In this document: positions 1 through 64,000 of the stretch, piece after piece
How positions within the stretch are numbered: position 1 is the stretch's first letter
How the letters are laid out: every line of letters begins with the position of its first letter
Assembly (NCBI GenBank): GCA_973895155.1
Contig: OZ316894.1
Span: 16,236,699 to 16,300,698, forward strand
Source of the DNA: Marsupella aquatica
Lineage: Eukaryota; Plantae; Marchantiophyta
Reading direction: 5' to 3'
Length of the DNA: 64,000 nt
Notes under the pieces: generated by a model
Databases searched by the model: none
What the model was told of the DNA's origin: nothing
Seen by the model: the letters and a program-made list of their open reading frames with translations, nothing else
Translations under genes and position numbers: made by a program

Positions 1-671
1 TCCTGTTTGTCACCATCCTCGCTGATGTGGCACATCCTTGTGCCAGGGATATTGCAAGGGATCCTAATAGGGGTCCGTAATAATTCACTCAAAATGAATA
101 TATTGACTAAAATGTAAATAAAGACTTGGCCACTACTTCTATCTTGGCCAATTTTCCAGGATCCATTTGAATCTTTAAACAAACACATCAAAATGGCAGC
201 CTTTTATAGTCAGGGTCTTCCTTTCATTAAGACCACTCAGGTCTTTTAAGTTCTACAAACCATTTTAATAGGCTCTGACTCTGACATTGATATTTTGGAA
301 GGTTGGTATAAGGTGTGCATTATGATGCTTTAGGAAGAACATAGACAATGTTAACTTCCTTCATGATTTTCTCATTCTAATTGTGTACTTTCACTAAATT
401 GAACGAAACAAAACTTTCCGGCCTTAAGTTTACTAATGCCTTGTTACAAGGGAATTATGAGCAATAACAGCTTCTCAAAACTTGAGCTAAGCTCTTTTGG
501 GTGGCCTTATGATCCTCAATGCCTTTTACAAGGACATTACTACATACAGAACTTTACAAGTTCCAGCTTCTCCAATCAAGAATCTAGGAACAAAAATATA
601 AGGTCTGCCAAGAGGGGGACCATACAAATTGTGAACTGGTGGGAAGTGCTAAGCTCTACCTTCTGACTGTG

Positions 672-1220
672 CTACTTAAGTCAGTTGGATAGGGGATTAG
701 CCTGGTCCTAAAGGACACAGGAGTGTGGAGGATACATGTGTGTGGGTGAGCTGGGTTTTCTGGGTAGTGGATGGGAGTTTTGACTATCTCCTCGGCCCCT
801 GGTTGTCCACTTTGTGGTCCTGATTCTCGGGGGGGGGGGGGGGGGTTGACTATAAAAAATCTTAGGAACCACGTGCGATCCAAAATAGGTATTTTTGGCA
901 TATTTAACTAAATTTTTAAAAAACGTAGGAGGCAAAAGAAGGTATTATAAACTCATGTTTATAGAATATTCTTTAATATATACCCTTTATAAAGTAAAAT
1001 AGGTTATTAATATTGAAAATAGAGAATATTCTTAGAATATTTAAAATAGGTCTATTTATATTAGGCTAGGATCGCACGTGGTACCCCAAAATATACACTT
1101 AGTTAACCCCCCGAGTCCTGATTCAATCATCTCTCTCTTCTGGTGTGGGTCCCTATTGGATAGGTGGGGGCCCACCCTAAAATGTGTTCCCTACAATGAA
1201 TATATGTCACTATTGGGGTG
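672..1220 (+). mobile_element. SINE-like copy interrupted by MITE
   Basis: Head AGTCAGTTGGATAGGGGATTAGC and body match the 36120-36745 copy in reverse. Confidence 0.5.
827..1114. mobile_element. MITE with 10-bp TSD (Mutator-like)
   Basis: TIRs TCGGGGGG..GGTTGACTA..ACCACGTGCGATCC / GGATCGCACGTGGT..TAGTTAACCCCCCGA; perfect TSD GTCCTGATTC (817-826, 1115-1124); AT-rich core. Confidence 0.85.
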
Positions 1221-4200
1221 TGGAGAGTCTACCAAATGTTTTTCATTTTTTGCATTAGTGTTCTTCCTTATCTGCATTCAAGACAAACAAAAAAGTGAGA
1301 GGAGCTGGGAGGGAAAAACTACTTGAGGTAGAAGCAGCCAATTGATGTTTGGGCAGGCTTCAAATTTTGGGGGAGAGGTCTTCATCAATGCTTGGGCAGG
1401 CTTTGAATTTTCCGGGGGAGAGGCTTTCGTTACGTACGCTCCCCTCATCTGAATCACTTACTGCTGGTTATAAGCAATGCCCGCAATGCTCAAGAACCTC
1501 CCTACACACTAGGAAGCAGGGCATAAGTGCCCCTCACCAAAGCAAATTTCACTAGTTTTTGTCTCAATCACAGGGTCCCAACCAGCAAATTTCTCTTCCT
1601 GGAAGCATACCCATCCCCAAATGGTCAAGTAAAGGTCTTTTACTGTCAAACAGGCTGTCAAATGGAGCCACACAGTAAGGGTGGCTTTACAAGAGCTTTG
1701 GGGCCGCAATTACTTTTTTTCAAAGTGTGAGATGCAATCATAGCCATTCATATGTAAAAGCTTTCGCTTTACATGAACTTGGGGGCACAATCAAGCAAAA
1801 CCATTACCAAACCTAATCATCTTGCAATGGGTCTCTTGTGGGTCTCTTATGTGTGAAATGTTTTTTTGTCAAAAACTTAGATTTACACTGGGGGTGGTCT
1901 AAAACGCTGGAAGCAAATTGCAGCTTCTTTTCAGGGAATATGGGGGGAATATCTTTGATTATTTCCAGACCTCTAAGGCATTTTCAACTTTTGTGTAAGG
2001 AAATGGCCATCAGCTTTGGATGGAGAGACACGTAACCCCACCTTGTAAAGCCCCCCTAAGTTGAACCTCCTAACAAATTCTCGCTCCCAGCCAGTCATAG
2101 AGTGCCTTGAGTCCTTGACCCTTTCAACTGAAGCAAGTACAGTAGATACTTGCCAGTTAATTAATGACTGAGCGACAAGGCTATCGACCGATAGCTATAC
2201 ATGAGGGTTCCAAATTTCAAACAGAAACACAGGTTATCGGTTAATCGACGCCCTCGGAAATGCTGAGGCTGTACAAGCTTGCACCTTAATTCTTAAAGCA
2301 TCCTGGCTTCCGGGTATGTTCTGTATTTCTAGCAGGAACCATTTCAATCAAGTTGTTGTCGAAGAATAGGGAAACTTTGTTAATTTGTTTCGACATGGAG
2401 TTTGTGAACAATGTAATTTTTCCCCTTGCACGGCGTTGCACCTGTGCAACTAACATACGTCGATAAACCATTCATATTTGACCGAGGCTCCTTGTGTATC
2501 GAGCGACACGAATCAGTGAATTCAGAGGCCACCTTCCATAAGGAGATCACAAAGAAGAGATTACACAATTGTTTTAGCTTCATTTCTGTTGTGACCTTCA
2601 TTGATTGGAGATTACACTATTACGATTTTCATTACGTAATTTTAATTACTCAATCATTCTCCGAGATGATTAAAAAGGCAACTTCTGCAAGGAGATTACA
2701 AACTTAAGAGGAGCGACACAAGGATTATGAGAATTATTTCCGTGTGCAAAACCATCAATTTCGCCCTGGATTCCGCCATTGAGGTAGCATGAAGGTAATT
2801 AGTCATGTTCCAATAAGTGTGGTATCAATATTGAACACACTTATATTGTAACAGCTTCTCATGTTCGCGCCATTTCTTACAAAGAAAAATCGGCTAGGGA
2901 CCGTCCAAAAAAAATGTGCGTGCGGCAACTACTGTAACCCGCTTTGACGTTCACAAAGAAGCATCATGCGGCGGGTTCCGGGGCGGGATTTGTAATCATC
3001 GCTAAGAAAAACTAAAAAGCCATAATCCTGAGTTCATACAGGGCTAGGGAAATAGAGTATGCTATTTAAAATCAAGGAAGTCCAGCAGTAAAAAATCGAA
3101 AGATTGGCGTCGAGGCCAAGAAGTAAGCTAATTCCGTGTATTAGTCGGGATCATGACCATTACTTCGCTCAGCTCATATACTGCTTTGAAGATTATGCTC
3201 AAACTGAATGTACACTTGATAGAGGCGTTGTTCTCTGCAAATCATCAGGGTCCTGATCGTCTCCCACGGGCCACAACCCAGGAGGAGAAATATCACGCAG
3301 TGTAAAAAGAAGGCCTCGTCGGCAGTCACTGCGACAGGCGTGATCACCTTTCGCATGCGATGCATCGTCGCGAAGACTCCTCAACTGACCTGCAATACGA
3401 TTGGACATGCAGTCAAGAGCTGCTGTAAGTGTCGTAATTCTTCAAGGGATACTACATCCCTGTATTGTAGAGATACAAATTGTTTTGGTACTGCTGATAT
3501 ACTACAGTCTGCGGAATTACAAGTTGATCTTGTTTCCCTTTCAACTAAGTTATAAAAATCTACCCTTACCCGGCGGCGACATCAAAAGCGCGATAGACGG
3601 CGAGGTTTTGGTGCCCAAGTCCTCGTTCAGATCACCTACAGTCAAGACAGGGAGAGGTCAGTAAAGCAGCCGTGTACAATTGTGAATTATGTAACTTTCA
3701 CAATCCAAAATATCGAGGAGCTTAATTGCTTTGCACGATATTTCAACATGTTAGCAGTGTGATCCATCATCAGCAAATGTCAGAAAGACTGCTACAATAG
3801 CTGACACAGTGCGGAATAAGATTATGTACTACCGTAACAAACAATGCAATAACTCTATTGTAGAACAGCGGTGATAGTAATATATCTTAGGCATGCGGTT
3901 TACAGACATGACATCAATTTGCACTTCCTCTCCGCAAAACAACGCATTTTACATAATTCAAGAGCTCTCACTTGGCGGCCAAAAAATCAAAGACCTCCGA
4001 GAGGGGAGATCAAGCAAGAGGTTTTGCACGAATGGCTCTACATTTAAATCCTGTCAAAGCAGTTTAAATTGTGTCATCAAGTTGGTGATATGTGTGGAGT
4101 TCAGCATTTGCCACCATCATGCAGTCCAGTGCAAGTTCTGCTGATGATCGCGCATGTGACCCTCACGGAGAGCGTCGAACAAAAACGGGCACAAAGATTG

Positions 4201-5812
4201 ATCTCCAGATGGTGAATCGGGAAATGACGGTAGGATTTCGTACCTCTCGCCAAGGTACCGAAAGGCGAATACGTGAATCCCAGGAGATTGATTCTGACCA
4301 ATGCAGCAGAACGAAGAAGAACGCGCAGTTCCATATCCAAAAACGAGAAAAGGGAATTCAGTGTAAATACACCAAAATCCGTGTGTGCACGATGGTCACC
4401 AAACTAAGGATTCGCTTGAAGCTCACCAACGGAGGTCGACTGAGTAAGATACGTTGGTGAGTGAGTCATTTGAGTGGACTCTGGGGAGAATGCGCTATTC
4501 ATGGGTTTGCAGACAGCCTAGCCCCGTACATCACTCACTGATCTCGGCCGTTCTCATTCCCAAAGAAATAAGTAACGAATTAAATATTGTCTCAAACAGT
4601 AAAAAACCAAGAAAGATGAATTTCACCAGCTACATTTGATTGTAAGACCAAACACAGCATGAATGCACCTACGCTAGGACGCTGGCATTCAATGTCTACG
4701 AATGCTTGACAGAGAAAATACCCTTGAAATTCATGTGTACATTCTATACTGGCATGTCTACGTAGAGTGTATTGTAAAACGGTGACAGCAAAGAACGTTC
4801 ACATTATTTCACGAGACGCAGTGTGTCAGCGCCCAGCTAAGCATGCACCCTCAGTATGACTGTTCCCTTGGTTCCTTTCTTTCCACCGGGAATGTTCGCA
4901 GCAGGATTTGCATTGAGCAAATGGGAACAGAGGGCCTCGAGATTTCACGGAATTTCCAATCCAGGTTTCAATGTGAGGGTTCGTCGCATGCCATAGTGCC
5001 ATACTAAAGAGTATCCTCCATTGTAGGCCCTCTACATCTAGAGTAGGCAAAGAGCAGTCCAATTGTAACTCTTATAATGACCAGGTGGGGCGATCCAGCT
5101 CATCTTGGGAAGCATGGGTACTGGAAAGGACCAACTGTAGATTATGGCTTGGAAGCGGAGATTCCCCTTAATTAAGACTGCCCATATCATGTAATATAAA
5201 TTATGCTTAGAAACAAACTACTGTCCTTGTCATCATGGTATTAATTAAATTCAAAAAAAAGCAGCAGGGGTGTGTTGACTGAGGAAGCTGAAGTTCCCAT
5301 CCACCACCATGTTAGACAACAATAATGATGCTCCAAAGGACCACTGCAACCCCACACACCAGTGGAGTTTTCTCCAAATCGATTGGATTCAGACAGTGGC
5401 AAGAAGGGAGAGAAAGGAATCTTGGTTGGGGGATGAGACGCTTCCCTTAGGCATGTGGGCCATGGAGGTATGGGGACACGTGCCGTGGGGGCATGGGAGT
5501 ATAGGGGACAGAGCCTGGCATGATCGAAGATGCAAGCGAGGGTGAGGAGCGAAGGGAAGCTGGGGATCAAAAAAAAAAAGGGGATAAAAAATTGAGTGGA
5601 AGGGCTGGGTCGAGGGAAGGAAAAAAAGGCGGATAAAAAATGAGTGGAAGGGCTGGGCAGAGTGAAGGAAGGAAAGGGGAAGAGATGAATTAAAAATAAG
5701 GTAGGGGGATTGAAAAAAAGAAAAACTTGTAAAGACAAAATATTAGGTTGTAATTGCAAATTCATGGAAAGGATACATGAATTTATTGAATGAATATGGA
5801 CTGCATGCATAT

Positions 5813-5845
5813 ACTACTACTACTACTACTACTACTGCTGCTGCT
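5813..5845. repeat. (TAC)n(TGC)n microsatellite
   Basis: tactactactactactactactgctgctgct. Confidence 0.9.
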
Positions 5846-6096
5846 CCAACAACAGGTTTGAAATGGGGAGAAGCAAGAGATTGTGAATTCATTTGTAAGT
5901 TGCAAACTGGGTTGCAGAGTTACAAGATCATTGTTGTCCATTCACATATAAAACCAAAAAGGACTCCCTATAGGATACAAAATTTAATTGCTTGGAGACT
6001 TTTCCATGTTTTCTAAATCACTAGAGTAAAGTCGCGATGGGAGACAAGCAAAAAATATGAACTATATGCATAAATTTAAGTCCGGAGGTCAGCATC

Positions 6097-6390
6097 TCGG
6101 AGGTTTCACTTCCATAAAAATGGCACATCACGTGCGATGAAATATAGTGTCATTTTATTGGTTGAAAGGGAAGACTTAAGAATTTTCTGGATAAGACAAT
6201 AGGGTCTTTTGAATCAAATTTTGAGACTTATAAGAATATTAGGGTCCTTATCACCAAAATTTTGGAATATTCCAAGAATATTCCAACTTTCTAGGGGTTG
6301 AAAAATAATAATAATGCTTATATTTTAGGGGGTCCAAGGCCTAAAAACATCGCAGGTGATAGGGAGGCATCCATATAATGAGACCCCCGA
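6097..6390. mobile_element. Related MITE
   Basis: TCGGAGG...ATCACGTGCGATG / CATCGCAGGTGAT...CCCCCGA; flanks GGTCAGCATC / GGTCAAGATC. Confidence 0.7.
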
Positions 6391-6463
6391 GGTCAAGATC
6401 ATTGTCGTTTGTCCAACAAAGAACTAAAGGAGATTATAGCCAAAAGCAATCTTGGAAGGAAGG

Positions 6464-6467
<4 letters not shown>

Positions 6468-6513
<46 letters not shown>
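6468..6513. repeat. (CT)n microsatellite
   Basis: About 22 CT units. Confidence 0.95.
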
Positions 6514-6517
<4 letters not shown>

Positions 6518-6939
6518 GATCATGGGGAGAATGAAAAGAAAAGGACCAACCAGCTTATACTTCAAAGTAGGACGCCTAGAGGTCACTATGGCTGAGAATA
6601 CCATAGTCCTTGTGTACCCAACAGGACCATGTATGTAGCTAGCATGGTAAACACATGCCTTGGATGAAACTACACTTGTATATATGCTAGGTTTCCATAT
6701 CATTGACAAATGCACCTGAAAGGGAGCTTGTGATCGCTAACATCCCAGCCATCCATACATCTCCACTCTATCTCCAGATCTAATCCAGGACATAATCTCG
6801 GTCCAAAACATTGAAGCAACCATCACCGGCCACATGGCAAATCCCTTGCGCTTGTGCAGGCCCTGTCAATTCCTTTGAGTTTCAGCTTTGTCATCGTATT
6901 CCCCAGGCAGGGTATTGAACACATTAGCTCAGCCCTTAG

Positions 6940-8404
6940 AGTTGCAAAACTCGACTACCTTAACACTTAGCTCCGGCGTCGCTGACTCCGACGCCGAGCT
7001 CCCTTATGGACCAGGCCCAGATAGGCCATCCCGGGAGGACTTAGCATGGGGAGACTTGTGGGCAATGAGAAGTGGCGCTAGCAAAGGCAAGGCGCCAAGC
7101 TGGTGTCATGCACTAAGGACTTAGACTAGCTATGGGCTGGTCGGGTCGAGGGGAAAAGGGTCGGGCTCAAGGTTGACCGCCCGGACCCCCGGACGGACTT
7201 TGAATCCTAAGGGCTTGAGTGAGAGCTCCTCTTGGGCCCAAGGCCAATGGAGTTGACGCAATCGGCAACGGACGCTTGGGGCGCAAGTTATGGCCCGATC
7301 CGGGTTGGGTCTATCGGGGGCCCCAAGCAGCAACAAGAACTGAGGGCCTAGGCATGAGCACTGGGTCGGCTCGATCGCAACGGGCTAAGGCACTCCGCTT
7401 GCGGACGCCTAACTAGGAAGTTATGGGCGTTGTCAATTGGTGGCGCGCTTAGACATGCGAGATAGGGTCCAGGTTGGAGGCCAAAAGTTTGGGGACCAAA
7501 GTTGGTCCAAGGGTGGCAGGTCTCCAAAAGCATATATGAGGGGAGTGGTGTCTCCTGGGGGCTAAGGGTGAGCCGGAGTCGTGAGCCACGGCGGTCGCGA
7601 CACTAAGAGAAAATGTCAAACGGAAACGGCCCCAACAGGAAGTTCGTTGGAGGACTTCTTGGATGCGTTGGAAAGATCTCAAGGAGGGCTACATCCTCCT
7701 GAGCTCAGCTAGGTCTGGGGTGCCATAGGTTCTTGGGGTTTGCGGGTGCTATCTCGCCCGTTTGCCAAATCCTGTCGAAATAGCAGCCAAGCCGCGTTTT
7801 GTCTCTCAAGGGAGCTTGCGTTGGGGAGGCAAGGCCAAGTAGGCGTGGAGGTTGAGTTCCAAGGGCACTTGGCCCCTAGATCATAATTGGGGCAAGAATT
7901 GGGAGTTGGTTGCTAAAGTTGGGGCATTCTGGTCCCGACATGTAGGGACAAGCTTTAGGACAAGTTACGCTAATTGGGCCATGAGGATGTCCTGGGGCAG
8001 GGCGGTCAGTCGATGATGGATAGGTACAAGGGAGAACCCGGGCTGCGCCCAAGGAAGGAACTGTTTTGGACGAACAGTGGACGTCGGTTCTGGTTCCGGC
8101 TTGTGGCATCGGGAGGACCTATCGTTGACCTACTTACCAATGTCTGTTGAGCTTGAGTTAAAGGATGCTAAACTTGGGAGATCTAGATCTTGAAGGGTTA
8201 CTTACCGAGACGCTTGGGTGCTTGTGCAGACAGTGAGGACAGTTGAGTAGCGGTCGGGTTGGAGAACAGGTATGGCTTCATATGGGAGGGCCCACTGGTG
8301 GTGCAAGGGGCACTAGGTTGTTTGATCGAGGTGTTCGGACACCAGGGGCACTTAGGCGTGGGTGCTGGGATCGGTGAGGACGCTGGGTGGCAAGGTCCAC
8401 CACT
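6940..8404 (+). mobile_element. Solo LTR of the same gypsy family
   Basis: Homologous along its length to the reverse complement of 49282-50724. Starts AGTTGCAAAACTCGACTACC, ends GGTCCACCACT, flanked by 5-bp TSD CTTAG (6935-6939 and 8405-8409). Confidence 0.92.
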
Positions 8405-8576
8405 CTTAGTCACCTTTCACTAGATTCTTGGGAATTCCAGGAAACAATCAAGTCACACTAGTGTTGCACTAATTTAAGCATTAAGCCAAGCTTAAGTTGG
8501 ACCATAAGAGTGCAATCTCAATAGACCAAGAGCAAGCACTCTTGCAAGCACTCATCATTTATACATGGACTACCAC

Positions 8577-9799
8577 TCAAGGGTTATGTCCACAAAATTG
8601 ACACATCACATGCAAGAAAGCATATGGTCATTTTATTGTTTCTAAGGGAAGACTTACAAAGATTTGCTGTAGAACTCTCTTTTTTTCCAAAGTAAAACCT
8701 GTGAAAACCCACTGGAAGGGGGGCCAAAGCAGCCAGAACAATGGCCAGGCCCCATCAAAGAGAGGCATGACACAAGGGACATGAAGACAGAAAAAAGAAA
8801 CGGTAACCTAAAGCAGTAAAGGTCAAATGTCTAAAGGCCATCTAAGTCACCAGCACGGACCACAGGTCAACAATGACAGCAAGAAGAACCTCTTTATTCT
8901 GAAGAACTACCCTCTAGCTAGAGAACACTCAGTCAAAAGAAAGGGCAGCAGTCTAAAGAACTATTCTAGAGAGCCACAACTCACCTAACTACCTAGAAGA
9001 GCTATTGCCCCTAGTAAAATCCCCTAAACAAGTTGCAACATTTTCACCAAGTCACAAAAGCATCCTTTTGTCCCAACCATCTCCTTCTCTTGGTGACCAC
9101 AACGTCCTTAGCAAGGAGGAGTCGCAAGTGCTTGCGACTGGGACCAAAAGTTGCACACAACCCATGAATGTTGTCAGCCATTTCAGAAAGGACTATATTC
9201 TTATCGGGGGGTTAAAAAGTTGTTCATTTCTAGCAGTCCATGAAGCTCACAAGACCTGATACATTGTGAAAGCCACAATTGAGTGTGTGTAGCTGGGGCC
9301 TTTGAAAGTGCCAAGTAGCTGCATAATCTCTGCTGGAAGCCAGAAGATAATACCAGGGAAAAACTGAAACGCCAAACTCCAGCATTTATGAGCAAATTGA
9401 CACGTGAAGAAGAGATGGGGAATAGATTCCAGTTCCATAGAGTAGATCTGGCACATACCATTCCTCTTCACAATTCTAAGGGCTTCTGGTTCCTGTAAAA
9501 AGTCCCTCTGCAAGTACTCTCCAAACTAAAGTACAGGATTTCAGGGATAAATCTAAAGTCCAGAGTGACAGCCATATTTTGTGACATTCCAGCTCCGTGA
9601 AAGCAGTACTATGCTTGAGAAATTTAGGGTCATTCAAATCCAATTTTAATACTTATAAGGATTTAAGATAGTGTTTTACAAACCAAATTTATCAATAGGG
9701 GTACAACCTTTCAGAAAACATTTTTTTTTAAGTTTTAGGGTGTACCTGACCTAAAAATGTCACAGGTGATCAGGGGGTTCCAAATAGTGTGACCCCCAA
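8577..9799. mobile_element. MITE of the same family split by a LINE fragment
   Basis: Left half 8577-~8657 (..catcacatgc..gtcattttattg..gggaagactta) and right half ~9650-9799 (acttataag..cacaggtgat..gaccccc) match the 6097 copy. Confidence 0.55.
8670..9640 (-). mobile_element. L1-type LINE 3' remnant (zf-RVT-like)
   Basis: CQIYSMELESIPHLFFTCQFAHKCW is the C..C...ES..HLFF.C.FA...W zinc-binding motif at the end of LINE ORF2. A short T-run at ~8680 may be the poly(A) tail. Confidence 0.7.
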
Positions 9800-9974
9800 A
9801 GACTACTAGAATAGGGGAGCCCTCCCCTTCTGGTCTGTTATGTGCATCTCTTCTTTCCCAGAGCACCCTCCCCGCGCATTGTGTCCTTGATGTGGAGGGA
9901 ATAGCTACGGATCTCAGCTGATTTGTGAGCTGATCTTGTTTAATTGGTGGCTTATGAGGATTCTTAGAGCATAT

Positions 9975-10090
9975 AGTCCCCTCGTGCATACTTCTAGGGA
10001 CCTGCCACCTTTGGACCAACTTTGGTCCCTTATTTTTGGCCCCCAACCGGTATCTAGTCCAGACCATAACTTATGGCTCGTACCTCTGTC
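9975..10090 (-). repeat. Diverged fragment of the same gypsy LTR family
   Basis: cccctc...gacctgccacc...ggaccaactttggtccc...ttggcccccaacc matches 50123-50195. Confidence 0.55.
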
Positions 10091-12646
10091 GGTGATGCTT
10101 CACATAGCATCAAATTTAGATCGATTGGGAGCTCATGTGGTGCTACCAATAACCACTCATGACCACCTTCCTTAAGACGCCTTCTTGACCTCAGGGGGGA
10201 ATAGTAATGGCTTGGCAATCGCGTCTCCTTAGAAACATGTCGCCTTTGGCATTGTGAACAAACAAACTTGGGAACAATGAATTAGTGTCAGCATTAGAGA
10301 ATGACTTTACAGAGGAGTCTTTGACAAGGATTGTATTGATTTTGTACAAACACATGCATCATCAAAAGCATCTCCAACTATTTTCAATTCCTTCGGAATT
10401 ATGTTTGCCTTCCCATCAGTAAAATCTGGCCTCTGACATTCAGTGTTGAATGCATCCTTCCAAGCCTTTTTGAGGCGTCCTTGGAGAGAGAGACTTGTGA
10501 CTGCTCAAGATTTCAAGGTGGAAATACATCAGTATATAGATCAGAACCTTGTTATATAGGGAACATCAGTCTTCCATGATACTAACTTAGAATGAATCAT
10601 ATGTACAAAGGTGAACACAGAACCAGGTATCTAGGTTGGTTTGCAGACGCAATCAATGACAATTGGGAAGTTTCTTGTTGGCAAGGGATACAAGCAGTGC
10701 AAGCAATTTCCTCTAATCCTCCACATAAAGGTACACTGTGCAACTTGCATGATGAAGAGAGAAAGGACCTAGCTTGGCTCCATCATTCTACACTATATAG
10801 GGGGAAGATGGAGAATCGGTTGACAGAGCCACATTCTGTACTGCCATTCTTGCCATATCTACTTCACTCCCTCACTCCCCTGGTTTCTCTTTTGTCATAC
10901 CCTCTTGTCAACATTGTTAGAGAATTTTCAGGTACGGGATACTGAAGCTCAAAACATAAGACTGATGCTTACTTGTGGACAGCTTATTGCAGTTTTGAGC
11001 CAAGTTCATGGAAGTGAGGTTGGTAGCATAAAGACTATCTTTAACTGAGAGAACACTTAGATCCGGTGACCTTTCATTGATGGGAGAAAAAGAGTTTGGC
11101 CACAAGTGAGTACCACTTCAAAATCAATTTCACTGGATAGGTCACTCAACAACACCATTGGATGAATTTTGTTGACTCGTTCACAGTAATCTGATTAAAT
11201 CCAACCCAGCAAATAATACCAGCAACAACCTCTGTCATTGCTACCTACAGCAAATTGCGCATAGTCAAAGCATAGATAGGAGACATACCTAAATTCCAAA
11301 ATTATAAATCTCCACTGCACACCTTGGATTTGCTTCAGAATGATGTCTTGTTTGTTTGTCCCTCTTTTGTTCTTGTTTGGTTGTCTCACTCGAGTGAGCT
11401 ACTTTATTGCAAAGCGCAACACAAATCACTTCCAAATAAGCTACTTGGTTGTCAAGTTGGTCCTCAATAATCAATTTAGTTGTTGGTTCAAAGCTCTTTG
11501 CTTGGTTTGTTTCTTCCCCAAACCAAAGGGTTTTGTCAGGTCTGTTGACCTGTTCTTGAAGGTAATGTTTGGGTTTGTGTTAGAAGTGGAACAAAGTTAA
11601 GCCCACTTGAGCAATTGGGCTTAGTGGTCAAGACGCAGCCTCTGACCAAAACTCAGGCGCTTTCGATTCCAGGCTGCAAGTCTATACACAGTGTTCCCTG
11701 AGTCAAGGTGCAGCCGCGACTTGATTTGGCCAATGCAAGTCCCAGTGCTATTCAGGTCCAAGTACCTTACGTGCGACACAAGTCCATGCGGGGAGCACAG
11801 TCAACCAACTCCCAACTTAGTGCCACTCCTTGGTCCAGACACAAAGTCTGGTGCCTGAGTGTTGCCCCAAGTGTCTCCAAATTCAAAGTGTCATTACATG
11901 CCACCCTGACATCCGTTGAGGATGTGCCCTGCAACAATATGTTGGATCAACGTGCTGCTCATCTCTAGGATATGGATTCTCCATGTATTTAGAGCATATT
12001 CACATGCCTTGCTTCCTTGCCTAGCAGTAATCATGAGATGGGTCCACAACACCTTTCACGACACAAATTGAGCACTGAGTATGGAGCTGAACCAAGACAA
12101 AAACCAGATGCACAGAGAATTAAGCTGAACCAAGTTGAAAACCACCTAACCAAGCCCAATCCTAGAGTGCAGAGAATCAATTTGAACCTAAATCAAGTGC
12201 AGGATCTACAAGATCAAAACAAGCTGAAAATGAGATATCAAGCAGAGCTCTGAAATCACCAACAGAGCTCAAGTGGAATTAATCAATGCAATGAGTTCAA
12301 GAAAAAATAAATATGTAGGAACCAGAGTTGGTCCTGGGTGACAGGTCAGCAAAATTCTATATGAGGGAGTTACCTTCACCCTTGCCATCATGAGCCTGCA
12401 ATCATGTTGACATCCATTGCAAGTTGACTGGCAACCAACAAATGAACCAGCAATGGTGGCACCTGAGGTTAAGCGATGGGTGCCTGGTTTGTATATCTAT
12501 CCCTGTATACCCAATGAGCTGAACCTCAAGAGCACTCCATCTTTGATATTGAAGCTTTAGAGAGAGGAGGACTAGAGTTATTTGCACATGCAGGTGGTTG
12601 TGAGAGCTTAAAACAAAATTTGCTAGATTGTTTGTAGTATATGGGA

Positions 12647-13525
12647 CTAGCCCAATACCTGTGCGTTGCACAAAATGTGTTGATGTGAAAAAAGATGTCA
12701 AGGTGAGAAAAAGATGTCGATGAGAGAAAAAATACCGAGGTGAGTAATTAAAATAGGTCAAGGGGTGAGAAAAATATGGCGAGGAGGGAACAAATGGCGA
12801 GGTGAGGGAACAAATGGCGAGGTGAGGGAACAAATGGCGAGGTGAGGAAACATGTAATGACGAGGAAAAGATGTCAAGGACAGAAAAGATATCAAGGTTG
12901 AGGGAATGATGTTGTGGTGAGACAAAGATGTCAAAGTGAAAAAAAGATGGCACAATGATTGAAACAAATATAAGATGTTCAAGGTGACAGAAAATGGCCG
13001 AGGAGAGAAAAAATGTCAAGGTGAGAGAAAAATGTCGAGTGAGAATAAAAAATTGTGGTAATATAAAGATGTCAATGTGAGATAAGATGGTGTGGTGAGA
13101 AAAAGATGGCAAGTCAAGTAAAAGTTGTTGAGGAGAGAAAAATATGAGAAGATTAGAAAAACATGTCAAGCTGAGAAAAAATGTCAAGGCAAGACTTGAA
13201 ATTATAAGTTGTACGATTGAGACATGTTATGTGTGATCCCCGCCATACACTTTTGTGGTCGTGTTCAATAACCCATCCATTTCACATAGAAATTTGAGAC
13301 TCGAGGTAACGACCACCCCATCATAAAGTCACAATTGAGTTACAGGAAAAAAATTAACTCTAAGTTTTTATATTGAAAGATCTCAAAATTCTAAAAAAAA
13401 TTCCAAAATTTCCAATTTGAATCAATTTAATGATTTTCTTAATTAAGTTCTTCATCTTGGGCAGGTGCGGGTAAGCTAAAGGGCATCTTGGACAGATATT
13501 TATTTTAAATGGGTACATGGATAGA
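12647..13525 (-). mobile_element. Non-autonomous Helitron carrying an internal ~20-bp degenerate minisatellite
   Basis: On the - strand: 5' A|TCTATCC (13525), 3' hairpin GTGCAACGCAC followed by CTAG|T (12647). Internal repeats such as AAATGGCGAGGTGAGGGAAC at ~12680-13190. Confidence 0.7.
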
Positions 13526-16436
13526 TCTGACAGTGTTAAAAAACAATGTATGATAAAAGGTCAAAATTGGTTCACACTTTTTCTAGGGGTAGAGTATGAT
13601 AGTGGTAAAAAATGATAGAGTGGATGGCTTAGTATGCATGGATGGTACCAAAAGGACTCTCATGTATTGACAGTCCACTTTTCTTGCTTGGAAAATAGTG
13701 TCACATTTTTCTTTCACACTAAATGTAATTAATTTTTTGTCTATTCCTTCTCTTTGTCAGATTATTTACTTTTGTGGGCCCTTTACTTTTGTGGGCCCTG
13801 CAAATTCAAATGACGACCACTCTATAAAAGAGTGGGACCTTGTATTATAGTTCTTGATGGGCTTAAGAATATGAACCTTGTGAGAAAGGTTATGTGTAAA
13901 GCTCTAACCAATACACACATGTACACTTTTAAAGCACTCATAAGCTATTGTTTAAAAGACATGGGCACATGCGACTCATGACCAGCCCTTTCTAGCCTTA
14001 CCCAAGTGAGCCCGGTACACCAAAGAAATATAAGATTGGTCAATTCCGTCGCACATAATCTAATAACCGAACTTCACCTGTTTGCAGATTCCAGTGCTGA
14101 AACAATCAGACGGAACAACTGAAAACATAACTTGGCACAGCTGGTAACCACAGGCAGGTTTACTACTCAAAGGGGACGTCGACTCGGGAGATGATACATG
14201 TTTAATGGTTGCTAATCTAGTAATACTTCACTAAATTTCAAGTGCTGGGTGGTACAAGCGAACCATGAACCCTGTCCAGGCCCAAGAGTTGCCGGAACTT
14301 TCTTGGGCATCACTTCCCCTTCATCGGAAAACCAGCTTTCCTTTCTAAAAAAGGTACTCACTTTACTCTATGAACAACCCGAATGTGAGACATGGGTATA
14401 CAATTTGGAAACATGGAAAGGGAAACCGATTTTGCAGAAGGTGGGTAACTACTCCATAGAACTGCTTCTCCCTATTTGAACGTCCCGTTAAACACTTCTC
14501 CCACAGTCCACCCAAAATACTCGTTTCTCTCGGACGGCACTTCCACAATATTTCCAGTCAAACACTTCACTCACTCCACCTACGCTCCACTGACGATACT
14601 CGGCAAACGAAATTCCAACGTCTTACAAGACGAGAAGTACAGCTGATTATCTAGGCCAACACTTCCACACTACTTAATGCAGCTGTTTAAACATTTCAGC
14701 GAAGACATCATATACGACCGGTTTCATTGGACTTCCAAGGCATTTTCATGCAAAGGGAAATCAACTGATGCATGATACAAAACAGCGCTTTACAAATGAG
14801 CTTTACTTATACACAACATCAGGCTGGACACAATTCAGTTCGAATACTCGACAACTCTAGACGCTTTACTCTTCTGACTCGTACACTTAAGGGACTCACA
14901 CGACGAAGGAATCAAACTGTTCGTTGTCCCTGAAAGGAAACGATGATGCATTAAATAACAGACCATTATAATGAAGGACAATCGGAGAATGAGTAAAAAG
15001 TATTTTCTTACTCGTTTAAATATTGCCCATCCATAAATATATATTATGTATATTGTCACATGTAGAAATCGAAGTGTAGAAGTCAATTCTTAAATTGTTC
15101 GCTAAGTTCTTCGCTAGAAGAATTCAAGATGTTCACGACGTAAAAGAATGAACTTTTTCAAGGAGTCTTCAGGGCATAACAAATTCGTAAAAAATTATTC
15201 AAGCTCTGATACAATCCCCCAGACGGCTCGCCTCCGTGCCAAGCTGTGTGCAAATTGCAAAGGTAATTCATATCCAGCAAGTGGGGCGTCCTCTGAACGA
15301 CGTAACAAAAACCCTATCAAAACAGACAAACGTATCGCTTGCACATCAATTAGCTGTACAGGCTAACAATAAAACCTCCCTCAGTGACAAAACATCCGAA
15401 GCTATTTGAGGTCACTCTGTAAAGAATGAATCCTTAAACCGAAGGTTTTGTCACAAGGCCATGTCACAAAACGACTACTCTCCATTCTCAAATCATGTCA
15501 AAAGCAAAGTATTGATTTAGCATGTTCTGCTCTGCCTTCTTCCAGCCTGCCGTCACCAGCTATGCACTGAGAAACCCAAACAAGTTGAAAAAGCCTCAAA
15601 TATAGCCGACATGTGCTTACAGTCCCTTTCAAGACTGATGCACAGTGCATCCACCGCCAGTCCCGTTGACCACTGTCAGGTTCAACTTCGCAGGTTCACG
15701 GGAATGAATTCTCAAGGATTCGAAAAATCCGAATGTTCTTCATAGACAAGCCGGATGTCGCATGGGTCCAACCCTCAAAGATGGAGCACTGCCATATTAA
15801 TCTGAACCAATCATGGAAAAGGTACTGAAAGTATCGTTGAGGTCGATATCCAGGGCCAAATTCATTGCGAATGAGCTCTAGTTCATATGGATGAGATTGA
15901 TTTTGAAGTGATTCCAACCATTTCAACCTTGTTTGCCGTCGGGGAATAGCCACTCCGCTAGAAGAGTTGACATCGTAGGGAACCTCAATAATACCGACTT
16001 AGTTGGCCGGCAAGATTATGTTCAGATGCGTCTCCACCGCACGGCGCCATGAGAATGTTAAGATTCATCGTGACTAGCACCAGAAAGAGTATCGAGAACA
16101 TTTCCACTTGCTACGGCAAGTCCAAGGACATTTGCGGAAAAGGCTGACCTCAACTTCCATCGTGTGAATAAAAAAAGACCACCAATTGGAACCCAGAGCT
16201 TTCCCCGTATGAGCAACACACCACAAGAAGAGCAAACGCTCGAGAGCAGAGGTCAAAGTCGTACGGATAGCACCTATATAGAGGCCAAGAATTGCACAGT
16301 GCCTCAACGTTTATGATTCTGCAGGCTGTTGTCTCAAAATCTCCACCGGGCTTACGTACGTCAAGGTCGGCCACCAAAACCTTGTCTAGCGAATGGATGG
16401 GCCGACCACCTGAACGACGAAAATCCCTGATGGAAC

Positions 16437-19400
16437 TTACTTTTCCTTTCTGTCGATGGCGGACGATGTAACATCCTCCTCCTTAGCTGTGCCAGAAGGA
16501 GTCAACTCCAGCAACTCGACATCAAAAGACTCCAAACTTGGAAATCGTACCAAATTCTCTGTGCCTTCTCCCATTGGAGCGTCTGGCAGATCCGCAAAAT
16601 TTAATAAATCATCATGAGAGGTTACAATGGCACCGACAGCCACACACGATTGAGAAGCTCCATCACGTCCAGAAGCCAAAGTTGATTCCGTCCCTGACAG
16701 GGACGATGTTCCGCTACTACAAGTTCCCCCTGGAGAACTCTGCTCACGGATTTCTTTCGTATCCCCTTCCACGTCCTCGCTGCGACCTAGGCCAGGCAAA
16801 CTATCGATGCAATCCTGAGCTTTACGTGCACGAATAATCTGCAAAACAAAATAACTCGACAATGAAAAATAAAGCCAAGGAAGAGGTATCCGTACACATA
16901 AACAATCATCCATCCAATCAGCTCGTATTGCGCTCACTAGATCTATATACCTCAACATGCGACTGAACTTGAGCAACAAAAAATCCAAATAGTGAAAGTC
17001 ACATCGCTTGCTACTAGGCTGCCCCTCGAAGACACTTACGTAAGTTCCTTGCTGCTGATTCCTGTACATCAGCATCCTGTCAGACTCTTGAAGACGGTGC
17101 TTTTTAACAAAATCCCCTGCAAAACATTGCCGATTGCCAGGACATGAAAGCTCAGAAACCATCCTACTGATAGATTGAAGGACACAGACGAGGATTTTAT
17201 TCGCTACACAGTAAGAACAGCGGATAATGGGGACAGATATCTTCATCTTCTTTCCGCCACTGACAAGTACTCAAGAACCCACCGGAACCTCAAGTGGCTG
17301 AACAACAACGGCAACAGTCTTAGTCCCCTGTGTTCCAGTCATCCAACAATCTCTCCTAGGAGGATCGTTCAATTATCCTATTGCAACTGCATCCCATGTA
17401 GACAATAGGTAGACAGCTTTCAGAATCCTTTGCCTTAGGGTGATGCTTGGCGGAAGCAACTGGTAGGAGGATTAATCGCAGCCATGATGTCTACCGGGTG
17501 AACACACAAAGTGATCGGTAACTTGAAGAGCATGGCATTCAGAATGCAAGACGTACCAGTGTTTTCCAATAAGTACATGCGACTTTTGTTGTTGGGCCAA
17601 AACCTGCACACGTTGAAGAGGATGTGGTTTTGAGGGTCTCCAGGTAATCCACTGTTCTTAAACAAATGACTTTCCCGAGGTTCACAAAACGCTGTAATCG
17701 AACCTTAGCAGGGAATAGCTATCAAGAATGACAGCTTACCGATATCTTAGTGTCATCATTTCGCCCGTGTCGTAGTCTTCGCAAGCAAACTGAATTCCTT
17801 CCCTTGCACACAGCGATGGAAGATGGCTTTCCGCATCTTTCTGGGAACAGGAAGAGCAGTACAAGTACGTCGTTAATCCCTGTCTTGTCTGAGTAGTCGA
17901 CACCAAGAAACGAACGAAATAGAACACCGAAGTAAGCCAACAAACGACATCTTCAGGACGGTGGGTAGTACAAACCTTGGGGAGGACTATTCTGCCCAGA
18001 TTGCCCACGTCGCTCGGTCTCAGCACTTTCATCAGCAGAAACTTCAGATTTTCCTGATCCTTTCGATCTATAGTCCTACACTGGAGAACCGAATTGAGGG
18101 AAGTCAGACAATGAAACAAACCATGCCCTGCAGCTGCAAACGCAATGCCGATCAACTTTTGACAGTGAATGCATAAAACTTCAGTGAAGACTTCAGTATG
18201 CAAGGGTCGTTCTCAGACGTACGGCAGGTCCTTCGGATGCAGGCCTTCCTTGCGACCGGCAAATACTCCGCAATGAACCTGGCGAACACACGCCACCAGA
18301 CTTGCCTGCGAGAAGAGTACCGGACTCAAAGGCGCCACGATTGACCTGATGTAGAGCACCCTTCCGATTGCGGTCCATCCTCTGCTTTCGTGCCAACCTT
18401 GTGGATGCTGCAGGACTACCCACCTTTAACTTACCCACCACTGAGGCTCCCAGTCGGGTGCCTGAACCTGACTGACGCTGCTTTCGATCGACTGAGCTTC
18501 CTGGGGATAATGGATACCCTAAGGAACCAAGCCTATCAATCAGGCCACATCCATGAACCGAACTACCCAAGGTGCCCAAAGTGTCGTCGATTAAAACATG
18601 CCCTTGGGTGCCAAAGGCAGCATTAAAGTCCAAAGAGTGGGGATCCGTAGGCGGACTTGAAGGAGTTATATTGAAAGGCCCGCCGGGCGCAAACGGATTC
18701 CCTCCCACTGCACAGAAAATGCCCTGAGTCCCCTGCCCTTCAGCCGTGGTACTCAAGTAGGAAGGGAACTCACTGGTCGAGCTCTGTGATGTAGAGTAGC
18801 CTGCGCGAATGGGTGAATGACGCCGGATCTTGCTCTGCTGCTGGTGAGACAAAGTGTCATCGTAGGAAATCAAGTCATGAGCACAATGCACTCCGCTGCC
18901 ATCAGGAGATGGAGAAAGCTTCCGGATCAACTTCGCTGGATGCGTTTTCTCCTGTCGTATTGCTTCATATTCGCGCTTGGGCGGTACCCAGTCTCTTGGA
19001 GACATGTCTTTGAGCACTGCAGCTGCGCCGGAACTGCCCTGTGATTGCAGTCCACCACCGACAATTCTATCAGGCACACCGATAAAAACAGCTTGATGCT
19101 TAGGCAGGGCCTGCTGCTGTTGCTGCCGACTCTGGTAATTAGAAGGCAACTGACTGTACTCTCCACTCCCGTGCTCACTCCTCAAATCGCAAAGACTGTC
19201 GTTGTTGTCCCGGCACGATGAACTGGAGCTAACCAAGCTAGAGAAGTCCGCCGGTGAAGAGTGGCTCAAGTTGCCCTGATGTTGATTATGATGGAGACTC
19301 CCGAAGTGCTGTCCCCCACCACCACCGTCAACCACGCTCCCACAGTCGAGATTGGACAACGAAAATTGGTCAATTCCATCCAAGCGACGGGAGAGGAAGT

Positions 19401-19932
19401 CCGAGTGAGACAGGTCACATGGTTGACTGGATTGAGAGTTATGACGATGCCGTGCCTCCAGCCAGAACAGAATGGCTCTAATAATACCACGCAGACCTTT
19501 CTGACCCCCACCAAGCCTCTGGATGCCTTCCACTAAGACACTCTCTTTGATCTTGGTAGCTCTAAGTTGAGCATACAGTTGCGCTGTCGCGCACGAACCC
19601 TTCCGTTGTGCAGCCTCCTCTGTTGTTAGGTCCGACGTGTATCCTGGGGAGCCTGATTCATCAACAAGGCCTCTACTGTGGCTCCCCCCGATCTCTACAT
19701 TACTGCCGTCTGCACCACCACTTCCCGACGAAGTACCGATAGAGTCTCGTCCAACAGCAGTACCAACAGAACCGGAGTGAAGAAAACTACTTCCTGCAGA
19801 AATATCCATGGGCTCATCGCGAAGCCACGTACAAACATCTGCCTCAGCAGGAGAACTGCGCTGCTGGTGCAGTCTGCTGAACTGGTTGTGATAATTGCTA
19901 CCTTTTACGTCGGTGGAGCTAGACATGGCCAT
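16437..19932 (-). CDS. ABI3: ABI3/VP1-like B3-domain transcription factor (LAV family), 6 coding exons; start may lie further upstream
   Basis: Exons 19932-18223, 18080-17976, 17840-17740, 17603-17557, 17116-17040, 16838-16437 all have GT-AG introns and splice in frame (~813 aa). B1-like LRATKIKESVLVEGIQRLGGGQKGLRGIIRAILFWL; B2 STRLARKQRMDRNR; B3 [32 protein letters not shown]...[31 protein letters not shown]. The 101/47/77-nt B3 exons fit the usual ABI3 layout. The frame stays open upstream to ~20240, and the stop overlaps a GTAAGT, so both ends are uncertain. Confidence 0.93.
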
Positions 19933-22120
19933 CAAGCCGTGGTTGGAGGCGTCTCGAGGAAGAGGAGAAGGAGAGGAAGATTCGGGCGGCTTCGCAGCGT
20001 AAGTGCCCCTACTACTCTCATCTACCACCACCTTCCTTTTGAGACCACGGCCCGGACTGGACGACGAGTGACGCCAAACATGGCCGTCATTCAATGCACT
20101 GCCGAAGTGGTGCTGCCCAATTGTATTGTGCCGTTCAAGAAGCGGGGCTCGGGACGAGCAGCAGCAACCTGCGTTGACTCCATCCCACAATAATCTCAGA
20201 ACAGTGAATGAAGTGACGGCCTGCCTGTAACTCCTAGATTACGTGCAGCAGCAAGGGTGGGTGCAATCATGCGACAGCCTCTGCCTTCGTCTTCCCCCCG
20301 ACTTGTGAGACACACAGAACATCAAGAACGAACACACAAATACTCTATGCGAGGAAGAAGTAGGTTACCACTACAGCAGTATACCATCATCCTCCTTCTG
20401 ACAAACAGTGAATAGCGAGAACCAGAGCTCTCTCTCTCACACACGATATCACCGTCACTTCTCCAAAACTTTCGTCAGAGCAATCTTTCTCTCTCTCTTT
20501 TCTCTCTCTCGCTCTTAATGTATACTCAAATTCTGTTCGAAGGACGGCAGGAGGCCACGGTAGTACTGAATCGGCCACACCAGACCACACCAGACCTGAC
20601 AGACAGTACTGAACTCTTCCTCCGACTCCGCCAAGTACGGGAAACAAGCCGAAATGCGCAACCAAGCCGACCTTCTATTGCCAAATGATCTAAACTCACC
20701 TCTCGAGGCAATTTCATCCCGGCAGCCTCCCTCACCGATTTGTAGAATGCGCTGCGCACATAGAAACCTCTTCGAACGAGTTCCCCTCACATTCTAGAAT
20801 GCTCTTGGCTCATAGAAAGAAACCTCTTCGAATCCTCAAAGCACCTCAACGAACCCCGGCTCTATACAAAAGCACTCTGGCCTAACGCATCGAGGAACCC
20901 AAACGATAAAAGTTCAATGGCCACGTCCACACCACCTATACGTAGCGATCCCAACACCCGCAACTCCTATCTACCAGCTCCTGTTGCCCGACGATGATGT
21001 GGAAAAGAGAGCTCCAGGAAATGGCCGTGCTGAGAATGATGAGGAGACGAGAGCTCCAGAAAAAGCCTTCAGCCTCCATTTCTCCGTCGGGCCGAAGTCG
21101 AAGAGGGCCGACAAAGACGAGGCTACAGCCGTAGCGTTGGTCCTAGTGGATGGTCACTGACCAGAGCTGATTGAAGAATCCGGCCCACCTCCCACCTGGC
21201 GATCACTCATTGGCCGGACCCCTCGTCGCTTACATGAAAAGTTGTCCCGCCCACCAACACGGCTTTACCTTTTCGCTGTTACCGTGCAAATATCCTAATA
21301 AGGCATCTTCCTCAAGCAAAACGGCCTACTTTCCGTAAAATAGTCTCTACACATAGGGAGTGACGATTACACTCAGTTAGGGGTGAAGCTTCCATCAGGC
21401 CCCCGGGCGCTCTTTCTTGGCGTTTCGAACTTATGCAAGCTTGGTAGCATCCAGCTGTTCGATTGCACTACGTGGTAGCTTCATCTTAGGATGGATGAAG
21501 TTGATGCTAGGATGAACTAACACATTTGACTCAAAGACTATATGGACCAAGCTGTTTTTTACACCTGTAAGTGTCAGTTTTCATACAACGAATAAATGTT
21601 GTTTGAGTAGCAACAATGTTTCAAGATGATCCTTGCAAGATTTGGTAACCCCTGTAAATTACCATCCTGTCAAACATGACTATCTCTGTATGGGAGCTTA
21701 TGCTTCTTTTAGCTGTTCACTTTGAGGCTTTCTGCCGTTGGCCAGCTTGGTCCCCCATCCATGGGGTTCACTCAGAATAAAATAATAAATTCCAAAAAAG
21801 AAGAAAAAAAACTATTCACTTTCAAATTTGGGAAGGTGTGCATATATCTGATCCTCCATAGATTAGTCCTGACAAGGCCAAAAGAAAAAGGGGTCGTGAT
21901 AACTGCACATCAAAATATGGCATCTAATGTGTAGACATCCTTCATATCATGATAAACTTTATTATTTTCTTAAAATCAATGAGTGCACAATATATATTAT
22001 CACAATTTGATATGTGATTACTGGCAAGGGTGGAAAATAGCTTTCATTTGTTAAATTTTGAAGGACATAATCTGTTGCATTTACTTGTATCTCAACATAT
22101 GGATGGGTTCACCTGCAATT

Positions 22121-22209
22121 AACATGGTTACCACCATGATGATGAGGAAGATTACCCTGCAACATGGTTACCACCATGATGATGAGGAAGATTACCTTGC
22201 AACATGGTA
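22121..22209. repeat. 40-bp tandem duplication
   Basis: AACATGGTTACCACCATGATGATGAGGAAGATTACC(C/T)TGC twice plus a partial unit. Confidence 0.9.
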
Positions 22210-23230
22210 ACCAGTCATCAAATGTGTGAGAAGACTTGGTTTAGAATATACATGTGGTTTACATATGTTTGCCTTGAGGTTAACTTCAAGCCAGGAAAGT
22301 TCTGTGTGCTTTGTGGTAGCTCAACCAAGTAATGGTGCTAGCCCAGATTCAAACCCTTTCTAGGACGTTATGCTCATGTTGGAAAAGGCTCGCATTGCTA
22401 ATGAAGGTTCCTACATTGGCAGAAGCCCTGTGCATTTTCTCGGCATGGATGACCTGCACCATTCTATGAAGATTATACCTCCTTGCACCCAGCTTGGCAT
22501 GTAGTGTGCAAAGTGTTCGTTGATCCTGCCCTCCCTATCATCGCAATGTATTACAGTTGAGCCCATCATCAAGGTTATGGTACAACCTAGCACTCCGATG
22601 TGCCACCCCATTTTCTTTTCCTCCTTGTAGATGGACAGAAATAAAATTTATGTGTCTAGTGCCCTCACTAAGTCAAACTCAAGTTTGAATTGATCATTCA
22701 TACTTTAGTTTGCACCTTTACTCGCTCACTGTATATAGCACAAATCTATCTCATTCAGAGCCACGTAACCTGAAATTGAAAACATTTAATATGCATTAAT
22801 GGGCTGGCCCCCACCTCCATCGCCAACTATGATGTGATTTGACAACCCTTACTAGCCCATTACCAGCACAAGTTAAATGAGTGTCTCTAATATTTCCTTA
22901 AAGGGTAATCCTTATAAAATATGTAAACCCACAAAAGACTCGCGGGAAGGGGGACCACAAGTGCCTTGTTCATGCTCACAAGCACAACGCCCAGAGGGTG
23001 ATAATGTCTCTAATTATTTGGATTGCGAGCATATGCAAACTAGGAATCATAAGCAATTTTGTTGCCAACATGTTTGACAAGAAATTCCAGCAACATGGAA
23101 AATTCATTCCCATGATTTGGTGAACCTAGGGCTACTAAAAAAGCCCGTTGGGAATTAATCAAGGAGTCATCCAAAAACACACCAAAGCTCCTGATTTTTT
23201 TGTAAATAATTGTCATCTATTGCAAATTAT

Positions 23231-24504
23231 AGTCGTGCAACTCGACTACCCTAACACTTAGCTCCGGTGTCACCGACTCCAACCCCGAGCTCCTCTATGG
23301 TCCAAGCCTCCAAAATGGCTATCCGGTGTTGCACTAGCAAGAGAAAGGCGCTAAGACCGACGCTAAGTTGGTAATGCACACTAAGGACTTACACTGACAT
23401 GGAGTTGGTTGGGTCATGGGAAGGGCCGGGCTCTGAGTGGACCGTCCGGACCCCCAAACGGACTTTGAGTTATGACAGCTAGAGTGAGAACTCCTTTTGG
23501 GCCTAAGGCTAAACAAGTTTACTTCATGCGCAACGGACGTTTGCCGCATGAGATACGACGCGGCCCGAGTGTGGCCATTTGAAACCCTCGGCTGACGGTA
23601 GATTCTAAGGGCCTAGGCATGAGCAATGGGTCAGCCCAATTACAACGGGCTAAGGTACTTCACTAGCGGACCTCTAGCTAGAAAACTGTGGGCAGAGCAC
23701 ATTAGTGGTGTGTCCAGGTGTGTGGGTTAAGGTCCAGGTTAAGGGCCAAATTTAGGGGACCAAAGCAAGACCATGGTGGCAGTTCTCCAAAAGCATATTA
23801 TGAGGGGAGTGGTGTCTCCCTGGGGGCCAAGGGTGAACCCAAGTCGTGAGTCGCGGCGGTCTGACTCTAAGAAGAAATGTCAAATGGAAACGATGATAAC
23901 TTCTTAACACGAAGTCCGTTGGAAGACTTCTTGGATGTGTTGGAAAGCTCTTGAGGATAAATACATCCTGCTGAGCTCAACTGAGTATGCGGGTGCCATT
24001 GGTACTTGGGGATGGTGGGGGCTATGCTGCCTCCTACCCTGCCCGCTTGAGTCACAAAACTCAACTACCTTAACACTTAGCTCCGGCGTCACTGACTCCG
24101 ATCCCGAGCTCCCCTATGGTCCAGGCCCAAATACGCCATCCAAGGAGGACTTAGCATGGGGAGACTTGTGGGCAACGGGACATGGCACTGGCGATGGCAA
24201 GGCGCCAAGATGGTGACACACGCTAAGGACTTAGACAAGCTGAGGGCTAGTCAAGTCAAGAGAGAAAAGGGTCGGGCGCAGGGTCGACCATCCGGACCCC
24301 CGGACAGACTTTGAGTTATGAGGGCTTGAGTGAGAGCACCACTTGGGCCCAAGGCCAATGGAGTTGACTCCATGGGCAACAGACGCTTGGGGCACGAGTT
24401 ATGGCCCGATCTGGGTTTGGCGATCAGGGGTCCAGGGCAACGATGGGATCTGAGGGCCAAGGGATCAGTACTGGGTCAGCCCGATCACAACGGGCTAAGG
24501 CACT
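23231..24504 (+). mobile_element. Two partial LTRs of the AGT-type gypsy family in succession (starts at 23231 and 24050)
   Basis: AGTCGTGCAACTCGACTACC at 23231 and AGTCACAAAACTCAACTACC at 24050; both match the 5' part of the 6940 LTR. Confidence 0.85.
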
Positions 24505-26260
24505 TTGCTAAGGAACCCCAAGGAAATGCGGTGGCAGATGTTCTTGGCAGATTTTGATTTCAAAGTCCACCACGTTCCTTGGAAGACAAACACGACAGTT
24601 GACGCCTTATCACGTAGGGACCATCATTGTGTCAATGGGATCACGATGCTCGAATCCAAGTGGCCAAAGGTTCTGGCCAAGGCGTATGGGGATGACAGGT
24701 TAGCCAAGGAATAGCAAAGCAATGGGGTAGCCAAGGCAAGGTGAGGCACATTTCATTGGGGTGGATATCACACATAATGTCCAATTATGATGATACAAGC
24801 AGAGGCGTGTGTAAATCCCAGAGTCTCTAAGACTGGAGGGTCTGCAAAAGTACCACGACTCGCCCTGGGGAGGGCATGGCGGACAAGTTGCTACGTATCG
24901 CAGCATGTTGTGAGATGTGTATTGGCCGGACATGAAGCAATTGGTTCTTGTGCACGTGCAAAGTTGTTACTGATGCCAAAAGAACCAAACGGTCTATAGG
25001 GCAAAAGGAGGACTTCTACAACCCTTACCAGTAGTCGCGGCTCCATGGGAGTCCATCTCCATGGACTTCATTGTGGGGTTACGTGAGTCCCACGGCAGTG
25101 ACTCCATCTTAACAATCGTGGATTGTTTTTCCAAGATGATGTATACCTTGCAGCCGACTACAAAAATGGTTTTGGCCCGAGAGGTTGTTGGTCTAGTGTT
25201 TGACAATGTCTTCCAACAATGAGGATTGCCATTGCATATCCTGTCCGACCGCAATACCAAGTTCATGGGCCACTTCTGGAAGGCGTTGTTCCGGTTCTCC
25301 GGCACAGACCTTACCAAGGGATCAGCATATTATCATGAGATAGATGGCTAAATGGAATGGGTGAATGGTATCATGGAGGACTACTTGCATCATTTTGTGA
25401 CGGCCAATCAAGAGGATTGGGCAAAGCACTTAACAATGGCCGAGTTTAGGTATAACTCAACCAAGCATTCGACAATGGGGTTTGCGCCGTTTGTGTTGGC
25501 CACAAGGAGGACTCCAAGGGTGCCCTCCTAGTTCATAAATTCAGAAGCTTGGCGGACGAAAAGCAAGGTTCCTTCTGTGGACAATTTTATCTGAGAGCGG
25601 CGCCTAGTTGTGGAAGCGACTACCAAGGATATGACCCTTGCCCAAAGTTGGTACAAGGAGCAAGGGGATAAACATCGACGCCAGGTAAGCTTTGAAATTG
25701 GGGAGAGCGTCTGATTGTAGTTGAGACCTGAACAATACCACGGGAACATAAGTAGGAAGCTGGCTCCCAGACATGCGGGGACCTATCGCATCATACGATG
25801 GGCCCACAAGGATAATCCGGTTTTGGTGGTGTTGGAAACACCCAAGGAAATGGGCGTAGGCATAAGCTACCATGTTAGCCGATTCAAGAAATTTGTCAAA
25901 GACAATGATCCCACCCGGGATGAAGTCTTGCGTCCAGACGTCATGCTGGTGGAGGATGCTCAGGAGTTTGGGGTGGAGGCAATTCTGGACCACCGTTACA
26001 AACGCAAGCTAGGAAGGCAAATCTTAGAGTATTTGGTGAAGTGGACTTCTAGGAAGGAGCGCCAGAACGAGCGCTAGAGGGCATCCTGCTTACTTCCTGG
26101 ATGGACTTCTAGGAAGGAGCGCTAGAAAGGCAAACCTTAGAGTATTTGGTCCATTCTAGGAAGTATCTTAGAGTATTTGGTGAAGTGGATGGACTTCTAG
26201 GAAGGAGCGCTGCTACGGAGGGGCTACAACGAGGGGAGATCAGCCATTGAAGGGGTGTCA
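24505..26260 (+). pseudogene. Degenerate gypsy pol 3' part: RNase H end, integrase, chromodomain (chromovirus-type)
   Basis: NPKEMRWQMFLADFDF...DALSR; GLLQPLPV..PWESISMDFIVGL; ILSDRNTKF; EFRYNSTKHS; RKLAPRHAGTYRI...HVSRFKK; chromodomain EFGVEAILDHRY...EYLVKW; purine tracts at ~26218-26255. Confidence 0.88.
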
Positions 26261-28151
26261 TATATTAAGGTCTCTAGAGAGGAAGCCCACTAGGCTGGCC
26301 AGATGAAGAGAAAACAGGGTTTACCGGGAGGGGGGGGGGAGAGGGCTGAGGACTACATCAACCCCCTCCATAAGCTGTTTTTTTTCCATCTTTTCGTCTT
26401 AATCTCTCATTCCCTGTTTCAGCAGCAAGATCTTGGGTAGGCACACCGCCCCACCCCCCTTTTTCCTGCTTACTGGCCTTCACATTTGTAATTTCCTCCT
26501 TTCCTTTATTTTCTTTCCTTTGCCATTTTAGTGAGTTGGTTCCTGGCATGAGTGCTTTTCTTGATTTCCCTCCTTTTATCTCTCCTTTTTTTCTGACCTT
26601 TTTAAGGATTCTTGTTCTTTGAATTTTTTCCCTTCTCTGCCAAGCACCTTTAGTCCATGTTGTCTTCCTCCTTTCCCCTTTCCGTTTGCTTTGCAGTCCT
26701 TCATGTTCTTTGTTCTTTCCTTAGACTTTTTTGTTTGGTTTTCTTCCTTTCACTTATTTTTTCCCCTCTCTCTAATTGACTTTTGTTTCTTTCCCTTTCG
26801 GCTTTTCGCCTGTCTATTTCTTGCTTTTACTTGTTTACCCGCTCTCTTTGGTTTTGACTCTTGTTCCTTTCCTGTTTGGGCTTTCCTCCTTCCATCTCTT
26901 TTGTCTTTTGTACCTCCTTATTCCTTCTCGGTCAGGGTCCTTGGTGTCCTTTCTATTCTTTTCGTTTCTTTTGTTTGGTTGGCCTTTTTCAGGAGGTGGC
27001 TGAGAGCAGGCAACCAAGGAGGAGGAGAGGGGTTCCAGTGGGGGTTCCAGTTGTATGAGTTATAGACGGTGGTCAAGTGACAAGGAAATATTGTGGTAGT
27101 GGTAGGAATTGGATTGACAGACGAGAGAGCCTCGTGCCAGTTGGGGCTGCGGGTGTCGTGGCTGCCCATGCAAGGGAATTCTTAGTCCTCTCTAGCATAC
27201 CCTCTCCTTAATTTTGCAATGAGAAGGTTTCAGCAACCATAAACTCTGTCCAATGATCAAACGGCCTTGGATGGAATCTTTAAATTCAATCGGAACCTCC
27301 TTCTCCTTGATCTTCTGGATGATTTTCTCACTCAAAAAACTCCAAGGGAACTCCAACAAGGTCTCACAACCCATCCTCTGCAAACAGTTCTTCAAAGCTG
27401 CCTCTCAAACTCATCTTCCAGAATTGCAGGTCTAAGGAATTTCATGGTAATTAAAACCTCCTTTTGCTTTGACCTCCTTACATTATCCTTGATTGGATTA
27501 GACATAGGCAATGTTGCTGTTGAAGTTGCCTTTGTGCTCTGGTGCTTGCCATTCCAATAACCATCTTGCCTTCTCACACTGTTAGAACAAATGTTCAGCT
27601 TTAGTCTCTGGCCCATAATAGCAGAGGATTGTGCAGGGTATCTCGGACAAGAAAAGGCAGATTTTGAAAGTGTATAGACTCAAAATTGATCACTTTCTCT
27701 TGATCAATGAACCTTTTCCTTCATGGACATAACTGATTCACTTCCTATGCTGCCCACAACTTTACTAACTCTCCAATATGAAAGTAACAAAGTAGTGCAA
27801 CTTCCAAATGATGTTAAGAGTAAGGGAAAAACTCATTGCTTTTTACGAAAAACCTCTGTAGCGGAAGCTTGACTTGACTTATGGTTTTATTACTTCAGTG
27901 GAGAGAGCTTATAGTATGGCACCCAACAAAAGTTTTGATTTGGTGGAAAGTGTCTTCCTATTTTGTCTACCTGAATTTCTGTCTTCTCTCTTAGCAACCT
28001 AGAAACAATCAAAATATTCATAATACAGTGGTGCTCTATGCCATAGAGGAAGACACATCATGACAATTGGCTCAAATTCTCAAGGCTGGACGGACCAGAG
28101 CAATTGGAAAGTGAAGGGGCTTCTAAAAATTCTGAGGGAATGAGGTGATTT

Positions 28152-28666
28152 ACTGGGATTTACTAGATTGCCACTCTTTTGTGGCATATACATACTGATT
28201 TTCTTCTATTTGTCACTATGCCACTGTTTTTGTTGTGGGTTAAGAAACTTAACCCAGGGTAGCTCTTTCATATCCAATGGCTGTCATCGCACCCAATTGT
28301 ATGATCAGATGGTCTGGCCTAGGTCTCCCTCCATGTGACTTTGACATTCTGAGGAAGACTGGGGCAAAGGCTATGCACAGGTTCAAGTTGGCATTAGACA
28401 GAGGCCAGCTGAGGATGACGAGACAGGACTACCCCACCCACCCCTTGGTCAGCTGACCCAAGGGTGGTCAAGGTCATCTTGAGGGAGACCCGGGCCATTT
28501 GATTAGGAAATTGGGTGCGATGATAGCCATTGGACATGAAGGAGCTAACCTAGGTTAGTTTACTTGACCCACAATCAAAAAAGAGTGACATTGTGATAAA
28601 CAAATAAAATTCAATGGCAAGATAAGTATCATGCAAAAGAAGAGTGGCAACCTAGTAAATCCCAGT
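28152..28666. repeat. Long imperfect inverted repeat (foldback/MITE), arms ~200 bp
   Basis: ACTGGGATTTACTAGATTGCCACTCTT / AAGAGTGGCAACCTAGTAAATCCCAGT at the ends; TCCAATGGCTGTCATCGCACCCAATT / AATTGGGTGCGATGATAGCCATTGGA internally. Confidence 0.85.
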
Positions 28667-29327
28667 TCCTCCATTTCATTCATCTTTCTACTTTGCTGGT
28701 CACCAAGGAACTCATTCTAAGAGTCATGGCTGGACTTGTTCATCACTTAGACGTGGAAGACTCTTTTTTTTCCCTGTCCATTGCTACATTTGCTTCTACT
28801 GGGGGCATCAATTATGGTTAAGGTATTTGATTACTCAACTTTGAACTTGGTAACTAGATGGAGCATGACCCTGAGCTGTTGTGTAACAGGAAACCAGTTG
28901 CCATGATGCATCAGAGTTTAGTTTCACAAATTTTGTTGTTCAATGTTTTTTGTATCCATCAAAACTTGTCAAACATTGTGGTTCATCTGGGGTTCTTCTC
29001 ACACCTTGAGTGAAGCTTTCGAGACCCCAAAGCGTGGCCCATTTGTACTACTCGGGCTTAAAAGCAATATTTAAAAAGTGGTCCATTCGGGTTGCAATTA
29101 TCCCTTGTCCATTCGAGTTTTTTATAAACATTGTGGTCCATCCGGGCTTTTTTTCTGCCCCAAATATATAGAAGTAACGAAAATAAAAGTAACCAATGAT
29201 TAAAATTATGATTAAATGATTCTTTATCACCCTGGCAACGACTATTGACCGAGTAGCGTAGGATAGGGGGCATGTGAGACAGAATCCGTCCCCACGGGTG
29301 GAAAGGAAAGCTCGCAAGTCGCAACCC

Positions 29328-29495
29328 ACCGACGTGTCCAACCTTTTACTGGGCCGTGGACAGGCGACCCTGCATGCCATGTCAGTGGCTAAAAGGGTGT
29401 AGTCCAGTCCAGGAAAATAAATTACCATTCGTCACCTGAGACCAGTCCCATTGGCCGTCACTGATATATACCCGTTAGGTGATGGTGTGACGTGG
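29328..29495 (+). promoter_or_regulatory. Putative SERINC promoter with DRE/ABRE/RY cluster
   Basis: ACCGAC (29328) overlapping ACGTGTC (29332); TGCATG (29371); TATATA (~29466); ACGTGG (29490); at the start of the CpG-rich genic block. Short motifs only, TSS unknown. Confidence 0.35.
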
Positions 29496-31007
29496 AAAGT
29501 GCCGTAGCCCACGGTTTGGGGGCCCCGCTACTGTTTACCGTCACTGTCTTACTCACGCTCTGTCCGTCGTCCGCACCATCGACAATCGACAATCGACAAT
29601 CCTGTTACGGGGAACACGACTACTCGACCTTCAACGCGAGACAGAGTTTTCGCTACTCTGGCGTCGACTTCCAACTGATTTTTCTTTGTTCGAGTGACAC
29701 GCCTCGTCTGTTTGATTCATGATTTCATGTCGATGTGAATAGGCATGAACGCCGAATTCTGACGGAATTCTGTGTGTGAGTTGACAGTGTCATTCTTCGT
29801 CCTTAAATAAATTTTGTGATACAATGTCTGTTCGTCGTTTGGTCATGGTTGAGGTACACATAACTTCTGGTGGTTTTTAACCTCGTTGTCCTTCGACAGC
29901 CATTAATTCAGATAGTCTTGTTTTCAGTGATTTCAAAAAACATCGCGTCAGTTGATGATGTTATTATTGTTGCTCCTCCCCTTGCAGTCGACGGTGAATT
30001 GGCGTGATGTTTGAACGGTGAATAATGGCGGCATTCTCTCTTTACGAGGTGACAATGCCAGCCCTGTCGTTTGTTTGCCATTGACCTAGATGTCAATTTT
30101 GTTGGTTAAGTGCTTGAAACTATTTCAGTTATATGGTGGTGTGGCGAGTCTGGTCAAGCCTAACCTGGCATAGTCAAGGGTTACACAAGCAGTAGACTTA
30201 TTTTTTAATCAATGCGTGTAAGGAATTGGTGCTTGTTGTAACTGCCTGGCTAATGTTTGGGCTTTTGGTTTGAAAGTAGTACATTACGTAAATGTACGCT
30301 GAGCTGTATGGTATTTGAAATTCTGATGGTTTCCAAGGAAGCCTGTGGTCATTCTCTGAGCGCCTGCAGGCAAGTAGCCAATGTTCTCATGGTTGTTTGT
30401 GAGGTGACTCGAGCTATCCTATTTTCTTCTGCGAGGGCGGACTGAGCAACAACATTGAGAGACCAGATGCTAATCCATATCGGGATGTTGTTCTCACAAT
30501 GCAGCGATGACTGCCGATCCCAGGAGGAGTTATGGAGGGAAGACGCCGCTTACCCTTGGACGTCACAGGCAGGTCGATGACCTTACGTCTCAGAAGACAA
30601 ACGACAGCGGAATTGTTTCTAAGGTAGTACGGGGTTATGATTTCGAAGCAGAAGTTAGGTCGGATCTTAGACATTTTGGGGACTCAATTACGACTCAATT
30701 GCGTGCAGGATGTCTGCACGGCGCAAAGGATTAAGCTCTTGTGACGGTGTTCGATATCCCCAAACCGAAGCAAGCCTTGCTGTTCAAATGATTTTGGCGT
30801 TTGTTGGAATTCCTTCTCAGAATGTCTGTCTCGAATGCTTCTTTCATCAGAAACGTCCGACACGCATTTGACTGACATTGTGTTCCGCTCTCGCTAACAT
30901 CATAATTCTGTTCTCCGTTTGTTGCAGTGAAATCCCGAGATACTACATCCTGCCCTGAATCGGACAGTGCGTGAGGTTTTCGGGCGTTCCCTCTCACAGT
31001 GTTACCC

Positions 31008-34000
31008 ATGGCTCTGTGTTCACAAGAGTCCTGCGTTTGTCGGTCTTGCGCTGGACCAGGCAGCTTGACTGCGCGCTACATCTACGGCGTTATCTTTCTC
31101 CTTACAACGATCATCGCATGGATGGTGCGAGACTACAGTTATCGTGCTCTCAATGGTCTTTATGGTCAGTGTTCGACAACCCGTGCTGAATTGAAAGATG
31201 AGAGTCTAGTGGACAGGTTTTTTCAAGCAACCTTGTGGCCTTTCATTTCGGCAGTTGGATGCAATATGTGATCTGCTGTCAGTCTAGTTTGAACCTCGTT
31301 TCATATCATAAGTCGCGAGTACAGATGCGAGAGACCCGACATCACGCCAGACTAATTCACACAGAAAGGGCCGGTGATGACATTTCTCTATCATCAGATT
31401 CAGAAATTTCCCTAGAGATCGTCATTCACTGATCGTTGGGCAAGTGAATATGCAACAGGGCCGTCCACATTTTCTAAGCTTGGGTGGTGTCTCTGACCCA
31501 CAAGCGAAGAAGTAATGGAATAATGTTCATATTAGACCTAATTATCATATCGTCATAACAACGAACCGAGACATTAAATTTTGTTTGAGCTAATCCAAAT
31601 TAAAGATGTCTATCCTTGGTCTTTAAGAGTCAGTTCTTAGTACGCTGAAAGTAGCATTGGTTAATATTCAGGTTTCCCCTGCATACCCCGTGCGACAGAG
31701 TAGAATGACATCTACGTTTCCAGTAATTGTGTACATCATTTGATTCTATGCGCAATTTGTTTGCAGCTCTGAATGGATGTCACGGAGAGCATAACTGTCT
31801 GGGCACTGAGGGCGTGCTGCGTATCAGTTTGGGTTGCTTCACATTCTTTTTCACTATGTATCTTACAACTGCGGGTACCAAAGACTCGAATGACCCCAGA
31901 GATTCCTGGCATTCTGGCTGGTGGCCACTCAAAAGTCTAATATGGGTGTTTACAATTGTACTCCCGTTCTTCCTTCCGTCTGCCCTCATTCAGGTCTACG
32001 GTGAGATGGCAAGGTTTGGTGCTGGGTAAGTTTCGGATGTCCGGAGACGTGTTTGAACTGTTGGAAATTTACCTTGGCTCCTTTTCTTATCGGTCTTGGG
32101 TTCGGTATGGGCTATCATATCATAGCTTCATTGTTTATCTCATATTGAGCAAGAGAGCTCTCGCCACGGCAATGAGTTTGTCAGTAGTGCAAGACAATTT
32201 TTCTACCTCGTAACTTGAGTTACAATCTCTTGTGTTGAATGCCTCGACAGGATTTTTTTGGTTATCCAGCTCCTTAGCGTGATCAATTTCGTATTCTGGT
32301 GGAACGACAAATGGCTCTCAGAGAAAAACGTCCGGCGCTTGTAAATGAAAAATATTACAACTTTCCCCTGAGTCCTTGATGGATCTTCCAGGTTTAAATG
32401 TCTTGGCTCCATACATTGCAAGAAGATTGCGAATTCCAAAAGCGTATAGAATTAGCACTGACTATCCCTGACATAAATCTGGCAGGCAATGGGCTATTGT
32501 GGCGGTGTCTGTCCTCGCCTATGCCTCCTCGCTTGCCGGTCTTATCATTATGTATATCTGGTTCGCACCGGCAGCATCTTGTAGTCTCAACATTTTCTTT
32601 ATAACGTGGACACTTATACTCATCCTCGTTTTCACAATCATCTCCCTGCATTCAAGGGTACGTCAAGTCACAAAGATCAAAACTTTTGAGCTGGACGCAG
32701 TACAATGTTTTTTGTGTACGAGTGCCTGAGCAGTTACCGTCATGTTTTCATGTTGTTCGTGAGCTCCCATTCAATATCTTAAACACAGCAACTGCTTACG
32801 TCTTACAGGTCAATGCCGGGCTTCTTACCTCGGGAGTTGTAGCCCTGTATGTCGTCTTTCTCTGCTGGTCCGCTATAATGAGGTTGGAGACCTTTGTATA
32901 ATTTATTTTACTTCGTCATTCACGTTTAAGGAAATTCATTGCTTCTTGTCCTGGCCGAGTTTAGTTAAATGTGGTATTATTTATCTATCAGACTTCGTCA
33001 TAGCCGTTGGACTTCTGAGATACTAGTAGTGAACAGTGGCACACATTCAGTGACGTTTGCGTTGGCCGTATTTGTCGCAGTGAGCCGGCTGCAGTGACTT
33101 GCAACACTAGGCGCAGGCAAGGTGGACACGCAGATTGGATTACCATCGTGGTATTTATCCTGGCTTAGGCTCCTCTAAAACACTACCAACTTTACCTGTC
33201 CGTCTGTACACTTTTGTTTGATACCAAGTCTGGTGCTGTTTCACTGATCGGACGTTACTGAAACATTTCTATTTGCGCAGAGTTTCCTGTTAGGTTTCTC
33301 TGCCATTATCATGTCAACATTCTCCACGGGCATAGATTCCAAGTCATTCTCTGTAAGTTCACCTACGCAGTTGTGAGTTTTGAGTTCCATTCGAACTGAC
33401 TGTCGTCGTCGAGCTTCCTTCTGTTGGTCCACTTCGAAAGCGGGCATGGTTTGGATGCAATAAACACGGAAAGTACGGAGTGCTATCAATTGATGATGCC
33501 ATGAACGGCAACGTACCGGTTTAGTTGGGGTTTAGGGTCTAACGTGTAGTTCGTTGTGCTCAGTTACATGTCCACCGAAAGGAATTCTAATTTATTCGAC
33601 CTCATAACACGCTCGCTCGTTGTATCGCTTGCAGATGAAAAGTGAGGATGGCCAATCGGACGATAACGTGCCCTACGGCTATGGATTCTTTCACTTTGTA
33701 TTTGCGATGGGAGCCATGTACTTTGCCATGCTCTTCGTGGGGTGGAATCTTCATCAAACAGCCCACAAGTAAGGCGATTTCTTTAAGTAATTCCTTTGCC
33801 TTGTGACCTGCTACTCCTGCTACTACAGGGTCCCCGCTTCCGGCTGCAAATTTTGTATCAAACAATTCGATGTCTCATGAACTCTTGCCCGTAAAGCCAT
33901 AATTGCTACCTGGGTCGTTAACTCGTTCCGAAGCTCCCTACTGTGATCAGGTGGAGTATTGACATCGGCTGGGCCAGCGTTTGGGTGAAAATTGTCAACG

Positions 34001-34206
34001 AATGGCTCACAGCTTTGGTGTACAGTAAGTCTTACCTCCCTGGTCTCGCTCACCTCGTCCAAAGGAATCGAAGATCTTTGAACCATTTGTAATTATGCAA
34101 ATTTCAAGCGACAATGCAGCCGTGCAGCAACCGACTAACATCCCTGCTTGTTCGCCCAGGTTGGTGTATGGTGGGACCATTTATCCTGCGAGATCGAGAA
34201 TTCTGA
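31008..34206 (+). CDS. SERINC: Serine incorporator (SERINC/TMS membrane protein), 10 exons, ~382 aa
   Basis: Exons 31008-31164, 31767-32025, 32251-32340, 32486-32657, 32809-32882, 33081-33150, 33281-33352, 33635-33768, 33951-34024, 34160-34206; all GT-AG, 1149 nt in frame. Motifs ARYIYGVIFL, CLGTEGVLRISLG, RDSWHSGWW, YGYGFFHFVFAMGAMYFAMLFVGW, WSIDIGWASVWVKIVNEW and the terminal PFILRDREF are typical of SERINC. Confidence 0.95.
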
Positions 34207-35339
34207 GCTTGACGGATAGGATTGTTCTAATGATCAACCCTTTCCTCCTGTTACTTTTGCACTTTTCTTACCCGTTCCTGTGGCCCCAGCGAGAGTAGCC
34301 CATGCGTAAAGGCGGCCTTGGCAAGACCACACCGCCAAACGAGGCTCTAAGCTAGATACTGTACAGTGACCGTTTCCCAAATTCAATTCTTTAATCTTCC
34401 TATCCTTATTGGGTTCCCCCATGCGTGACAATCTACGGCAAAAGCCAGTTGAATTTGAATTTGCAGTTTGACACACTGTCATTGTGGGACCAAGTTCCGG
34501 TTTTGCAATCTTAAGTTCCGGTTTTGCAATCTTTGAAGTATTCCTTCTGTTCTAAATTTTGGTGGCCAAATTCCAAGTCTTCGTAAACATTAGGAAGAAT
34601 TGTACGTGGTAGCAGTTTTCTTACTTCATTCTGCATCGAAAATGAATTGACCTGGTTCTCTCGGCGTCCAGTGAAAAGCCGGCACGACGAACTGAAGGAG
34701 CGCGCTCGACCCGTACTGGAGGAGGACGGCTCCACGAGCCTCGAAAACTTGCAGACTTTATGCTCGGCAATCACAATGGAGGGAACCAAATGTTAGCATG
34801 ACCCTTAGAAGTCAACTCGGCCAGAGCTTGACCTCGGAGTCGCGGACCATTTTGCTTAGGTGCTGATAGTGACTTTGCCTTGCCCCCCAGACTTCGACGT
34901 GTTCCTCCAGAGTAATCGCTCTAGCCTGTCCCCGTCTCCTTCACTCGCTCAACGACACCGTTCATTTGGTTAGATTTTATGTTGGCATCCATTCCTTTGG
35001 CTAGATTTTATGGAGGCTTGCTTCCTCGGTGAACCCCACCGCTCATGTACGTAATGATTTTGTTGAGAAAACTCATTGAGGCAATATAGCGTGGCAACAT
35101 TTTTCGCCGCAATCTAGGGATCAACTGTTTTATTCATACAAGACGCATATATGCCGACCATATCTAAAGCCACCACAACTATCGCGTCTGATGTGACAGA
35201 TGTCCAACTGTTTTATGTCTTGGCCTCGACTCCTGTTCATGTAGCGGTGACTTACTTTTTCCTTCCATGGAGTGTTTTCTTGACAGATGTTTAACTGTTT
35301 CATGTTTTGGCCTCTGATTCAGTTTCATGACCGAGGCTC

Positions 35340-35820
35340 AACAGGGGGACAAACGCAGGCACCCAGACCATGACCAGGAGGGAGAGATGGTTGAACCAGG
35401 GCTCTAGAGCATTTGACCCTATGTAAGGAAGCCACAAGGGACCCAGACCACAGGAGGGAGAGAGGGTTGAGTCAGGGCCCAAGGGACAATACCCAAGGAT
35501 CCGACAGGGACCTAAACCAGGAGGGAGAGAGGGTTGAACCGGGCTCCCAAAGTGGACCAGCCACCTAGTGACCCCAACCAGGAGGGAGAGAAGGTTGAAC
35601 CAGGGGACAATACCAAAGGATCCAAGAGGGAACCAGACCAGGAGGGAGAGGGGGTTTCCAGGGCCCCAAAGTGGACCAGCCAGGGAGGAGAAACCAGTAC
35701 TCGTCAACAATCATTATTATCTACACATACACACACATACCCTCCACACCCCTTGCATGTGGAGGGGGATTGAACCAGAACCTCTTGGTTCTAGGTTAAT
35801 CCCTTGGCCAACTGATCTCG
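35340..35820 (-). mobile_element. tRNA-derived SINE-like element with ~60-bp degenerate tandem repeats
   Basis: On the - strand the head reads AGATCAGTTGGCCAAG...GGTTCAATCCCC (A/B-box-like). Repeated CCAGGAGGGAGAGA..GTTGAACC units at 35340-35690. Related copies at ~672-1220 (+) and ~36120-36745 (-). Confidence 0.55.
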
Positions 35821-36119
35821 GTTCCTTTTTGTTCATGCAGGAGCACTATCACTTTTAGTGCATGGGAGTGTTTTCCTGGTGAGGATTGAACTAAAGTGTC
35901 CACCTCTGCATTTCTCACTTCCCATCTCTGTGGATTTTCTAATATTATTAAAATATTAATAAAATTACCCTGGGATAGTAATTATATGCAACGAGATGCA
36001 TGCAAGTATTAATTTGTGCACCACAAAAATCCCATATAAAATAGTTCCTTTTGTGTCTTGAAAGGAAAGGAAATGAGGAAGAATACTTACTAGACTCTCC
36101 GGCCCCAATAGCATCATAC

Positions 36120-36745
36120 ATTCATTGTAGGGAACAGTCTCAGGGTGAGTCCTGATGGATCCAATTATAGTAACATATGTTCATTGCAGGGAACCCATTT
36201 CAGGGTGAGCTCCAATAGATCCAATAGGGATTGCACCAGGAGGGAGAGAGTATTAAATTAGGGTCACAAAGTGGGCAACCAGGGACCAAGGAGATAATGA
36301 GAACTCCCATCCACTACCCACAAAACCTGTCCCACCCACACACATATACCCTGCTCACCCTTGTATGTGTAGGGGGATTGAACCTGGGACATCTGAGTTC
36401 TAAGCCCCCGGGTCCTCACTTATTTTCTTCCTACCCATCCCACACGAAGAAAATAGGGGTTTTTTAATTCAATTGCCGGGAACACTTTAATTTATTTTTT
36501 GAAGAATATAGGGGTGTTTTAATCCAATTTTGAGAATTATAATAATTGTAAGGGTTTTGCATACCAAATGTGGGAAATATTCCATAAAGTTAGGGGTTAA
36601 AGAATAGTAAAACTCTATTTTAAATTCATAAGTTTTAGGGTGATTATTACTTGAAAACTTTGCGCATAACATGGGACCTCCCTTGGAGTCAGGCCCCCAA
36701 GTTCCAAGCTAATCCCCTAGCTAACTGAACTAAGCTATTTGGCTC
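36120..36745 (-). mobile_element. SINE-like copy interrupted by MITE
   Basis: Shares atgtgtgtgggtg...gggtagtggatgggagtt...ccctggttg.ccactttgtg with 735-816; B-box-like GGTTCAATCC at ~36375-36384. Confidence 0.55.
36406..36699. mobile_element. Related MITE inserted in a SINE head
   Basis: Flanks AGTTCTAAGC / AGTTCCAAGC (10-bp TSD, 1 mismatch); AT-rich core resembling the 827 and 6097 copies. Confidence 0.65.
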
Positions 36746-36880
36746 ATTAATCTTTTTTTACTTGACCCAACATTGCCCTATGTTAGGTACAACCACCTTG
36801 AAAACCTGGTATAAGGAGACTAGCCTTATCCCCCGATTTGAGCTGACGGGCAAGTTTATGTGTTGCCTGACAAGTAAACT

Positions 36881-38060
36881 TGTCACATTACGGCTCCCAA
36901 AGGGGCCAAATGACACATATTCCTATTTATTCCCCGGCCAGTCCCAAATTCTCCCTAACCCCTTCCCAGGCCGGTCCTGGGCTTCCCCGGACTCTCCCGG
37001 TTTTGCGAGCCAGTCCCCCAGTTTGGGGTTGGGTCGGGTTGGGTCGAATCCAGGGTGTTGTGCAAATACACATCGTCATACAACATACATTGCTGGCATA
37101 CCAATACATAACATACACAAGAACATACACAAATACAAGTGTACCACAACTAAGTGAAATCCGTGAAAGACATACTATCATAAGACACATATAGAACACA
37201 AGCACTCGAGCCAAACCCACTCCACTATGGAGAATCCAGGTTGAAGCTAAAGGGGCACCATAACCAAGGAGCTCCACTCACTACAAAGGCTCTCCTAGGG
37301 CCAAAGGCTCAACTCAACAAACTAACTGTTCTTTGAGCACACTCCACACCATACCCTCCAACCCAAGGGCGGGTCCTACCAGAGGCACTAAATAAGGCAT
37401 GGACCCCACTAGCACACTAAGTACTACAACGACACACACATATATGGTCATGACAGGGGATTAAGGTTTGGGGTCGAGACCAGACGGGGTTGGGGACCAG
37501 GCAGGGCCAGGATGGGGTTGGGTCGGGCCGGGGTTGGGGCTGGGCTGGGACCGATGGTCGAGACAACCGAGTGTCCGGAGTGATGGGGTCCAGACCGTGA
37601 TTTGCTCATCAAGGCCAAACCAAGGGACACTGTAAGAATAAATTGTAAGATACAGTCGGCTCCAGACTAGACAACAATGCGGAAACATGAGAGAGACACT
37701 CAATCAGATGCTACACCGACGAGACACCCCGAGTGGAGAAACTTTTGAAGGCTCCATAGCAAATGAAAGTACATGTGAAGAATGAGGGAGAGAATGTTCT
37801 CCCTCAAACCTATACCCCCCAAGGGAGACTTAGATGTGTGAGCCTAAACTAAATGGATTTTATCCTAATGTAATCCAGGGTTAGCTAACCCTAGTAAGGC
37901 CAAACTAACTAAGTCACAAACTCGAGTCAATTCCTAATATAAATGACTACCACAAGTCATTCAAATACTTATTGAGTGGCAAGACAGATCACCTGAGTTT
38001 TAGAATTGACTCAAGTGAATGGAAATCATAATTGAGTCATACCCTAGTCCTTAGTGCTGT
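36881..38060. mobile_element. LTR-retrotransposon-like non-coding remnant(s)
   Basis: TGTCA (36881)...TGACA (37455) boundaries with internal GGGTTGGGTCGGG duplication; degenerate PBS-like GCTCCATAGCA at ~37751; no TSD found. Confidence 0.3.
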
Positions 38061-39276
38061 CATTTTGGGGGGTCTTTTGTACTAGTGGATTGATAGTCTG
38101 TGAATTGTTAAGAACCTCCAGGAGAGGTGCTTTCCACCCTGGGTCCGCTTGCAGCCGTGTCCACATTGTCCTCTACGTTTGTGGCAATACACAAACATGA
38201 TTGTGTCTGGTTGACTTGAGGCCAACAAACATGACTAGCAGGAATCGCCCAAAACAAAACAAAAATGGCTGTAAGAACAAACAATGGGGGGAAAATAGCC
38301 AAACAAGCCAAACATGATTGTGTCTGTTGGGCTTGAAGCCACCAAACACTGTTAGACTGTGAAACCCTAAAAAATGCCTGTAACAACAAACAACAAGGTA
38401 TAAAAAAGAACTGTACAAATAAGCCATCAAATATCTGAAATTTATTAATTGGATCAGATGTTGAGATTGAACGTGACAGTGCCTTGATGATTTGGTGGCT
38501 TTGAATGGATCACAAGTGCAAGGCTGTGGAAGAGGTCAAAGATACCTTTGTTTGCAACATACTAAAACCACTATGAGTTAGTGCACGACATGAATCATCA
38601 CTGGACCAATAAAGGATAAGAATATAATGAGCTCCATATACGAGCTACTACAATTTTTTTCAATGGATATATGTTGCACAAAATTTTTGCCACTGCTTAT
38701 GGCTCGAGTAATTTTTGCCAAAATGCTCAGATATACTTTTGAACCTGGATGGACTGCAGTGAAACCTCTTTTTCTGCTCATATAATACATATTACATGAG
38801 AAATGTGGCATGAAAACCAGGTACTCATATTGGAAATTTTTAGTTCTCTCAATGAAATTTGGCAACAATAGTTTCATGGGGAAGATCTGGAATGAACCCC
38901 GAAAAACTCAGACTCCGTTGTATACAGAGGGAGAACGTCAAAAGTTAGCAGCTCAAAAAAATTTGGAAGTGCAAAATATTGAAATTCACAACTCTCTCAA
39001 TTACACATGTAAACTAGAGGTACAATACTGGCTTCTTACAAGTGCAAAGAAGAGTCAATTGGGTTCGATACCAAGGTAGATCCTGACTATCAAACTTTGC
39101 TATTGAAATTTGAAAGGTGTCAATCAGTGAAGTGTGAAAGGTGTCATGGTCCATTGGAGTTGCATGGTTCACTGGTCAGCCCATGGGAGCATCAATTTAT
39201 AGAGAGTACACCCAGGTTGGGAATATTCACATTTCTAGCCTCCCCACAGTACATATTGCATGCCCAGGTATATGCG

Positions 39277-39338
39277 CCTTGTGAGGTTCCATTGGTTAAA
39301 ATCTGCCCTTGTGAGGTTCCATTGGTTAAAATCTGCCC
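39277..39338. repeat. 31-bp tandem duplication
   Basis: CCTTGTGAGGTTCCATTGGTTAAAATCTGCC x2. Confidence 0.9.
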
Positions 39339-39649
39339 ATGTGAGTTTCGAAGGTGACACAATATCTAGCCACGCCCAATCGAGGCACTGCATTTCTCCT
39401 GCCAGTCAGCAGGTGGTCTTGAGCTCCAGACCTGGACAGAACCAAGTGGCCAAGGGCAATACAAAAAACAGTGTGCCTTGCCGTTTGACCCTACTCTAGG
39501 GAAGCAATTCCCCCCCCCCCCTAAATTGTGCAAGCCACCAACAGATTGCATCTTATTACAATAGGATTACAGGACTATACCTCATTGCCATTGGTGCAAG
39601 CCTTAATCCTACCGTCCCTACAGCCACCTAAAGGCAAAAATCTAAGACC

Positions 39650-40500
39650 TCCCCTAGGTGCACCTCGAAATTGTTATTTATATTTTTACCTCATGATTTC
39701 TTAGTGTTTAATACAAGTTCTCAATTGGAGACTGGACAGGAGAGAATGGGCAAGGCCATGCTGCCATGGTGCGAGGGGTGCGTGCCATGCTGCTGTGGTA
39801 TGCGGGGTGGGTGCACTTCCTTGGCTGATGCGGTGCTGGAAGATATATATCTCCTTGAAGAAAGGCCTGGCAATAATAAAATATCGAATGGCCCATACTG
39901 TAGATCTGGCCCTATCTCTGATGGCAATGTCACTCTCCAATTTCGTGCAACCAAGTTTAAACAGATGTCTGGGCTTTTAGCAACCCTTGCTCGTATCCGA
40001 TCCTCTTCATGAAGTTGGCACGATTCAAGGCAACCAGCAACTAACATTGAAGACAAAATTGTCGGATAGAACATTTCTCCACCTACCCTTCAGGACAAGA
40101 AGCTCACTGCATGCCCTCCTTCTTGTCCTATTTGGTGGTGGGAATACCCTCCTTTTTTGGGTGCCAGTACCCTATCCTAAATTATTGAGCTGTTGTCCTA
40201 ACTCCAACCCCCAAAAAACCCACAGAATGTGGGATGACTGTGGATGCCTTCCCTTATATTTGCATTGCTGCAGGCCAATGTCCTTGGCTTCCGGGCAAGA
40301 ACAATATTAGTTACTCATGCATAAAGCCAGCGCACTTTTTAGGTGTGTGGCCAATGTTGTCCTGTGTGAATGTTAGGAATGTTCCTTATCTGGTTTCCAA
40401 ATTATTTTTGACCTTCAGATCACCCTAGATTTAAGGATGGCCATTAGATTCTGGCAACAGGGGTTTGTGTCTAGCGTCTAGGTGGGAGCTGGCTAATGAG
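39650..40500 (-). mobile_element. Possible degenerate LINE ORF1 relic
   Basis: Broken frames with weak resemblance to L1 ORF1 and a degenerate knuckle; no intact domain. Confidence 0.25.
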
Positions 40501-41394
40501 AACAGAAAACCCTAAACCTGTAGCAAATTTTGGCCTAAAGTGGCAAAAGTTTTTAGGAGAGGTGGAATGTAGCAAAATTTATATTAATAAGTCCTCCGAC
40601 GATACTCTGTTTGGAAATGGGAATTGTCATCCTACCAAGCGCAGGTCGAAGATGGGATGACAAAGCTTCACCTGCCGCTGTTCAGTTTAGTACAGTCCAC
40701 GATAAACTGGTAGTTTTGTAGCAAAGCCCAAATGCCAAACGCTAGTTCAAAATATGCCGCGGCCATCATTAAGCACAATGATACGCACCGTCAGTTATCG
40801 AATATAACTCAGGTGCTTCTTCGTATCTTTAGAAGCGCTGATCTTTTGGCACACTTTTAAGTTGGAAGTACCAATCAGATGGTGTTTGTGGATCGTTTAT
40901 TGCGGAATAAAGGTCTCCTTGGATGCGGGAAGCACCCCAAAAAAACCCAAAAGTGACCCAGACCGAATAAAGGTCGCGGAAAAGCGCCCACAGTGAACCA
41001 GAACGATTTCCCGCTCAACCTCTGGCCCCACATACCTTGCCACGTTTCAGGTCGTCCCTGCATTCAGGGCCGTGTTTTCTGAGGGAACGTGCCTTTCCGA
41101 GTTTCCTTTCAGCCACGAGTCGTGTGGGCTGTGGGCAACGACTGGACTGGGATGAACCTTGCCTACGGGTGCCCGGCGTAGGAGGCACTCGAGGTACTCG
41201 GAATAATTATAATTATATATAGTCAATCGGTACTTTTGCAAGACGAACAATGAAGGGCAAATGGTGGACCCTCACTGTAGAAGTGTAGATTGGGAAGGAT
41301 GCTGCCAGCTTACATTTTGATTTTCAAATTGGATATCGCGGTTTGTGGGTGCACCAATTGATTCTCAAGCGTGGGGGCTGGAATTGATACTAGT

Positions 41395-41527
41395 GGTCTC
41401 CTCAACTTGCCAGCTGATATTTTGATTGTCATGAATGAACTTATAATAATGTTTTTCTCGAGGTCTCCTCAACTTGCCAGCTGATATTTTGATTGTCATG
41501 AATGAACTTATAATAATGTTTTTCTCG
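41395..41527. repeat. 67-bp-period tandem duplication
   Basis: GGTCTCCTCAACTTGCC...ATGTTTTTCTCG x2. Confidence 0.9.
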
Positions 41528-41833
41528 GAGATGGCCGTTTTGTTTCTATAAGGGGTGGCGCACTGTAGTGGACATAATCTGTCTGCTGGACCACTGATCT
41601 CACATCTAAAGGGGGCTTTACAAGAACTAGAGTACAAAACTGACTTGTCATTAGATATAACCTTCATCTTTCGTTAGGTAATTAGGTGTCTGGTCGACTG
41701 GTCTGCTTTGGATTGACATGAAGTTGAGTGACCACTTGTACAACAAATCTCCCACTTGTAAAAGGTCCCACCAACTACTTGAGTGGATCCCCCAAAATGC
41801 TTATGTGAAAAGTGTAATTTTGACTAAAGTTTA

Positions 41834-43012
41834 GGGCCGTCTTGCATGGAGACGGTCCTTCAAAAAACTGCCTTTCAGACAAACTGTGGCTGCCCCTGAA
41901 TGAACAAAACTGTCCCCTGAATGAGGCCGTCTTGACGGCACTAAACTAGGACTTGGAAGGGCAAGGCACGCAAACCTTGCAGCCCTTCACAGTCCCGACC
42001 TTTGATCTGCACATAAGACAATGGCATTTGCTTTCCACATGTCACTACTCTGGGCTGCCTATGTTTTTGCCGTGCACCTGATCCGGGCCTGGTTATCAAC
42101 TCTCACCTGCTTGTACACGTAGGAGACCCTGCAAATTGCCCTACATATGAAATGCTTCAACTATTCACTGTGTGCTTCACCTGAACACTTCCCATGTGTT
42201 CCTATCACTGCGATGTATTTGAACTTGAGAGCATCATGAGAGTGCTTGTGAGAGTGTAGAAATTTAAGTCAGCATATGGTAAGCTTTCAACATCGAGAGA
42301 GCATTGAGAGTGTAGAAATCAATAAGGATTGTGGTTACACTCAATAGCAGTCACTTCTGATCCTGCCTCCAGATTCTTTCAATTTATAAGCTTCGAAACA
42401 GCAACCACAGCATCAACACACGACAACATTTGAAAAACGTTGCCCAGCTAACCTTACCGATTCCAATCAAGCTCACAAGTAAGTTGAAGTCTCACATTCT
42501 GTGCTGCATTTCAATTGTCGATAATTTGTGAGAATGACTCCTTCATCTCCCGCCTACCTCTCTCTTCAAAATGTGCGAAATCACCACCGACCTCTACTCA
42601 AAGTCAATCAATCAGCCAGCCGTCTTCTCTGTACTCCCCATCAATTGTTGAAACTAGGTAGGTCGCTAGAGCAGCTGCGATCCAACCAGGCTAGACACGT
42701 TCTACTGTACATGGCTGTGGTGGAACACGGAAGACTAGGGCTAGGCGCAGGATGCTGCCTTGCCCAGAGAGTGTAACAAATGTGAGAGAGGAGGCTCCTT
42801 CTCACTTTCTAGATCGACTCAGCCTCAATCCCCTCTATTGCTCCCGGTAAACTAAGCGGCACATAACAACAGAGGTGGACACGAGCCCCTCAGCACATCC
42901 AACACATAACACAGGGGAGGATCTAGTTGTTAAACCAAATCCCTGATTCTGTGTAAGTTTCACTTTTTGAAAGGCTGCATTCTTGAGGGCCGATGTACAT
43001 GCAAAACGGCCC
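41834..43012. mobile_element. Non-autonomous PIF/Harbinger element
   Basis: Imperfect ~50-bp TIRs GGGCCGTCTTGCATG... / ...CATGCAAAACGGCCC with TTA on both flanks (41831-41833, 43013-43015). A possible, weak nuclease relic lies on the - strand at ~42460-42620. Confidence 0.8.
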
Positions 43013-43713
43013 TTATATCACCTCTTGAGAAAAGAGGTCTTTGTCTCTTTATTCTGGTAGTATATTCTTACATGTATTTCCTAACCAATTTTGGTCAGGA
43101 CACAATTTAAATGGACAGCTGGACAAGGTTTGGTAAAACACTGACCTCTCAATTTTTTCCTGTTTTTCTTGTTCTCATTTCCACTATGAATATATATCAC
43201 ACTGCCAAAATGACAGGAATGCCAAACCTGAAGACATGATCCCAAATGCAAAAGAACCCAATAAAGGGGGGGGGAGGGAAAGATCCTAAGAAGACTAAAG
43301 AGGCCCAACAAGTCAAGGATCAACCCACAAAAACAAAAAAACTAAGAAGAAAGCAACAAACTAAAAACCCTACTGGGCGGTAAACTAAAAAGCTTGGTAG
43401 AGCTCAGGAGTAAACCGCATAGGAGGGTCACGGAGGGGAATGTGTCTAGAGGCCCTAAAACTGACAGCCTCAGCCCTACAAAGAATAGTGAAAGCCTGGG
43501 CCCTCTCAAGGGTGAATGGAGGGACGGGTTGGAGTGTTGGTTGAGGTCTACCTTTAAGGTTAGCTTCACTTTTTTAGGTCAGCTCCACTATTCACTGCTA
43601 GTGAACAGTAGCTAGGCAAGGAAGGGGGGCTTTTGTTGTATAGGGTCAATGCATATAATAAAAGTAAAAACTCAAAATTCATTCCCCTAAAGAGCAAAAC
43701 AGAATGGGAATGG

Positions 43714-44057
43714 TGTTAGATATTGCTCTAATCTTGTGACTCATGAGCCAACCACAGTTCGTCTAACTCGGGTTAGGACTAAGCTAATGTTAGCGGTAGT
43801 GCTGTTGTGCATATAGTCAGGGCTGATGCCAGACCCTAGTGGAACTTAGGCTCATTGTTACGGAGCTAGTTGAGAGATAGGGAGAGCTTGTGTTGTGGAT
43901 GTTTGGTATGGTCGGTCGACCTAGAGTGCAGTAAAGCTCTTGTGTGTTCCCATGGACGTAGCCTCATGTGGAGGTGAACCACGTATCTCTTTGTGTCGAC
44001 TCTTGTGCGTTGGATGGTTCATGGGCTTGCCATTGCGAATGTCGTCTATGCTCAACA
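43714..44057 (+). repeat. Copia 5' LTR
   Basis: TGTTAGATATT...CTCAACA; direct repeat of 51318-51661; followed by PBS. Confidence 0.95.
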
Positions 44058-45024
44058 AGTGGTATCAGAGCATGCCTGGGAGGTAACGAGGTTTTTTTGT
44101 GATGGGTTTTTTCCAGCGTTCAGTGTCGATGGTACATTTGGAGTTTTGTCGCATGAAACTCGAATGTGTGTGGCTGAGCAGATAGGTTAGTGAGAGGGCT
44201 TTCTAACGGTGGTTAGAACTCGCTGATCGGTATCCGTGGTGCGGAGGAATCAATGTTTGCATCATTCAAGGTTTATTCGTGTTCGACGGTATTTCAGGGG
44301 AGAGATCAAAGTTTGCTTTTTTTTCAACGGTGTGAGCTGTGTGGTGCGGGAGGGATCGCACATTATAGCTCAACTTGAAGGCTAAAGCGCGCTGGTCATT
44401 TCGGTAGCTGGATTGCTGCCGAGTTATTACCGAGTGCGATGTGACGAGTGAAGGAGGCGTTCAGGTTTTTTCACAAGCTATGGAGCTTGTTCTCATCTGA
44501 ACTGGGTTTCTCTTCGTGACGTCCGACTTGGTGGAAGAAACGCAAAGTGCTACGGCTCAACGGGTGATCGCGGTGAGGCGGTCATTTTGAGCCCGGGATT
44601 GGCACTTGATGTGGAGTGAAGACGACGCGGCGGAATTTGTTTACTCTGCTGGAGCTATAGACTGTGCCGGTGAAATTCGGCAACATTTACCATCGGCGGC
44701 GTTCATTTTTCTCATTGGAAACGGCGGCGGTTAAGTATTGGACTCCTAGCTTCGTGGGCTACGCGGCGGTGTTGAGTTTTGAGTTTTATGAGAAGTTTCA
44801 AAAAAAGACATTTTTTGTGATTGTTTCATAGGAGTGACTCGGAGGATACTAGAAGAATTGGCGTCGGTGGAGCTTCAGGATCACAATGGTCAGACGGAGA
44901 GTCTGAGGAGGAGTTGCTACCATTTGAGGAGGAACTAGTAACACCGGTAGGATCACCGGTGCGGTGTGCAGTGGAGGAAGCTGTCATGCTACCAGAGTTT
45001 TTGGTAGTTGGGAAGAAGAGAGAG

Positions 45025-45570
45025 ATGGCTAGATTTGGAGGAGTGAAGTTTGAGGTGGAGAAGTACGATGGTTGTACTGATTACTTGCTCTGGGAGAAGC
45101 AAGTGAAAGGTGTCCTTCGGGCCATGGGCTTAGCTCATCTGCTCTCTTTGCGAGAGCAGTATGATGGAGAAGAGGAGATCTCAGAGAAGCAGTGGAGACA
45201 GAAGCAGGTGATTGTTGTTAATGCAGTGATGCTTTATCTAAAGCCGCACATCATCAAGCAGCTGGATGATTATGCGGATTGCGCGTCACTGTTCAAGGCT
45301 CTAAGAGAGAAGTACTACCGGGAAGATGCGTCAGACTGGCTGTACAAGAAGTCTCTGTTGATGAGCCTCAGGCTCAAGGAAGGGAGCAAGATGCAGGATC
45401 ACCTGGATGAGTTTGACAGTCTAGCGGTGGATCTGTCAAACTTGGGGAAAATTTTAGATCTACATCATCTGGGAGATCTAAATCCAGAGGGAAATTGCAA
45501 GAGAGGAAGCCTCTTGCATGTTGGAATTGTGGCAAGCCTGGCCACATGAAAAGGGATTGTTGAGTAAAGG
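45025..45570 (+). pseudogene. Copia gag remnant
   Basis: KFEVEKYDGCTDYLLW...LRLKEGSKMQDHLDEFDSL (UBN2-type gag), then a frameshifted zinc knuckle CWNCGKPGHMKRDC ending at the gypsy junction. Confidence 0.85.
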
Positions 45571-48500
45571 TCATGTTGGTCCTTACGCAATAATGCGTTG
45601 GCTGCCGTGTTTGTCTTCCCAGGAACGTGGCGGACTTCAAAATTGAGATCCGCCAAGAACATTTGTCAACGCATTTCCTTGGGGTTTAGCCTTGGCTTAG
45701 AACTGAAGTACCCGGCCAGCGAGCTATCTGTGTGGATTACCACTTTGGGACCGTTCTTAAGGTAAATCTCCCACTTCTTCAACGCATAGATCACAACATA
45801 TATTTTCCTTTCCGGCGTGATCCAATGATTTTCCAACTTACATGACTCAAAGGCCACAGGACGCCCATCTTGGTGAAGACAGGCGCCAATGGCATAATCA
45901 CTTGCATCTGTCCAAATCTTGAACGGCTTCCCCATCTCAGGTAACTTTAGAACCGGCGGCGTTATCATTAATCGATTAAGTTCTAAGAATGCTAACTCGC
46001 AATCCTGTATCCACACAAACACTTTGTTTTTCAACGTTAGCGCATTTAGGGGCCTTGCAATCCTCGCATAGTCTTTCATGTATCTCCGATAGAACCCCAT
46101 AAATCCTAAGAAGGCTCTAACCTGCCTTACATTGGACGGGCGCTCCCATTCTTTGATCTCCTTAAGCTTGTCCTGACTAGGCGTAATCCCTTCCGGGGTA
46201 AAGGTATGGCCGAGGAACTAAATCTCATTCATCGCAAACTCGCACTTGCTTGGTTTAGCAAAGAGACGAGCCTTACGAAGGCGAGAGAACACTTCTCTGA
46301 GCAACTGCTCATGTTCCTCCAACGTTTTCGAGTAGATTAGGATGTCGTCAATAAAGACAACAACCCTTGGTCCAACAAGTCATGAAAGATGGTATTCATC
46401 ATCTTCATGAATGTTGCGGTTGCATTACACAACCCGAACGGCATAACTCATAGGATCCGAACCTTGTGCGCATCGCGGTCTTATACTCATCTCCCTTAGC
46501 CATGCAGATCTGGTAATACCTAGACCGCAAATCCACCTTTGAAAATGTCTTAGCCCCGGAGAGGCAATCGAAGAGGTCATCCATATGAGGTAACGGGTAC
46601 TTGTTCTTTATTGTTTGCTTATTGAGCGCCCGGTAATCTACACACAATCTCAAAGTACCATCCTTTTTGGACACAAACTGCGCGGGCGCCCCGTAAGGAC
46701 TCTTACTAGGGCGAATGAACCCTTGGTCGATCAACTCTTCCAAGGCGTTCTTCAACATCATTCGCTCATTCAGGTTCAGATGATAAGGAGCTTTAGCCTG
46801 AGGAGACGAACCTGGCTCCAACTCAACTTGGTGATCCACTTCTCTCCGCGGGGGTAAACCTTTAGGTAGCTTTTGCGAGAGCACGTCGTTGAATTCCTCT
46901 AAAATTTCAGGAATTCGACCGCAATCGGGCCCGAGCTTAGCTGACTTGACCTTTGGCTGCGACGCAGCCTCCTTAGTTGGGTGGAGATGAAAGAAGAAAC
47001 ATTCATGTCCACCCTTTAAGTCTTTCCACCATTGTTTCGCCGATACACACGGAGACAACCACGACACTTTACTTACTTTGAGAAATCTTTCTTTATTTTT
47101 GGTAACTTCGTGTACAACGATGGGCTCACCGCCCTTATTGGGAAAATGGAGCACCTCACCCCCCGGTTTCAAGGTAACATTGTGCTTTCTGAGATAACCT
47201 ACCGACAAAATGAAGTCTATGGCTAGACCGTCTAGAACGTAGAACATCGTCTGACTAACAAAATTTTGTTGCTCGCCTATGACCTCTACTCGAAGTCTAT
47301 GTACCACTCTCGATACTATCCCCTTTGTGTCGTTGGCAAACTTGCACACTAACGGTTGTAGCAACTCTTGCACGTCCACCCCAAGACGTGCTGCCACCCG
47401 CCCACTTATGAAGCAGGCGGTCACGCCTGTATCCACCAACGCAACACCCAGGCTACCGTTAGAAGTGATATTCACAAAAATCAGTTTTTCAGGATCCATT
47501 GTCTTAACCTTAGGTATCTTCTCTTGCAACAACACCCTCTCTCGGGTAGGAACATCCCCTACAGGGACTTTGTCAGCTACTAAGGGTTTGGTTAGAGCAA
47601 TACTTACCTTAATTCTCTTCTGCCCTCCACCATCTCCGCTCGGCTTGCCACCTTTCATGGAACAATCCTTACTTTGATGGCCCATGGCACCACATGTGAA
47701 GCACAAACCTTCAGCCCACCTCTGCTCCATGGTTGCCTGCTTCTTTGCTTTCTGTGCCGATGAGGCTCCTTTCTTGAAGTTGTCGGCCTTCCAGTTTTGC
47801 TTAGCTTCTGCATTCTGGGGCTGAGGATCCGAACCACCGGCCCCTGCCCCCTCGGGTTGCTTACGCTTATTCTTGAAACCTTTTGTTTTCCCAGCTTTCC
47901 CCTTGGATCCCTTGCCACCCACCTTCGCCAAGTCCGGTTGGTTATTCACCAACGTAGTGGCCTTGTCGAAGGCGTCAGAAAGCATTTTGAACTCATGATG
48001 CTTTTCCTACAACTTTTCCCTGAGCAACGGCGGGAGCTTCACGATAAAGTTGTGAAGCTGTGTATGCAGGGTCTCTTGTCCCGTCGGGATACACGCCAAC
48101 TGATTCTGGTAATAAGTGATGAACTTTTGGATATCACCCCTGAAGCTCATCTCCGTTACACATTTCTGAGCGTGCCGCTCCGGCTACTTAGTGGTGACAT
48201 GAGCACGGAGACCCTCAACCAGGTTTTCCCAAGTTAACAGTAAGGAGGAGTCCTCTCGCGACTTCTTCCATGACTTGTACCAAGTCAAGGCATAGTCCTT
48301 CAGGTAAGGAGCGGCTGCGATAGCCCAAGTGGAACGCTCAACGCACGCTTGGAGATGAATCTCTATCGTGGAGAGCCAACTCAGGAACTTTTGTCCACTT
48401 TGTTCGTAGGCCCCGTCGTAAGTTGGAGGAGTCGGTAGCTGGTTCACTTGGAACATACTCCGTCCAACTACCATTCCCCCCTCGGGATGCGTCGCACTCT

Positions 48501-49000
48501 GACTACCTAGACTAAGTAAGTACTTAATCTGGGCCCCCTTGTTGTGTTCCAACTGCTCATAGATGAGTCATTGGTCATGAGTCAACGGACCCAGACCGTC
48601 GTCAGCGCCGGGACCTTGCGGGTTGTATGAGGACGGTCCTCCAACCGTCTTTCCTTTGTGGGCCGCCTATCCTTAGGTTCTCTTGTGGATTTTGGTGATA
48701 CCCCCGCGTCTTGCGAGCACCATGACCTCCCGGGACTGAGGTATCACCCGCGTCATCCTGGTTCTGTTTGGTCAAATTATCCACGATGACGTCTGGCTTG
48801 ACATCATCCTCTGGTTCCGCATTCAACCCTCTCAAGGCTGGGATCAGTTCCTCCTCTTGGTCCTGCCCTGCTTCCTCTATTTTGGCTTCAGCCTCATCGT
48901 CGCTTCCTTCTGCATCGGAGTTGATCAACCACCTCCTTCCCTTTAAGTCGGCGGCACTCTGCACTTGACGTGTTTGCCGCAATGGTCGATGGTTCGGCCG
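45571..49000 (-). pseudogene. Gypsy gag-pol (gag, aspartic protease, RT, RNase H), degenerate
   Basis: ORF fragments 48602-48982, 48184-48552, 46405-47985, 45666-46100 and 45465-45662 in gypsy domain order. Confidence 0.9.
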
Positions 49001-49281
49001 TTGCGTCTTCTTTGTCCTGCTTGTAACGTTCGTCTAGGGAAGTCGACCCGTCCTTCTTCTATTCATCTTGAACTTGGGCTCTCCCCTTGGTGGGGGGAGC
49101 CTGTTTGCCACTCTTTGAACGAGTGTTTTTAGCCATGTTCCCAGCGACCAAATCTGCCCGCAGTCGACCCGTCGGGCACGTTGAAGCACTAAGTTCCCGC
49201 AAAAATCTGTTAAGATTTTTGGATTCCGACTTAGCACAACTTTGGCCCGGTGTCTATGCCAGCAATTGCTTTGATACCACA

Positions 49282-50724
49282 AGTGGTGGACCTTACCACC
49301 CAGCTCCCTCACCAATCCCAGCACTCACGCCTAAGTGCCCTTGGTGCCCGAACGCCTCCACGGAATACCTCAAGCAAGCAACCTAGTGCCCCTTGCACCG
49401 CCAGCGGCCCCTCCCATACCAAGCCTCACTTGCTCTCTAACACGACCGCTACTCAACGGTCCTCCCTTTCTGCACAAGCAACCAAGCACCTTGGTTAAGT
49501 GACCCTTCAGGATCTAGAACTCGGCAAGTCTAGCATCCTAACTCAAGCTCAACAGACGTTGGTAAATAGGTCAGCGATAGGTCCTCCGGATGCCATAAGC
49601 CGGAACCAGAGCCTGTGCCCACTGTCCGTCCAGGACAACTCCTTCCTTGGGTGCGGCCCGGGTTCCCCCTTGTACCTATCCATCACCAACTGACCGCCCT
49701 GACCTCAGACATGCTCATGGCCCAACTAGCGTAGCCTGTCCTAAAGCTTGTCCCAACAAGCCGGGACCAGAACGGCCCCGACTCTAGCAGTCGCTCCCGG
49801 TTTGCCCCACCAATGGTCTAGGGGCCGATCACCCTTGGAACTCATCCTCCACACCTACTTGGCCTTGCCTCCCCAATGCAAGCTCCCTTGGGAGACTGAA
49901 CGTGGCTTGGCTACTGTTCGGCAGGATTTGGCAAGCGAGCAAGCTAATACCCGTAAACCACGAGAACCCATGGCACCTCTAGACCCATCTGAGCCCAGGA
50001 AGTCCTCCAACGGACTTCCCGTTGGGAAGATATCGCCATTTCCATTTGGTGGTTTCCCTTAGTGTCGCGACCGCCGCGGCTCACGACTTCAGCTCGCCCT
50101 TAGCCCCCAGGGAGACACCACTCCCCTCATATATGCTTCTGGAGACCTGCCACCCCCGGACCAGCTTTGGTCCCTAAACATTTGGCCCCCAACCCGGATC
50201 CTATCGCGCATAATGGGCGCGCCACCAACTGGCAACGCCCATAACTTTCTCGTTAGGCATCCGCCAGCGGAGTGCCTTAGCCCGTTGTGACCGGGCCGAT
50301 CCACTGCTCATGCCTAGGCCCTCAGGTCTCATTGTTGCTTGGGGCCCCCGATCGGCCTAACCCGGATCGGGCCGTAACTTGCGCCCCAAGCGTCCGTTGC
50401 CCATGGCGTCAACTCCATTGGGCTTGGGCCCAAGAGGAGCTCACACTCAAGCCCTTAGAACTCAAAGTCCATCCGGAGGTCCGAACAGCCCTCCTTGAGC
50501 CCGGCCCATTTCGCCTTGACCCGACCAGCTATCAGTTAGTCCAAGTCCTTAGTGTGTGTCCCCAGCTCGGCTCCTTGCCTCGCTAGTGCCACGGCTCATT
50601 GCCCACAAGTCTCCCCGTGCTAAGTCCTCCCTGGATGGCCTATCCGGGCCTGGACCATAAGGGAGCTTGGCGTCAGAGTCAGTGACGCCGGAGCTAAGTG
50701 TTAAGGTAGTCGAGTTCCGCGACT
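49282..50724 (-). repeat. Gypsy 5' LTR (~1.44 kb) with AGT...ACT ends
   Basis: On the - strand it begins AGTCGCGGAACTCGACTACC and ends GGTCCACCACT, 2 nt before the PBS. Homologous to 6940-8404. Confidence 0.9.
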
Positions 50725-51106
50725 AAGATGTATCAATTGGAAATCTACCTTGCAGAAGTGCATATTTCAGTCTACTACAAAAGCAGAGTATGTTGCAGTA
50801 GCAGAAGCAGCAAAGGAAGCAATTTGGTTGGACAAGTTGATCGCGGAGATGGGTTTAGAGCATGGCAAAATTACTCTAAACTATGATAGTCAGAGTGCTC
50901 TTCACTTGGCTGCTAACCAGATGATGGATAGCAGGGTAAAGCACATTGATATCAGGTACCATTTTATCAGGCAAGCAGTGTCTGATAAAACTTTTGAGCT
51001 AGTCAAGATTGATGGAAAGCTCAATCCCGCTGATGCCTTTACCAAAGTGATTCCTTTGGAGCGTTTCTCAAGACACCGTGCTACTTTGCAGGTTTTGGAG
51101 TTGTAA
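50725..51106 (+). pseudogene. Copia RNase H remnant
   Basis: INWKSTLQ...STTKAEYVAVAEAAKEAIWL...YDSQSALHLAAN...RVKHIDIRYHFIR...NPADAFTK. Confidence 0.92.
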
Positions 51107-51317
51107 TACAAGTAGAGTTATTTAGCAATGTGTGACTATTTGTATATGGATTACTCATTCATGTTTGGCTACGGCTTAGTTCTAGTTAACCCTTAGTTAA
51201 CATACCCTTGTGGTTTTTAGGGGGAGACCTGGTTTGGTGATTGTCTAGATTTTCCCGCTGAGGATTCTATATGGTAGCATTTAGTCCAGTCCCCAAGATA
51301 AGAGTCAAGGGGGAGTT

Positions 51318-51661
51318 TGTTAGATATTGCTCTAGTCTTGTGACTCATGAGCTAACCACAGTTAGTCTAACTCGGGTTAGGACTAAGCTAATGTTAGTGG
51401 TAGTGTTGTTGTGCATATAGCTAGGGCTAATGCCAGGCCCTAGTGGAACTTAGGCTCATTGTTACGGAGCTAGTTGAGAGATAGGGAGAGCTTGTGTTGT
51501 GGATGCTTGGTATGGTCGGTCGGCCTAGAGTGCAGTAAAGCTCTTGTGTGTTCCCATGGACGTAGCCTCATATGGAGGTGAACCACGTATCTCTCTGTGT
51601 CGACTCTTGTGCGTTGGATGGTTCATGGGCTTGCCGTTGCGAATGCCGTTTATGCTCAACA
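51318..51661 (+). repeat. Copia 3' LTR
   Basis: TGTTAGATATT...CTCAACA; preceded by PPT; followed by TSD AATGG. Confidence 0.95.
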
Positions 51662-52793
51662 AATGGAGTGTTTTAACACAAATGAGTGGTTTAATGAGGA
51701 AACTCAACCTCTTACACATTTGAAACCAAAATGCACAATTAACAAAAGACAAGGAAATATAATTCTCCTTCATAGACTATAACTCTAGGACTTTTAAAAT
51801 CAGGCTTTAGCACTGCACTACCTCCATCACCATAGCTTATGGAAGGATATGGCCACTTTAAGATGTTAAAAGGTACACAAAACCCCTCTCTGATTGCTTC
51901 CCAAATTTATACTCCCATTTCTCTTCCTTCTAGTATTACACTAGAAGAATCCGAGGTGAACTGAGACCGCAATATGTGACTCATTTTGGCTCATGTGACT
52001 TCATTGTGACTCAACGTGACTTGACCCACGCTGTGACCCTTGGAGTTGCAAAAGTTGAGACCAAAAAATGGTAGTCACTATTGATACTGGGCTTTGCAAC
52101 TTGCTTGATACCCATTTGTGACTGATCTGTGACTTTATTGTGGAGTCTAGCCTTGTTTCGACGTGACTGCAATATGACTTCAGCGAGTCACATCGTAAGT
52201 CACATGCATGACTTACCCGCATTCAACAACGACTAGTGTGTGACCATTTAGTGTCACAGGAGAGACCAATGGAGACCCTGGCCCGCGTCACACAACAGAA
52301 CCATTTGGGACTCTATATACTCATGTTTATAACTAATAAGGTTCACATGCAAGTTATAACCATGACTAATGAACACAGAGGGACAGTTCATAAGGAGAGA
52401 GAGCACTCGACATTACAATACATAGAAACCTGATGTTCTAACTTTAGAAATATAACACATTCAATACAAGAAATGAACATAGCATGAATGACATCCACAT
52501 GAAACAAAGCATCATATAAGCAGATCCTACATAAAACATTCATAAGAATTAAACACAATCACAATCTTGCTAAAAAATGAAGATCATTTGAATTCCAATG
52601 GAATAGTTTACAATGTGATCAATGTAATTCAGACAAAACAGGAACTCATAATTGATGACTGCAGGATGAGATAACTGAAAGCACATGCATGATACTATGA
52701 ATCTCCAAGAGGACATGATTCTTGTACTGCTTCTTGACATCTAAAATCTACATAACATGACTCACACTACAAACAAATAATGACATGACATTG

Positions 52794-55700
52794 TTATGGA
52801 TCCTCTATGAACTTGCTTGGCCATAATACCAAAGAACCTGCAGCATCTCCAAGTGTCTTTTGAGGAGGATCATCATTTGTGTTTGGAATGGGAAGGACAG
52901 CTTTAGGTTTCACTAGTAATGTGACTAACACTACTGAATAACCTGGGGGAATCCTCTTGCCATGGAACGTTGTGGAACCAACCTGCACTCTGCCAAATCC
53001 TACTCGTGTTCCACTCTCATCAAGAGCTAACAAGCCACTTTGTCCCTCAGCATTAGGTGCTTTCCCCACTTCCACCTTAGATCTTTCTGCCAGCACCGTT
53101 CTTGGAGGTTTGTATGAAACCTTTGACGTGGCTCTGCTCCCACCAGCAGACTTGCTTCGTGTGCGCATGCTTCCTCTCTTCACAGTAGTGAAGCTAGGCT
53201 CAGTAGGTTCCTCTATTAGGACTGTCATAGTAGCAGGTTGATCACCTGGGAGTGTCATACCAACTAACTCTTTGGTTGGATTTATCTCAACAAGAGGCAC
53301 ACCTGTCATTGAGAATGATACATTCTGCAAATCATTTATCTCTGCAATGGAGTCAAGATCTACATAGCATGAATCTGGCTCAATGGTATCATTGTCATGC
53401 TTGCTGATATCCTCATTTGCCCCAACATTGATATCATCCACTCCCTTGCCAATGTCATCCTCATCCAAACATGGTTGACTGCCCTCTGTCAAACAAGTTG
53501 CTTGTACAGACTGCAACTTTGTTGCCTCTAAATTACAGCGAGTATTTGCCAGGTTCTCATACTTCTTCTCTGTAGCACCTGTCTTATTCTCTATGGACAC
53601 ATCAACCACAATATATGTTACTGAAAATAACACATTCGACAAACAATGTCAATTCAAACTATACATTTAATAATCATATCCCACACAGTTGTAAAGGCCT
53701 TACCTTCAAGCCTACATGTCGTTGGCATGCCAGAAGAGTGCATCGACTTTGCCACCTCAAGTGGTGATGGTGGAACTCCTGCAGAATTGGAATCAATTTT
53801 ATCTCTCACCGACACAACAGCTTCCATTAATGTCTTGAAGTTCACATGGAACAAGTCAGTCAATGAATTCAAACGTTCATTGATCTCTGGAAGACATGTT
53901 TCGACAGCCTTCAAACGACCACTTATCTCTGTAAGTGAAGATCCACCTCCCTACATGACACAGGGGTATAGGTTCAATCACTCCATATGAAATGTTGGGC
54001 AATATATGCACAATCAATGTTATATACAGTGTACACCTGAAATTCAACGCAGGTCATTCAATTACCAATCAGAACTCATATAACTTACATGCTTGGAGGA
54101 TTCAGATGCACCCTCTTGAGCCCGGGTGTTCACAATTTCAGCCCTCAACTCTTCTTTTGAAGGGCTTTGCCCCAATTGGGCTTTCTGCACATGCATGGCA
54201 AACACAAGTTATCGATCAATATTCAGGGAACGTACACTAAAAAACAAAGTTTACATGTATGGGTTTACACTAAAAAACAGTACATAGTGTAGCATAAATT
54301 ACATAGCTAGGCCATTCATTCTTACCAAACGTTTAGCTGTCGGTGCAGTGCCGGTCCTTCCTATCAGATTAGGGTTCTGAACACTCAACCTGGCCTCGGT
54401 CATCTGTGAACTCTTCTTTTTTGAAGCATCTGTTACAAAATAAGCTACTAACCTTGCCCACACTTTATCATCACAACTGGCTGGTGGAGGCATATCTGGC
54501 TTCTCCCCACCTTCCTTCCAAGCCTTATGCATTCTCCACCTCTCTTGCTTGATGATTTTACCTGCTGTACTCTCTAGGCAACCTATGTCCACGCCATCAT
54601 CACTGCCCACATAATTCCATTTGGCAGCAACATTTTCACATACAGTCTTCCAATCTTTTGGATGTTGTTTTTTAAAATTAATAACACTCACATCTAACCA
54701 ACGCAATACTTTAGCTTTCAAATCAGCATGCCATCGGTTCTTGCGAGGACACTCAGCATCCACCCATTGTCTCTCATTCAACTTTACGTTCCCTTTCTTT
54801 GTCACCTCCCCTCGTGCACTGCTCTCGGTAGTACTGGGCGTTGTATTGGCCACCCCTTCATTCACCCTACCTGGGGTTCTGAAGCCACCTGGGAAAATAC
54901 AATGCCATTCATGCTTGAGAACTACATATAGCAGAATGGATGACGGCAACATTCAATGCTTCACTTCAAGAAAAATTCTTCAAACATACATACCTGTAGC
55001 TCTGACTGCACTCTGAAATTGTTGCGACCCTGGACCACCTGTCCAGCCTAGTACAGGGGCCGGATGATGTCACTTTCTAGGTATGTGTGTGCAAACATAT
55101 GTACTGAAAACTAAGTACAAACTGTAGGAAAACAACTGAACATTCACCAACATACCTGTCCCCCTTCCGTGCTGCATCTGCATAGGGGCATTAGTGAATA
55201 CTTGAGTCGATGGTTCGACTGTCCAACCTGCACACATACATTTTCTATCATTATACATGTGCAGAGTCCCCCCCACGTGAATGGACTCCAGATATAATGA
55301 GTTCTTCCATTGTTGACAAGATCAGACATTACCTGCCCCTCTTCCAGCGTTTGTAGGTACTGAATTTTGATATCCCTGCCAATTACCTTCACCACCTTCC
55401 CAACCTTGTTCATTCCACGACCCACCACCATCCTCCCAACCTGGTTCAACCCATGTCTGTCCTTGTGGACATTGGAACTGATCATTACTAGCATTTGCCC
55501 AATCAGGTTGGGCAGAATCTGCATGCAATGGCAGGTGGACAGAATTTCATGTTGTCTGAATCCAATACATCCCAAACAATGTCAAAAATTGATATGCAGT
55601 CTGAAATTCAGGAGTGCCATGCCTTCACAAAGAACTGGCATATAGATATATACTCACATCCCCATGGTTGAGGTGGACGTCCATACCCACGAGATTGTGG

Positions 55701-56479
55701 GTTTGGACCTGCTCTGCCTCTACCACGGGCATAACCTAGAGCTTGCCCCCTGCCATAGTATTGGGCACCAGCCTGGGATCTACCACTACTACCACCTCGC
55801 CAACCTTGATCAGAGGTCAGCCCCCCCTGCTGGTATGGTGCATGCACAGGCTTCGAAGGCAAAACAGAACTGGCAGGACGCTGCATCACATCACCAACTA
55901 CAATGTCAGGAACTAAGCAAGGTACATATGTGTAGTACTGAACATATGAAACCTCTAAACAAGAGTTTTTAACTCAAAACCTTGTTGGGAAAACTACTTA
56001 CCTGTTTCTTTTGGGGCTGCTCTGCAATGTATTCATCTTCATAACCCCCATCCTCATCCATTTCCTCTGGAAAATACTCATCATCTGCATCTTCTTGTCT
56101 AGTGTCTGCACCCACCTGTGCAGCATCAATGTCATCTCCACATTTTGCCATTGTAGGTACGACCTTCTTGCTCAACCTGTCACTCCGACGCACAGGCCCA
56201 GAGATAGTGCTGGTCACCCTTCTTGCGTACTCCTTTTGTTTCTTTGAAAATGCTGTGGCTCTGCGACATTCCAATATGAGAATACAGTCACAATTTCAGT
56301 GCCACATTGAACTATTCATGTCACACAAACTCAGCGGAGGGGTGTAGTTGAGAATCGTTCCCTTACAATTCAGCCACATCCTTTTCCAGATCCAGTTCTG
56401 CGATTTTGGCTTTCACGTATGCTCGTTGTTCCATAGCTTTCCTTTCATACTCACACATCTCTGTGTCACTCTGTTCCAT
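52794..56479 (-). CDS. CACTA TnpA-like accessory protein (Ptta/En/Spm-type domain plus C-terminal Tnp1-like domain) with N-terminal GW/RG-rich region; 10 exons, apparently intact
   Basis: Predicted exons 56479-56367, 56260-56002, 55880-55658, 55518-55333, 55227-55156, 55047-54994, 54888-54326, 54184-54089, 53950-53704, 53620-52794; all GT-AG, 2640 nt in frame (~879 aa). Contains PPASCDDKVWARLVAYF...KKSSQMTEAR...GRTG and HGKRIPPGYSVVLV...LPIP...TLGDAAGSLVLWP, typical of CACTA second ORFs. Confidence 0.8.
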
Positions 56480-56635
56480 CCTACTGGACCACAAAAACAT
56501 GTCATCTACGATCACCCCGTATAACACAATGCAACCACAATCACCAGGCATCCATCCATACATCTGTGTTGCTTCAGAATTACTTTATTACACATCCTTC
56601 CCCTCACTAATGTCCATGCAAACAATTCACATTAC

Positions 56636-59600
56636 TCATGGCACAGGCACACTGTTGGCATCTGCATCTCTGAATTCGCCTCCTTCAGCAAATGCATCTA
56701 CCCTTGTCACAGGAATGAAGTCCCCGCTATCATGAACTACAGGCACTTGGTCTGAACGCCGACGATCAAAGGCACTATGAGAGTGTAAATGAAACTCAAG
56801 GTTTGATCCTTCCATCCGACGTTGCCTGGCCTGTTTATGACACACTACACGCCAACCTGGGGAGTCTTCCACATCCAGGAAGAAAGCTTGCTCCACCTGA
56901 CTAGGAAACACAAATGGCTCAGACCATTCGGGCAATTTCCCTCTGAAATTGGCCAGCAAGAAACCGTCGTTGTCTCTCTTCATGGTAGCCCTGTTACCAA
57001 GCCAATCCTGCCGCACCCATGAACCTTTCATAAGAATCACAGGACTGGACACCGCCCCATAGTCCAGAGCCCATATGTCAACTAATTCTCCCACATATCC
57101 CATCTCCATCCAGGCCCTGTCGTGATTGTGGCTCTGTTGCTCAAATACAGTGATGAACCCGCAGTCATTCGTCACCCTGTAGGCACTGTCACCATCCTTC
57201 ACTCGAAAGTGATTCCCATATGCTCTCATCCGTTTGTAAGTCTTCACTTTCAGGCTAGGGGCATTAGACAGTAGGTAAACATCTGCATCCATGTCTGGGT
57301 GGGTCTCGTGATGCTCTCTAATTGCCACTCTGATCCACTCCATGAAACCTGGAAAAGTTGTTCCTGCAGTGGGATGGGCCGCCTTCAATGACTCATACTC
57401 CCTGAACGAACAACCACACAGCATTAGCTTGGGTAAACATGAACAGGCTGAAGGAGAAAACCACACGAACACAACATTTAAGCTCATGAACTGGATTATA
57501 GCACATGTATGCACTCACTGTATCCAGGGTTCCATCACCACAGTGTTGTGCAATACAAAGTCATGTGCCAAGTCTCTCATAGATATGGTCAGGTTCTTTG
57601 TGGTTGCAGCCCCTTCCAGTACTTCACCTATCACCCCTTCCTCCTCATCAGAATTCCACACCCTGGTCTTCACATGCTCATATTGTGCTATGTATTCGGT
57701 CAGAAATCCTAGAGTCTCATCCTTGATGTAACCTTTAGCCATGCTTGCTTCAGGTTTGTAATATGTTCTCACGTGACCTTTGAGTAGCTTCATGTACCGT
57801 TCCAAAGGGTACAACCAACGAGCACTCACAGGCCCAAATTGGTGTAGCTCTTCCACAACATGGACAAGTAGGTGGGTCATGACATCAAAAAATGCGGGAG
57901 GAAAATAAATCTCCAGGTCACACAGCACCTGAGCGACATCTTCTGTCAGTTGTGGGAAGTGTGTTTCATCCCAAACCTTCACACAAATACGACGAAACAC
58001 ATCACTGAGTCGCATGATCACAGTACGAACAGGCTTCTGCAACAGGCCCCTCAGGCATAAAGGCAACACCTGTTGCATCAACATATGGTAGTCATGGCTT
58101 TTCATACTACCAAGCTTTCTAGTCATGATATGCTTCTTGAAAGCACTGCCATAGTTTGAAGGAACCTTCAAAGAACTCAACCTCTGCACAAATAGTTCCC
58201 ACTCTGTGTCTGTCAGAACATAGGGCGCTTGGTACTTCAAGAGCACATCAGCTCTGTGGGCATGTGGCCTCAACCAAAGATGGGGTTTCATTCCCCTCTG
58301 TTCAAGATCCAATCTCACTGAACCAGTGTCTTTCTCTCCACACAAGAATCTGAGTAGACTCTCACAAATATTCTTTTCAATGTGCATAACATCAATGTTA
58401 TGTTTGCTTGGCTCAAACTCCTGCATCGTTGCAATGCAAAAGCGTCAGGAAATGCCTCAAGTTTAGTCTCTCTCTTCGAAATGAATGCACATGCTCTGAA
58501 CCAAAACATGTATCCCAATTAGCATCAACTCCAAGAGGCTTACCCTCCAGTACTTGAGCTCCAAGTCCAATATGCTCAGTCTTTTTACACCATATCGCTT
58601 TATTGGATCACTCACTCCATCTTCCCTGCCCCCTCGTTTGATATAGTCATCCCTCAGTGCTCCCCACTGCCTGATCTCCTCTTTGGTCACTCGTGCCGGG
58701 GGTCCACGTTGCTCAATCTCATTGCCAAAGTGTGCAATCAGTGCCTGTCTTTCTCTGTAAGGGTGATCTGCCTTCAGAAAACGACGATGGCCCATGTATA
58801 TCACTTTCTGCAGGGCTCTGGAGTACTCACTCGTGACATTGCGCCCACAGATAGTACAAGCACAATATCCTTTTGTTGTTTGGCCTGATATCATCCCATG
58901 GGCTGGGTAGTCAGCTATAGTCAAAATGACAATGGCTCTAAGGATGAATGGGTTTAACCTCCCAAGCCTCTGTAGGACATCATATGTGAGAACTCCTTCC
59001 TCCCAAAGCTTTCTCAATTCCTCCACTAGGGGAGCCAGAAACACATCTATGTTGGCAGATACAGCACTGTCTGGCCCTGGTATCAGTAGGACCATCAGAA
59101 CAAAAAATTGCTTTGTAGTCATCCAAGGAGGAAGGTTATAATTCAAAATAGTTACAGGCCAACACGAAAATTTGTTGTTCTTGTCTCCAAATGGGTTTAC
59201 CCCATCCAATGACAGCCCAAGTCTGACATTCCTCGGCTCAGCAGCAAATTCGGGATACATCTCATCTATGAGTTTCCATTGCCTTGAATCTGCAGCATGT
59301 CGTTGTAGCCCATCATCACTTTTCTTGTCAGTTGCCCAAGTCATCATCTCTGAGATGGCACGGCTTCTGAACATCCGCTGAATTCTGGGAATGAGTGGAA
59401 AATGACGAAGTACCTTGGCGGGAACCATAGACTTTCCTGAGTTCCGATACCTGTGCTTCCCACACTTAGGGCATGTCAACGATTCTTTATACTCCTTTCT
59501 GAAAAGAACATGCCCATCAGGACAGGCATGGATCGAATCATAGTTCAATCCAAGATTAGATATGCATCTTTTTGCCTCGTACATGTTCTTGGGCAAAATA

Positions 59601-60367
59601 TTACCATCTGGTAGCACAGTTGTTTGCAAGAATGCCAACAACTCAGAAACCAAAACGTTGGGGACATTGTGGTTGCCGCAAATGTTCAGGAACATGATGA
59701 CAAATCCCAGTTTAGAACATTTGCTACCGGGGTACAAAGACTTCCTGCCTTCCTGTATTTGCAGGGGAGAGCCAAACATCCCATCATGCCCAGGGGTTTC
59801 CTGCCCTATCTCAAACTCATCAAGAGGCTCTTCAACAGGGGGCACACTTGCATCTGCAGCCGTATCCTCTTCGTTGTCCAGCCCATCATGAAATGCATCC
59901 AAGTCTTGGAAGATGTCTCTCACCATCTCTTCCACATGAATTCCTTCGTCACGTGGTGCTGCCTGAGCACCATCCCGTTGGAGAGCTGACAACCCATAGA
60001 GACCAGCTACAACATTTTCAAATGCACCAGGCAGAACCTCACTTGCCCGTCTTGCAGCATTGGCAGCATCAAATTCTAACCTCCACTCCTCGTCGGAAGA
60101 ATCTTCCTCTGCAGGATCATTCCAAACTCGATGTTGTGGATCTCTTCCATGAACCGCGATATGCCGCCAAACCTCATTCAAACCCCTGGTACGGGATCCT
60201 TGGCAGATTGCACAAGGACATCTCATCCTACTGGCTCCTGAAAGTCTGGTTCGTAACCTTTCACGCTGCCAAAGCTTATTATCATGGCGTGATATCCTTG
60301 TGGGATGATGCAAAGGCAGTGCCTGTGCCCTGGGCTGGGTTTGGGGAGGGTGGTGACCAGGGTGCAT
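56636..60367 (-). CDS. CACTA TnpD-like transposase (transposase-associated Zn domain, Transposase_21, DUF4218/DUF4216-like), 3 exons, apparently intact
   Basis: Exons 60367-58544, 58420-57519, 57401-56636 join in frame (~1163 aa). Motifs CPCAIC, IHACPDGHVLF, HAADSRQWK, EPRNVRLGLSLDGVNPF, NYNLPPW, DYPA, HNIDVMHIEKNICES, MKSHDYH, FPPAFFDVMTHL, WLYPLERYMKLLK, EPFVFPSQVEQAFF. Confidence 0.93.
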
Positions 60368-60899
60368 TGTAACAGGCTGGAAGCTCTGCAGTCATGGACA
60401 GCAGTGAACAGGGATGCCTAATGGTGGTATTTGTGTTCCATATATCCCTGACTGTATGTGCCAAAAGAGTTAACATAACGTGTAATAAATTCTCACAAAC
60501 CCTAAACCACCCCAAAAGAAAAAAACAGGTTTGCGAGTAGTGTACCTATTGTCAAATGAATGACACAAAATTCCTCAATGTTTGAGGGTGTCACCACCTC
60601 CACAGCTGTCCTCAAATGTACCGCCTCTGCATGTACACCCATGACCATATCAGAGTCCAATCATGTATAGTCATAGGCATAGGTGTGAGAGCGGTATCAG
60701 ATATCTCACCGCCGAGATTTGAGCCCACCCAGTACGTTTACAGTGACACCCCCAGGCAGCAGGAAACAACAATCCGCCAACAGTAAAATAAGCCCAACTG
60801 CCACCAACCATAACAAGGTACATTAGTTCAAAGATCACATTTATTTCAATGATCTGATTTATACAAAAAAACTTGTGTCCAAACTGATGCTACTACTCC

Positions 60900-61772
60900 T
60901 CACTCTGATTCAGAATCGCTAATGACCCATTCCTCACTTGTTGTCTCATAGTCCTCTCTGTAAGGATCCTGACCCTTCCGTGGCCAGGCCTCAAAAAGAT
61001 CATAGTCCATTGGGTTTTGACACTTCCCAGCTGCTACTAATTCCACAAGCCAAGCATATGAAACCACAAACACATTATGGGACATGACATAAAAGCGAAT
61101 GTCTCCCTTCCCAAACTTGCGGCAGGCTTTGGGATATGACTTAGTAATGACATGAGTGGTGTCCTCTGTTATATTCTCCTCAACTGTCCCACCTAGGTCA
61201 AGCACCGTGGACTTGTACACTTTGCACTTAACCTCTCCAATTCCCGCCTCCACAAACACCATGCTCAGCCCTTTCAGAATGGGGGTTGGTTGCTTCGTCT
61301 CCTCAGCCAACATACTCTTCAGCCTTCTAGAGCTCTGTCCTTTGTTGAGTACAGGTCCATATTGGACATCAGCAAGCCGTGCCTTTGCTTCCCAGACTTC
61401 TTGTTCAGCCCAAGCTGATGCAGTAGCTTCTTCATCCTCCCACAGCTCATATTGCTCAGTATCCTGTACAATCTGATGTGCCATGGAATCTGTGATCCAA
61501 GAGGCCTCAACTACTTTTAGGCCTTGCTTAGTAATTGCAGAATTCATGTAGGACCATGACCACTTCTTTATCACTGATAGCCATGTCCCTGCAACAACAT
61601 GTGTAGTCTCTAGAGTGATGTCCTGAACTACAGTGCCATGGAGCTCAGAGAATCGTTTCTGTACAGTTGGTCAATGCACTTTGGTCAACCCATGCTGGCC
61701 ATGGACCAAAATGGCTCTGACCCCTGTAAACACTGCTGGGTGGTCACACTTTCTACGTTTCCCAGGCTCCAT
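60900..61772 (-). pseudogene. Tandem-BRCT protein gene (BRCTs resemble DNA polymerase lambda N-terminal BRCT) with one in-frame stop
   Basis: ATG at 61772: MEPGKRRKCDHPAVFTGVRAILVHG...KVH*PTVQKRFSELHGTVVQDITLETTHVVAG...VVEASWITDS (BRCT1). BRCT2 is LKGLSMVFVEAG...LGGTVEENITEDTTHVI...KFGK...VVSYAWLVELVAAG. A single TGA lies at 61673-61671; the frame is otherwise continuous with ORF 60900..61574. Confidence 0.75.
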
Positions 61773-62364
61773 GTACACACACCCTACGTGATGACAGTGA
61801 ATTTTGGAAGAATGGGTTCACCTGACAATACAAGGACAACAAAATTCCTGCTTTTTGAGTTGATCTGGCCCACTGGTGCTCAGGTCCGATTTTGATAGGT
61901 ACAAGGGATATGTGAACAATACATACTAGGCACCTGCACGGATGCAGGACATTGTTTGAATATATACTACAAAATCCATATCGAAGGTGAAATGAAGTGC
62001 AACCAACTTGTCATGGCACATACATATTTTGTTGTAAAGGAGGATACATTCAATGACAAACTTATAGGGCAATTTGATTAATCGCATGCCTGATAATTTA
62101 TACGCTTACAACTTAGAAGTCCTGTTTTAATTTAGCAGTCTGATGAAAGTGTTTATGAAAATGACCACTCAGCCTAAATACTTCCAAGAAGGCTTGTAAG
62201 GATAAGTTTTTATAGGCATGTACCCAGCCACTGACGCCAGAGCACAAGATAAGTGCTGCCTATATAAACTCGCCTACCCAAGTCCTTTTCAAAATTGGAA
62301 TCTCTGCAATCTCAAAAAATAGTACATCCACATCAGGTGCACTGTGCATGTACAATGTTCAGCT

Positions 62365-63045
62365 TCACAGCCAAGATATGTGATCTCTCACAGGAGTGCG
62401 CGAGGTAGGATCAATGGCATGGCGATGACAATAAAATATCCATCGATCAACACCATGTGCAGAGTGATCATAGATTTCTCTATCACAAGCATAACCCTCT
62501 GCTTGACGATCTTTCAGGCAATGATAGTGCCACATGGTGGGACACCTAGCACAGTGGACTATGTCAGTCCAGTACTCATGATCATGCTCACCACATGCCT
62601 TGCACCTATGAAGTGGGCAAGTTGTGGCATGAGTAGGCAAACACTCAAAACAGAAAAATCTCACACAAAAACGGTCTGGACATTTCCTAACATTTGCTGC
62701 AACATCAACAGAGCCCTCATAGGACCCCAACTTCCCACACTGTGCACACTTAGCCTGCTTCTCCAAACAATCAGTGCACATCCAGTCTCCCTGGTGTGTT
62801 GACGGGAGGCCCACCCCTGGACAGTTGTTTTCTGCAGCAAGGTCAGACTCCGGGTTGAGGTGGAAATGTCTCATGCAAGGGCCCTCACAAATGACCAGGC
62901 CCCCACCATCGTCACAAATGGCACAACAATGAGCTGCCTTCTGGAAAATCTGACTTGCAAAGAAGTTAGTAGCATCTGCCCCAAGTACACCTGTGTTTCT
63001 CACCTCTGTCACACGCTTTTTGGCTTGAATTTTAGGTCGTGCCAT
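62365..63045 (-). CDS. Stand-alone EDM2/NSD-type tandem PHD-finger protein (226 aa, intronless), probably CACTA cargo
   Basis: ATG at 63045. CAICDDGGGLVICEGPCMRHFH...C...WMCTDC...CAQCGKLGS...C...C...TCPLHRCKAC...CARCPTMWHYHCL...IFYCHRHAIDPTSRTPVRDHI follows the plant EDM2 PHD module as I recall it (CAICDNGG..CEG.C.RSFH...TCPLHKC...CRRCP..YH..CL...IYC..H.ID....TPVRDH). Confidence 0.8.
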   Translation of the reverse strand: MARPKIQAKKRVTEVRNTGVLGADATNFFASQIFQKAAHCCAICDDGGGLVICEGPCMRHFHLNPESDLAAENNCPGVGLPSTHQGDWMCTDCLEKQAKCAQCGKLGSYEGSVDVAANVRKCPDRFCVRFFCFECLPTHATTCPLHRCKACGEHDHEYWTDIVHCARCPTMWHYHCLKDRQAEGYACDREIYDHSAHGVDRWIFYCHRHAIDPTSRTPVRDHISWL

Positions 63046-63056
63046 GCCTGCGCATG

Positions 63057-63200
63057 AGATAGACTCTACAGTTTAGCAGACTGCACAGAAAGTAATATAT
63101 ATTTAGCATTTAAGGTACAAAGGCATTTAGATAGACTCTACAATTTAGCAGACTGCACAGAAAGTAAAATATATTTAGCATTTAAGGTACAAAGGCATTT
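63057..63200. repeat. 72-bp tandem duplication just upstream of the PHD ORF
   Basis: AGATAGACTCTACA...AAAGGCATTT x2 with 2 mismatches. Confidence 0.9.
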
Positions 63201-64000
63201 GCTACTGCAATGAATTGGAATGGCCACACAAGGATGCAGAGCAGACATACTTTTGGTATGTTGAGCCCACACACAAACCTGATCCCCTAATACAATTGCT
63301 CCACCAACACCTCAATTTTAATTGTGGCTATGATTCACCAAAGGAGATCTGCAACAACATTTCATGCATTTGAATCACATACAATAGTCGTGACATGTAA
63401 AACGCGCATTCTTCGAAGAGGATTGGTATGAAGCAGTGTCATAAGGGTTGAAATTTATACATCCTAAATAGGCTATGATAGTGGCTGAGACAAATAAGTG
63501 ATGCATAAATCACATTTTACAGGTTATCACATGGCCCATTAATTCATTGAACGTTGCAATGTTCACCAGGTTAAAGCAGTCATGAAAGCAGTCTTTCAAT
63601 AGAGACTTTTATGCGAGTTTGCTAGCCTCTTAAATTAGGATATTTTGCTTAGTGCAGGCATAATAGGATATAAGTTATGTACTGTTGACCCTAAACCCTG
63701 GACCCAAAATTGCTCATACATCAAAATTTTAAGTAAATATCCTCTGTGTTGAAGTCAGAGTGTTAAGCTATAGGTCAATGGTATCTGGTCTGTGCATGCG
63801 GTGTGACAAGTGGTCCTCTAGAGCATGTGATCCAAACATGTGTAGACACCAAAGTCACCGGTGGTGGGGTCTGGGAGGGCAGGACAAGTGACATCACCAG
63901 GCACACTGCAGGATGGCGAGTGGTTCCAGATGATACATTGTGCTCTGTGCAAAAATCGGCATCCAATTCTGGGCCAGAAGCCCTACAGGCAGGACAGTCA

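Follow-up and report, generated by a model that had tools for sequence, protein, structure and literature searches.

A CACTA transposon of Marsupella aquatica with an EDM2-type triple-PHD gene and a two-BRCT gene as candidate accessory genes

The window, the 64,000-nucleotide stretch of Marsupella aquatica DNA analysed here, covers 12 kb at the 3′ end of a CACTA transposon present in multiple copies, and a triple-PHD gene and a two-BRCT gene are very probably part of it (Table 1). Our overall reading, to which we give a probability of about 0.5, is that both are long-retained accessory genes, the PHD protein being a predicted reader of histone H3 tails and the BRCT protein a predicted dock for end joining. 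The series of four co-oriented minus-strand genes (TnpA-like, TnpD, BRCT and PHD) named in the original prediction was confirmed, with Pfam matches.

Table 1. Features of the element, by position in the window
Feature	Position	Strand	Basis or remark
Predicted 3-bp target duplication, TTA	51936-51938		Only flank within the window
CACTA terminus, at the 3′ side with respect to the element's genes	51939..51951	+	Sequence and unique match in the window
Subterminal repeat block, GTCAC/TGTGAC motifs in both orientations	51960..52320	.	Motif count and repeat families
TnpA-like gene, predicted 9 exons, 805 aa	52794..56151	-	Splice model, sub-cut-off Pfam, Atlas
TnpD transposase, predicted 3 exons, 1163 aa, stop-free	56636..60367	-	Pfam, splice model, motifs
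Intronless two-BRCT gene, 290 codons, stop in this copy	60900..61772	-	Pfam, relatives, read contigs
Intronless stand-alone triple PHD, EDM2/NSD type, 226 aa, start M-A-R-P-K	62365..63045	-	Pfam, relatives, tree
Probable additional Cys/His-rich ORF, 3′ end only, running beyond the window edge	63760..64000	-	Loose contig ends, insertion row, frames

The CACTA terminus that had been proposed exists, together with its subterminal repeats, but lies outside the interval given for it: a window search places CACTAGAAG, the element terminus, from +51939, directly behind TTA. Beside it, 400 bp contain 11-12 GTCAC/GTGAC motifs, a density that never exceeds 5 in other parts of the window, and the GTCAC/TGTGAC subterminal repeats are likely to be TnpA binding sites. 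A contig of depth 115 from run X2 tracks the flank, and its match ends exactly at 51938; the neighbouring LTR stops near 51670 and therefore yields no empty-site sequence. Searching the window up to 64000 returned no second terminus and no second subterminal repeat block, and the element extends beyond that point, as contigs from public runs continue past the window end. Neither this continuation nor the end of the probable Cys/His-rich ORF, at about 63.8-64.0 kb, appeared in the original prediction. Within that stretch 16 bases present in reads are missing from this copy, at about 63959-63966, where two short direct repeats enclose the site, and a 48-aa piece of the ORF had no match in Pfam.

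Membership of the PHD and BRCT genes rests mainly on read depth. In public runs both regions are as deep as the transposase and about 20 times deeper than the flank and thus belong to a multi-copy element, with the proviso that contig depth in these runs is not copy number. For run X1, main-contig depth is 1554-1863 over TnpD, 1765-1799 over BRCT, 1641 in the BRCT-PHD spacer and 72-92 in the flank, and two contigs at 62960 in the PHD gene total 3252; many variant contigs of the element occur in this run. The claim that these are not single-copy host genes thus holds, and depth rules out such genes adjoining a transposon. Likewise, a terminus at 60.4-60.9 kb, sought as the refuting test set by the original prediction, was not found there, so that this stretch is ruled out as the other end of the element. 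Overlapping contigs bridge 60.3-61.1 kb in the family, and the joint is present in five runs (X1, X2, X4, X5 and X6); in runs X8 and X9, and in X6 except for its deep bins, there are short contigs only, mostly of depth 2-20, and these are not counted as independent hosts. CG observed/expected ratios are 0.22-0.37 in the four genes, with even depletion over 52-64 kb, compared with 0.70 in the neighbouring retrotransposon.

It is very unlikely that the PHD and BRCT genes sit in a mobile unit of their own, or in a tandem segment, beside the CACTA element. Such a unit would be compatible with the single terminus and single TTA flank in the window, with the fact that no single contig covers PHD to TnpD, and with a 99-base piece at 60633-60731 in which this copy differs from the reads; against it stand the equal depth and the overlapping contigs over the junction and, as had been claimed, the absence of any terminus or repeat block between these genes and the transposase. 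A further argument comes from a distant family, in which a BRCT relative (P0137, 26% identity) and a TnpD relative (P0026, 47%) are both on ENA contigs of exactly 13,432 bases; agreement at that length has a chance of about 0.001, and this indirect link makes it probable that the two lie on the same contig.

The transposase and TnpA-like genes were predicted to be intact, and the splice models agree, with three GT-AG exons giving 1163 aa and nine GT-AG exons giving 805 aa, respectively, neither with a stop. TnpD matches Transposase_21 (E 1e-70) and DUF4218 (E 5e-28), as well as DUF4216 and Transpos_assoc, and carries LSLDG, IADYP and PLERY, acidic motifs of catalytic type. It has 665 relatives at E≤1e-20, the best of them 56-70% identical, with the best named ones at just 34-43%. 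The second gene occupies the position expected of a CACTA TnpA; its Transposase_24 matches are weak and under the cut-off (E 4e-4, in the 54.3-54.9 kb exon, and 7e-4), and its Atlas neighbours are streptophyte clusters, one of them with 32% PF03004. The protein has an acidic N terminus, a Gly/Gln/Trp-rich region at aa 70-235, a helical domain at 54.3-54.9 kb and a conserved-looking C-terminal domain. Its description as GW-rich was too strong: GW motifs are present, but modestly so, with 5 GW and 1 WG within a 166-aa Gly-rich stretch (shuffle test, p 0.044 for GW alone and p 0.27 for GW and WG together), so that the proposed Argonaute hook has weak support at most.

The copy in the window is ageing, about 1-2% from its family, and has a dead BRCT gene. 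Pfam places BRCT in two stretches of this gene (E 1.6e-12), which begins at ATG 61772, a start that corresponds to that of its 294-aa relatives, and is broken by an in-frame TGA at 61671-61673. All covering contigs of runs X1, X8 and X9 have a Trp codon at that site, so the stop is private to this copy. Two earlier claims fail here: the toolkit is not intact in this copy, and the short BRCT ORF, thought to have been cut to its domain boundaries, is an artefact of the private stop within a gene of 290 codons. A fragment trimmed to its domains is ruled out by the upstream ATG and the private TGA.

Relatives of the BRCT protein are stand-alone, two-repeat proteins of 264-321 aa at 22-60% identity, some of which could be host genes, and at 22-31% identity the frames are still open, each with a start and a stop of its own. 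Viral contigs scanned with BRCT and TnpD gave no match, nor did prokaryote genomes scanned with BRCT, the Atlas returned generic BRCT clusters only, under 0.9, and the AlphaFold model is poor (pLDDT 32.0). Phosphopeptide-binding tandem BRCTs of the BRCA1/TOPBP1 type have tightly packed repeats and a Ser/Thr-Gly phosphate pocket. This motif is not evident in our alignment, the repeats are about 50 aa apart, and a role as a phosphopeptide-reading pair is not supported or is unproven.

The BRCT gene is probably derived from the BRCT of Pol λ, a Pol X polymerase, on statistically mixed evidence. The best pairwise host match, most frequently of Pol λ type, is so for 24 of 28 repeats, or 20 of 28 without four doubtful host rows. 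With profiles of unequal size, that of other BRCTs beat Pol λ for 20/28 repeats (Pol λ, 8/28); with equal-size profiles, Pol λ won 10-22 of 28 repeats over 15 draws. The Pol λ branch of the BRCT tree is weak (47/88), and a PDB search scored REV1, PARP4 and Pol λ about level. Unlike Pol λ, the element BRCT is duplicated and lacks polymerase domains (Pol X catalytic domains were found neither in the window gene nor in its relatives), and the Ku-binding arginine is mostly lost: the position that we ourselves aligned with human R57, in helix 1, is basic in 6 of the 16 family repeats shown versus 5/5 Pol λ-type hosts, the second repeat of the window BRCT having Lys there.

For the PHD gene, the original label of EDM2-like stands, as the triple PHD aligns with a full-length EDM2-type protein at 30% identity over 210 columns (E 3e-25), the final TPVRDHI motif included. 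Pfam gives NSD-type PHD matches below curated cut-offs at 62365-63045, and the best PDB matches are NSD2/NSD3. By sequence comparison it is an EDM2-derived module, not EDM2: it shares the triple PHD ending in TPxRDHI with EDM2 (of the ASI1-AIPP1-EDM2 complex) and with NSD PHD1-3, but is about 21 aa shorter, has one His changed to Cys, is intronless, and lacks the RFD-like and C-terminal parts. A metagenome locus, L001, which we take to be EDM2 from its domain layout, has the N-terminal RFD-like PF12047, whereas the window protein has neither this nor a long C-terminal region.

All five relatives of the PHD protein, sampled from proteins of 124-396 aa only, are stand-alone, of 217-245 aa, 37-81% identical and with DHISW at the end, although some of P0001-P0005 could be host genes. 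The six proteins form one branch (FastTree support 1.0) and have in common the deletion (about 21 aa) and the His-to-Cys change, both absent from EDM2-type host proteins. Distant members retain 28 of 38 Cys/His but just 49-50 of 188 other residues, and run X1 contains another deep PHD variant, which differs at 34 of 234 letters. EDM2-like transcripts with PHDs only, about 370 aa long, occur elsewhere (L003 and L005). When metagenomes were scanned with the PHD alignment, 11 loci came up, scored as host-type EDM2-like or other PHD genes, and no transposase was found at the three of them that were read, L001, L003 and L008. The AlphaFold model is poor (pLDDT 49.6), and a fold search gave only sub-threshold PZP/PHD matches.

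We consider it fairly probable, from these comparisons, that selection has retained the PHD and BRCT genes, because both belong to old families of stand-alone proteins. The proposal of retained accessory genes is strengthened by the identities within these families: relatives of like size that still stand alone at 37% (PHD) and 22-31% (BRCT) fit long retention better than recent random capture. Organism D (run X6) has 10 deep bins among 16 coding ones and 0 among 14 others (Fisher p 0.0003); the non-coding bins never being deep, its abundant relatives resemble TnpD, BRCT and PHD in coding parts only. The differences displayed between this copy and read contigs are mostly private to this copy and thus show no constraint, with 9 of 33 coding differences synonymous (27%, where neutrality predicts 21-28%); in the PHD gene just 1 of 10 is.

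These neutral-looking differences, and the fact that in this copy the BRCT gene is broken, as is the probable third ORF, are what passive cargo would look like, that is, host fragments captured by chance in the manner of Pack-CACTA and amplified with a successful element to which they bring no benefit; CACTA elements are known to capture host sequence (described in part of PMC13317346). We nevertheless regard passive cargo as unlikely, as open frames with their own start and stop have survived to such low identities, conservation in organism D is confined to coding parts, and the family has Trp where this copy has its BRCT stop.

We see roughly even odds that both cargo genes would act on host chromatin and repair for the benefit of the element. 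The precise mechanism, a PHD reader with a BRCT end-joining adaptor, is put forward by analogy and only tentatively. An anti-silencing function, as envisaged in the original prediction, is not supported or is unproven. Both genes would have been captured once, probably via RNA, given that they lack introns, and then kept for aiding transposition. The RAG2 PHD serves RAG1, and the element's PHD protein might similarly partner TnpA/TnpD. It is predicted to read methylated H3 tails, which would let the element be expressed from, excised from or targeted to nucleosomes bearing a given H3 mark; EDM2, for its part, associates with H3K9me2 chromatin, where it favours full-length transcripts, and represses polyadenylation at proximal sites (available part of PMC7529245). 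The BRCT pair may pass the excision break or insertion gaps to Ku/XRCC4-Lig4 in the way of the Pol λ BRCT, which binds Ku (available part of PMC12056208) and, in Arabidopsis, Lig4/XRCC4, with Pol λ implicated in excision-site repair (available part of PMC4444747).

The same proteins could instead be selected as decoys that jam host factors, which we judge unlikely. On this view EDM2 or other readers would face competition from the PHD, possibly with the help of an H3-like N terminus, and end joining would be blocked by the BRCT; repair of the donor break would then use the sister or homologue and restore the element. The catalytic or effector parts that their host relatives have are indeed missing from both proteins. 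Histone H3 starts A-R-x-K, and the PHD proteins match this with M-A-R at or near the start in 6/6 and Lys three places past Ala in 4/6, the next 30 residues being variable; a PDB sequence search with this N-terminal tail gave no match. However, M-A-R-x-K may be a mere basic start of nuclear-localisation type, and host-type PHD-only proteins also begin M-A-R-K. Catalytically dead, still Ku-binding Pol λ impairs gap filling (same part of PMC12056208), but a diffusible decoy would aid all elements and harm the host, and broad anti-silencing is called rare in plants in the available part of PMC12973397.

Most improbable in our view is camouflage or host benefit, whereby resemblance to essential host genes dampens silencing or the host uses the proteins. 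Camouflage has been proposed for captured genes (available part of PMC13317346), yet about 30% protein identity to EDM2-type hosts makes DNA likeness sufficient for shared small RNAs unlikely, and the CG depletion of the cargo equals that of the transposase.

If accessory genes acting on chromatin and repair are indeed what the element carries, a transposon would here have recruited host chromatin and repair factors, whereas domestication usually runs the other way. Among plant cut-and-paste elements there are few for which it is known how chromatin is chosen, silencing survived and breakage mended; a reader gene and a repair-adaptor gene that can be separated would make each step testable by deleting one small gene, besides offering possible parts for steering transposon-based insertion tools. 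A doubtful but possible wider picture is an old plant CACTA lineage with at least three host-derived accessory genes (an EDM2-type reader with an H3-like tail, a doubled Pol λ-type BRCT and a zinc-binding protein) and a TnpA with Argonaute hooks. Such a plant transposon would bring a chromatin cofactor of its own, comparable to RAG2, and a connection of its own to the repair of breaks.

The superfamily, CACTA/En-Spm, is known; no CACTA with this combination of PHD and BRCT genes was found in the literature searched. Table S6 of PMC12973397 assigns its 5 PHD rows to MULE without exception and lists BRCT a single time, in one singleton of its 775 CACTA clusters. The PHD-bearing MULE/Rehavkus elements, VANDAL with VANC, and RAG1/RAG2 are alike in being transposons with chromatin-related domains or accessory genes, but there the PHD is mostly transposase-fused or of another type, and VANC binds DNA in a sequence-specific manner. 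None is described with BRCT genes in the parts of PMC6446971 and PMC12973397 available. Pack-CACTA and transduplicated fragments similarly contain host-derived coding sequence within CACTA ends, but a Pack-CACTA is non-autonomous and its host fragments are decaying, whereas this element has its own open TnpD and TnpA-like genes, and its cargo genes are intronless, long-conserved and complete as families. With CACTA/En-Spm (maize En/Spm; Arabidopsis EN/SPM2, 5, 6 and 9, with separate tandem TnpD and TnpA) it shares the CACTA terminus, the subterminal repeats, a Transposase_21/DUF4218/DUF4216 transposase and a head-to-tail second gene, here of putative TnpA type (available part of PMC13547354). 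Described CACTAs depend on TnpD and TnpA; here two, probably three, extra stand-alone genes lie upstream of TnpD.

The element is a CACTA transposon by its terminus, its subterminal repeats and its transposase. The terminus, directly preceded by TTA, occurs once in the window at 0 mismatches, and GTCAC/GTGAC motifs reach 11–12 per 400 bp beside it, against at most 5 elsewhere in the window. As originally observed, four co-oriented minus-strand genes follow one another, from right to left a PHD ORF, a BRCT gene, the transposase (TnpD) and a TnpA-like gene, and a search of the window revealed no second terminus or repeat block up to position 64000; the remainder of the window gave no match to the element. 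In Pfam, the transposase matches Transposase_21 (E = 1.3e-70), DUF4218 and DUF4216, the BRCT gene matches BRCT with two stretches (E = 1.6e-12), the TnpA-like gene has a weak Transposase_24 match, and the PHD ORF has three NSD-type PHD matches below the cut-off. Both transposon genes had been described as intact, and the splice model agrees, predicting a stop-free TnpD of 1163 aa with two GT-AG introns and a stop-free TnpA of 805 aa with eight GT-AG introns of 83–141 bases. TnpA had also been called GW-rich: 5 GW and 1 WG do occur in 166 Gly-rich residues, but the enrichment is weak against shuffles (p = 0.044 and 0.27), and two of the GW pairs lie across splice junctions, where they hold only if the splice model is right. 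The flank adjoining the terminus looks like an inverted terminus itself, either by chance or through insertion beside a related end.

Positions of features in the window
Feature	Position	Strand	Remark
ABI3/VP1-like transcription factor gene	16437–20238	-	
Minisatellite-like degenerate arrays	12665–13193 and 35363–35682		units of ~18–20 and ~60 bases
Copia-like LTR retrotransposon	43700–51670		LTRs 95% alike over 349 bases
Flank adjoining terminus	51926–51938		CTTCTAGTATTA
CACTA terminus	begins 51939		CACTAGAAG
Piece of TnpD–BRCT spacer	60633–60731		~99 bases
BRCT gene start	61772	-	ATG
PHD ORF	63045–62365	-	226 aa
M-A-R at or near PHD start	63019–63045	-	
Tandem duplication	63057–63200		72 bases, 97% alike
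Probable third cargo ORF	63760–64000	-	Cys/His-rich end; runs off window
Gap in window copy	~63959–63966		16 bases, between short direct repeats

The PHD and BRCT genes belong to this multi-copy element, as had been proposed, a reading that we hold at a probability of about 0.92: their depth in public sequencing runs matches that of the transposase and lies far above that of the flank. Between 59 and 68% of sampled words were present in five runs with three organism labels, equivalent to ~98–99% identity. Depth in the main contigs of run X1 was 1554–1863 over TnpD, 1765–1799 over BRCT, 1641 over the BRCT–PHD spacer and 1291 upstream of PHD, against 72–92 in the flank. In run X5, the listing gives eight pieces between 52 and 62.3 kb at depths of 27–58, and 7.7 in the flank. 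Contig depth is not equal to copy number, as the search tool itself warns. In X2, the match of the flank contig ends exactly at 51938. Overlapping contigs cover the start of TnpD up to 60636, the joint from 60632 to 60732 is present in X1, X2, X4, X5 and X6, and from 60732 onward more contigs reach into BRCT; in the runs searched, no single contig bridges the whole PHD-to-TnpD span. CG observed/expected ratios are similarly depleted in all four genes (0.22–0.37) and stand at 0.70 in the adjacent retrotransposon. In five runs, contigs either leave out a piece of the TnpD–BRCT spacer or have other sequence in its place; the piece is perhaps a small insertion private to the window copy.

The adjacent Copia-like retrotransposon contains a nested Gypsy-like element in the opposite orientation. 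Further away lies a plant ABI3/VP1-like gene, with B3-type exons; its unspliced frames gave no Pfam match. The Atlas neighbours are streptophyte, and together with the ABI3-like gene and the LTR retrotransposons they mark the host as a plant.

The PHD gene had been described as EDM2-like, and it does align with the 1305-aa EDM2-type protein of metagenome locus L001 (30% over 210 columns, E = 3e-25), reaching a TPVRDHI ending common to both. The L001 protein combines an RFD-like domain with PHD, the layout of EDM2. The best PDB matches of the PHD protein are NSD2 and NSD3. A search confined to proteins of 124–396 aa yielded five family members (P0001–P0005) from 90 candidates, every one stand-alone, 217–245 aa long and 37–81% identical. 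All six PHD proteins, including that of the window, end in DHISW, form one branch (FastTree support 1.0) and share a ~21-aa deletion and a His-to-Cys change relative to seven EDM2-type host rows; in the two most distant members, 28 of 38 Cys/His are conserved but 49–50 of 188 other residues. The PHD module is uninterrupted in the element's gene but broken up in the host-type loci L002, L006 and L007, which suggests capture through RNA. X1 also holds a second PHD variant (depth 1978, 34 differences in 234 letters). Counting against retention in the element, loci L003 (541–1665) and L005 hold PHD-only EDM2-like transcripts of ~370 aa, from host genes or transposon-borne, and some of the distant relatives may be host genes. 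Just upstream of the PHD start, a tandem duplication takes in the gene's likely acceptor-like or promoter region.

The suggestion that the cargo was trimmed to domain boundaries fails for BRCT. Two relatives of 294–295 aa (53–60% identity) share the gene's start, and in the window copy codon 34 is a stop; because all covering contigs of X1 (depth 3539/3539), X8 and X9 read Trp there, the short ORF is a remnant downstream of a private stop. Of 1.84 billion proteins searched with the BRCT profile, 52 matched at E ≤ 0.001. The 12 best are the cargo family or pieces of it (full two-repeat members, 264–313 aa), and two more members (293 and 321 aa) were found lower in the list or through cluster look-up; relatives are 22–60% identical to the window gene. 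Two distant relatives trace to ENA contigs of identical length, 13,432 bases: P0137 (BRCT, 26%) and P0026 (TnpD, 47%), the latter sharing the family-specific N-terminus. The chance of this coincidence is ~0.001 for that length, with 17 cargo rows compared overall. P0139, P0140, P0152, P0154, P0156 and P0170 are short single- or double-BRCT proteins akin to the cargo family, either family fragments or Pol lambda N-termini.

The cargo BRCT is likely derived from Pol lambda, with mixed pairwise, profile, tree, PDB and R57 results. Polymerase X domains are present in some BRCT matches, including P0161, P0167 and P0218. The best pairwise score fell to a Pol lambda-type host for 24 of 28 family repeats (20 of 28 without P0154, P0165, P0217 and P0218), this class holding 16 of 53 host repeats. 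Four of these were assigned through their domains or through near identity; the others are presumed Pol lambda-type with the help of tree grouping. A 12-sequence Pol lambda profile was beaten in 20 of 28 repeats by a profile of other BRCTs unequal to it in size (37 sequences); with equal-size draws Pol lambda won 10–22 of 28. Support for the Pol lambda branch was 47/88, the PDB matches to REV1, PARP4 and Pol lambda were about equal in score, and the position aligned with human R57, in our own alignment, is basic in 6 of the 16 family repeats shown.

Judged from sequence, the cargo comprises at least two old accessory genes, probably under selection, of chromatin-reader and repair-adaptor type; the window copy of the element is decaying. 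In X6 (organism D), depth exceeds 50 in 10 of 16 coding bins, among them TnpD, BRCT and PHD, against 0 of 14 other bins (p = 0.0003). On the opposing side, coding differences between window copy and reads, drawn from 40 listed rows each of 908 and 220, are synonymous in 9 of 33 cases (neutral share, 21–28%), and in 1 of 10 for PHD. Read residues agree with relatives at PHD positions 29, 115 and 138 and BRCT positions 97 and 245, so several differences reflect decay of the window copy and are not a test of the family. Contigs extend past 64000, and 16 bases that are present in reads and absent from the window copy appear to fall inside the Cys/His-rich end of another ORF.

At transposons, EDM2 binds chromatin that bears the H3K9me2 mark, and together with ASI1 and AIPP1 it promotes full-length transcripts (PMC7529245; PMC10241880); Ku is the docking partner of the Pol lambda BRCT, for which R57 and L60 matter most (PMC12056208); and the BRCT of Arabidopsis Pol lambda, an enzyme implicated in excision-site repair and T-DNA integration, binds Lig4 and XRCC4 (PMC4444747). 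The PHD and BRCT proteins may be accessory proteins working with TnpA and TnpD, the former a chromatin reader through which the element could work in, or target, marked nucleosomes, and the latter an adaptor that would link the element's breaks to end joining. The main rival, that they act as decoys, finds a lead in the PHD N-terminus. Histone H3 starts A-R-x-K, and M-A-R stands at or near the start of all six PHD proteins, four of which carry a Lys where H3 has K4. Among 204 fetched Met-starting proteins, the four with an M-A-R start all belong to the PHD family; the host-type PHD-only proteins of L003 and L005 begin M-A-R-K. This start is possibly a mimic of the H3 tail, or just a basic signal. 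An accessory reader and adaptor is favoured over decoys because of the chromatin binding of EDM2 and the docking of the Pol lambda BRCT.

A CACTA element with PHD and BRCT accessory genes was not found in the literature searched, mostly open papers, and a Repbase consensus with these ORFs may exist. Pack-CACTA gene capture has been reviewed (PMC13317346). A survey of 962 Spm-encoded structures describes various accessory proteins, with no mention of PHD or BRCT in its main text (10.64898/2026.08.24.746577). Another survey covers 1007 plant genomes; the five PHD rows of its domain table are all MULE, and BRCT among 775 CACTA clusters is one singleton (PMC12973397). Named flowering-plant TnpD relatives reach 34–43% identity at most. 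Two 2026 papers limit the TnpA type to flowering plants (PMC13547354; 10.64898/2026.08.24.746577), a range that the TnpA-like gene would widen should its host lie outside the flowering plants. The window element resembles those of Arabidopsis, which carry separate TnpD and TnpA genes in tandem (PMC13547354), in having its own separate TnpD and TnpA-like genes, and differs from Rehavkus, in which the PHD is fused to the transposase (PMC6446971), in carrying it as a stand-alone gene.

Follow-up and report, generated by a model that had tools for sequence, protein, structure and literature searches.

A tryptophan- and glycine-rich arm in the predicted TnpA-like protein of a liverwort CACTA transposon

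The CACTA element and its genes

The whole stretch of DNA analysed here (64 kb, hereafter the window) carries a multi-copy CACTA DNA transposon, likely of liverwort origin (Table 1). Its transposase gene TnpD encodes domains of the Tnp2 family, matching Transposase_21 (E 1.3e-70), DUF4218 (E 4.6e-28) and DUF4216 (E 1.2e-4, below the cut-off). A CACTA terminus with subterminal repeats is present at one end, where GTCACA occurs 11 times, 37-fold the window background, and this cluster likely represents the predicted binding sites of TnpA; a second matching terminus was not found within the 64-kb window, and positions 63400-64000 contain no cluster of the GTCACA type. Judging from coverage, the BRCT and PHD-finger ORFs both likely belong to the element. 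CpG is depleted in the element (0.18-0.44, compared to 0.74 in a host gene), and it was therefore probably a methylation target in the past.

The GW-rich stretch occupies exons 3-6 of the second gene of the element (ORF2, TnpA-like), which lies on the minus strand. The predicted model comprises 10 exons and 886 aa with zero internal stops, and its nine introns, all GT-AG, measure 83-141 nt, with a GC content of 0.31-0.43, compared to 0.43-0.57 in the exons. The structure that the original prediction gave for exons 3-6 is borne out in the DNA as part of this open 10-exon GT-AG model, and so is the TnpA-like identity of the protein, by relatives that pass the PF03004 cut-off and by the CACTA context.

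Table 1. Positions of the features of the CACTA locus in the window
Feature	Position	Strand	Description
Element end, 3' of ORF2	51939..52300	+	CACTA terminus at 51939 and subterminal GTCACA cluster
ORF2 exon 10	52794..53620	-	Disordered stretch and C-terminal domain resembling UniRef DUF8039-named proteins
ORF2 exon 9	53704..53950	-	Likely coiled-coil
ORF2 exon 8	54089..54184	-	Exon junction shared with P0123 and P0136, annotated proteins of Calypogeia
ORF2 exon 7	54326..54888	-	Conserved helical domain, likely DNA-binding, continuing into PF03004 Transposase_24
ORF2 exon 6 (predicted)	54994..55047	-	54 nt, phase 1-1; GW at 5' junction; weak acceptor
ORF2 exon 5 (predicted)	55156..55227	-	72 nt, phase 1-1; GW created at 5' junction
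ORF2 exon 4 (predicted)	55333..55518	-	6 Trp in 61 aa; 36-nt (12-aa) tandem repeat; 2 GW; most hook-like core
ORF2 exon 3 (predicted)	55658..55880	-	G/Q/Y/RG-rich; 1 GW and 1 WG; holds G7 run
ORF2 exon 2 (predicted)	56002..56260	-	Acidic stretch
ORF2 exon 1 (predicted; start codon uncertain)	56367..56500	-	By eye loosely like the N-termini of Riccia P0140/P0142
TnpD transposase gene	56636..60391	-	Three stop-to-stop ORFs: Transposase_21, DUF4218, DUF4216
Tandem-BRCT ORF	60900..61670	-	BRCT E 1.6e-12, 2 stretches
NSD-type PHD-finger ORF	62365..63072	-	Three weak PHD matches, all below cut-off

A search with exon 7 recovered 67 relatives, and seven of the ten that were looked up are named as proteins of liverworts and a moss (Calypogeia, Riccia and Ceratodon), two as DUF8039 proteins. 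P0123 matches the ORF2 model at E 3.7e-48 and shares its order of an acidic stretch, a basic patch, glycine/aromatic repeats and the conserved domain. Both P0123 and P0140 pass the PF03004 cut-off, while exon 7 alone stays below it (20.2 vs. 28.7; E 7e-4). The predicted structure of exon 7 is a confident helical model (pLDDT 85), for which fold comparison scored GARP/Myb, homeodomain and BEN domains at a Z of only about 4, the best Z (5.1) belonging to an unrelated protein; Foldseek with this model returned nothing at E<=0.001. The C-terminal domain has no match in Pfam and shares 43-48% identity with the C-terminal ends of three proteins, P0136, P0160 and P0163; UniRef gives P0163 (E 1.7e-12, 48%) the name DUF8039. 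In the atlas, exon 7 lies nearest to unnamed streptophyte clusters (0.93-0.94), a cluster of which 32% is PF03004 follows at 0.89, and the C-terminal domain reaches only 0.76. The protein search with exon 7 gave no homologues among longer or similar-length proteins, and viral, metagenome and genome contigs yielded no related loci with exon 7, its alignment or the TnpD alignment.

Composition and relatives of the arm

The arm spans residues 132-309 (178 aa) and contains six GW/WG dipeptides, 10 Trp, 7 Tyr, 14 RG/GR dipeptides, 20% Gly and 12% Gln, and is rich in Pro, in agreement with the G/Q/W-rich stretch of about 180 aa, with six GW/WG and RG repeats, that had been claimed. Trp is enriched in the arm (10/178) compared to the other presumed-disordered parts of the TnpA-like protein, a comparison set picked by the analyst (0/337; Fisher p=2e-5). 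GW/WG pairing is not above the level given by composition (6 vs. 3.9 expected, p=0.18), and GW counted alone gives 5 vs. 2.0 expected (p=0.027). Two of the GW arise where exon 4 meets exon 5 and where exon 5 meets exon 6, in phase 1 each time, and the gene model confirms the claim that they form at the 72- and 54-nt exons. All three junctions following exons 4, 5 and 6 carry Gly, largely because of the AG/G splice consensus, and only the TGG that follows is informative; TGG stands after AGGY at 11 of 485 sites on the minus strand. The exon duplication that had been suggested is likely, since the similarity of exons 5 and 6 beats shuffles (alignment 34.5 vs. 11.3 +/- 5.7; 1 of 2000 shuffles) and exon 4 contains an internal 12-aa Trp repeat, with Trp spaced 5-7 apart. 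All five GW have a related DNA context. Exon 4 against PDB sequences gave four chance matches only (E 5.9-6.3). Decay of CpG (CGG to TGG) is not favoured as the source of Trp, the other disordered parts being free of Trp, though it may account for the founding unit; CGG makes up 0/12 of the Arg codons in the arm and 2/38 elsewhere in the protein.

The relatives carry aromatic low-complexity arms at the equivalent position, and that of P0123 (248 aa) has 26 Tyr and Phe and only 4 Trp. Enrichment of GW/WG is absent among the 23 of 67 relatives with at least 60 aa preceding the domain (8 vs. 6.9 shuffled, p=0.40). The motif W-[VIM]-x?-P, a pattern chosen after inspection, occurs 11 times in seven relatives vs. 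0.9 when shuffled, and once in the ORF2 model, in exon 4. Many relatives appear to be single-exon gene calls on short contigs, so that their arms may be incomplete. The pentapeptide WGYSA over the exon 3/4 junction is also found in Riccia P0184, and is not counted as support.

Possible functions of the arm

We take the modelled splicing, the disorder of the arm and a TnpA-like mode of action of the protein as inferences. The reading we prefer, held with roughly even confidence, is that the arm, predicted to be disordered, recruits partners through its Trp on behalf of a DNA-binding regulator that counters silencing. The helical domain of exon 7 next to the arm would bind the GTCACA repeats at the element end, the Gly/Gln/Trp-rich arm would recruit host partners via its aromatic motifs, and the protein may act like Arabidopsis and maize TnpA, binding clustered terminal motifs and activating and demethylating its own family via host factors. 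The partner would be a general co-activator, a chromatin or demethylation factor, or the arm itself through self-association, rather than Argonaute specifically. In this lineage the arm likely grew by duplication of a small GW-containing unit, both inside exon 4 and through the copying of entire phase-1 exons, and the hook-like composition would follow from this growth.

The foremost alternative, which we consider possible but rather unlikely, is that the arm is a genuine Argonaute hook. From its position at the element ends, TnpA would then capture or compete for AGO4-clade proteins, as a local decoy against the hooks of Pol V or SPT6L, and the family would be shielded from RNA-directed DNA methylation or its own silencing would be tuned. 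A WG/GW predictor was re-implemented from its publication (PMC2910046), and of its two criteria, dos (cut-off 6.99) and ics (<2.14), pass or fail here concerns the dos score. On the predicted splice model the joined arm passes, with a dos of 18.0 untrimmed (P about 0.0012 under the fitted distribution of PMC2910046) and 38.5 at best trimming, and WGRP1, which has been shown to bind AGO4, has a dos of 10.83 (PMC2910046). Among the 29 of 67 relatives having a GW/WG the best dos is -9.7. The exon-4 core scores 0.56 per residue vs. a mean of 0.57 for reference hooks, and the fractions of W (5.6%) and G (19.7%) approach theirs (6.3% and 21.3%). Because the arm is far more hook-like than any relative and its exon-4 core equals about the reference mean, a specific gain of Argonaute binding is possible. 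The related DNA context of the five GW and the repeat of exon 4 also fit a hook, as does the CpG depletion of a likely methylation target; according to PMC4476159, the hooks of NRPE1 also consist of repeats that change fast, and every land plant group tested, with a liverwort among them, has AGO4 orthologs and a WG/GW-rich NRPE1. On the contrary, the dos pass hinges on predicted splicing, exon 4 alone failing with 3.4 (P 0.025), and the predictor, as published, picks up ordinary glycine-rich proteins as well, an oleosin and cupredoxins among them. Moreover, the GW/WG count lies within composition, the relatives lack GW enrichment, the splice consensus by itself accounts in part for the Gly at the junctions, and the composition of the arm departs from that of reference hooks, with an excess of Q, P and Y and a shortage of N, S, D and K. 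The hook-like character of the original prediction is supported for composition and for the dos score of the joined exons. A bolder form is unlikely: a bryophyte CACTA family would have evolved, through duplication of small exons and inside an exon, an Argonaute hook of its own, joined to a domain that binds specific DNA sequences. It would intercept AGO4 at its own ends, as the transposon equivalent of the GW suppressors of viruses, and would form a compact counter-silencing kit with the histone-reading PHD fingers and the BRCT domains.

The arm could also be a loosely constrained linker lacking a specific binding role, its GW derived from a duplicated unit in which Gly-Trp stood by chance beside a proto-splice site, and this we regard as quite improbable. 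Of the 15 exonic variants listed, which come from close copies, nine change the amino acid and six are synonymous, whereas 23% of all possible changes would be synonymous, so that the excess is not a clear one, and this favours the linker. No Trp codon is changed among these 15, which chance gives 42% of the time. The linker is also favoured by the absence of similarity between exon 4 and P0123 (best E 4.2), by the splice-consensus origin of junction Gly, and by a recurrent frameshift, a -1 allele in the G7 run of exon 3 (55820/55821) that appears in four sequencing runs, for example with allele depths of 11335/105852 in X3 and 50.7/127.8 in X5. Defective copies are, however, expected in any CACTA family. 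Against the linker stand the confinement of Trp to the arm, the lack of stop-gains among the 15 exonic substitutions listed, and the contrast between the intronic indels listed, 6/6 of which are non-triplet, and an in-frame 21-nt insertion in exon 6 of other copies. Furthermore, 25/40 of the variants listed among copies fall outside exons (p=0.069), and those listed in exons 4-6 are synonymous in 4/8 cases in the GW frame vs. 1/8 and 2/8 in the other frames. The copy variants lean towards coding in the GW frame, which amounts to weak constraint, and the case for it is weakened by the recurrence of the exon-3 allele.

An error in the splice model for part of exons 3-6 (skipping, other sites or another frame), leaving a smaller GW platform, is very unlikely. 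In its favour, a second open frame runs through each of exons 4, 5 and 6 (a 145-codon open frame covers 55144-55581), the exon-6 acceptor ranks 34 of 79 and an unused donor within exon 4 ranks 3 of 92 by a crude splice score, no relative independently matches exons 3-6, and exon 3 could be used differently in copies with the recurrent -1 allele. Against it, the second frame meets a stop shortly after entering exon 7, so that the conserved domain is reached in the GW frame only, the donors of the model rank 1, 2, 5 and 8 of 92 and four of its acceptors 1, 3, 8 and 11 of 79, the introns are uniform in length (104-139 nt) and lower in GC, and annotated proteins share the junctions further downstream. 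Six sequencing runs were listed for the sequence, with no RNA run among those listed, and in the contig alignments shown there were no joints at the modelled introns, an observation that says nothing about splicing.

The mode by which TnpA-type regulators reverse silencing is only partly known, and a defined 180-residue arm with ten Trp in a TnpA-like protein is a candidate effector. If the arm binds Argonaute, it would represent a DNA-targeted Argonaute decoy, a route of transposon counter-defence undescribed as far as the literature found, in which no precedent for an Argonaute hook in a transposon was encountered. If not, the arm still marks the likely effector arm of a TnpA family in liverworts and mosses, groups from which two recent papers call TnpA-like domains absent, describing them as restricted to flowering plants; these papers mention neither Argonaute nor tryptophan.

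Comparison with known systems

It has been reported that Arabidopsis TnpA binds clustered terminal motifs and activates its family, requiring the host factors ROS1/DML2/DML3, and that the DNA-binding domains of Spm carry disordered linkers and splice junctions on their flanks (bioRxiv 10.64898/2026.08.24.746577). Like TnpA of maize En/Spm and Arabidopsis Spm1/Spm3, ORF2 lies downstream of TnpD in an element with a subterminal motif cluster, has numerous introns and a predicted disordered linker ahead of its likely DNA-binding domain, and combines a helical domain leading into PF03004 with a C-terminal domain as in DUF8039-named proteins. Unlike TnpA, its nearest named relatives are bryophyte, its linker is a Trp/Gly repeat arm, and PHD and BRCT genes are likely carried by the element.

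The arm resembles the WG/GW hooks of NRPE1, SPT5L/KTF1, SPT6L, WGRP1, GW182/TNRC6 and Tas3 in its W and G fractions, short degenerate repeats, dos above the cut-off and attachment to a likely chromatin-bound protein. As a putative hook it differs from them in having only six GW/WG, compared to 10 in WGRP1 and over 40 in SPT5L, in being transposon-encoded, and in a bias towards Q, P, Y and RG and away from N, S, D and K. As with viral suppressors such as SPMMV P1 and TCV P38, Argonaute binding would be the mode of action of a GW mimic encoded by a parasite. SPMMV P1 and TCV P38 are cytoplasmic viral proteins, whereas the TnpA-like protein would be tethered to DNA through its own binding domain. 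VANC of the VANDAL Mutator-like elements is, according to its abstracts, likewise a transposon-encoded, sequence-specific counter-silencing protein in an arms race with RNA-directed DNA methylation; it belongs to another superfamily, and those abstracts give no Argonaute-binding mechanism for it.

The CACTA element and its surroundings

The final 12 kb of the window constitute a CACTA (En/Spm) element with its genes on the minus strand. Its CACTA terminus leads into a cluster of 11 GTCACA words within 360 bp, a density 37-fold that of the window background. From four sequencing runs, hundreds to thousands of contigs match 52000-64000, at identities from above 99% to below 90% and with 30 of 30 bins covered, which points to a multi-copy family, contig depth not being equal to copy number. 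Two ORFs upstream of TnpD, one with a tandem BRCT (E 1.6e-12) and one matching NSD-type PHD weakly in three places, probably belong to the element as cargo or accessory genes, since run-contig coverage continues across them. A 72-nt tandem duplication (97%; family D1) gives the PHD ORF a second copy of its likely splice acceptor. No CACTA bearing PHD or BRCT was found among titles and abstracts in an open-access library, a coverage outside which most subscription papers fall. Directly adjoining the CACTA end are apparently nested LTR-retrotransposon pieces, with a copia-type gag on the plus strand and gag, protease, RT and RNase H pieces on the minus strand. Farther off stands a host gene whose product bears a likeness, judged by eye, to ABI3/VP1-type B3 transcription factors; a Pfam scan of its stop-to-stop ORFs gave no match.

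Features of the CACTA element and its neighborhood (positions within the window)
Feature	Position	Strand	Remark
Host gene	16437-20238	minus	B3-like by eye
LTR-retrotransposon pieces	44821-51106	plus and minus	apparently nested
CACTA terminus	51939		end downstream of ORF2
ORF2 (TnpA-like second gene)	56500 to 52794	minus	predicted
ORF2 exon 3	55880-55658	minus	predicted
G7 run in exon 3	55820-55827
ORF2 exon 4	55518-55333	minus	predicted
W-[VIM]-x?-P, one copy in model	55453-55440
ORF2 exon 5	55227-55156	minus	predicted
ORF2 exon 6	55047-54994	minus	predicted
TnpD, three ORFs	56636-60391	minus	Transposase_21, DUF4218, DUF4216
Tandem-BRCT ORF	60900-61670	minus	upstream of TnpD
ORF with PHD matches	62365-63072	minus	upstream of TnpD
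72-nt tandem duplication	63057-63200

A tryptophan- and glycine-rich arm in the predicted model

ORF2 is modelled as ten exons separated by nine GT-AG introns (83-141 nt), with an uninterrupted frame of 886 aa, so that the small exons 3-6 of the original prediction are borne out as a gene model; their joining by splicing is predicted, since relatives have no significant match of their own there. The six GW/WG dipeptides claimed for these exons were recovered in residues 132-309 of the model, together with 35 G, 22 Q and 10 W. Relative to the other residues that we chose as presumably disordered, Trp is confined to this region (0 of 337 elsewhere, p=2e-5). Given the composition, the GW/WG count is unremarkable (6 vs 3.9 expected, p=0.18), and for GW by itself there is a mild excess (5 vs 2.0, p=0.027).

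All five GW are encoded in related sequence contexts, a 36-nt repeat (D2) lies inside exon 4 and has a fainter third copy in exon 3, and the resemblance of exons 5 and 6 was matched in only 1 of 2000 shuffles. A fair reading is that a small unit was duplicated, both within exons and as whole phase-1 exons; the suggested exon duplication is in this sense likely. Gly arises at each of the junctions that follow exons 4, 5 and 6, so for the most part it comes with the AG|G splice consensus; TGG following a junction Gly would seldom occur by chance (11 of 485). The arm of Trp/Gly repeats on this bryophyte-type TnpA is real, as a predicted model.

Relatives of the TnpA-like protein

When exon 7, which encodes the conserved domain, was used to search 1.84 billion representatives, 67 proteins came back; the nearest named relatives belong to two liverworts, Calypogeia and Riccia, and a moss, Ceratodon, which makes a liverwort host likely. 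No separate significant match to exons 3-6 occurs among them, though a few domain alignments reach into the region, and the arm comparison is incomplete because many of these proteins look like single-exon calls. In the 23 relatives with at least 60 residues ahead of the domain (2838 aa, 44 W), GW/WG is at the shuffled level (8 vs 6.9, p=0.40). In many of these relatives the arm is rich in P, Q and G and has its Trp in W-[VIM]-x?-P motifs, of which there are 11 in seven proteins (P0146, P0154, P0159, P0161, P0169, P0170, P0179) vs 0.9 shuffled, the pattern having been picked after looking; it is a candidate for a family-wide partner-binding motif. The layout of Calypogeia P0123 agrees with that of the model, except that G/Y/F/H repeats stand where the model has Trp, and exon 4 finds no match in it. 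Judging from these sequences, an aromatic low-complexity arm appears to characterize the family, and its GW-rich form to be peculiar to this lineage.

Possible roles of the arm

The best reading, which we hold to be about as likely as not, is that the arm has a partner other than Argonaute or self-associates. Its serious rival, which we nevertheless consider rather unlikely, is an Argonaute hook. The hook predictor (dos score, Karlowski et al.) was re-implemented from PMC2910046, in an untrimmed form that was our own choice because the fitted lower bound, -17.06, lies at roughly double the 8.6 drop. The joined model, with splicing as predicted, then gives one domain at residues 144-355 with dos 18.0, above the cut-off of 6.99 and above the AGO4 binder WGRP1 (10.83); the published distribution gives P of about 0.0012, by a calculation that reproduces the WGRP1 value (PMC2910046). 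Of 285 six-frame seeds in the window the exon-4 frame ranks first, yet its score of 3.4 stays under the cut-off, so the predictor favors the hook only through the predicted splice model. The pass counts as a lead only, since the predictor's own list takes in ordinary glycine-rich proteins (PMC2910046). In its W and G fractions the region agrees with reference hooks, whereas Q (12 vs 4%), P (9 vs 3%) and Y (4 vs 0.4%) are raised and N, S, D and K are low. Averaged over residues, the score is 0.08 across the whole region and 0.56 within residues 207-270, vs 0.57 in the reference. Among the 29 relatives having GW/WG the best dos is -9.7. The hook is favored also by repeats that grow in the manner of NRPE1 hooks, by the CpG depletion of the element, and by the presence in liverworts of AGO4 and a WG/GW-rich NRPE1, according to PMC4476159. 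No transposon-encoded hook appeared among titles and abstracts in an open-access library, most subscription papers lying outside that coverage; PMC5391189 and PMC10991848, in their accessible parts, deal with host hooks only, and word searches of two recent TnpA papers (one being bioRxiv 10.64898/2026.08.24.746577) found neither Argonaute nor tryptophan.

That the arm is a linker without function is improbable, and variation among copies bears on it from both sides. For 54900-55960, where 40 of 74 substitution rows were examined, 25 substitutions fall outside exons, six are synonymous and nine change residues, mostly conservatively; exons make up 535 of 1061 bases, so that 15 exonic of 40 listed is a weak deficit (p=0.069). 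None of the 40 gains a stop or alters a Trp codon, but by our arithmetic for the listed variants all 30 Trp bases would be spared by chance in 42% of cases. In exons 4-6, synonymous listed variants number 4 of 8 in the GW frame vs 1 and 2 in the others. Six of ten indel rows are intronic, all non-triplet; exon 6 carries an in-frame 21-nt insertion in runs X5 and X6, with loose ends hinting at the same in X1-X3, and exon 4 a 5-nt insertion in a single low-depth contig. Two rows of single-base loss in the G7 run of exon 3, found in four runs (X1, X2, X3, X5), put a stop directly behind the G7 when read in the modelled frame, whereas a C7 stretch of the next-but-one intron has such a loss in one sequencing run only; the G7 losses represent either defective subfamilies or an unmodelled use of exon 3.

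A wrong splice model is least probable of all: by a crude home-made score the four model donors rank 1, 2, 5 and 8 among 92 GT sites and the five acceptors 1, 3, 8, 11 and 34 among 79, the last, that of exon 6, being weak, and although exons 4-6 are open in a second frame, it terminates early in exon 7, leaving the GW frame as the sole one to reach the conserved domain. Alignments of annotated Calypogeia proteins span the junctions after exons 7 and 8, and P0123 aligns to residues 323-585 (E 3.7e-48).

To return to a non-Argonaute partner or self-association, bioRxiv 10.64898/2026.08.24.746577 describes an Arabidopsis TnpA that binds clustered terminal motifs and activates and demethylates its own family via host ROS1/DML2/DML3, and Spm DNA-binding domains with disordered linkers and splice junctions alongside. 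Exon 7 gives a confident helical model, for which fold searches had no clear match, and by analogy its domain would likely bind the GTCACA cluster while the arm would likely recruit partners. The same paper and a second recent one on TnpA confine TnpA-like domains to flowering plants, yet PF03004-positive and DUF8039-named relatives are present in Calypogeia, Riccia and Ceratodon (P0123, P0136, P0140, P0163, P0181), contrary to such statements.

Follow-up and report, generated by a model that had tools for sequence, protein, structure and literature searches.

What is a free-standing PHD-finger gene doing beside a transposase, and might its product read histone H3? This question is raised by an ORF at 62365..63045 of the window, i.e., the whole 64,000-nt stretch of Marsupella aquatica DNA analysed here. 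The original prediction described it as a stand-alone, intronless, EDM2-like PHD module, carried by a transposon and possibly acting as an H3K9me2 reader or as a decoy that competes with or redirects the EDM2 complex.

A stand-alone, intronless triple-PHD gene

The ORF is intact, encodes 226 aa and runs from an ATG at 63045 to the end of its stop codon at 62365. It occupies exactly the interval predicted, though on the minus strand, the plus-strand frame over the same interval being interrupted by a stop. Shuffling the 12-kb element region 150 times yielded no ATG ORF of at least 226 codons, which rules out a chance origin. Pfam places three NSD-type PHD models (PF23011, PF22908 and PF23004, each scoring under its curated cut-off) in order on residues 39-93, 96-141 and 148-180, and the ORF, the Pfam matches and the relatives together define a stand-alone, intronless triple-PHD gene of the EDM2/NSD type.

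The protein begins with a basic, NLS-like and H3-like leader of putative function (residues 2-10, ARPKIQAKK; 63016..63042, minus strand). PHD1 (C41-C93; 62767..62925, minus strand) is a C4HC3 finger with E54 and H39 at the positions of D312 and D297 of AIRE, respectively; PHD2 (C100-H146; 62608..62748, minus strand) carries a His-to-Cys ligand swap at residue 132 and a shortened linker; and PHD3 (C148-H209), together with an EDM2-type C-terminal motif ending in TPVRDHISWL, occupies 62368..62604 on the same strand. The predicted leader MARPKIQAKKR, finger RFFCFEC (residues 129-135) and C-terminal TPVRDHISWL are all present. The 24 zinc-ligand positions align with those of EDM2, and both of the departures from EDM2 that had been proposed are borne out: residue 132 is Cys in 6/6 aligned members of the family described below and His in 7/7 EDM2 sequences, 2/2 PHD-only plant paralogues and 2/2 NSD rows, and the PHD2 linker is ~20 residues shorter than that of angiosperm EDM2.

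Relatives of the ORF share its start and stop. An exon of a host EDM2 gene is rejected as an explanation, given this shared start and stop, four paralogue intron sites that are read through, and a search of the window that returned no further EDM2 region with a meaningful E-value. The start codon is assigned from conservation, and AG sites directly before the ATG leave some formal room for a coding exon upstream. Two tandem 72-nt copies, 97% alike, occupy 63057..63200 and end 11 nt 5' of the PHD ATG; other copies of the element show small indels there, and its AG acceptor-like sites could possibly belong to a 5' UTR intron.

The PHD gene very probably lies in a multi-copy CACTA element

On the minus strand, the PHD gene is followed in order by a tandem-BRCT gene, TnpD, a TnpA-like region and a CACTA end at 51939, in agreement with the proposal that the module is transposon-borne. 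The tandem-BRCT gene (60900..61772, minus strand; Pfam) has 290 codons and a basic start, and the in-frame stop at its codon 34 in the window reads Trp in every contig that covers this codon in runs X3, X6 and X8. A likeness of the BRCT pair to DNA polymerase lambda was not confirmed, searches giving generic BRCT and weak BRCA1 matches only. The first TnpD frame (58463..60391, minus strand) matches Transpos_assoc and Transposase_21 (E 1e-70), and further TnpD frames (56636..58444, minus strand) match DUF4218 and DUF4216, with GT-AG intron-like gaps between them. The TnpA-like region (52794..54952, minus strand) contains a below-cut-off Transposase_24 match at 54299-54952 and an ORF at 52794-53648 with no Pfam match. 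The CACTA terminus and its subterminal repeats, 11 copies of a GTCACA-type hexamer, lie at 51939..52400 on the plus strand. A matching inverted CACTA end was found neither between TnpD and the PHD gene nor up to 64000, so the element most simply extends beyond the window edge.

Contigs matching 51000-64000 are present in 4/4 public runs (8,696, 21,319, 1,141 and 2,392 contigs) and cover 30/30 bins; with thousands of contigs per run over its whole length, this 13-kb stretch is plainly a multi-copy repeat family. The contig pieces listed tile 60301-61654, 61634-61845, 61763-62311 and 62317-62488, leading from TnpD through BRCT to the 3' end of the PHD gene, with indel rows at 62312 and 62327 in contigs that span the gap between the last two tiles, and the pieces across gene junctions are deep in several runs. 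Summed contig depth, which is not a copy number, is several-fold higher over the PHD ORF (62284-63151) than over its flanks in runs X2, X3 and X6, and run X7 shows deep cover in coding parts only, a pattern suggesting that the PHD gene is carried by other element subfamilies too. At 0.28, the CpG observed/expected ratio of the PHD ORF falls among those of the remaining element ORFs (0.21-0.44) and is unlike the 0.72 of a host B3 gene. Linkage of the PHD gene to a transposon is seen for this window's family alone.

Other features of the window include a Copia element at 43714-51666, whose 349-nt LTRs (43714-44062 and 51318-51666) are 95% alike and which is broken by an opposite-strand Ty3-type element at ~45.6-50.7 kb. 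The host B3 transcription-factor gene belongs to the FUS3/LEC2 group, is presumably ABI3-like and lies at 16437-20238 on the minus strand.

The stand-alone family is conserved

A word search identified, among 90 candidates, 5 relatives of 217-245 aa at 37-81% identity, all of which have the same start region and end either at DHISW or 8 residues past it. A search with a profile against 1.84 billion representatives gave 562 matches at E 0.001; the family was drawn from the 150 of these that were listed, among which 14 further short members were chosen by eye, bringing the family to at least 20 sequences including the query, with identity down to 36%. In a tree of 24 rows, from which fragments and near-duplicates were left out, 8 family members form one clade with support of 100/98. 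In 5/6 aligned members, 24/24 zinc-ligand positions are Cys or His, P0005 being without two, and relatives at 36-37% identity have start and stop in common with the PHD ORF.

The variants among element copies were taken from the best-supported rows, the best 40 of 132. The two frames, PHD and BRCT, account for 55% of the stretch and contain 0/12 of the indels listed; among the substitutions listed for the PHD ORF, 5/14 are synonymous vs 27% expected, which shows no clear sign of selection, and several are private to this copy. By eye, ~6/20 family proteins leave the homology as if frameshifted. A metagenome scan returned 11 loci, of which 0 are members of the stand-alone family, 7 are EDM2-like plant sequences, 1 is a short fragment and 3 are unrelated PHD genes; among viral contigs, 0/42 candidates were confirmed. 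It is highly probable that the CACTA element includes the PHD gene and that selection maintains this gene.

The module is of EDM2 type and probably closest to methyltransferase-less paralogues

The proposed EDM2 affinity is upheld by both searches. In the single-protein search, 2/2 longer relatives are EDM2-type; in the profile search, 9/11 longer relatives are EDM2-type and 2/11 are NSD. Profile scores are 70-109 bits for EDM2/ELP vs 39-40 for NSD. An NSD origin is disfavoured by these far lower scores and by the C-terminal motif, which is common to EDM2 and not NSD. Trees containing the long NSD branches place the family without resolution vs NSD, and NSD-type SET and PWWP domains are absent from the PHD ORF, which gives PHD matches only in Pfam.

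Like Arabidopsis EDM2 and ELP1, with which it shares ~30% identity, the PHD ORF has the three-finger module and the C-terminal H-I-x-TP-x-DHI motif. Unlike them, it is without the N-terminal RFD-like region, the acidic patch, the methyltransferase-like domain and introns, has the His-to-Cys swap and the short linker, and is located in a transposon. The ORF ends after the module, leaving no methyltransferase-like ELP domain, and the methyltransferase profile is negative for family members. The same domain is missing from five EDM2-like proteins of 619-768 aa (P0024, P0027, P0029, P0034 and P0040), which form one clade with support of 98/99 and, like the family, end soon after the module, within 3-47 residues. 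These short paralogues also have R[HY]FH, CPxxW and a pre-PHD segment poor in acidic residues in common with the family; unlike the family, they have ~400-500 residues at the N-terminus and retain both the His ligand and the long linker. As a clade, they are the best non-family BLAST match for 13/20 family members. In the AU test, grouping the family with four angiosperm-type EDM2 rows is rejected (p-AU 0.002), and grouping it with the short-paralogue clade is not (p-AU 0.47); in the best tree, the family is not joined to the short paralogues and falls, weakly supported (73/75), beyond every EDM2-like row.

The closest host proteins are probably methyltransferase-less EDM2 paralogues and not angiosperm EDM2, and such a paralogue is suggested, rather than shown, to be the donor. 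The predicted absence of the EDM2 methyltransferase C-terminus is real, but it is probably inherited and not the family's own loss, because its probable closest paralogues already are without this domain. Within the module, four GT-AG introns are retained in transcripts of the PHD-only plant paralogues; the window ORF is free of them, which would fit capture from spliced RNA or later intron loss.

A PHD-only version of EDM2 had been predicted as a transposon product. The stand-alone architecture stands; it is not unique to transposons, as intron-containing PHD-only paralogues exist in plants. Examples are L003:679-1662, L004:203-1003, P0043, P0051 and P0072, several of which start with M-A-R-x-K, and an Atlas cluster of PHD-only EDM2-like proteins holds 65 Streptophyta proteins (339 aa). 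Like the family, those of L003, L004, P0043 and P0051 present a lone module after a basic leader; unlike it, they have introns, the His ligand and a grouping with angiosperm EDM2, the last of which suggests a separate origin of the same architecture. No TnpD match was found at the 8 PHD-only plant loci tested. The stand-alone EDM2-like architecture by itself is thus not new.

Predicted histone binding and fold

The residue aligned with AIRE D312 (E54) is acidic, Glu or Asp, in 6/6 family members, whereas the one aligned with D297 (H39) is His or Gln in 6/6 and acidic in none. In AIRE, D312 anchors H3R2 and cannot be lost without abolishing H3 binding, and D297 contacts K4, its loss raising the Kd from 4.7-6.5 to 147-173 uM, i.e., ~20- to 35-fold (PMC2261226). 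Set against H3K4me0 readers of the AIRE/BHC80 type, PHD1 keeps the acidic R2 residue and has the K4 residue replaced, and without a D297-equivalent acid its H3 binding may be weak. In the 15 residues before PHD1, the family has 0-3 Asp or Glu, whereas 7 EDM2 proteins, named or full-length, have 6-9, and the invariant Asp that precedes PHD1 in angiosperm EDM2 is absent. With the R2 acid kept and both the K4 acid and the EDM2 acidic patch absent, PHD1 is predicted to be a modest-affinity reader of H3 A1-R2 with no evident K9me2 preference. The proposal of an H3K9me2 reader is unsupported, since the EDM2 acidic patch before PHD1 is absent and no feature examined points to K9me2 specificity; binding to ASI1/AIPP1 is likewise unsupported.

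An AlphaFold2 model of the protein built on an 18-sequence alignment reached a pLDDT of 67 and a pTM of 0.65, with a disordered leader, after an earlier model on 6 sequences had been poor (pLDDT 50). The best structural match to the second model is the NSD2 PHDvC5HCH (Z 5.2, rmsd 2.4, 71 aligned residues), all matches to this model being weak. Those at the top for PHD1 are mostly H3-binding fingers, again all weak, and RING-like PHD structures are among the weak matches at Z 2.5-3.0. Structure searches found no solved structure of an EDM2 PHD module.

An H3-like leader

After removal of the initiator Met, the protein starts with ARPKIQAKK, which equals H3 at A1, R2, K4, A7 and K9 (H3 N-terminal peptide as in PMC8166343). 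The H3 mimic motif, defined as an initiator Met followed by a small residue, R, x and K, occurs in 48/20,996 human proteins (PMC8166343). It fits 10/17 family leaders, one of them from a second Met, 3 fragments among the 20 members having been excluded from scoring; to this extent, the fit is a new observation of this analysis. The 10 motif-bearing leaders have A/S at position 7 in 10/10 cases and K9 in 6/10, and exact ARTK and exact RTKQ each occur in one family leader. In distant members, residues 1-9 match at 4-6/9 positions and the next 15 residues at 0-1. When the first 12 residues are shuffled, the A1-R2-K4-K9 pattern arises in 0.05-0.4% of trials per member, members being related and not independent, and among the matches listed the motif occurs in 3/136 His-type relatives.

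Basic NLS composition favours the motif by itself. It is absent from 7/17 leaders, including that of the 74%-identical P0003, and among the matches listed an M-[AST]-R start is present in 14/145 non-family relatives; for these reasons the motif may be in part inherited or may simply be an NLS. The original prediction recognized the leader as basic and NLS-like, which holds, and made no mention of its H3-like register or of the tandem-BRCT neighbour. M-A-R starts are also seen in many deep-branching full-length EDM2-like proteins (P0024, P0026, P0027, P0029, P0030, P0035, P0091, P0101 and P0129), hinting at a possible family-wide self-binding N-terminus.

Possible roles of the PHD protein

The account we favour, and to which we give an even chance, is that the PHD protein is an accessory chromatin factor of the transposon, a predicted H3-tail reader that is gated or extended by its own leader. 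It would likely have begun with a multi-copy CACTA element capturing the module of an EDM2 paralogue in intronless form. The protein would be nuclear, its PHD1 would read H3 A1-R2 with no strict K4 or K9 preference, and PHD2-3 could recruit a partner, be it TnpA, TnpD or an RNA-processing factor of the host. Through its likeness to H3, the leader might fold into PHD1 as a self-inhibitor, or might serve as a decoy that occupies H3 readers and writers of the host. As a result, either the element would stay expressed in silenced chromatin or the transposase would be brought to nucleosomes. The product would best be filed as acting like a captured chromatin reader and not as EDM2 proper.

A bolder version, which we regard as possible at a rather low probability, assigns a lineage of plant CACTA transposons a two-part chromatin toolkit, composed of an EDM2-derived reader with an H3 mimic (A1-R2-K4-A7-K9) and the tandem-BRCT protein. 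The mimic would gate the reader or soak up host H3K4 and H3K9 readers and writers, so that the element escapes silencing, and the tandem-BRCT protein would engage the repair of DNA breaks where the element excises or inserts. If true, histone mimicry, known from viruses, would be employed by a transposon.

That the protein is instead a specific H3K9me2 reader, or acts as a dominant-negative fragment of EDM2, either competing for the ASI1-AIPP1-EDM2 complex or redirecting it and thereby promoting read-through of the element's transcripts, is improbable in our assessment. EDM2 does bind H3K9me2 and promote full-length transcripts across intragenic transposons (PMC7529245; bioRxiv 10.1101/2022.09.21.507229; also PMC3632883), the module is EDM2-type, and the element, a long multi-intron unit, could profit from such an activity; nevertheless, neither the acidic patch nor the invariant pre-PHD1 Asp of angiosperm EDM2 is present, an angiosperm-type EDM2 origin is rejected by the AU test, and identity is only ~30%.

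We likewise hold it unlikely that the protein is an integration adaptor alone, which would bind nucleosomes and the transposase complex and steer insertion, with no silencing role and with the leader as an NLS. Chromodomains, PHD fingers and an MBD have been proposed or shown to guide the insertion of retrotransposons (PMC6673714), and a second reader-type gene, the tandem BRCT, adjoins the PHD gene. However, the known targeting domains sit in the element polyprotein (PMC6673714) whereas the PHD gene is a separate ORF, and an NLS has no need of the A/S7 found in every motif-bearing leader.

Still more doubtful is a non-histone role, in which the fingers would serve the element as a zinc module that binds proteins or resembles a ubiquitin/SUMO ligase. 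The lost K4-binding Asp, the swapped ligand and the RING-like structures among the weak matches could be read in this way, yet the R2-anchoring acid is kept throughout the aligned members and H3-binding fingers make up most of the top PHD1 matches, weak as these are. A functionless captured host fragment, or a separate repeat adjoining the CACTA element, is equally doubtful: the window shows no far CACTA end, the excess depth over the ORF indicates that it also occurs with other flanks, and some family proteins look frameshifted, but frame, ligands, start and stop are intact at 36% identity, junction pieces are deep in several runs, and broken copies are usual for transposon genes.

Significance and comparison with known systems

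A conserved transposon gene derived from a host heterochromatin reader, with a tail that resembles H3, would suggest a transposon-host conflict at the level of histones, in contrast to the known plant counter-silencing proteins VANC and TnpA, which recognise DNA motifs. At 226 aa, the PHD protein is small enough for easy expression and assay and offers the EDM2 PHD module in a minimal form that occurs in nature, and the finding highlights a clade of methyltransferase-less EDM2 paralogues.

In the literature searched, outside which lie Repbase and most subscription journals, no report was found of an EDM2-type PHD gene in a CACTA element, nor of a BRCT gene in one. The main text of a 2026 survey of Spm accessory proteins (10.64898/2026.08.24.746577) names no PHD, BRCT or EDM2, which its supplements could list, and a term search of PMC9406493 and 10.1101/2024.04.02.587720 gave nothing relevant.

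Among retrotransposons, PHD fingers are known in CR1-like elements, chromodomains in chromoviruses and an MBD in CopiaMBD (PMC6673714); among DNA transposons, Rehavkus carries a PHD and VANDAL carries VANC (PMC6446971), fungal EnSpm elements carry TET/JBP genes (PMC12730594), and a red alga has enlarged En/Spm elements with 4-5 ORFs (PMC6431247). The PHD gene resembles the CR1-like and Rehavkus PHD fingers, the chromoviruses, CopiaMBD and the EnSpm TET/JBP genes in being a host epigenetic domain kept by a transposon, and differs from them all in that it encodes a triple finger of EDM2 type, stands free in a plant CACTA element and is paired with a tandem-BRCT gene. With VANC and Spm TnpA it shares the position of an accessory gene of a plant DNA transposon that acts, or here would act, on chromatin; those two proteins bind DNA motifs and act via DNA demethylation (PMC6446971; 10.64898/2026.08.24.746577), whereas the PHD protein is a predicted histone-tail reader. 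In its leader, it resembles VRK1, PCLAF, BCL11B and influenza NS1, whose M-small-R-x-K starts are able to engage PHD fingers (PMC8166343). Unlike in these proteins, the motif here, which may act in this way, stands on a transposon protein with PHD fingers of its own and in many cases continues as far as A/S7 and K9.
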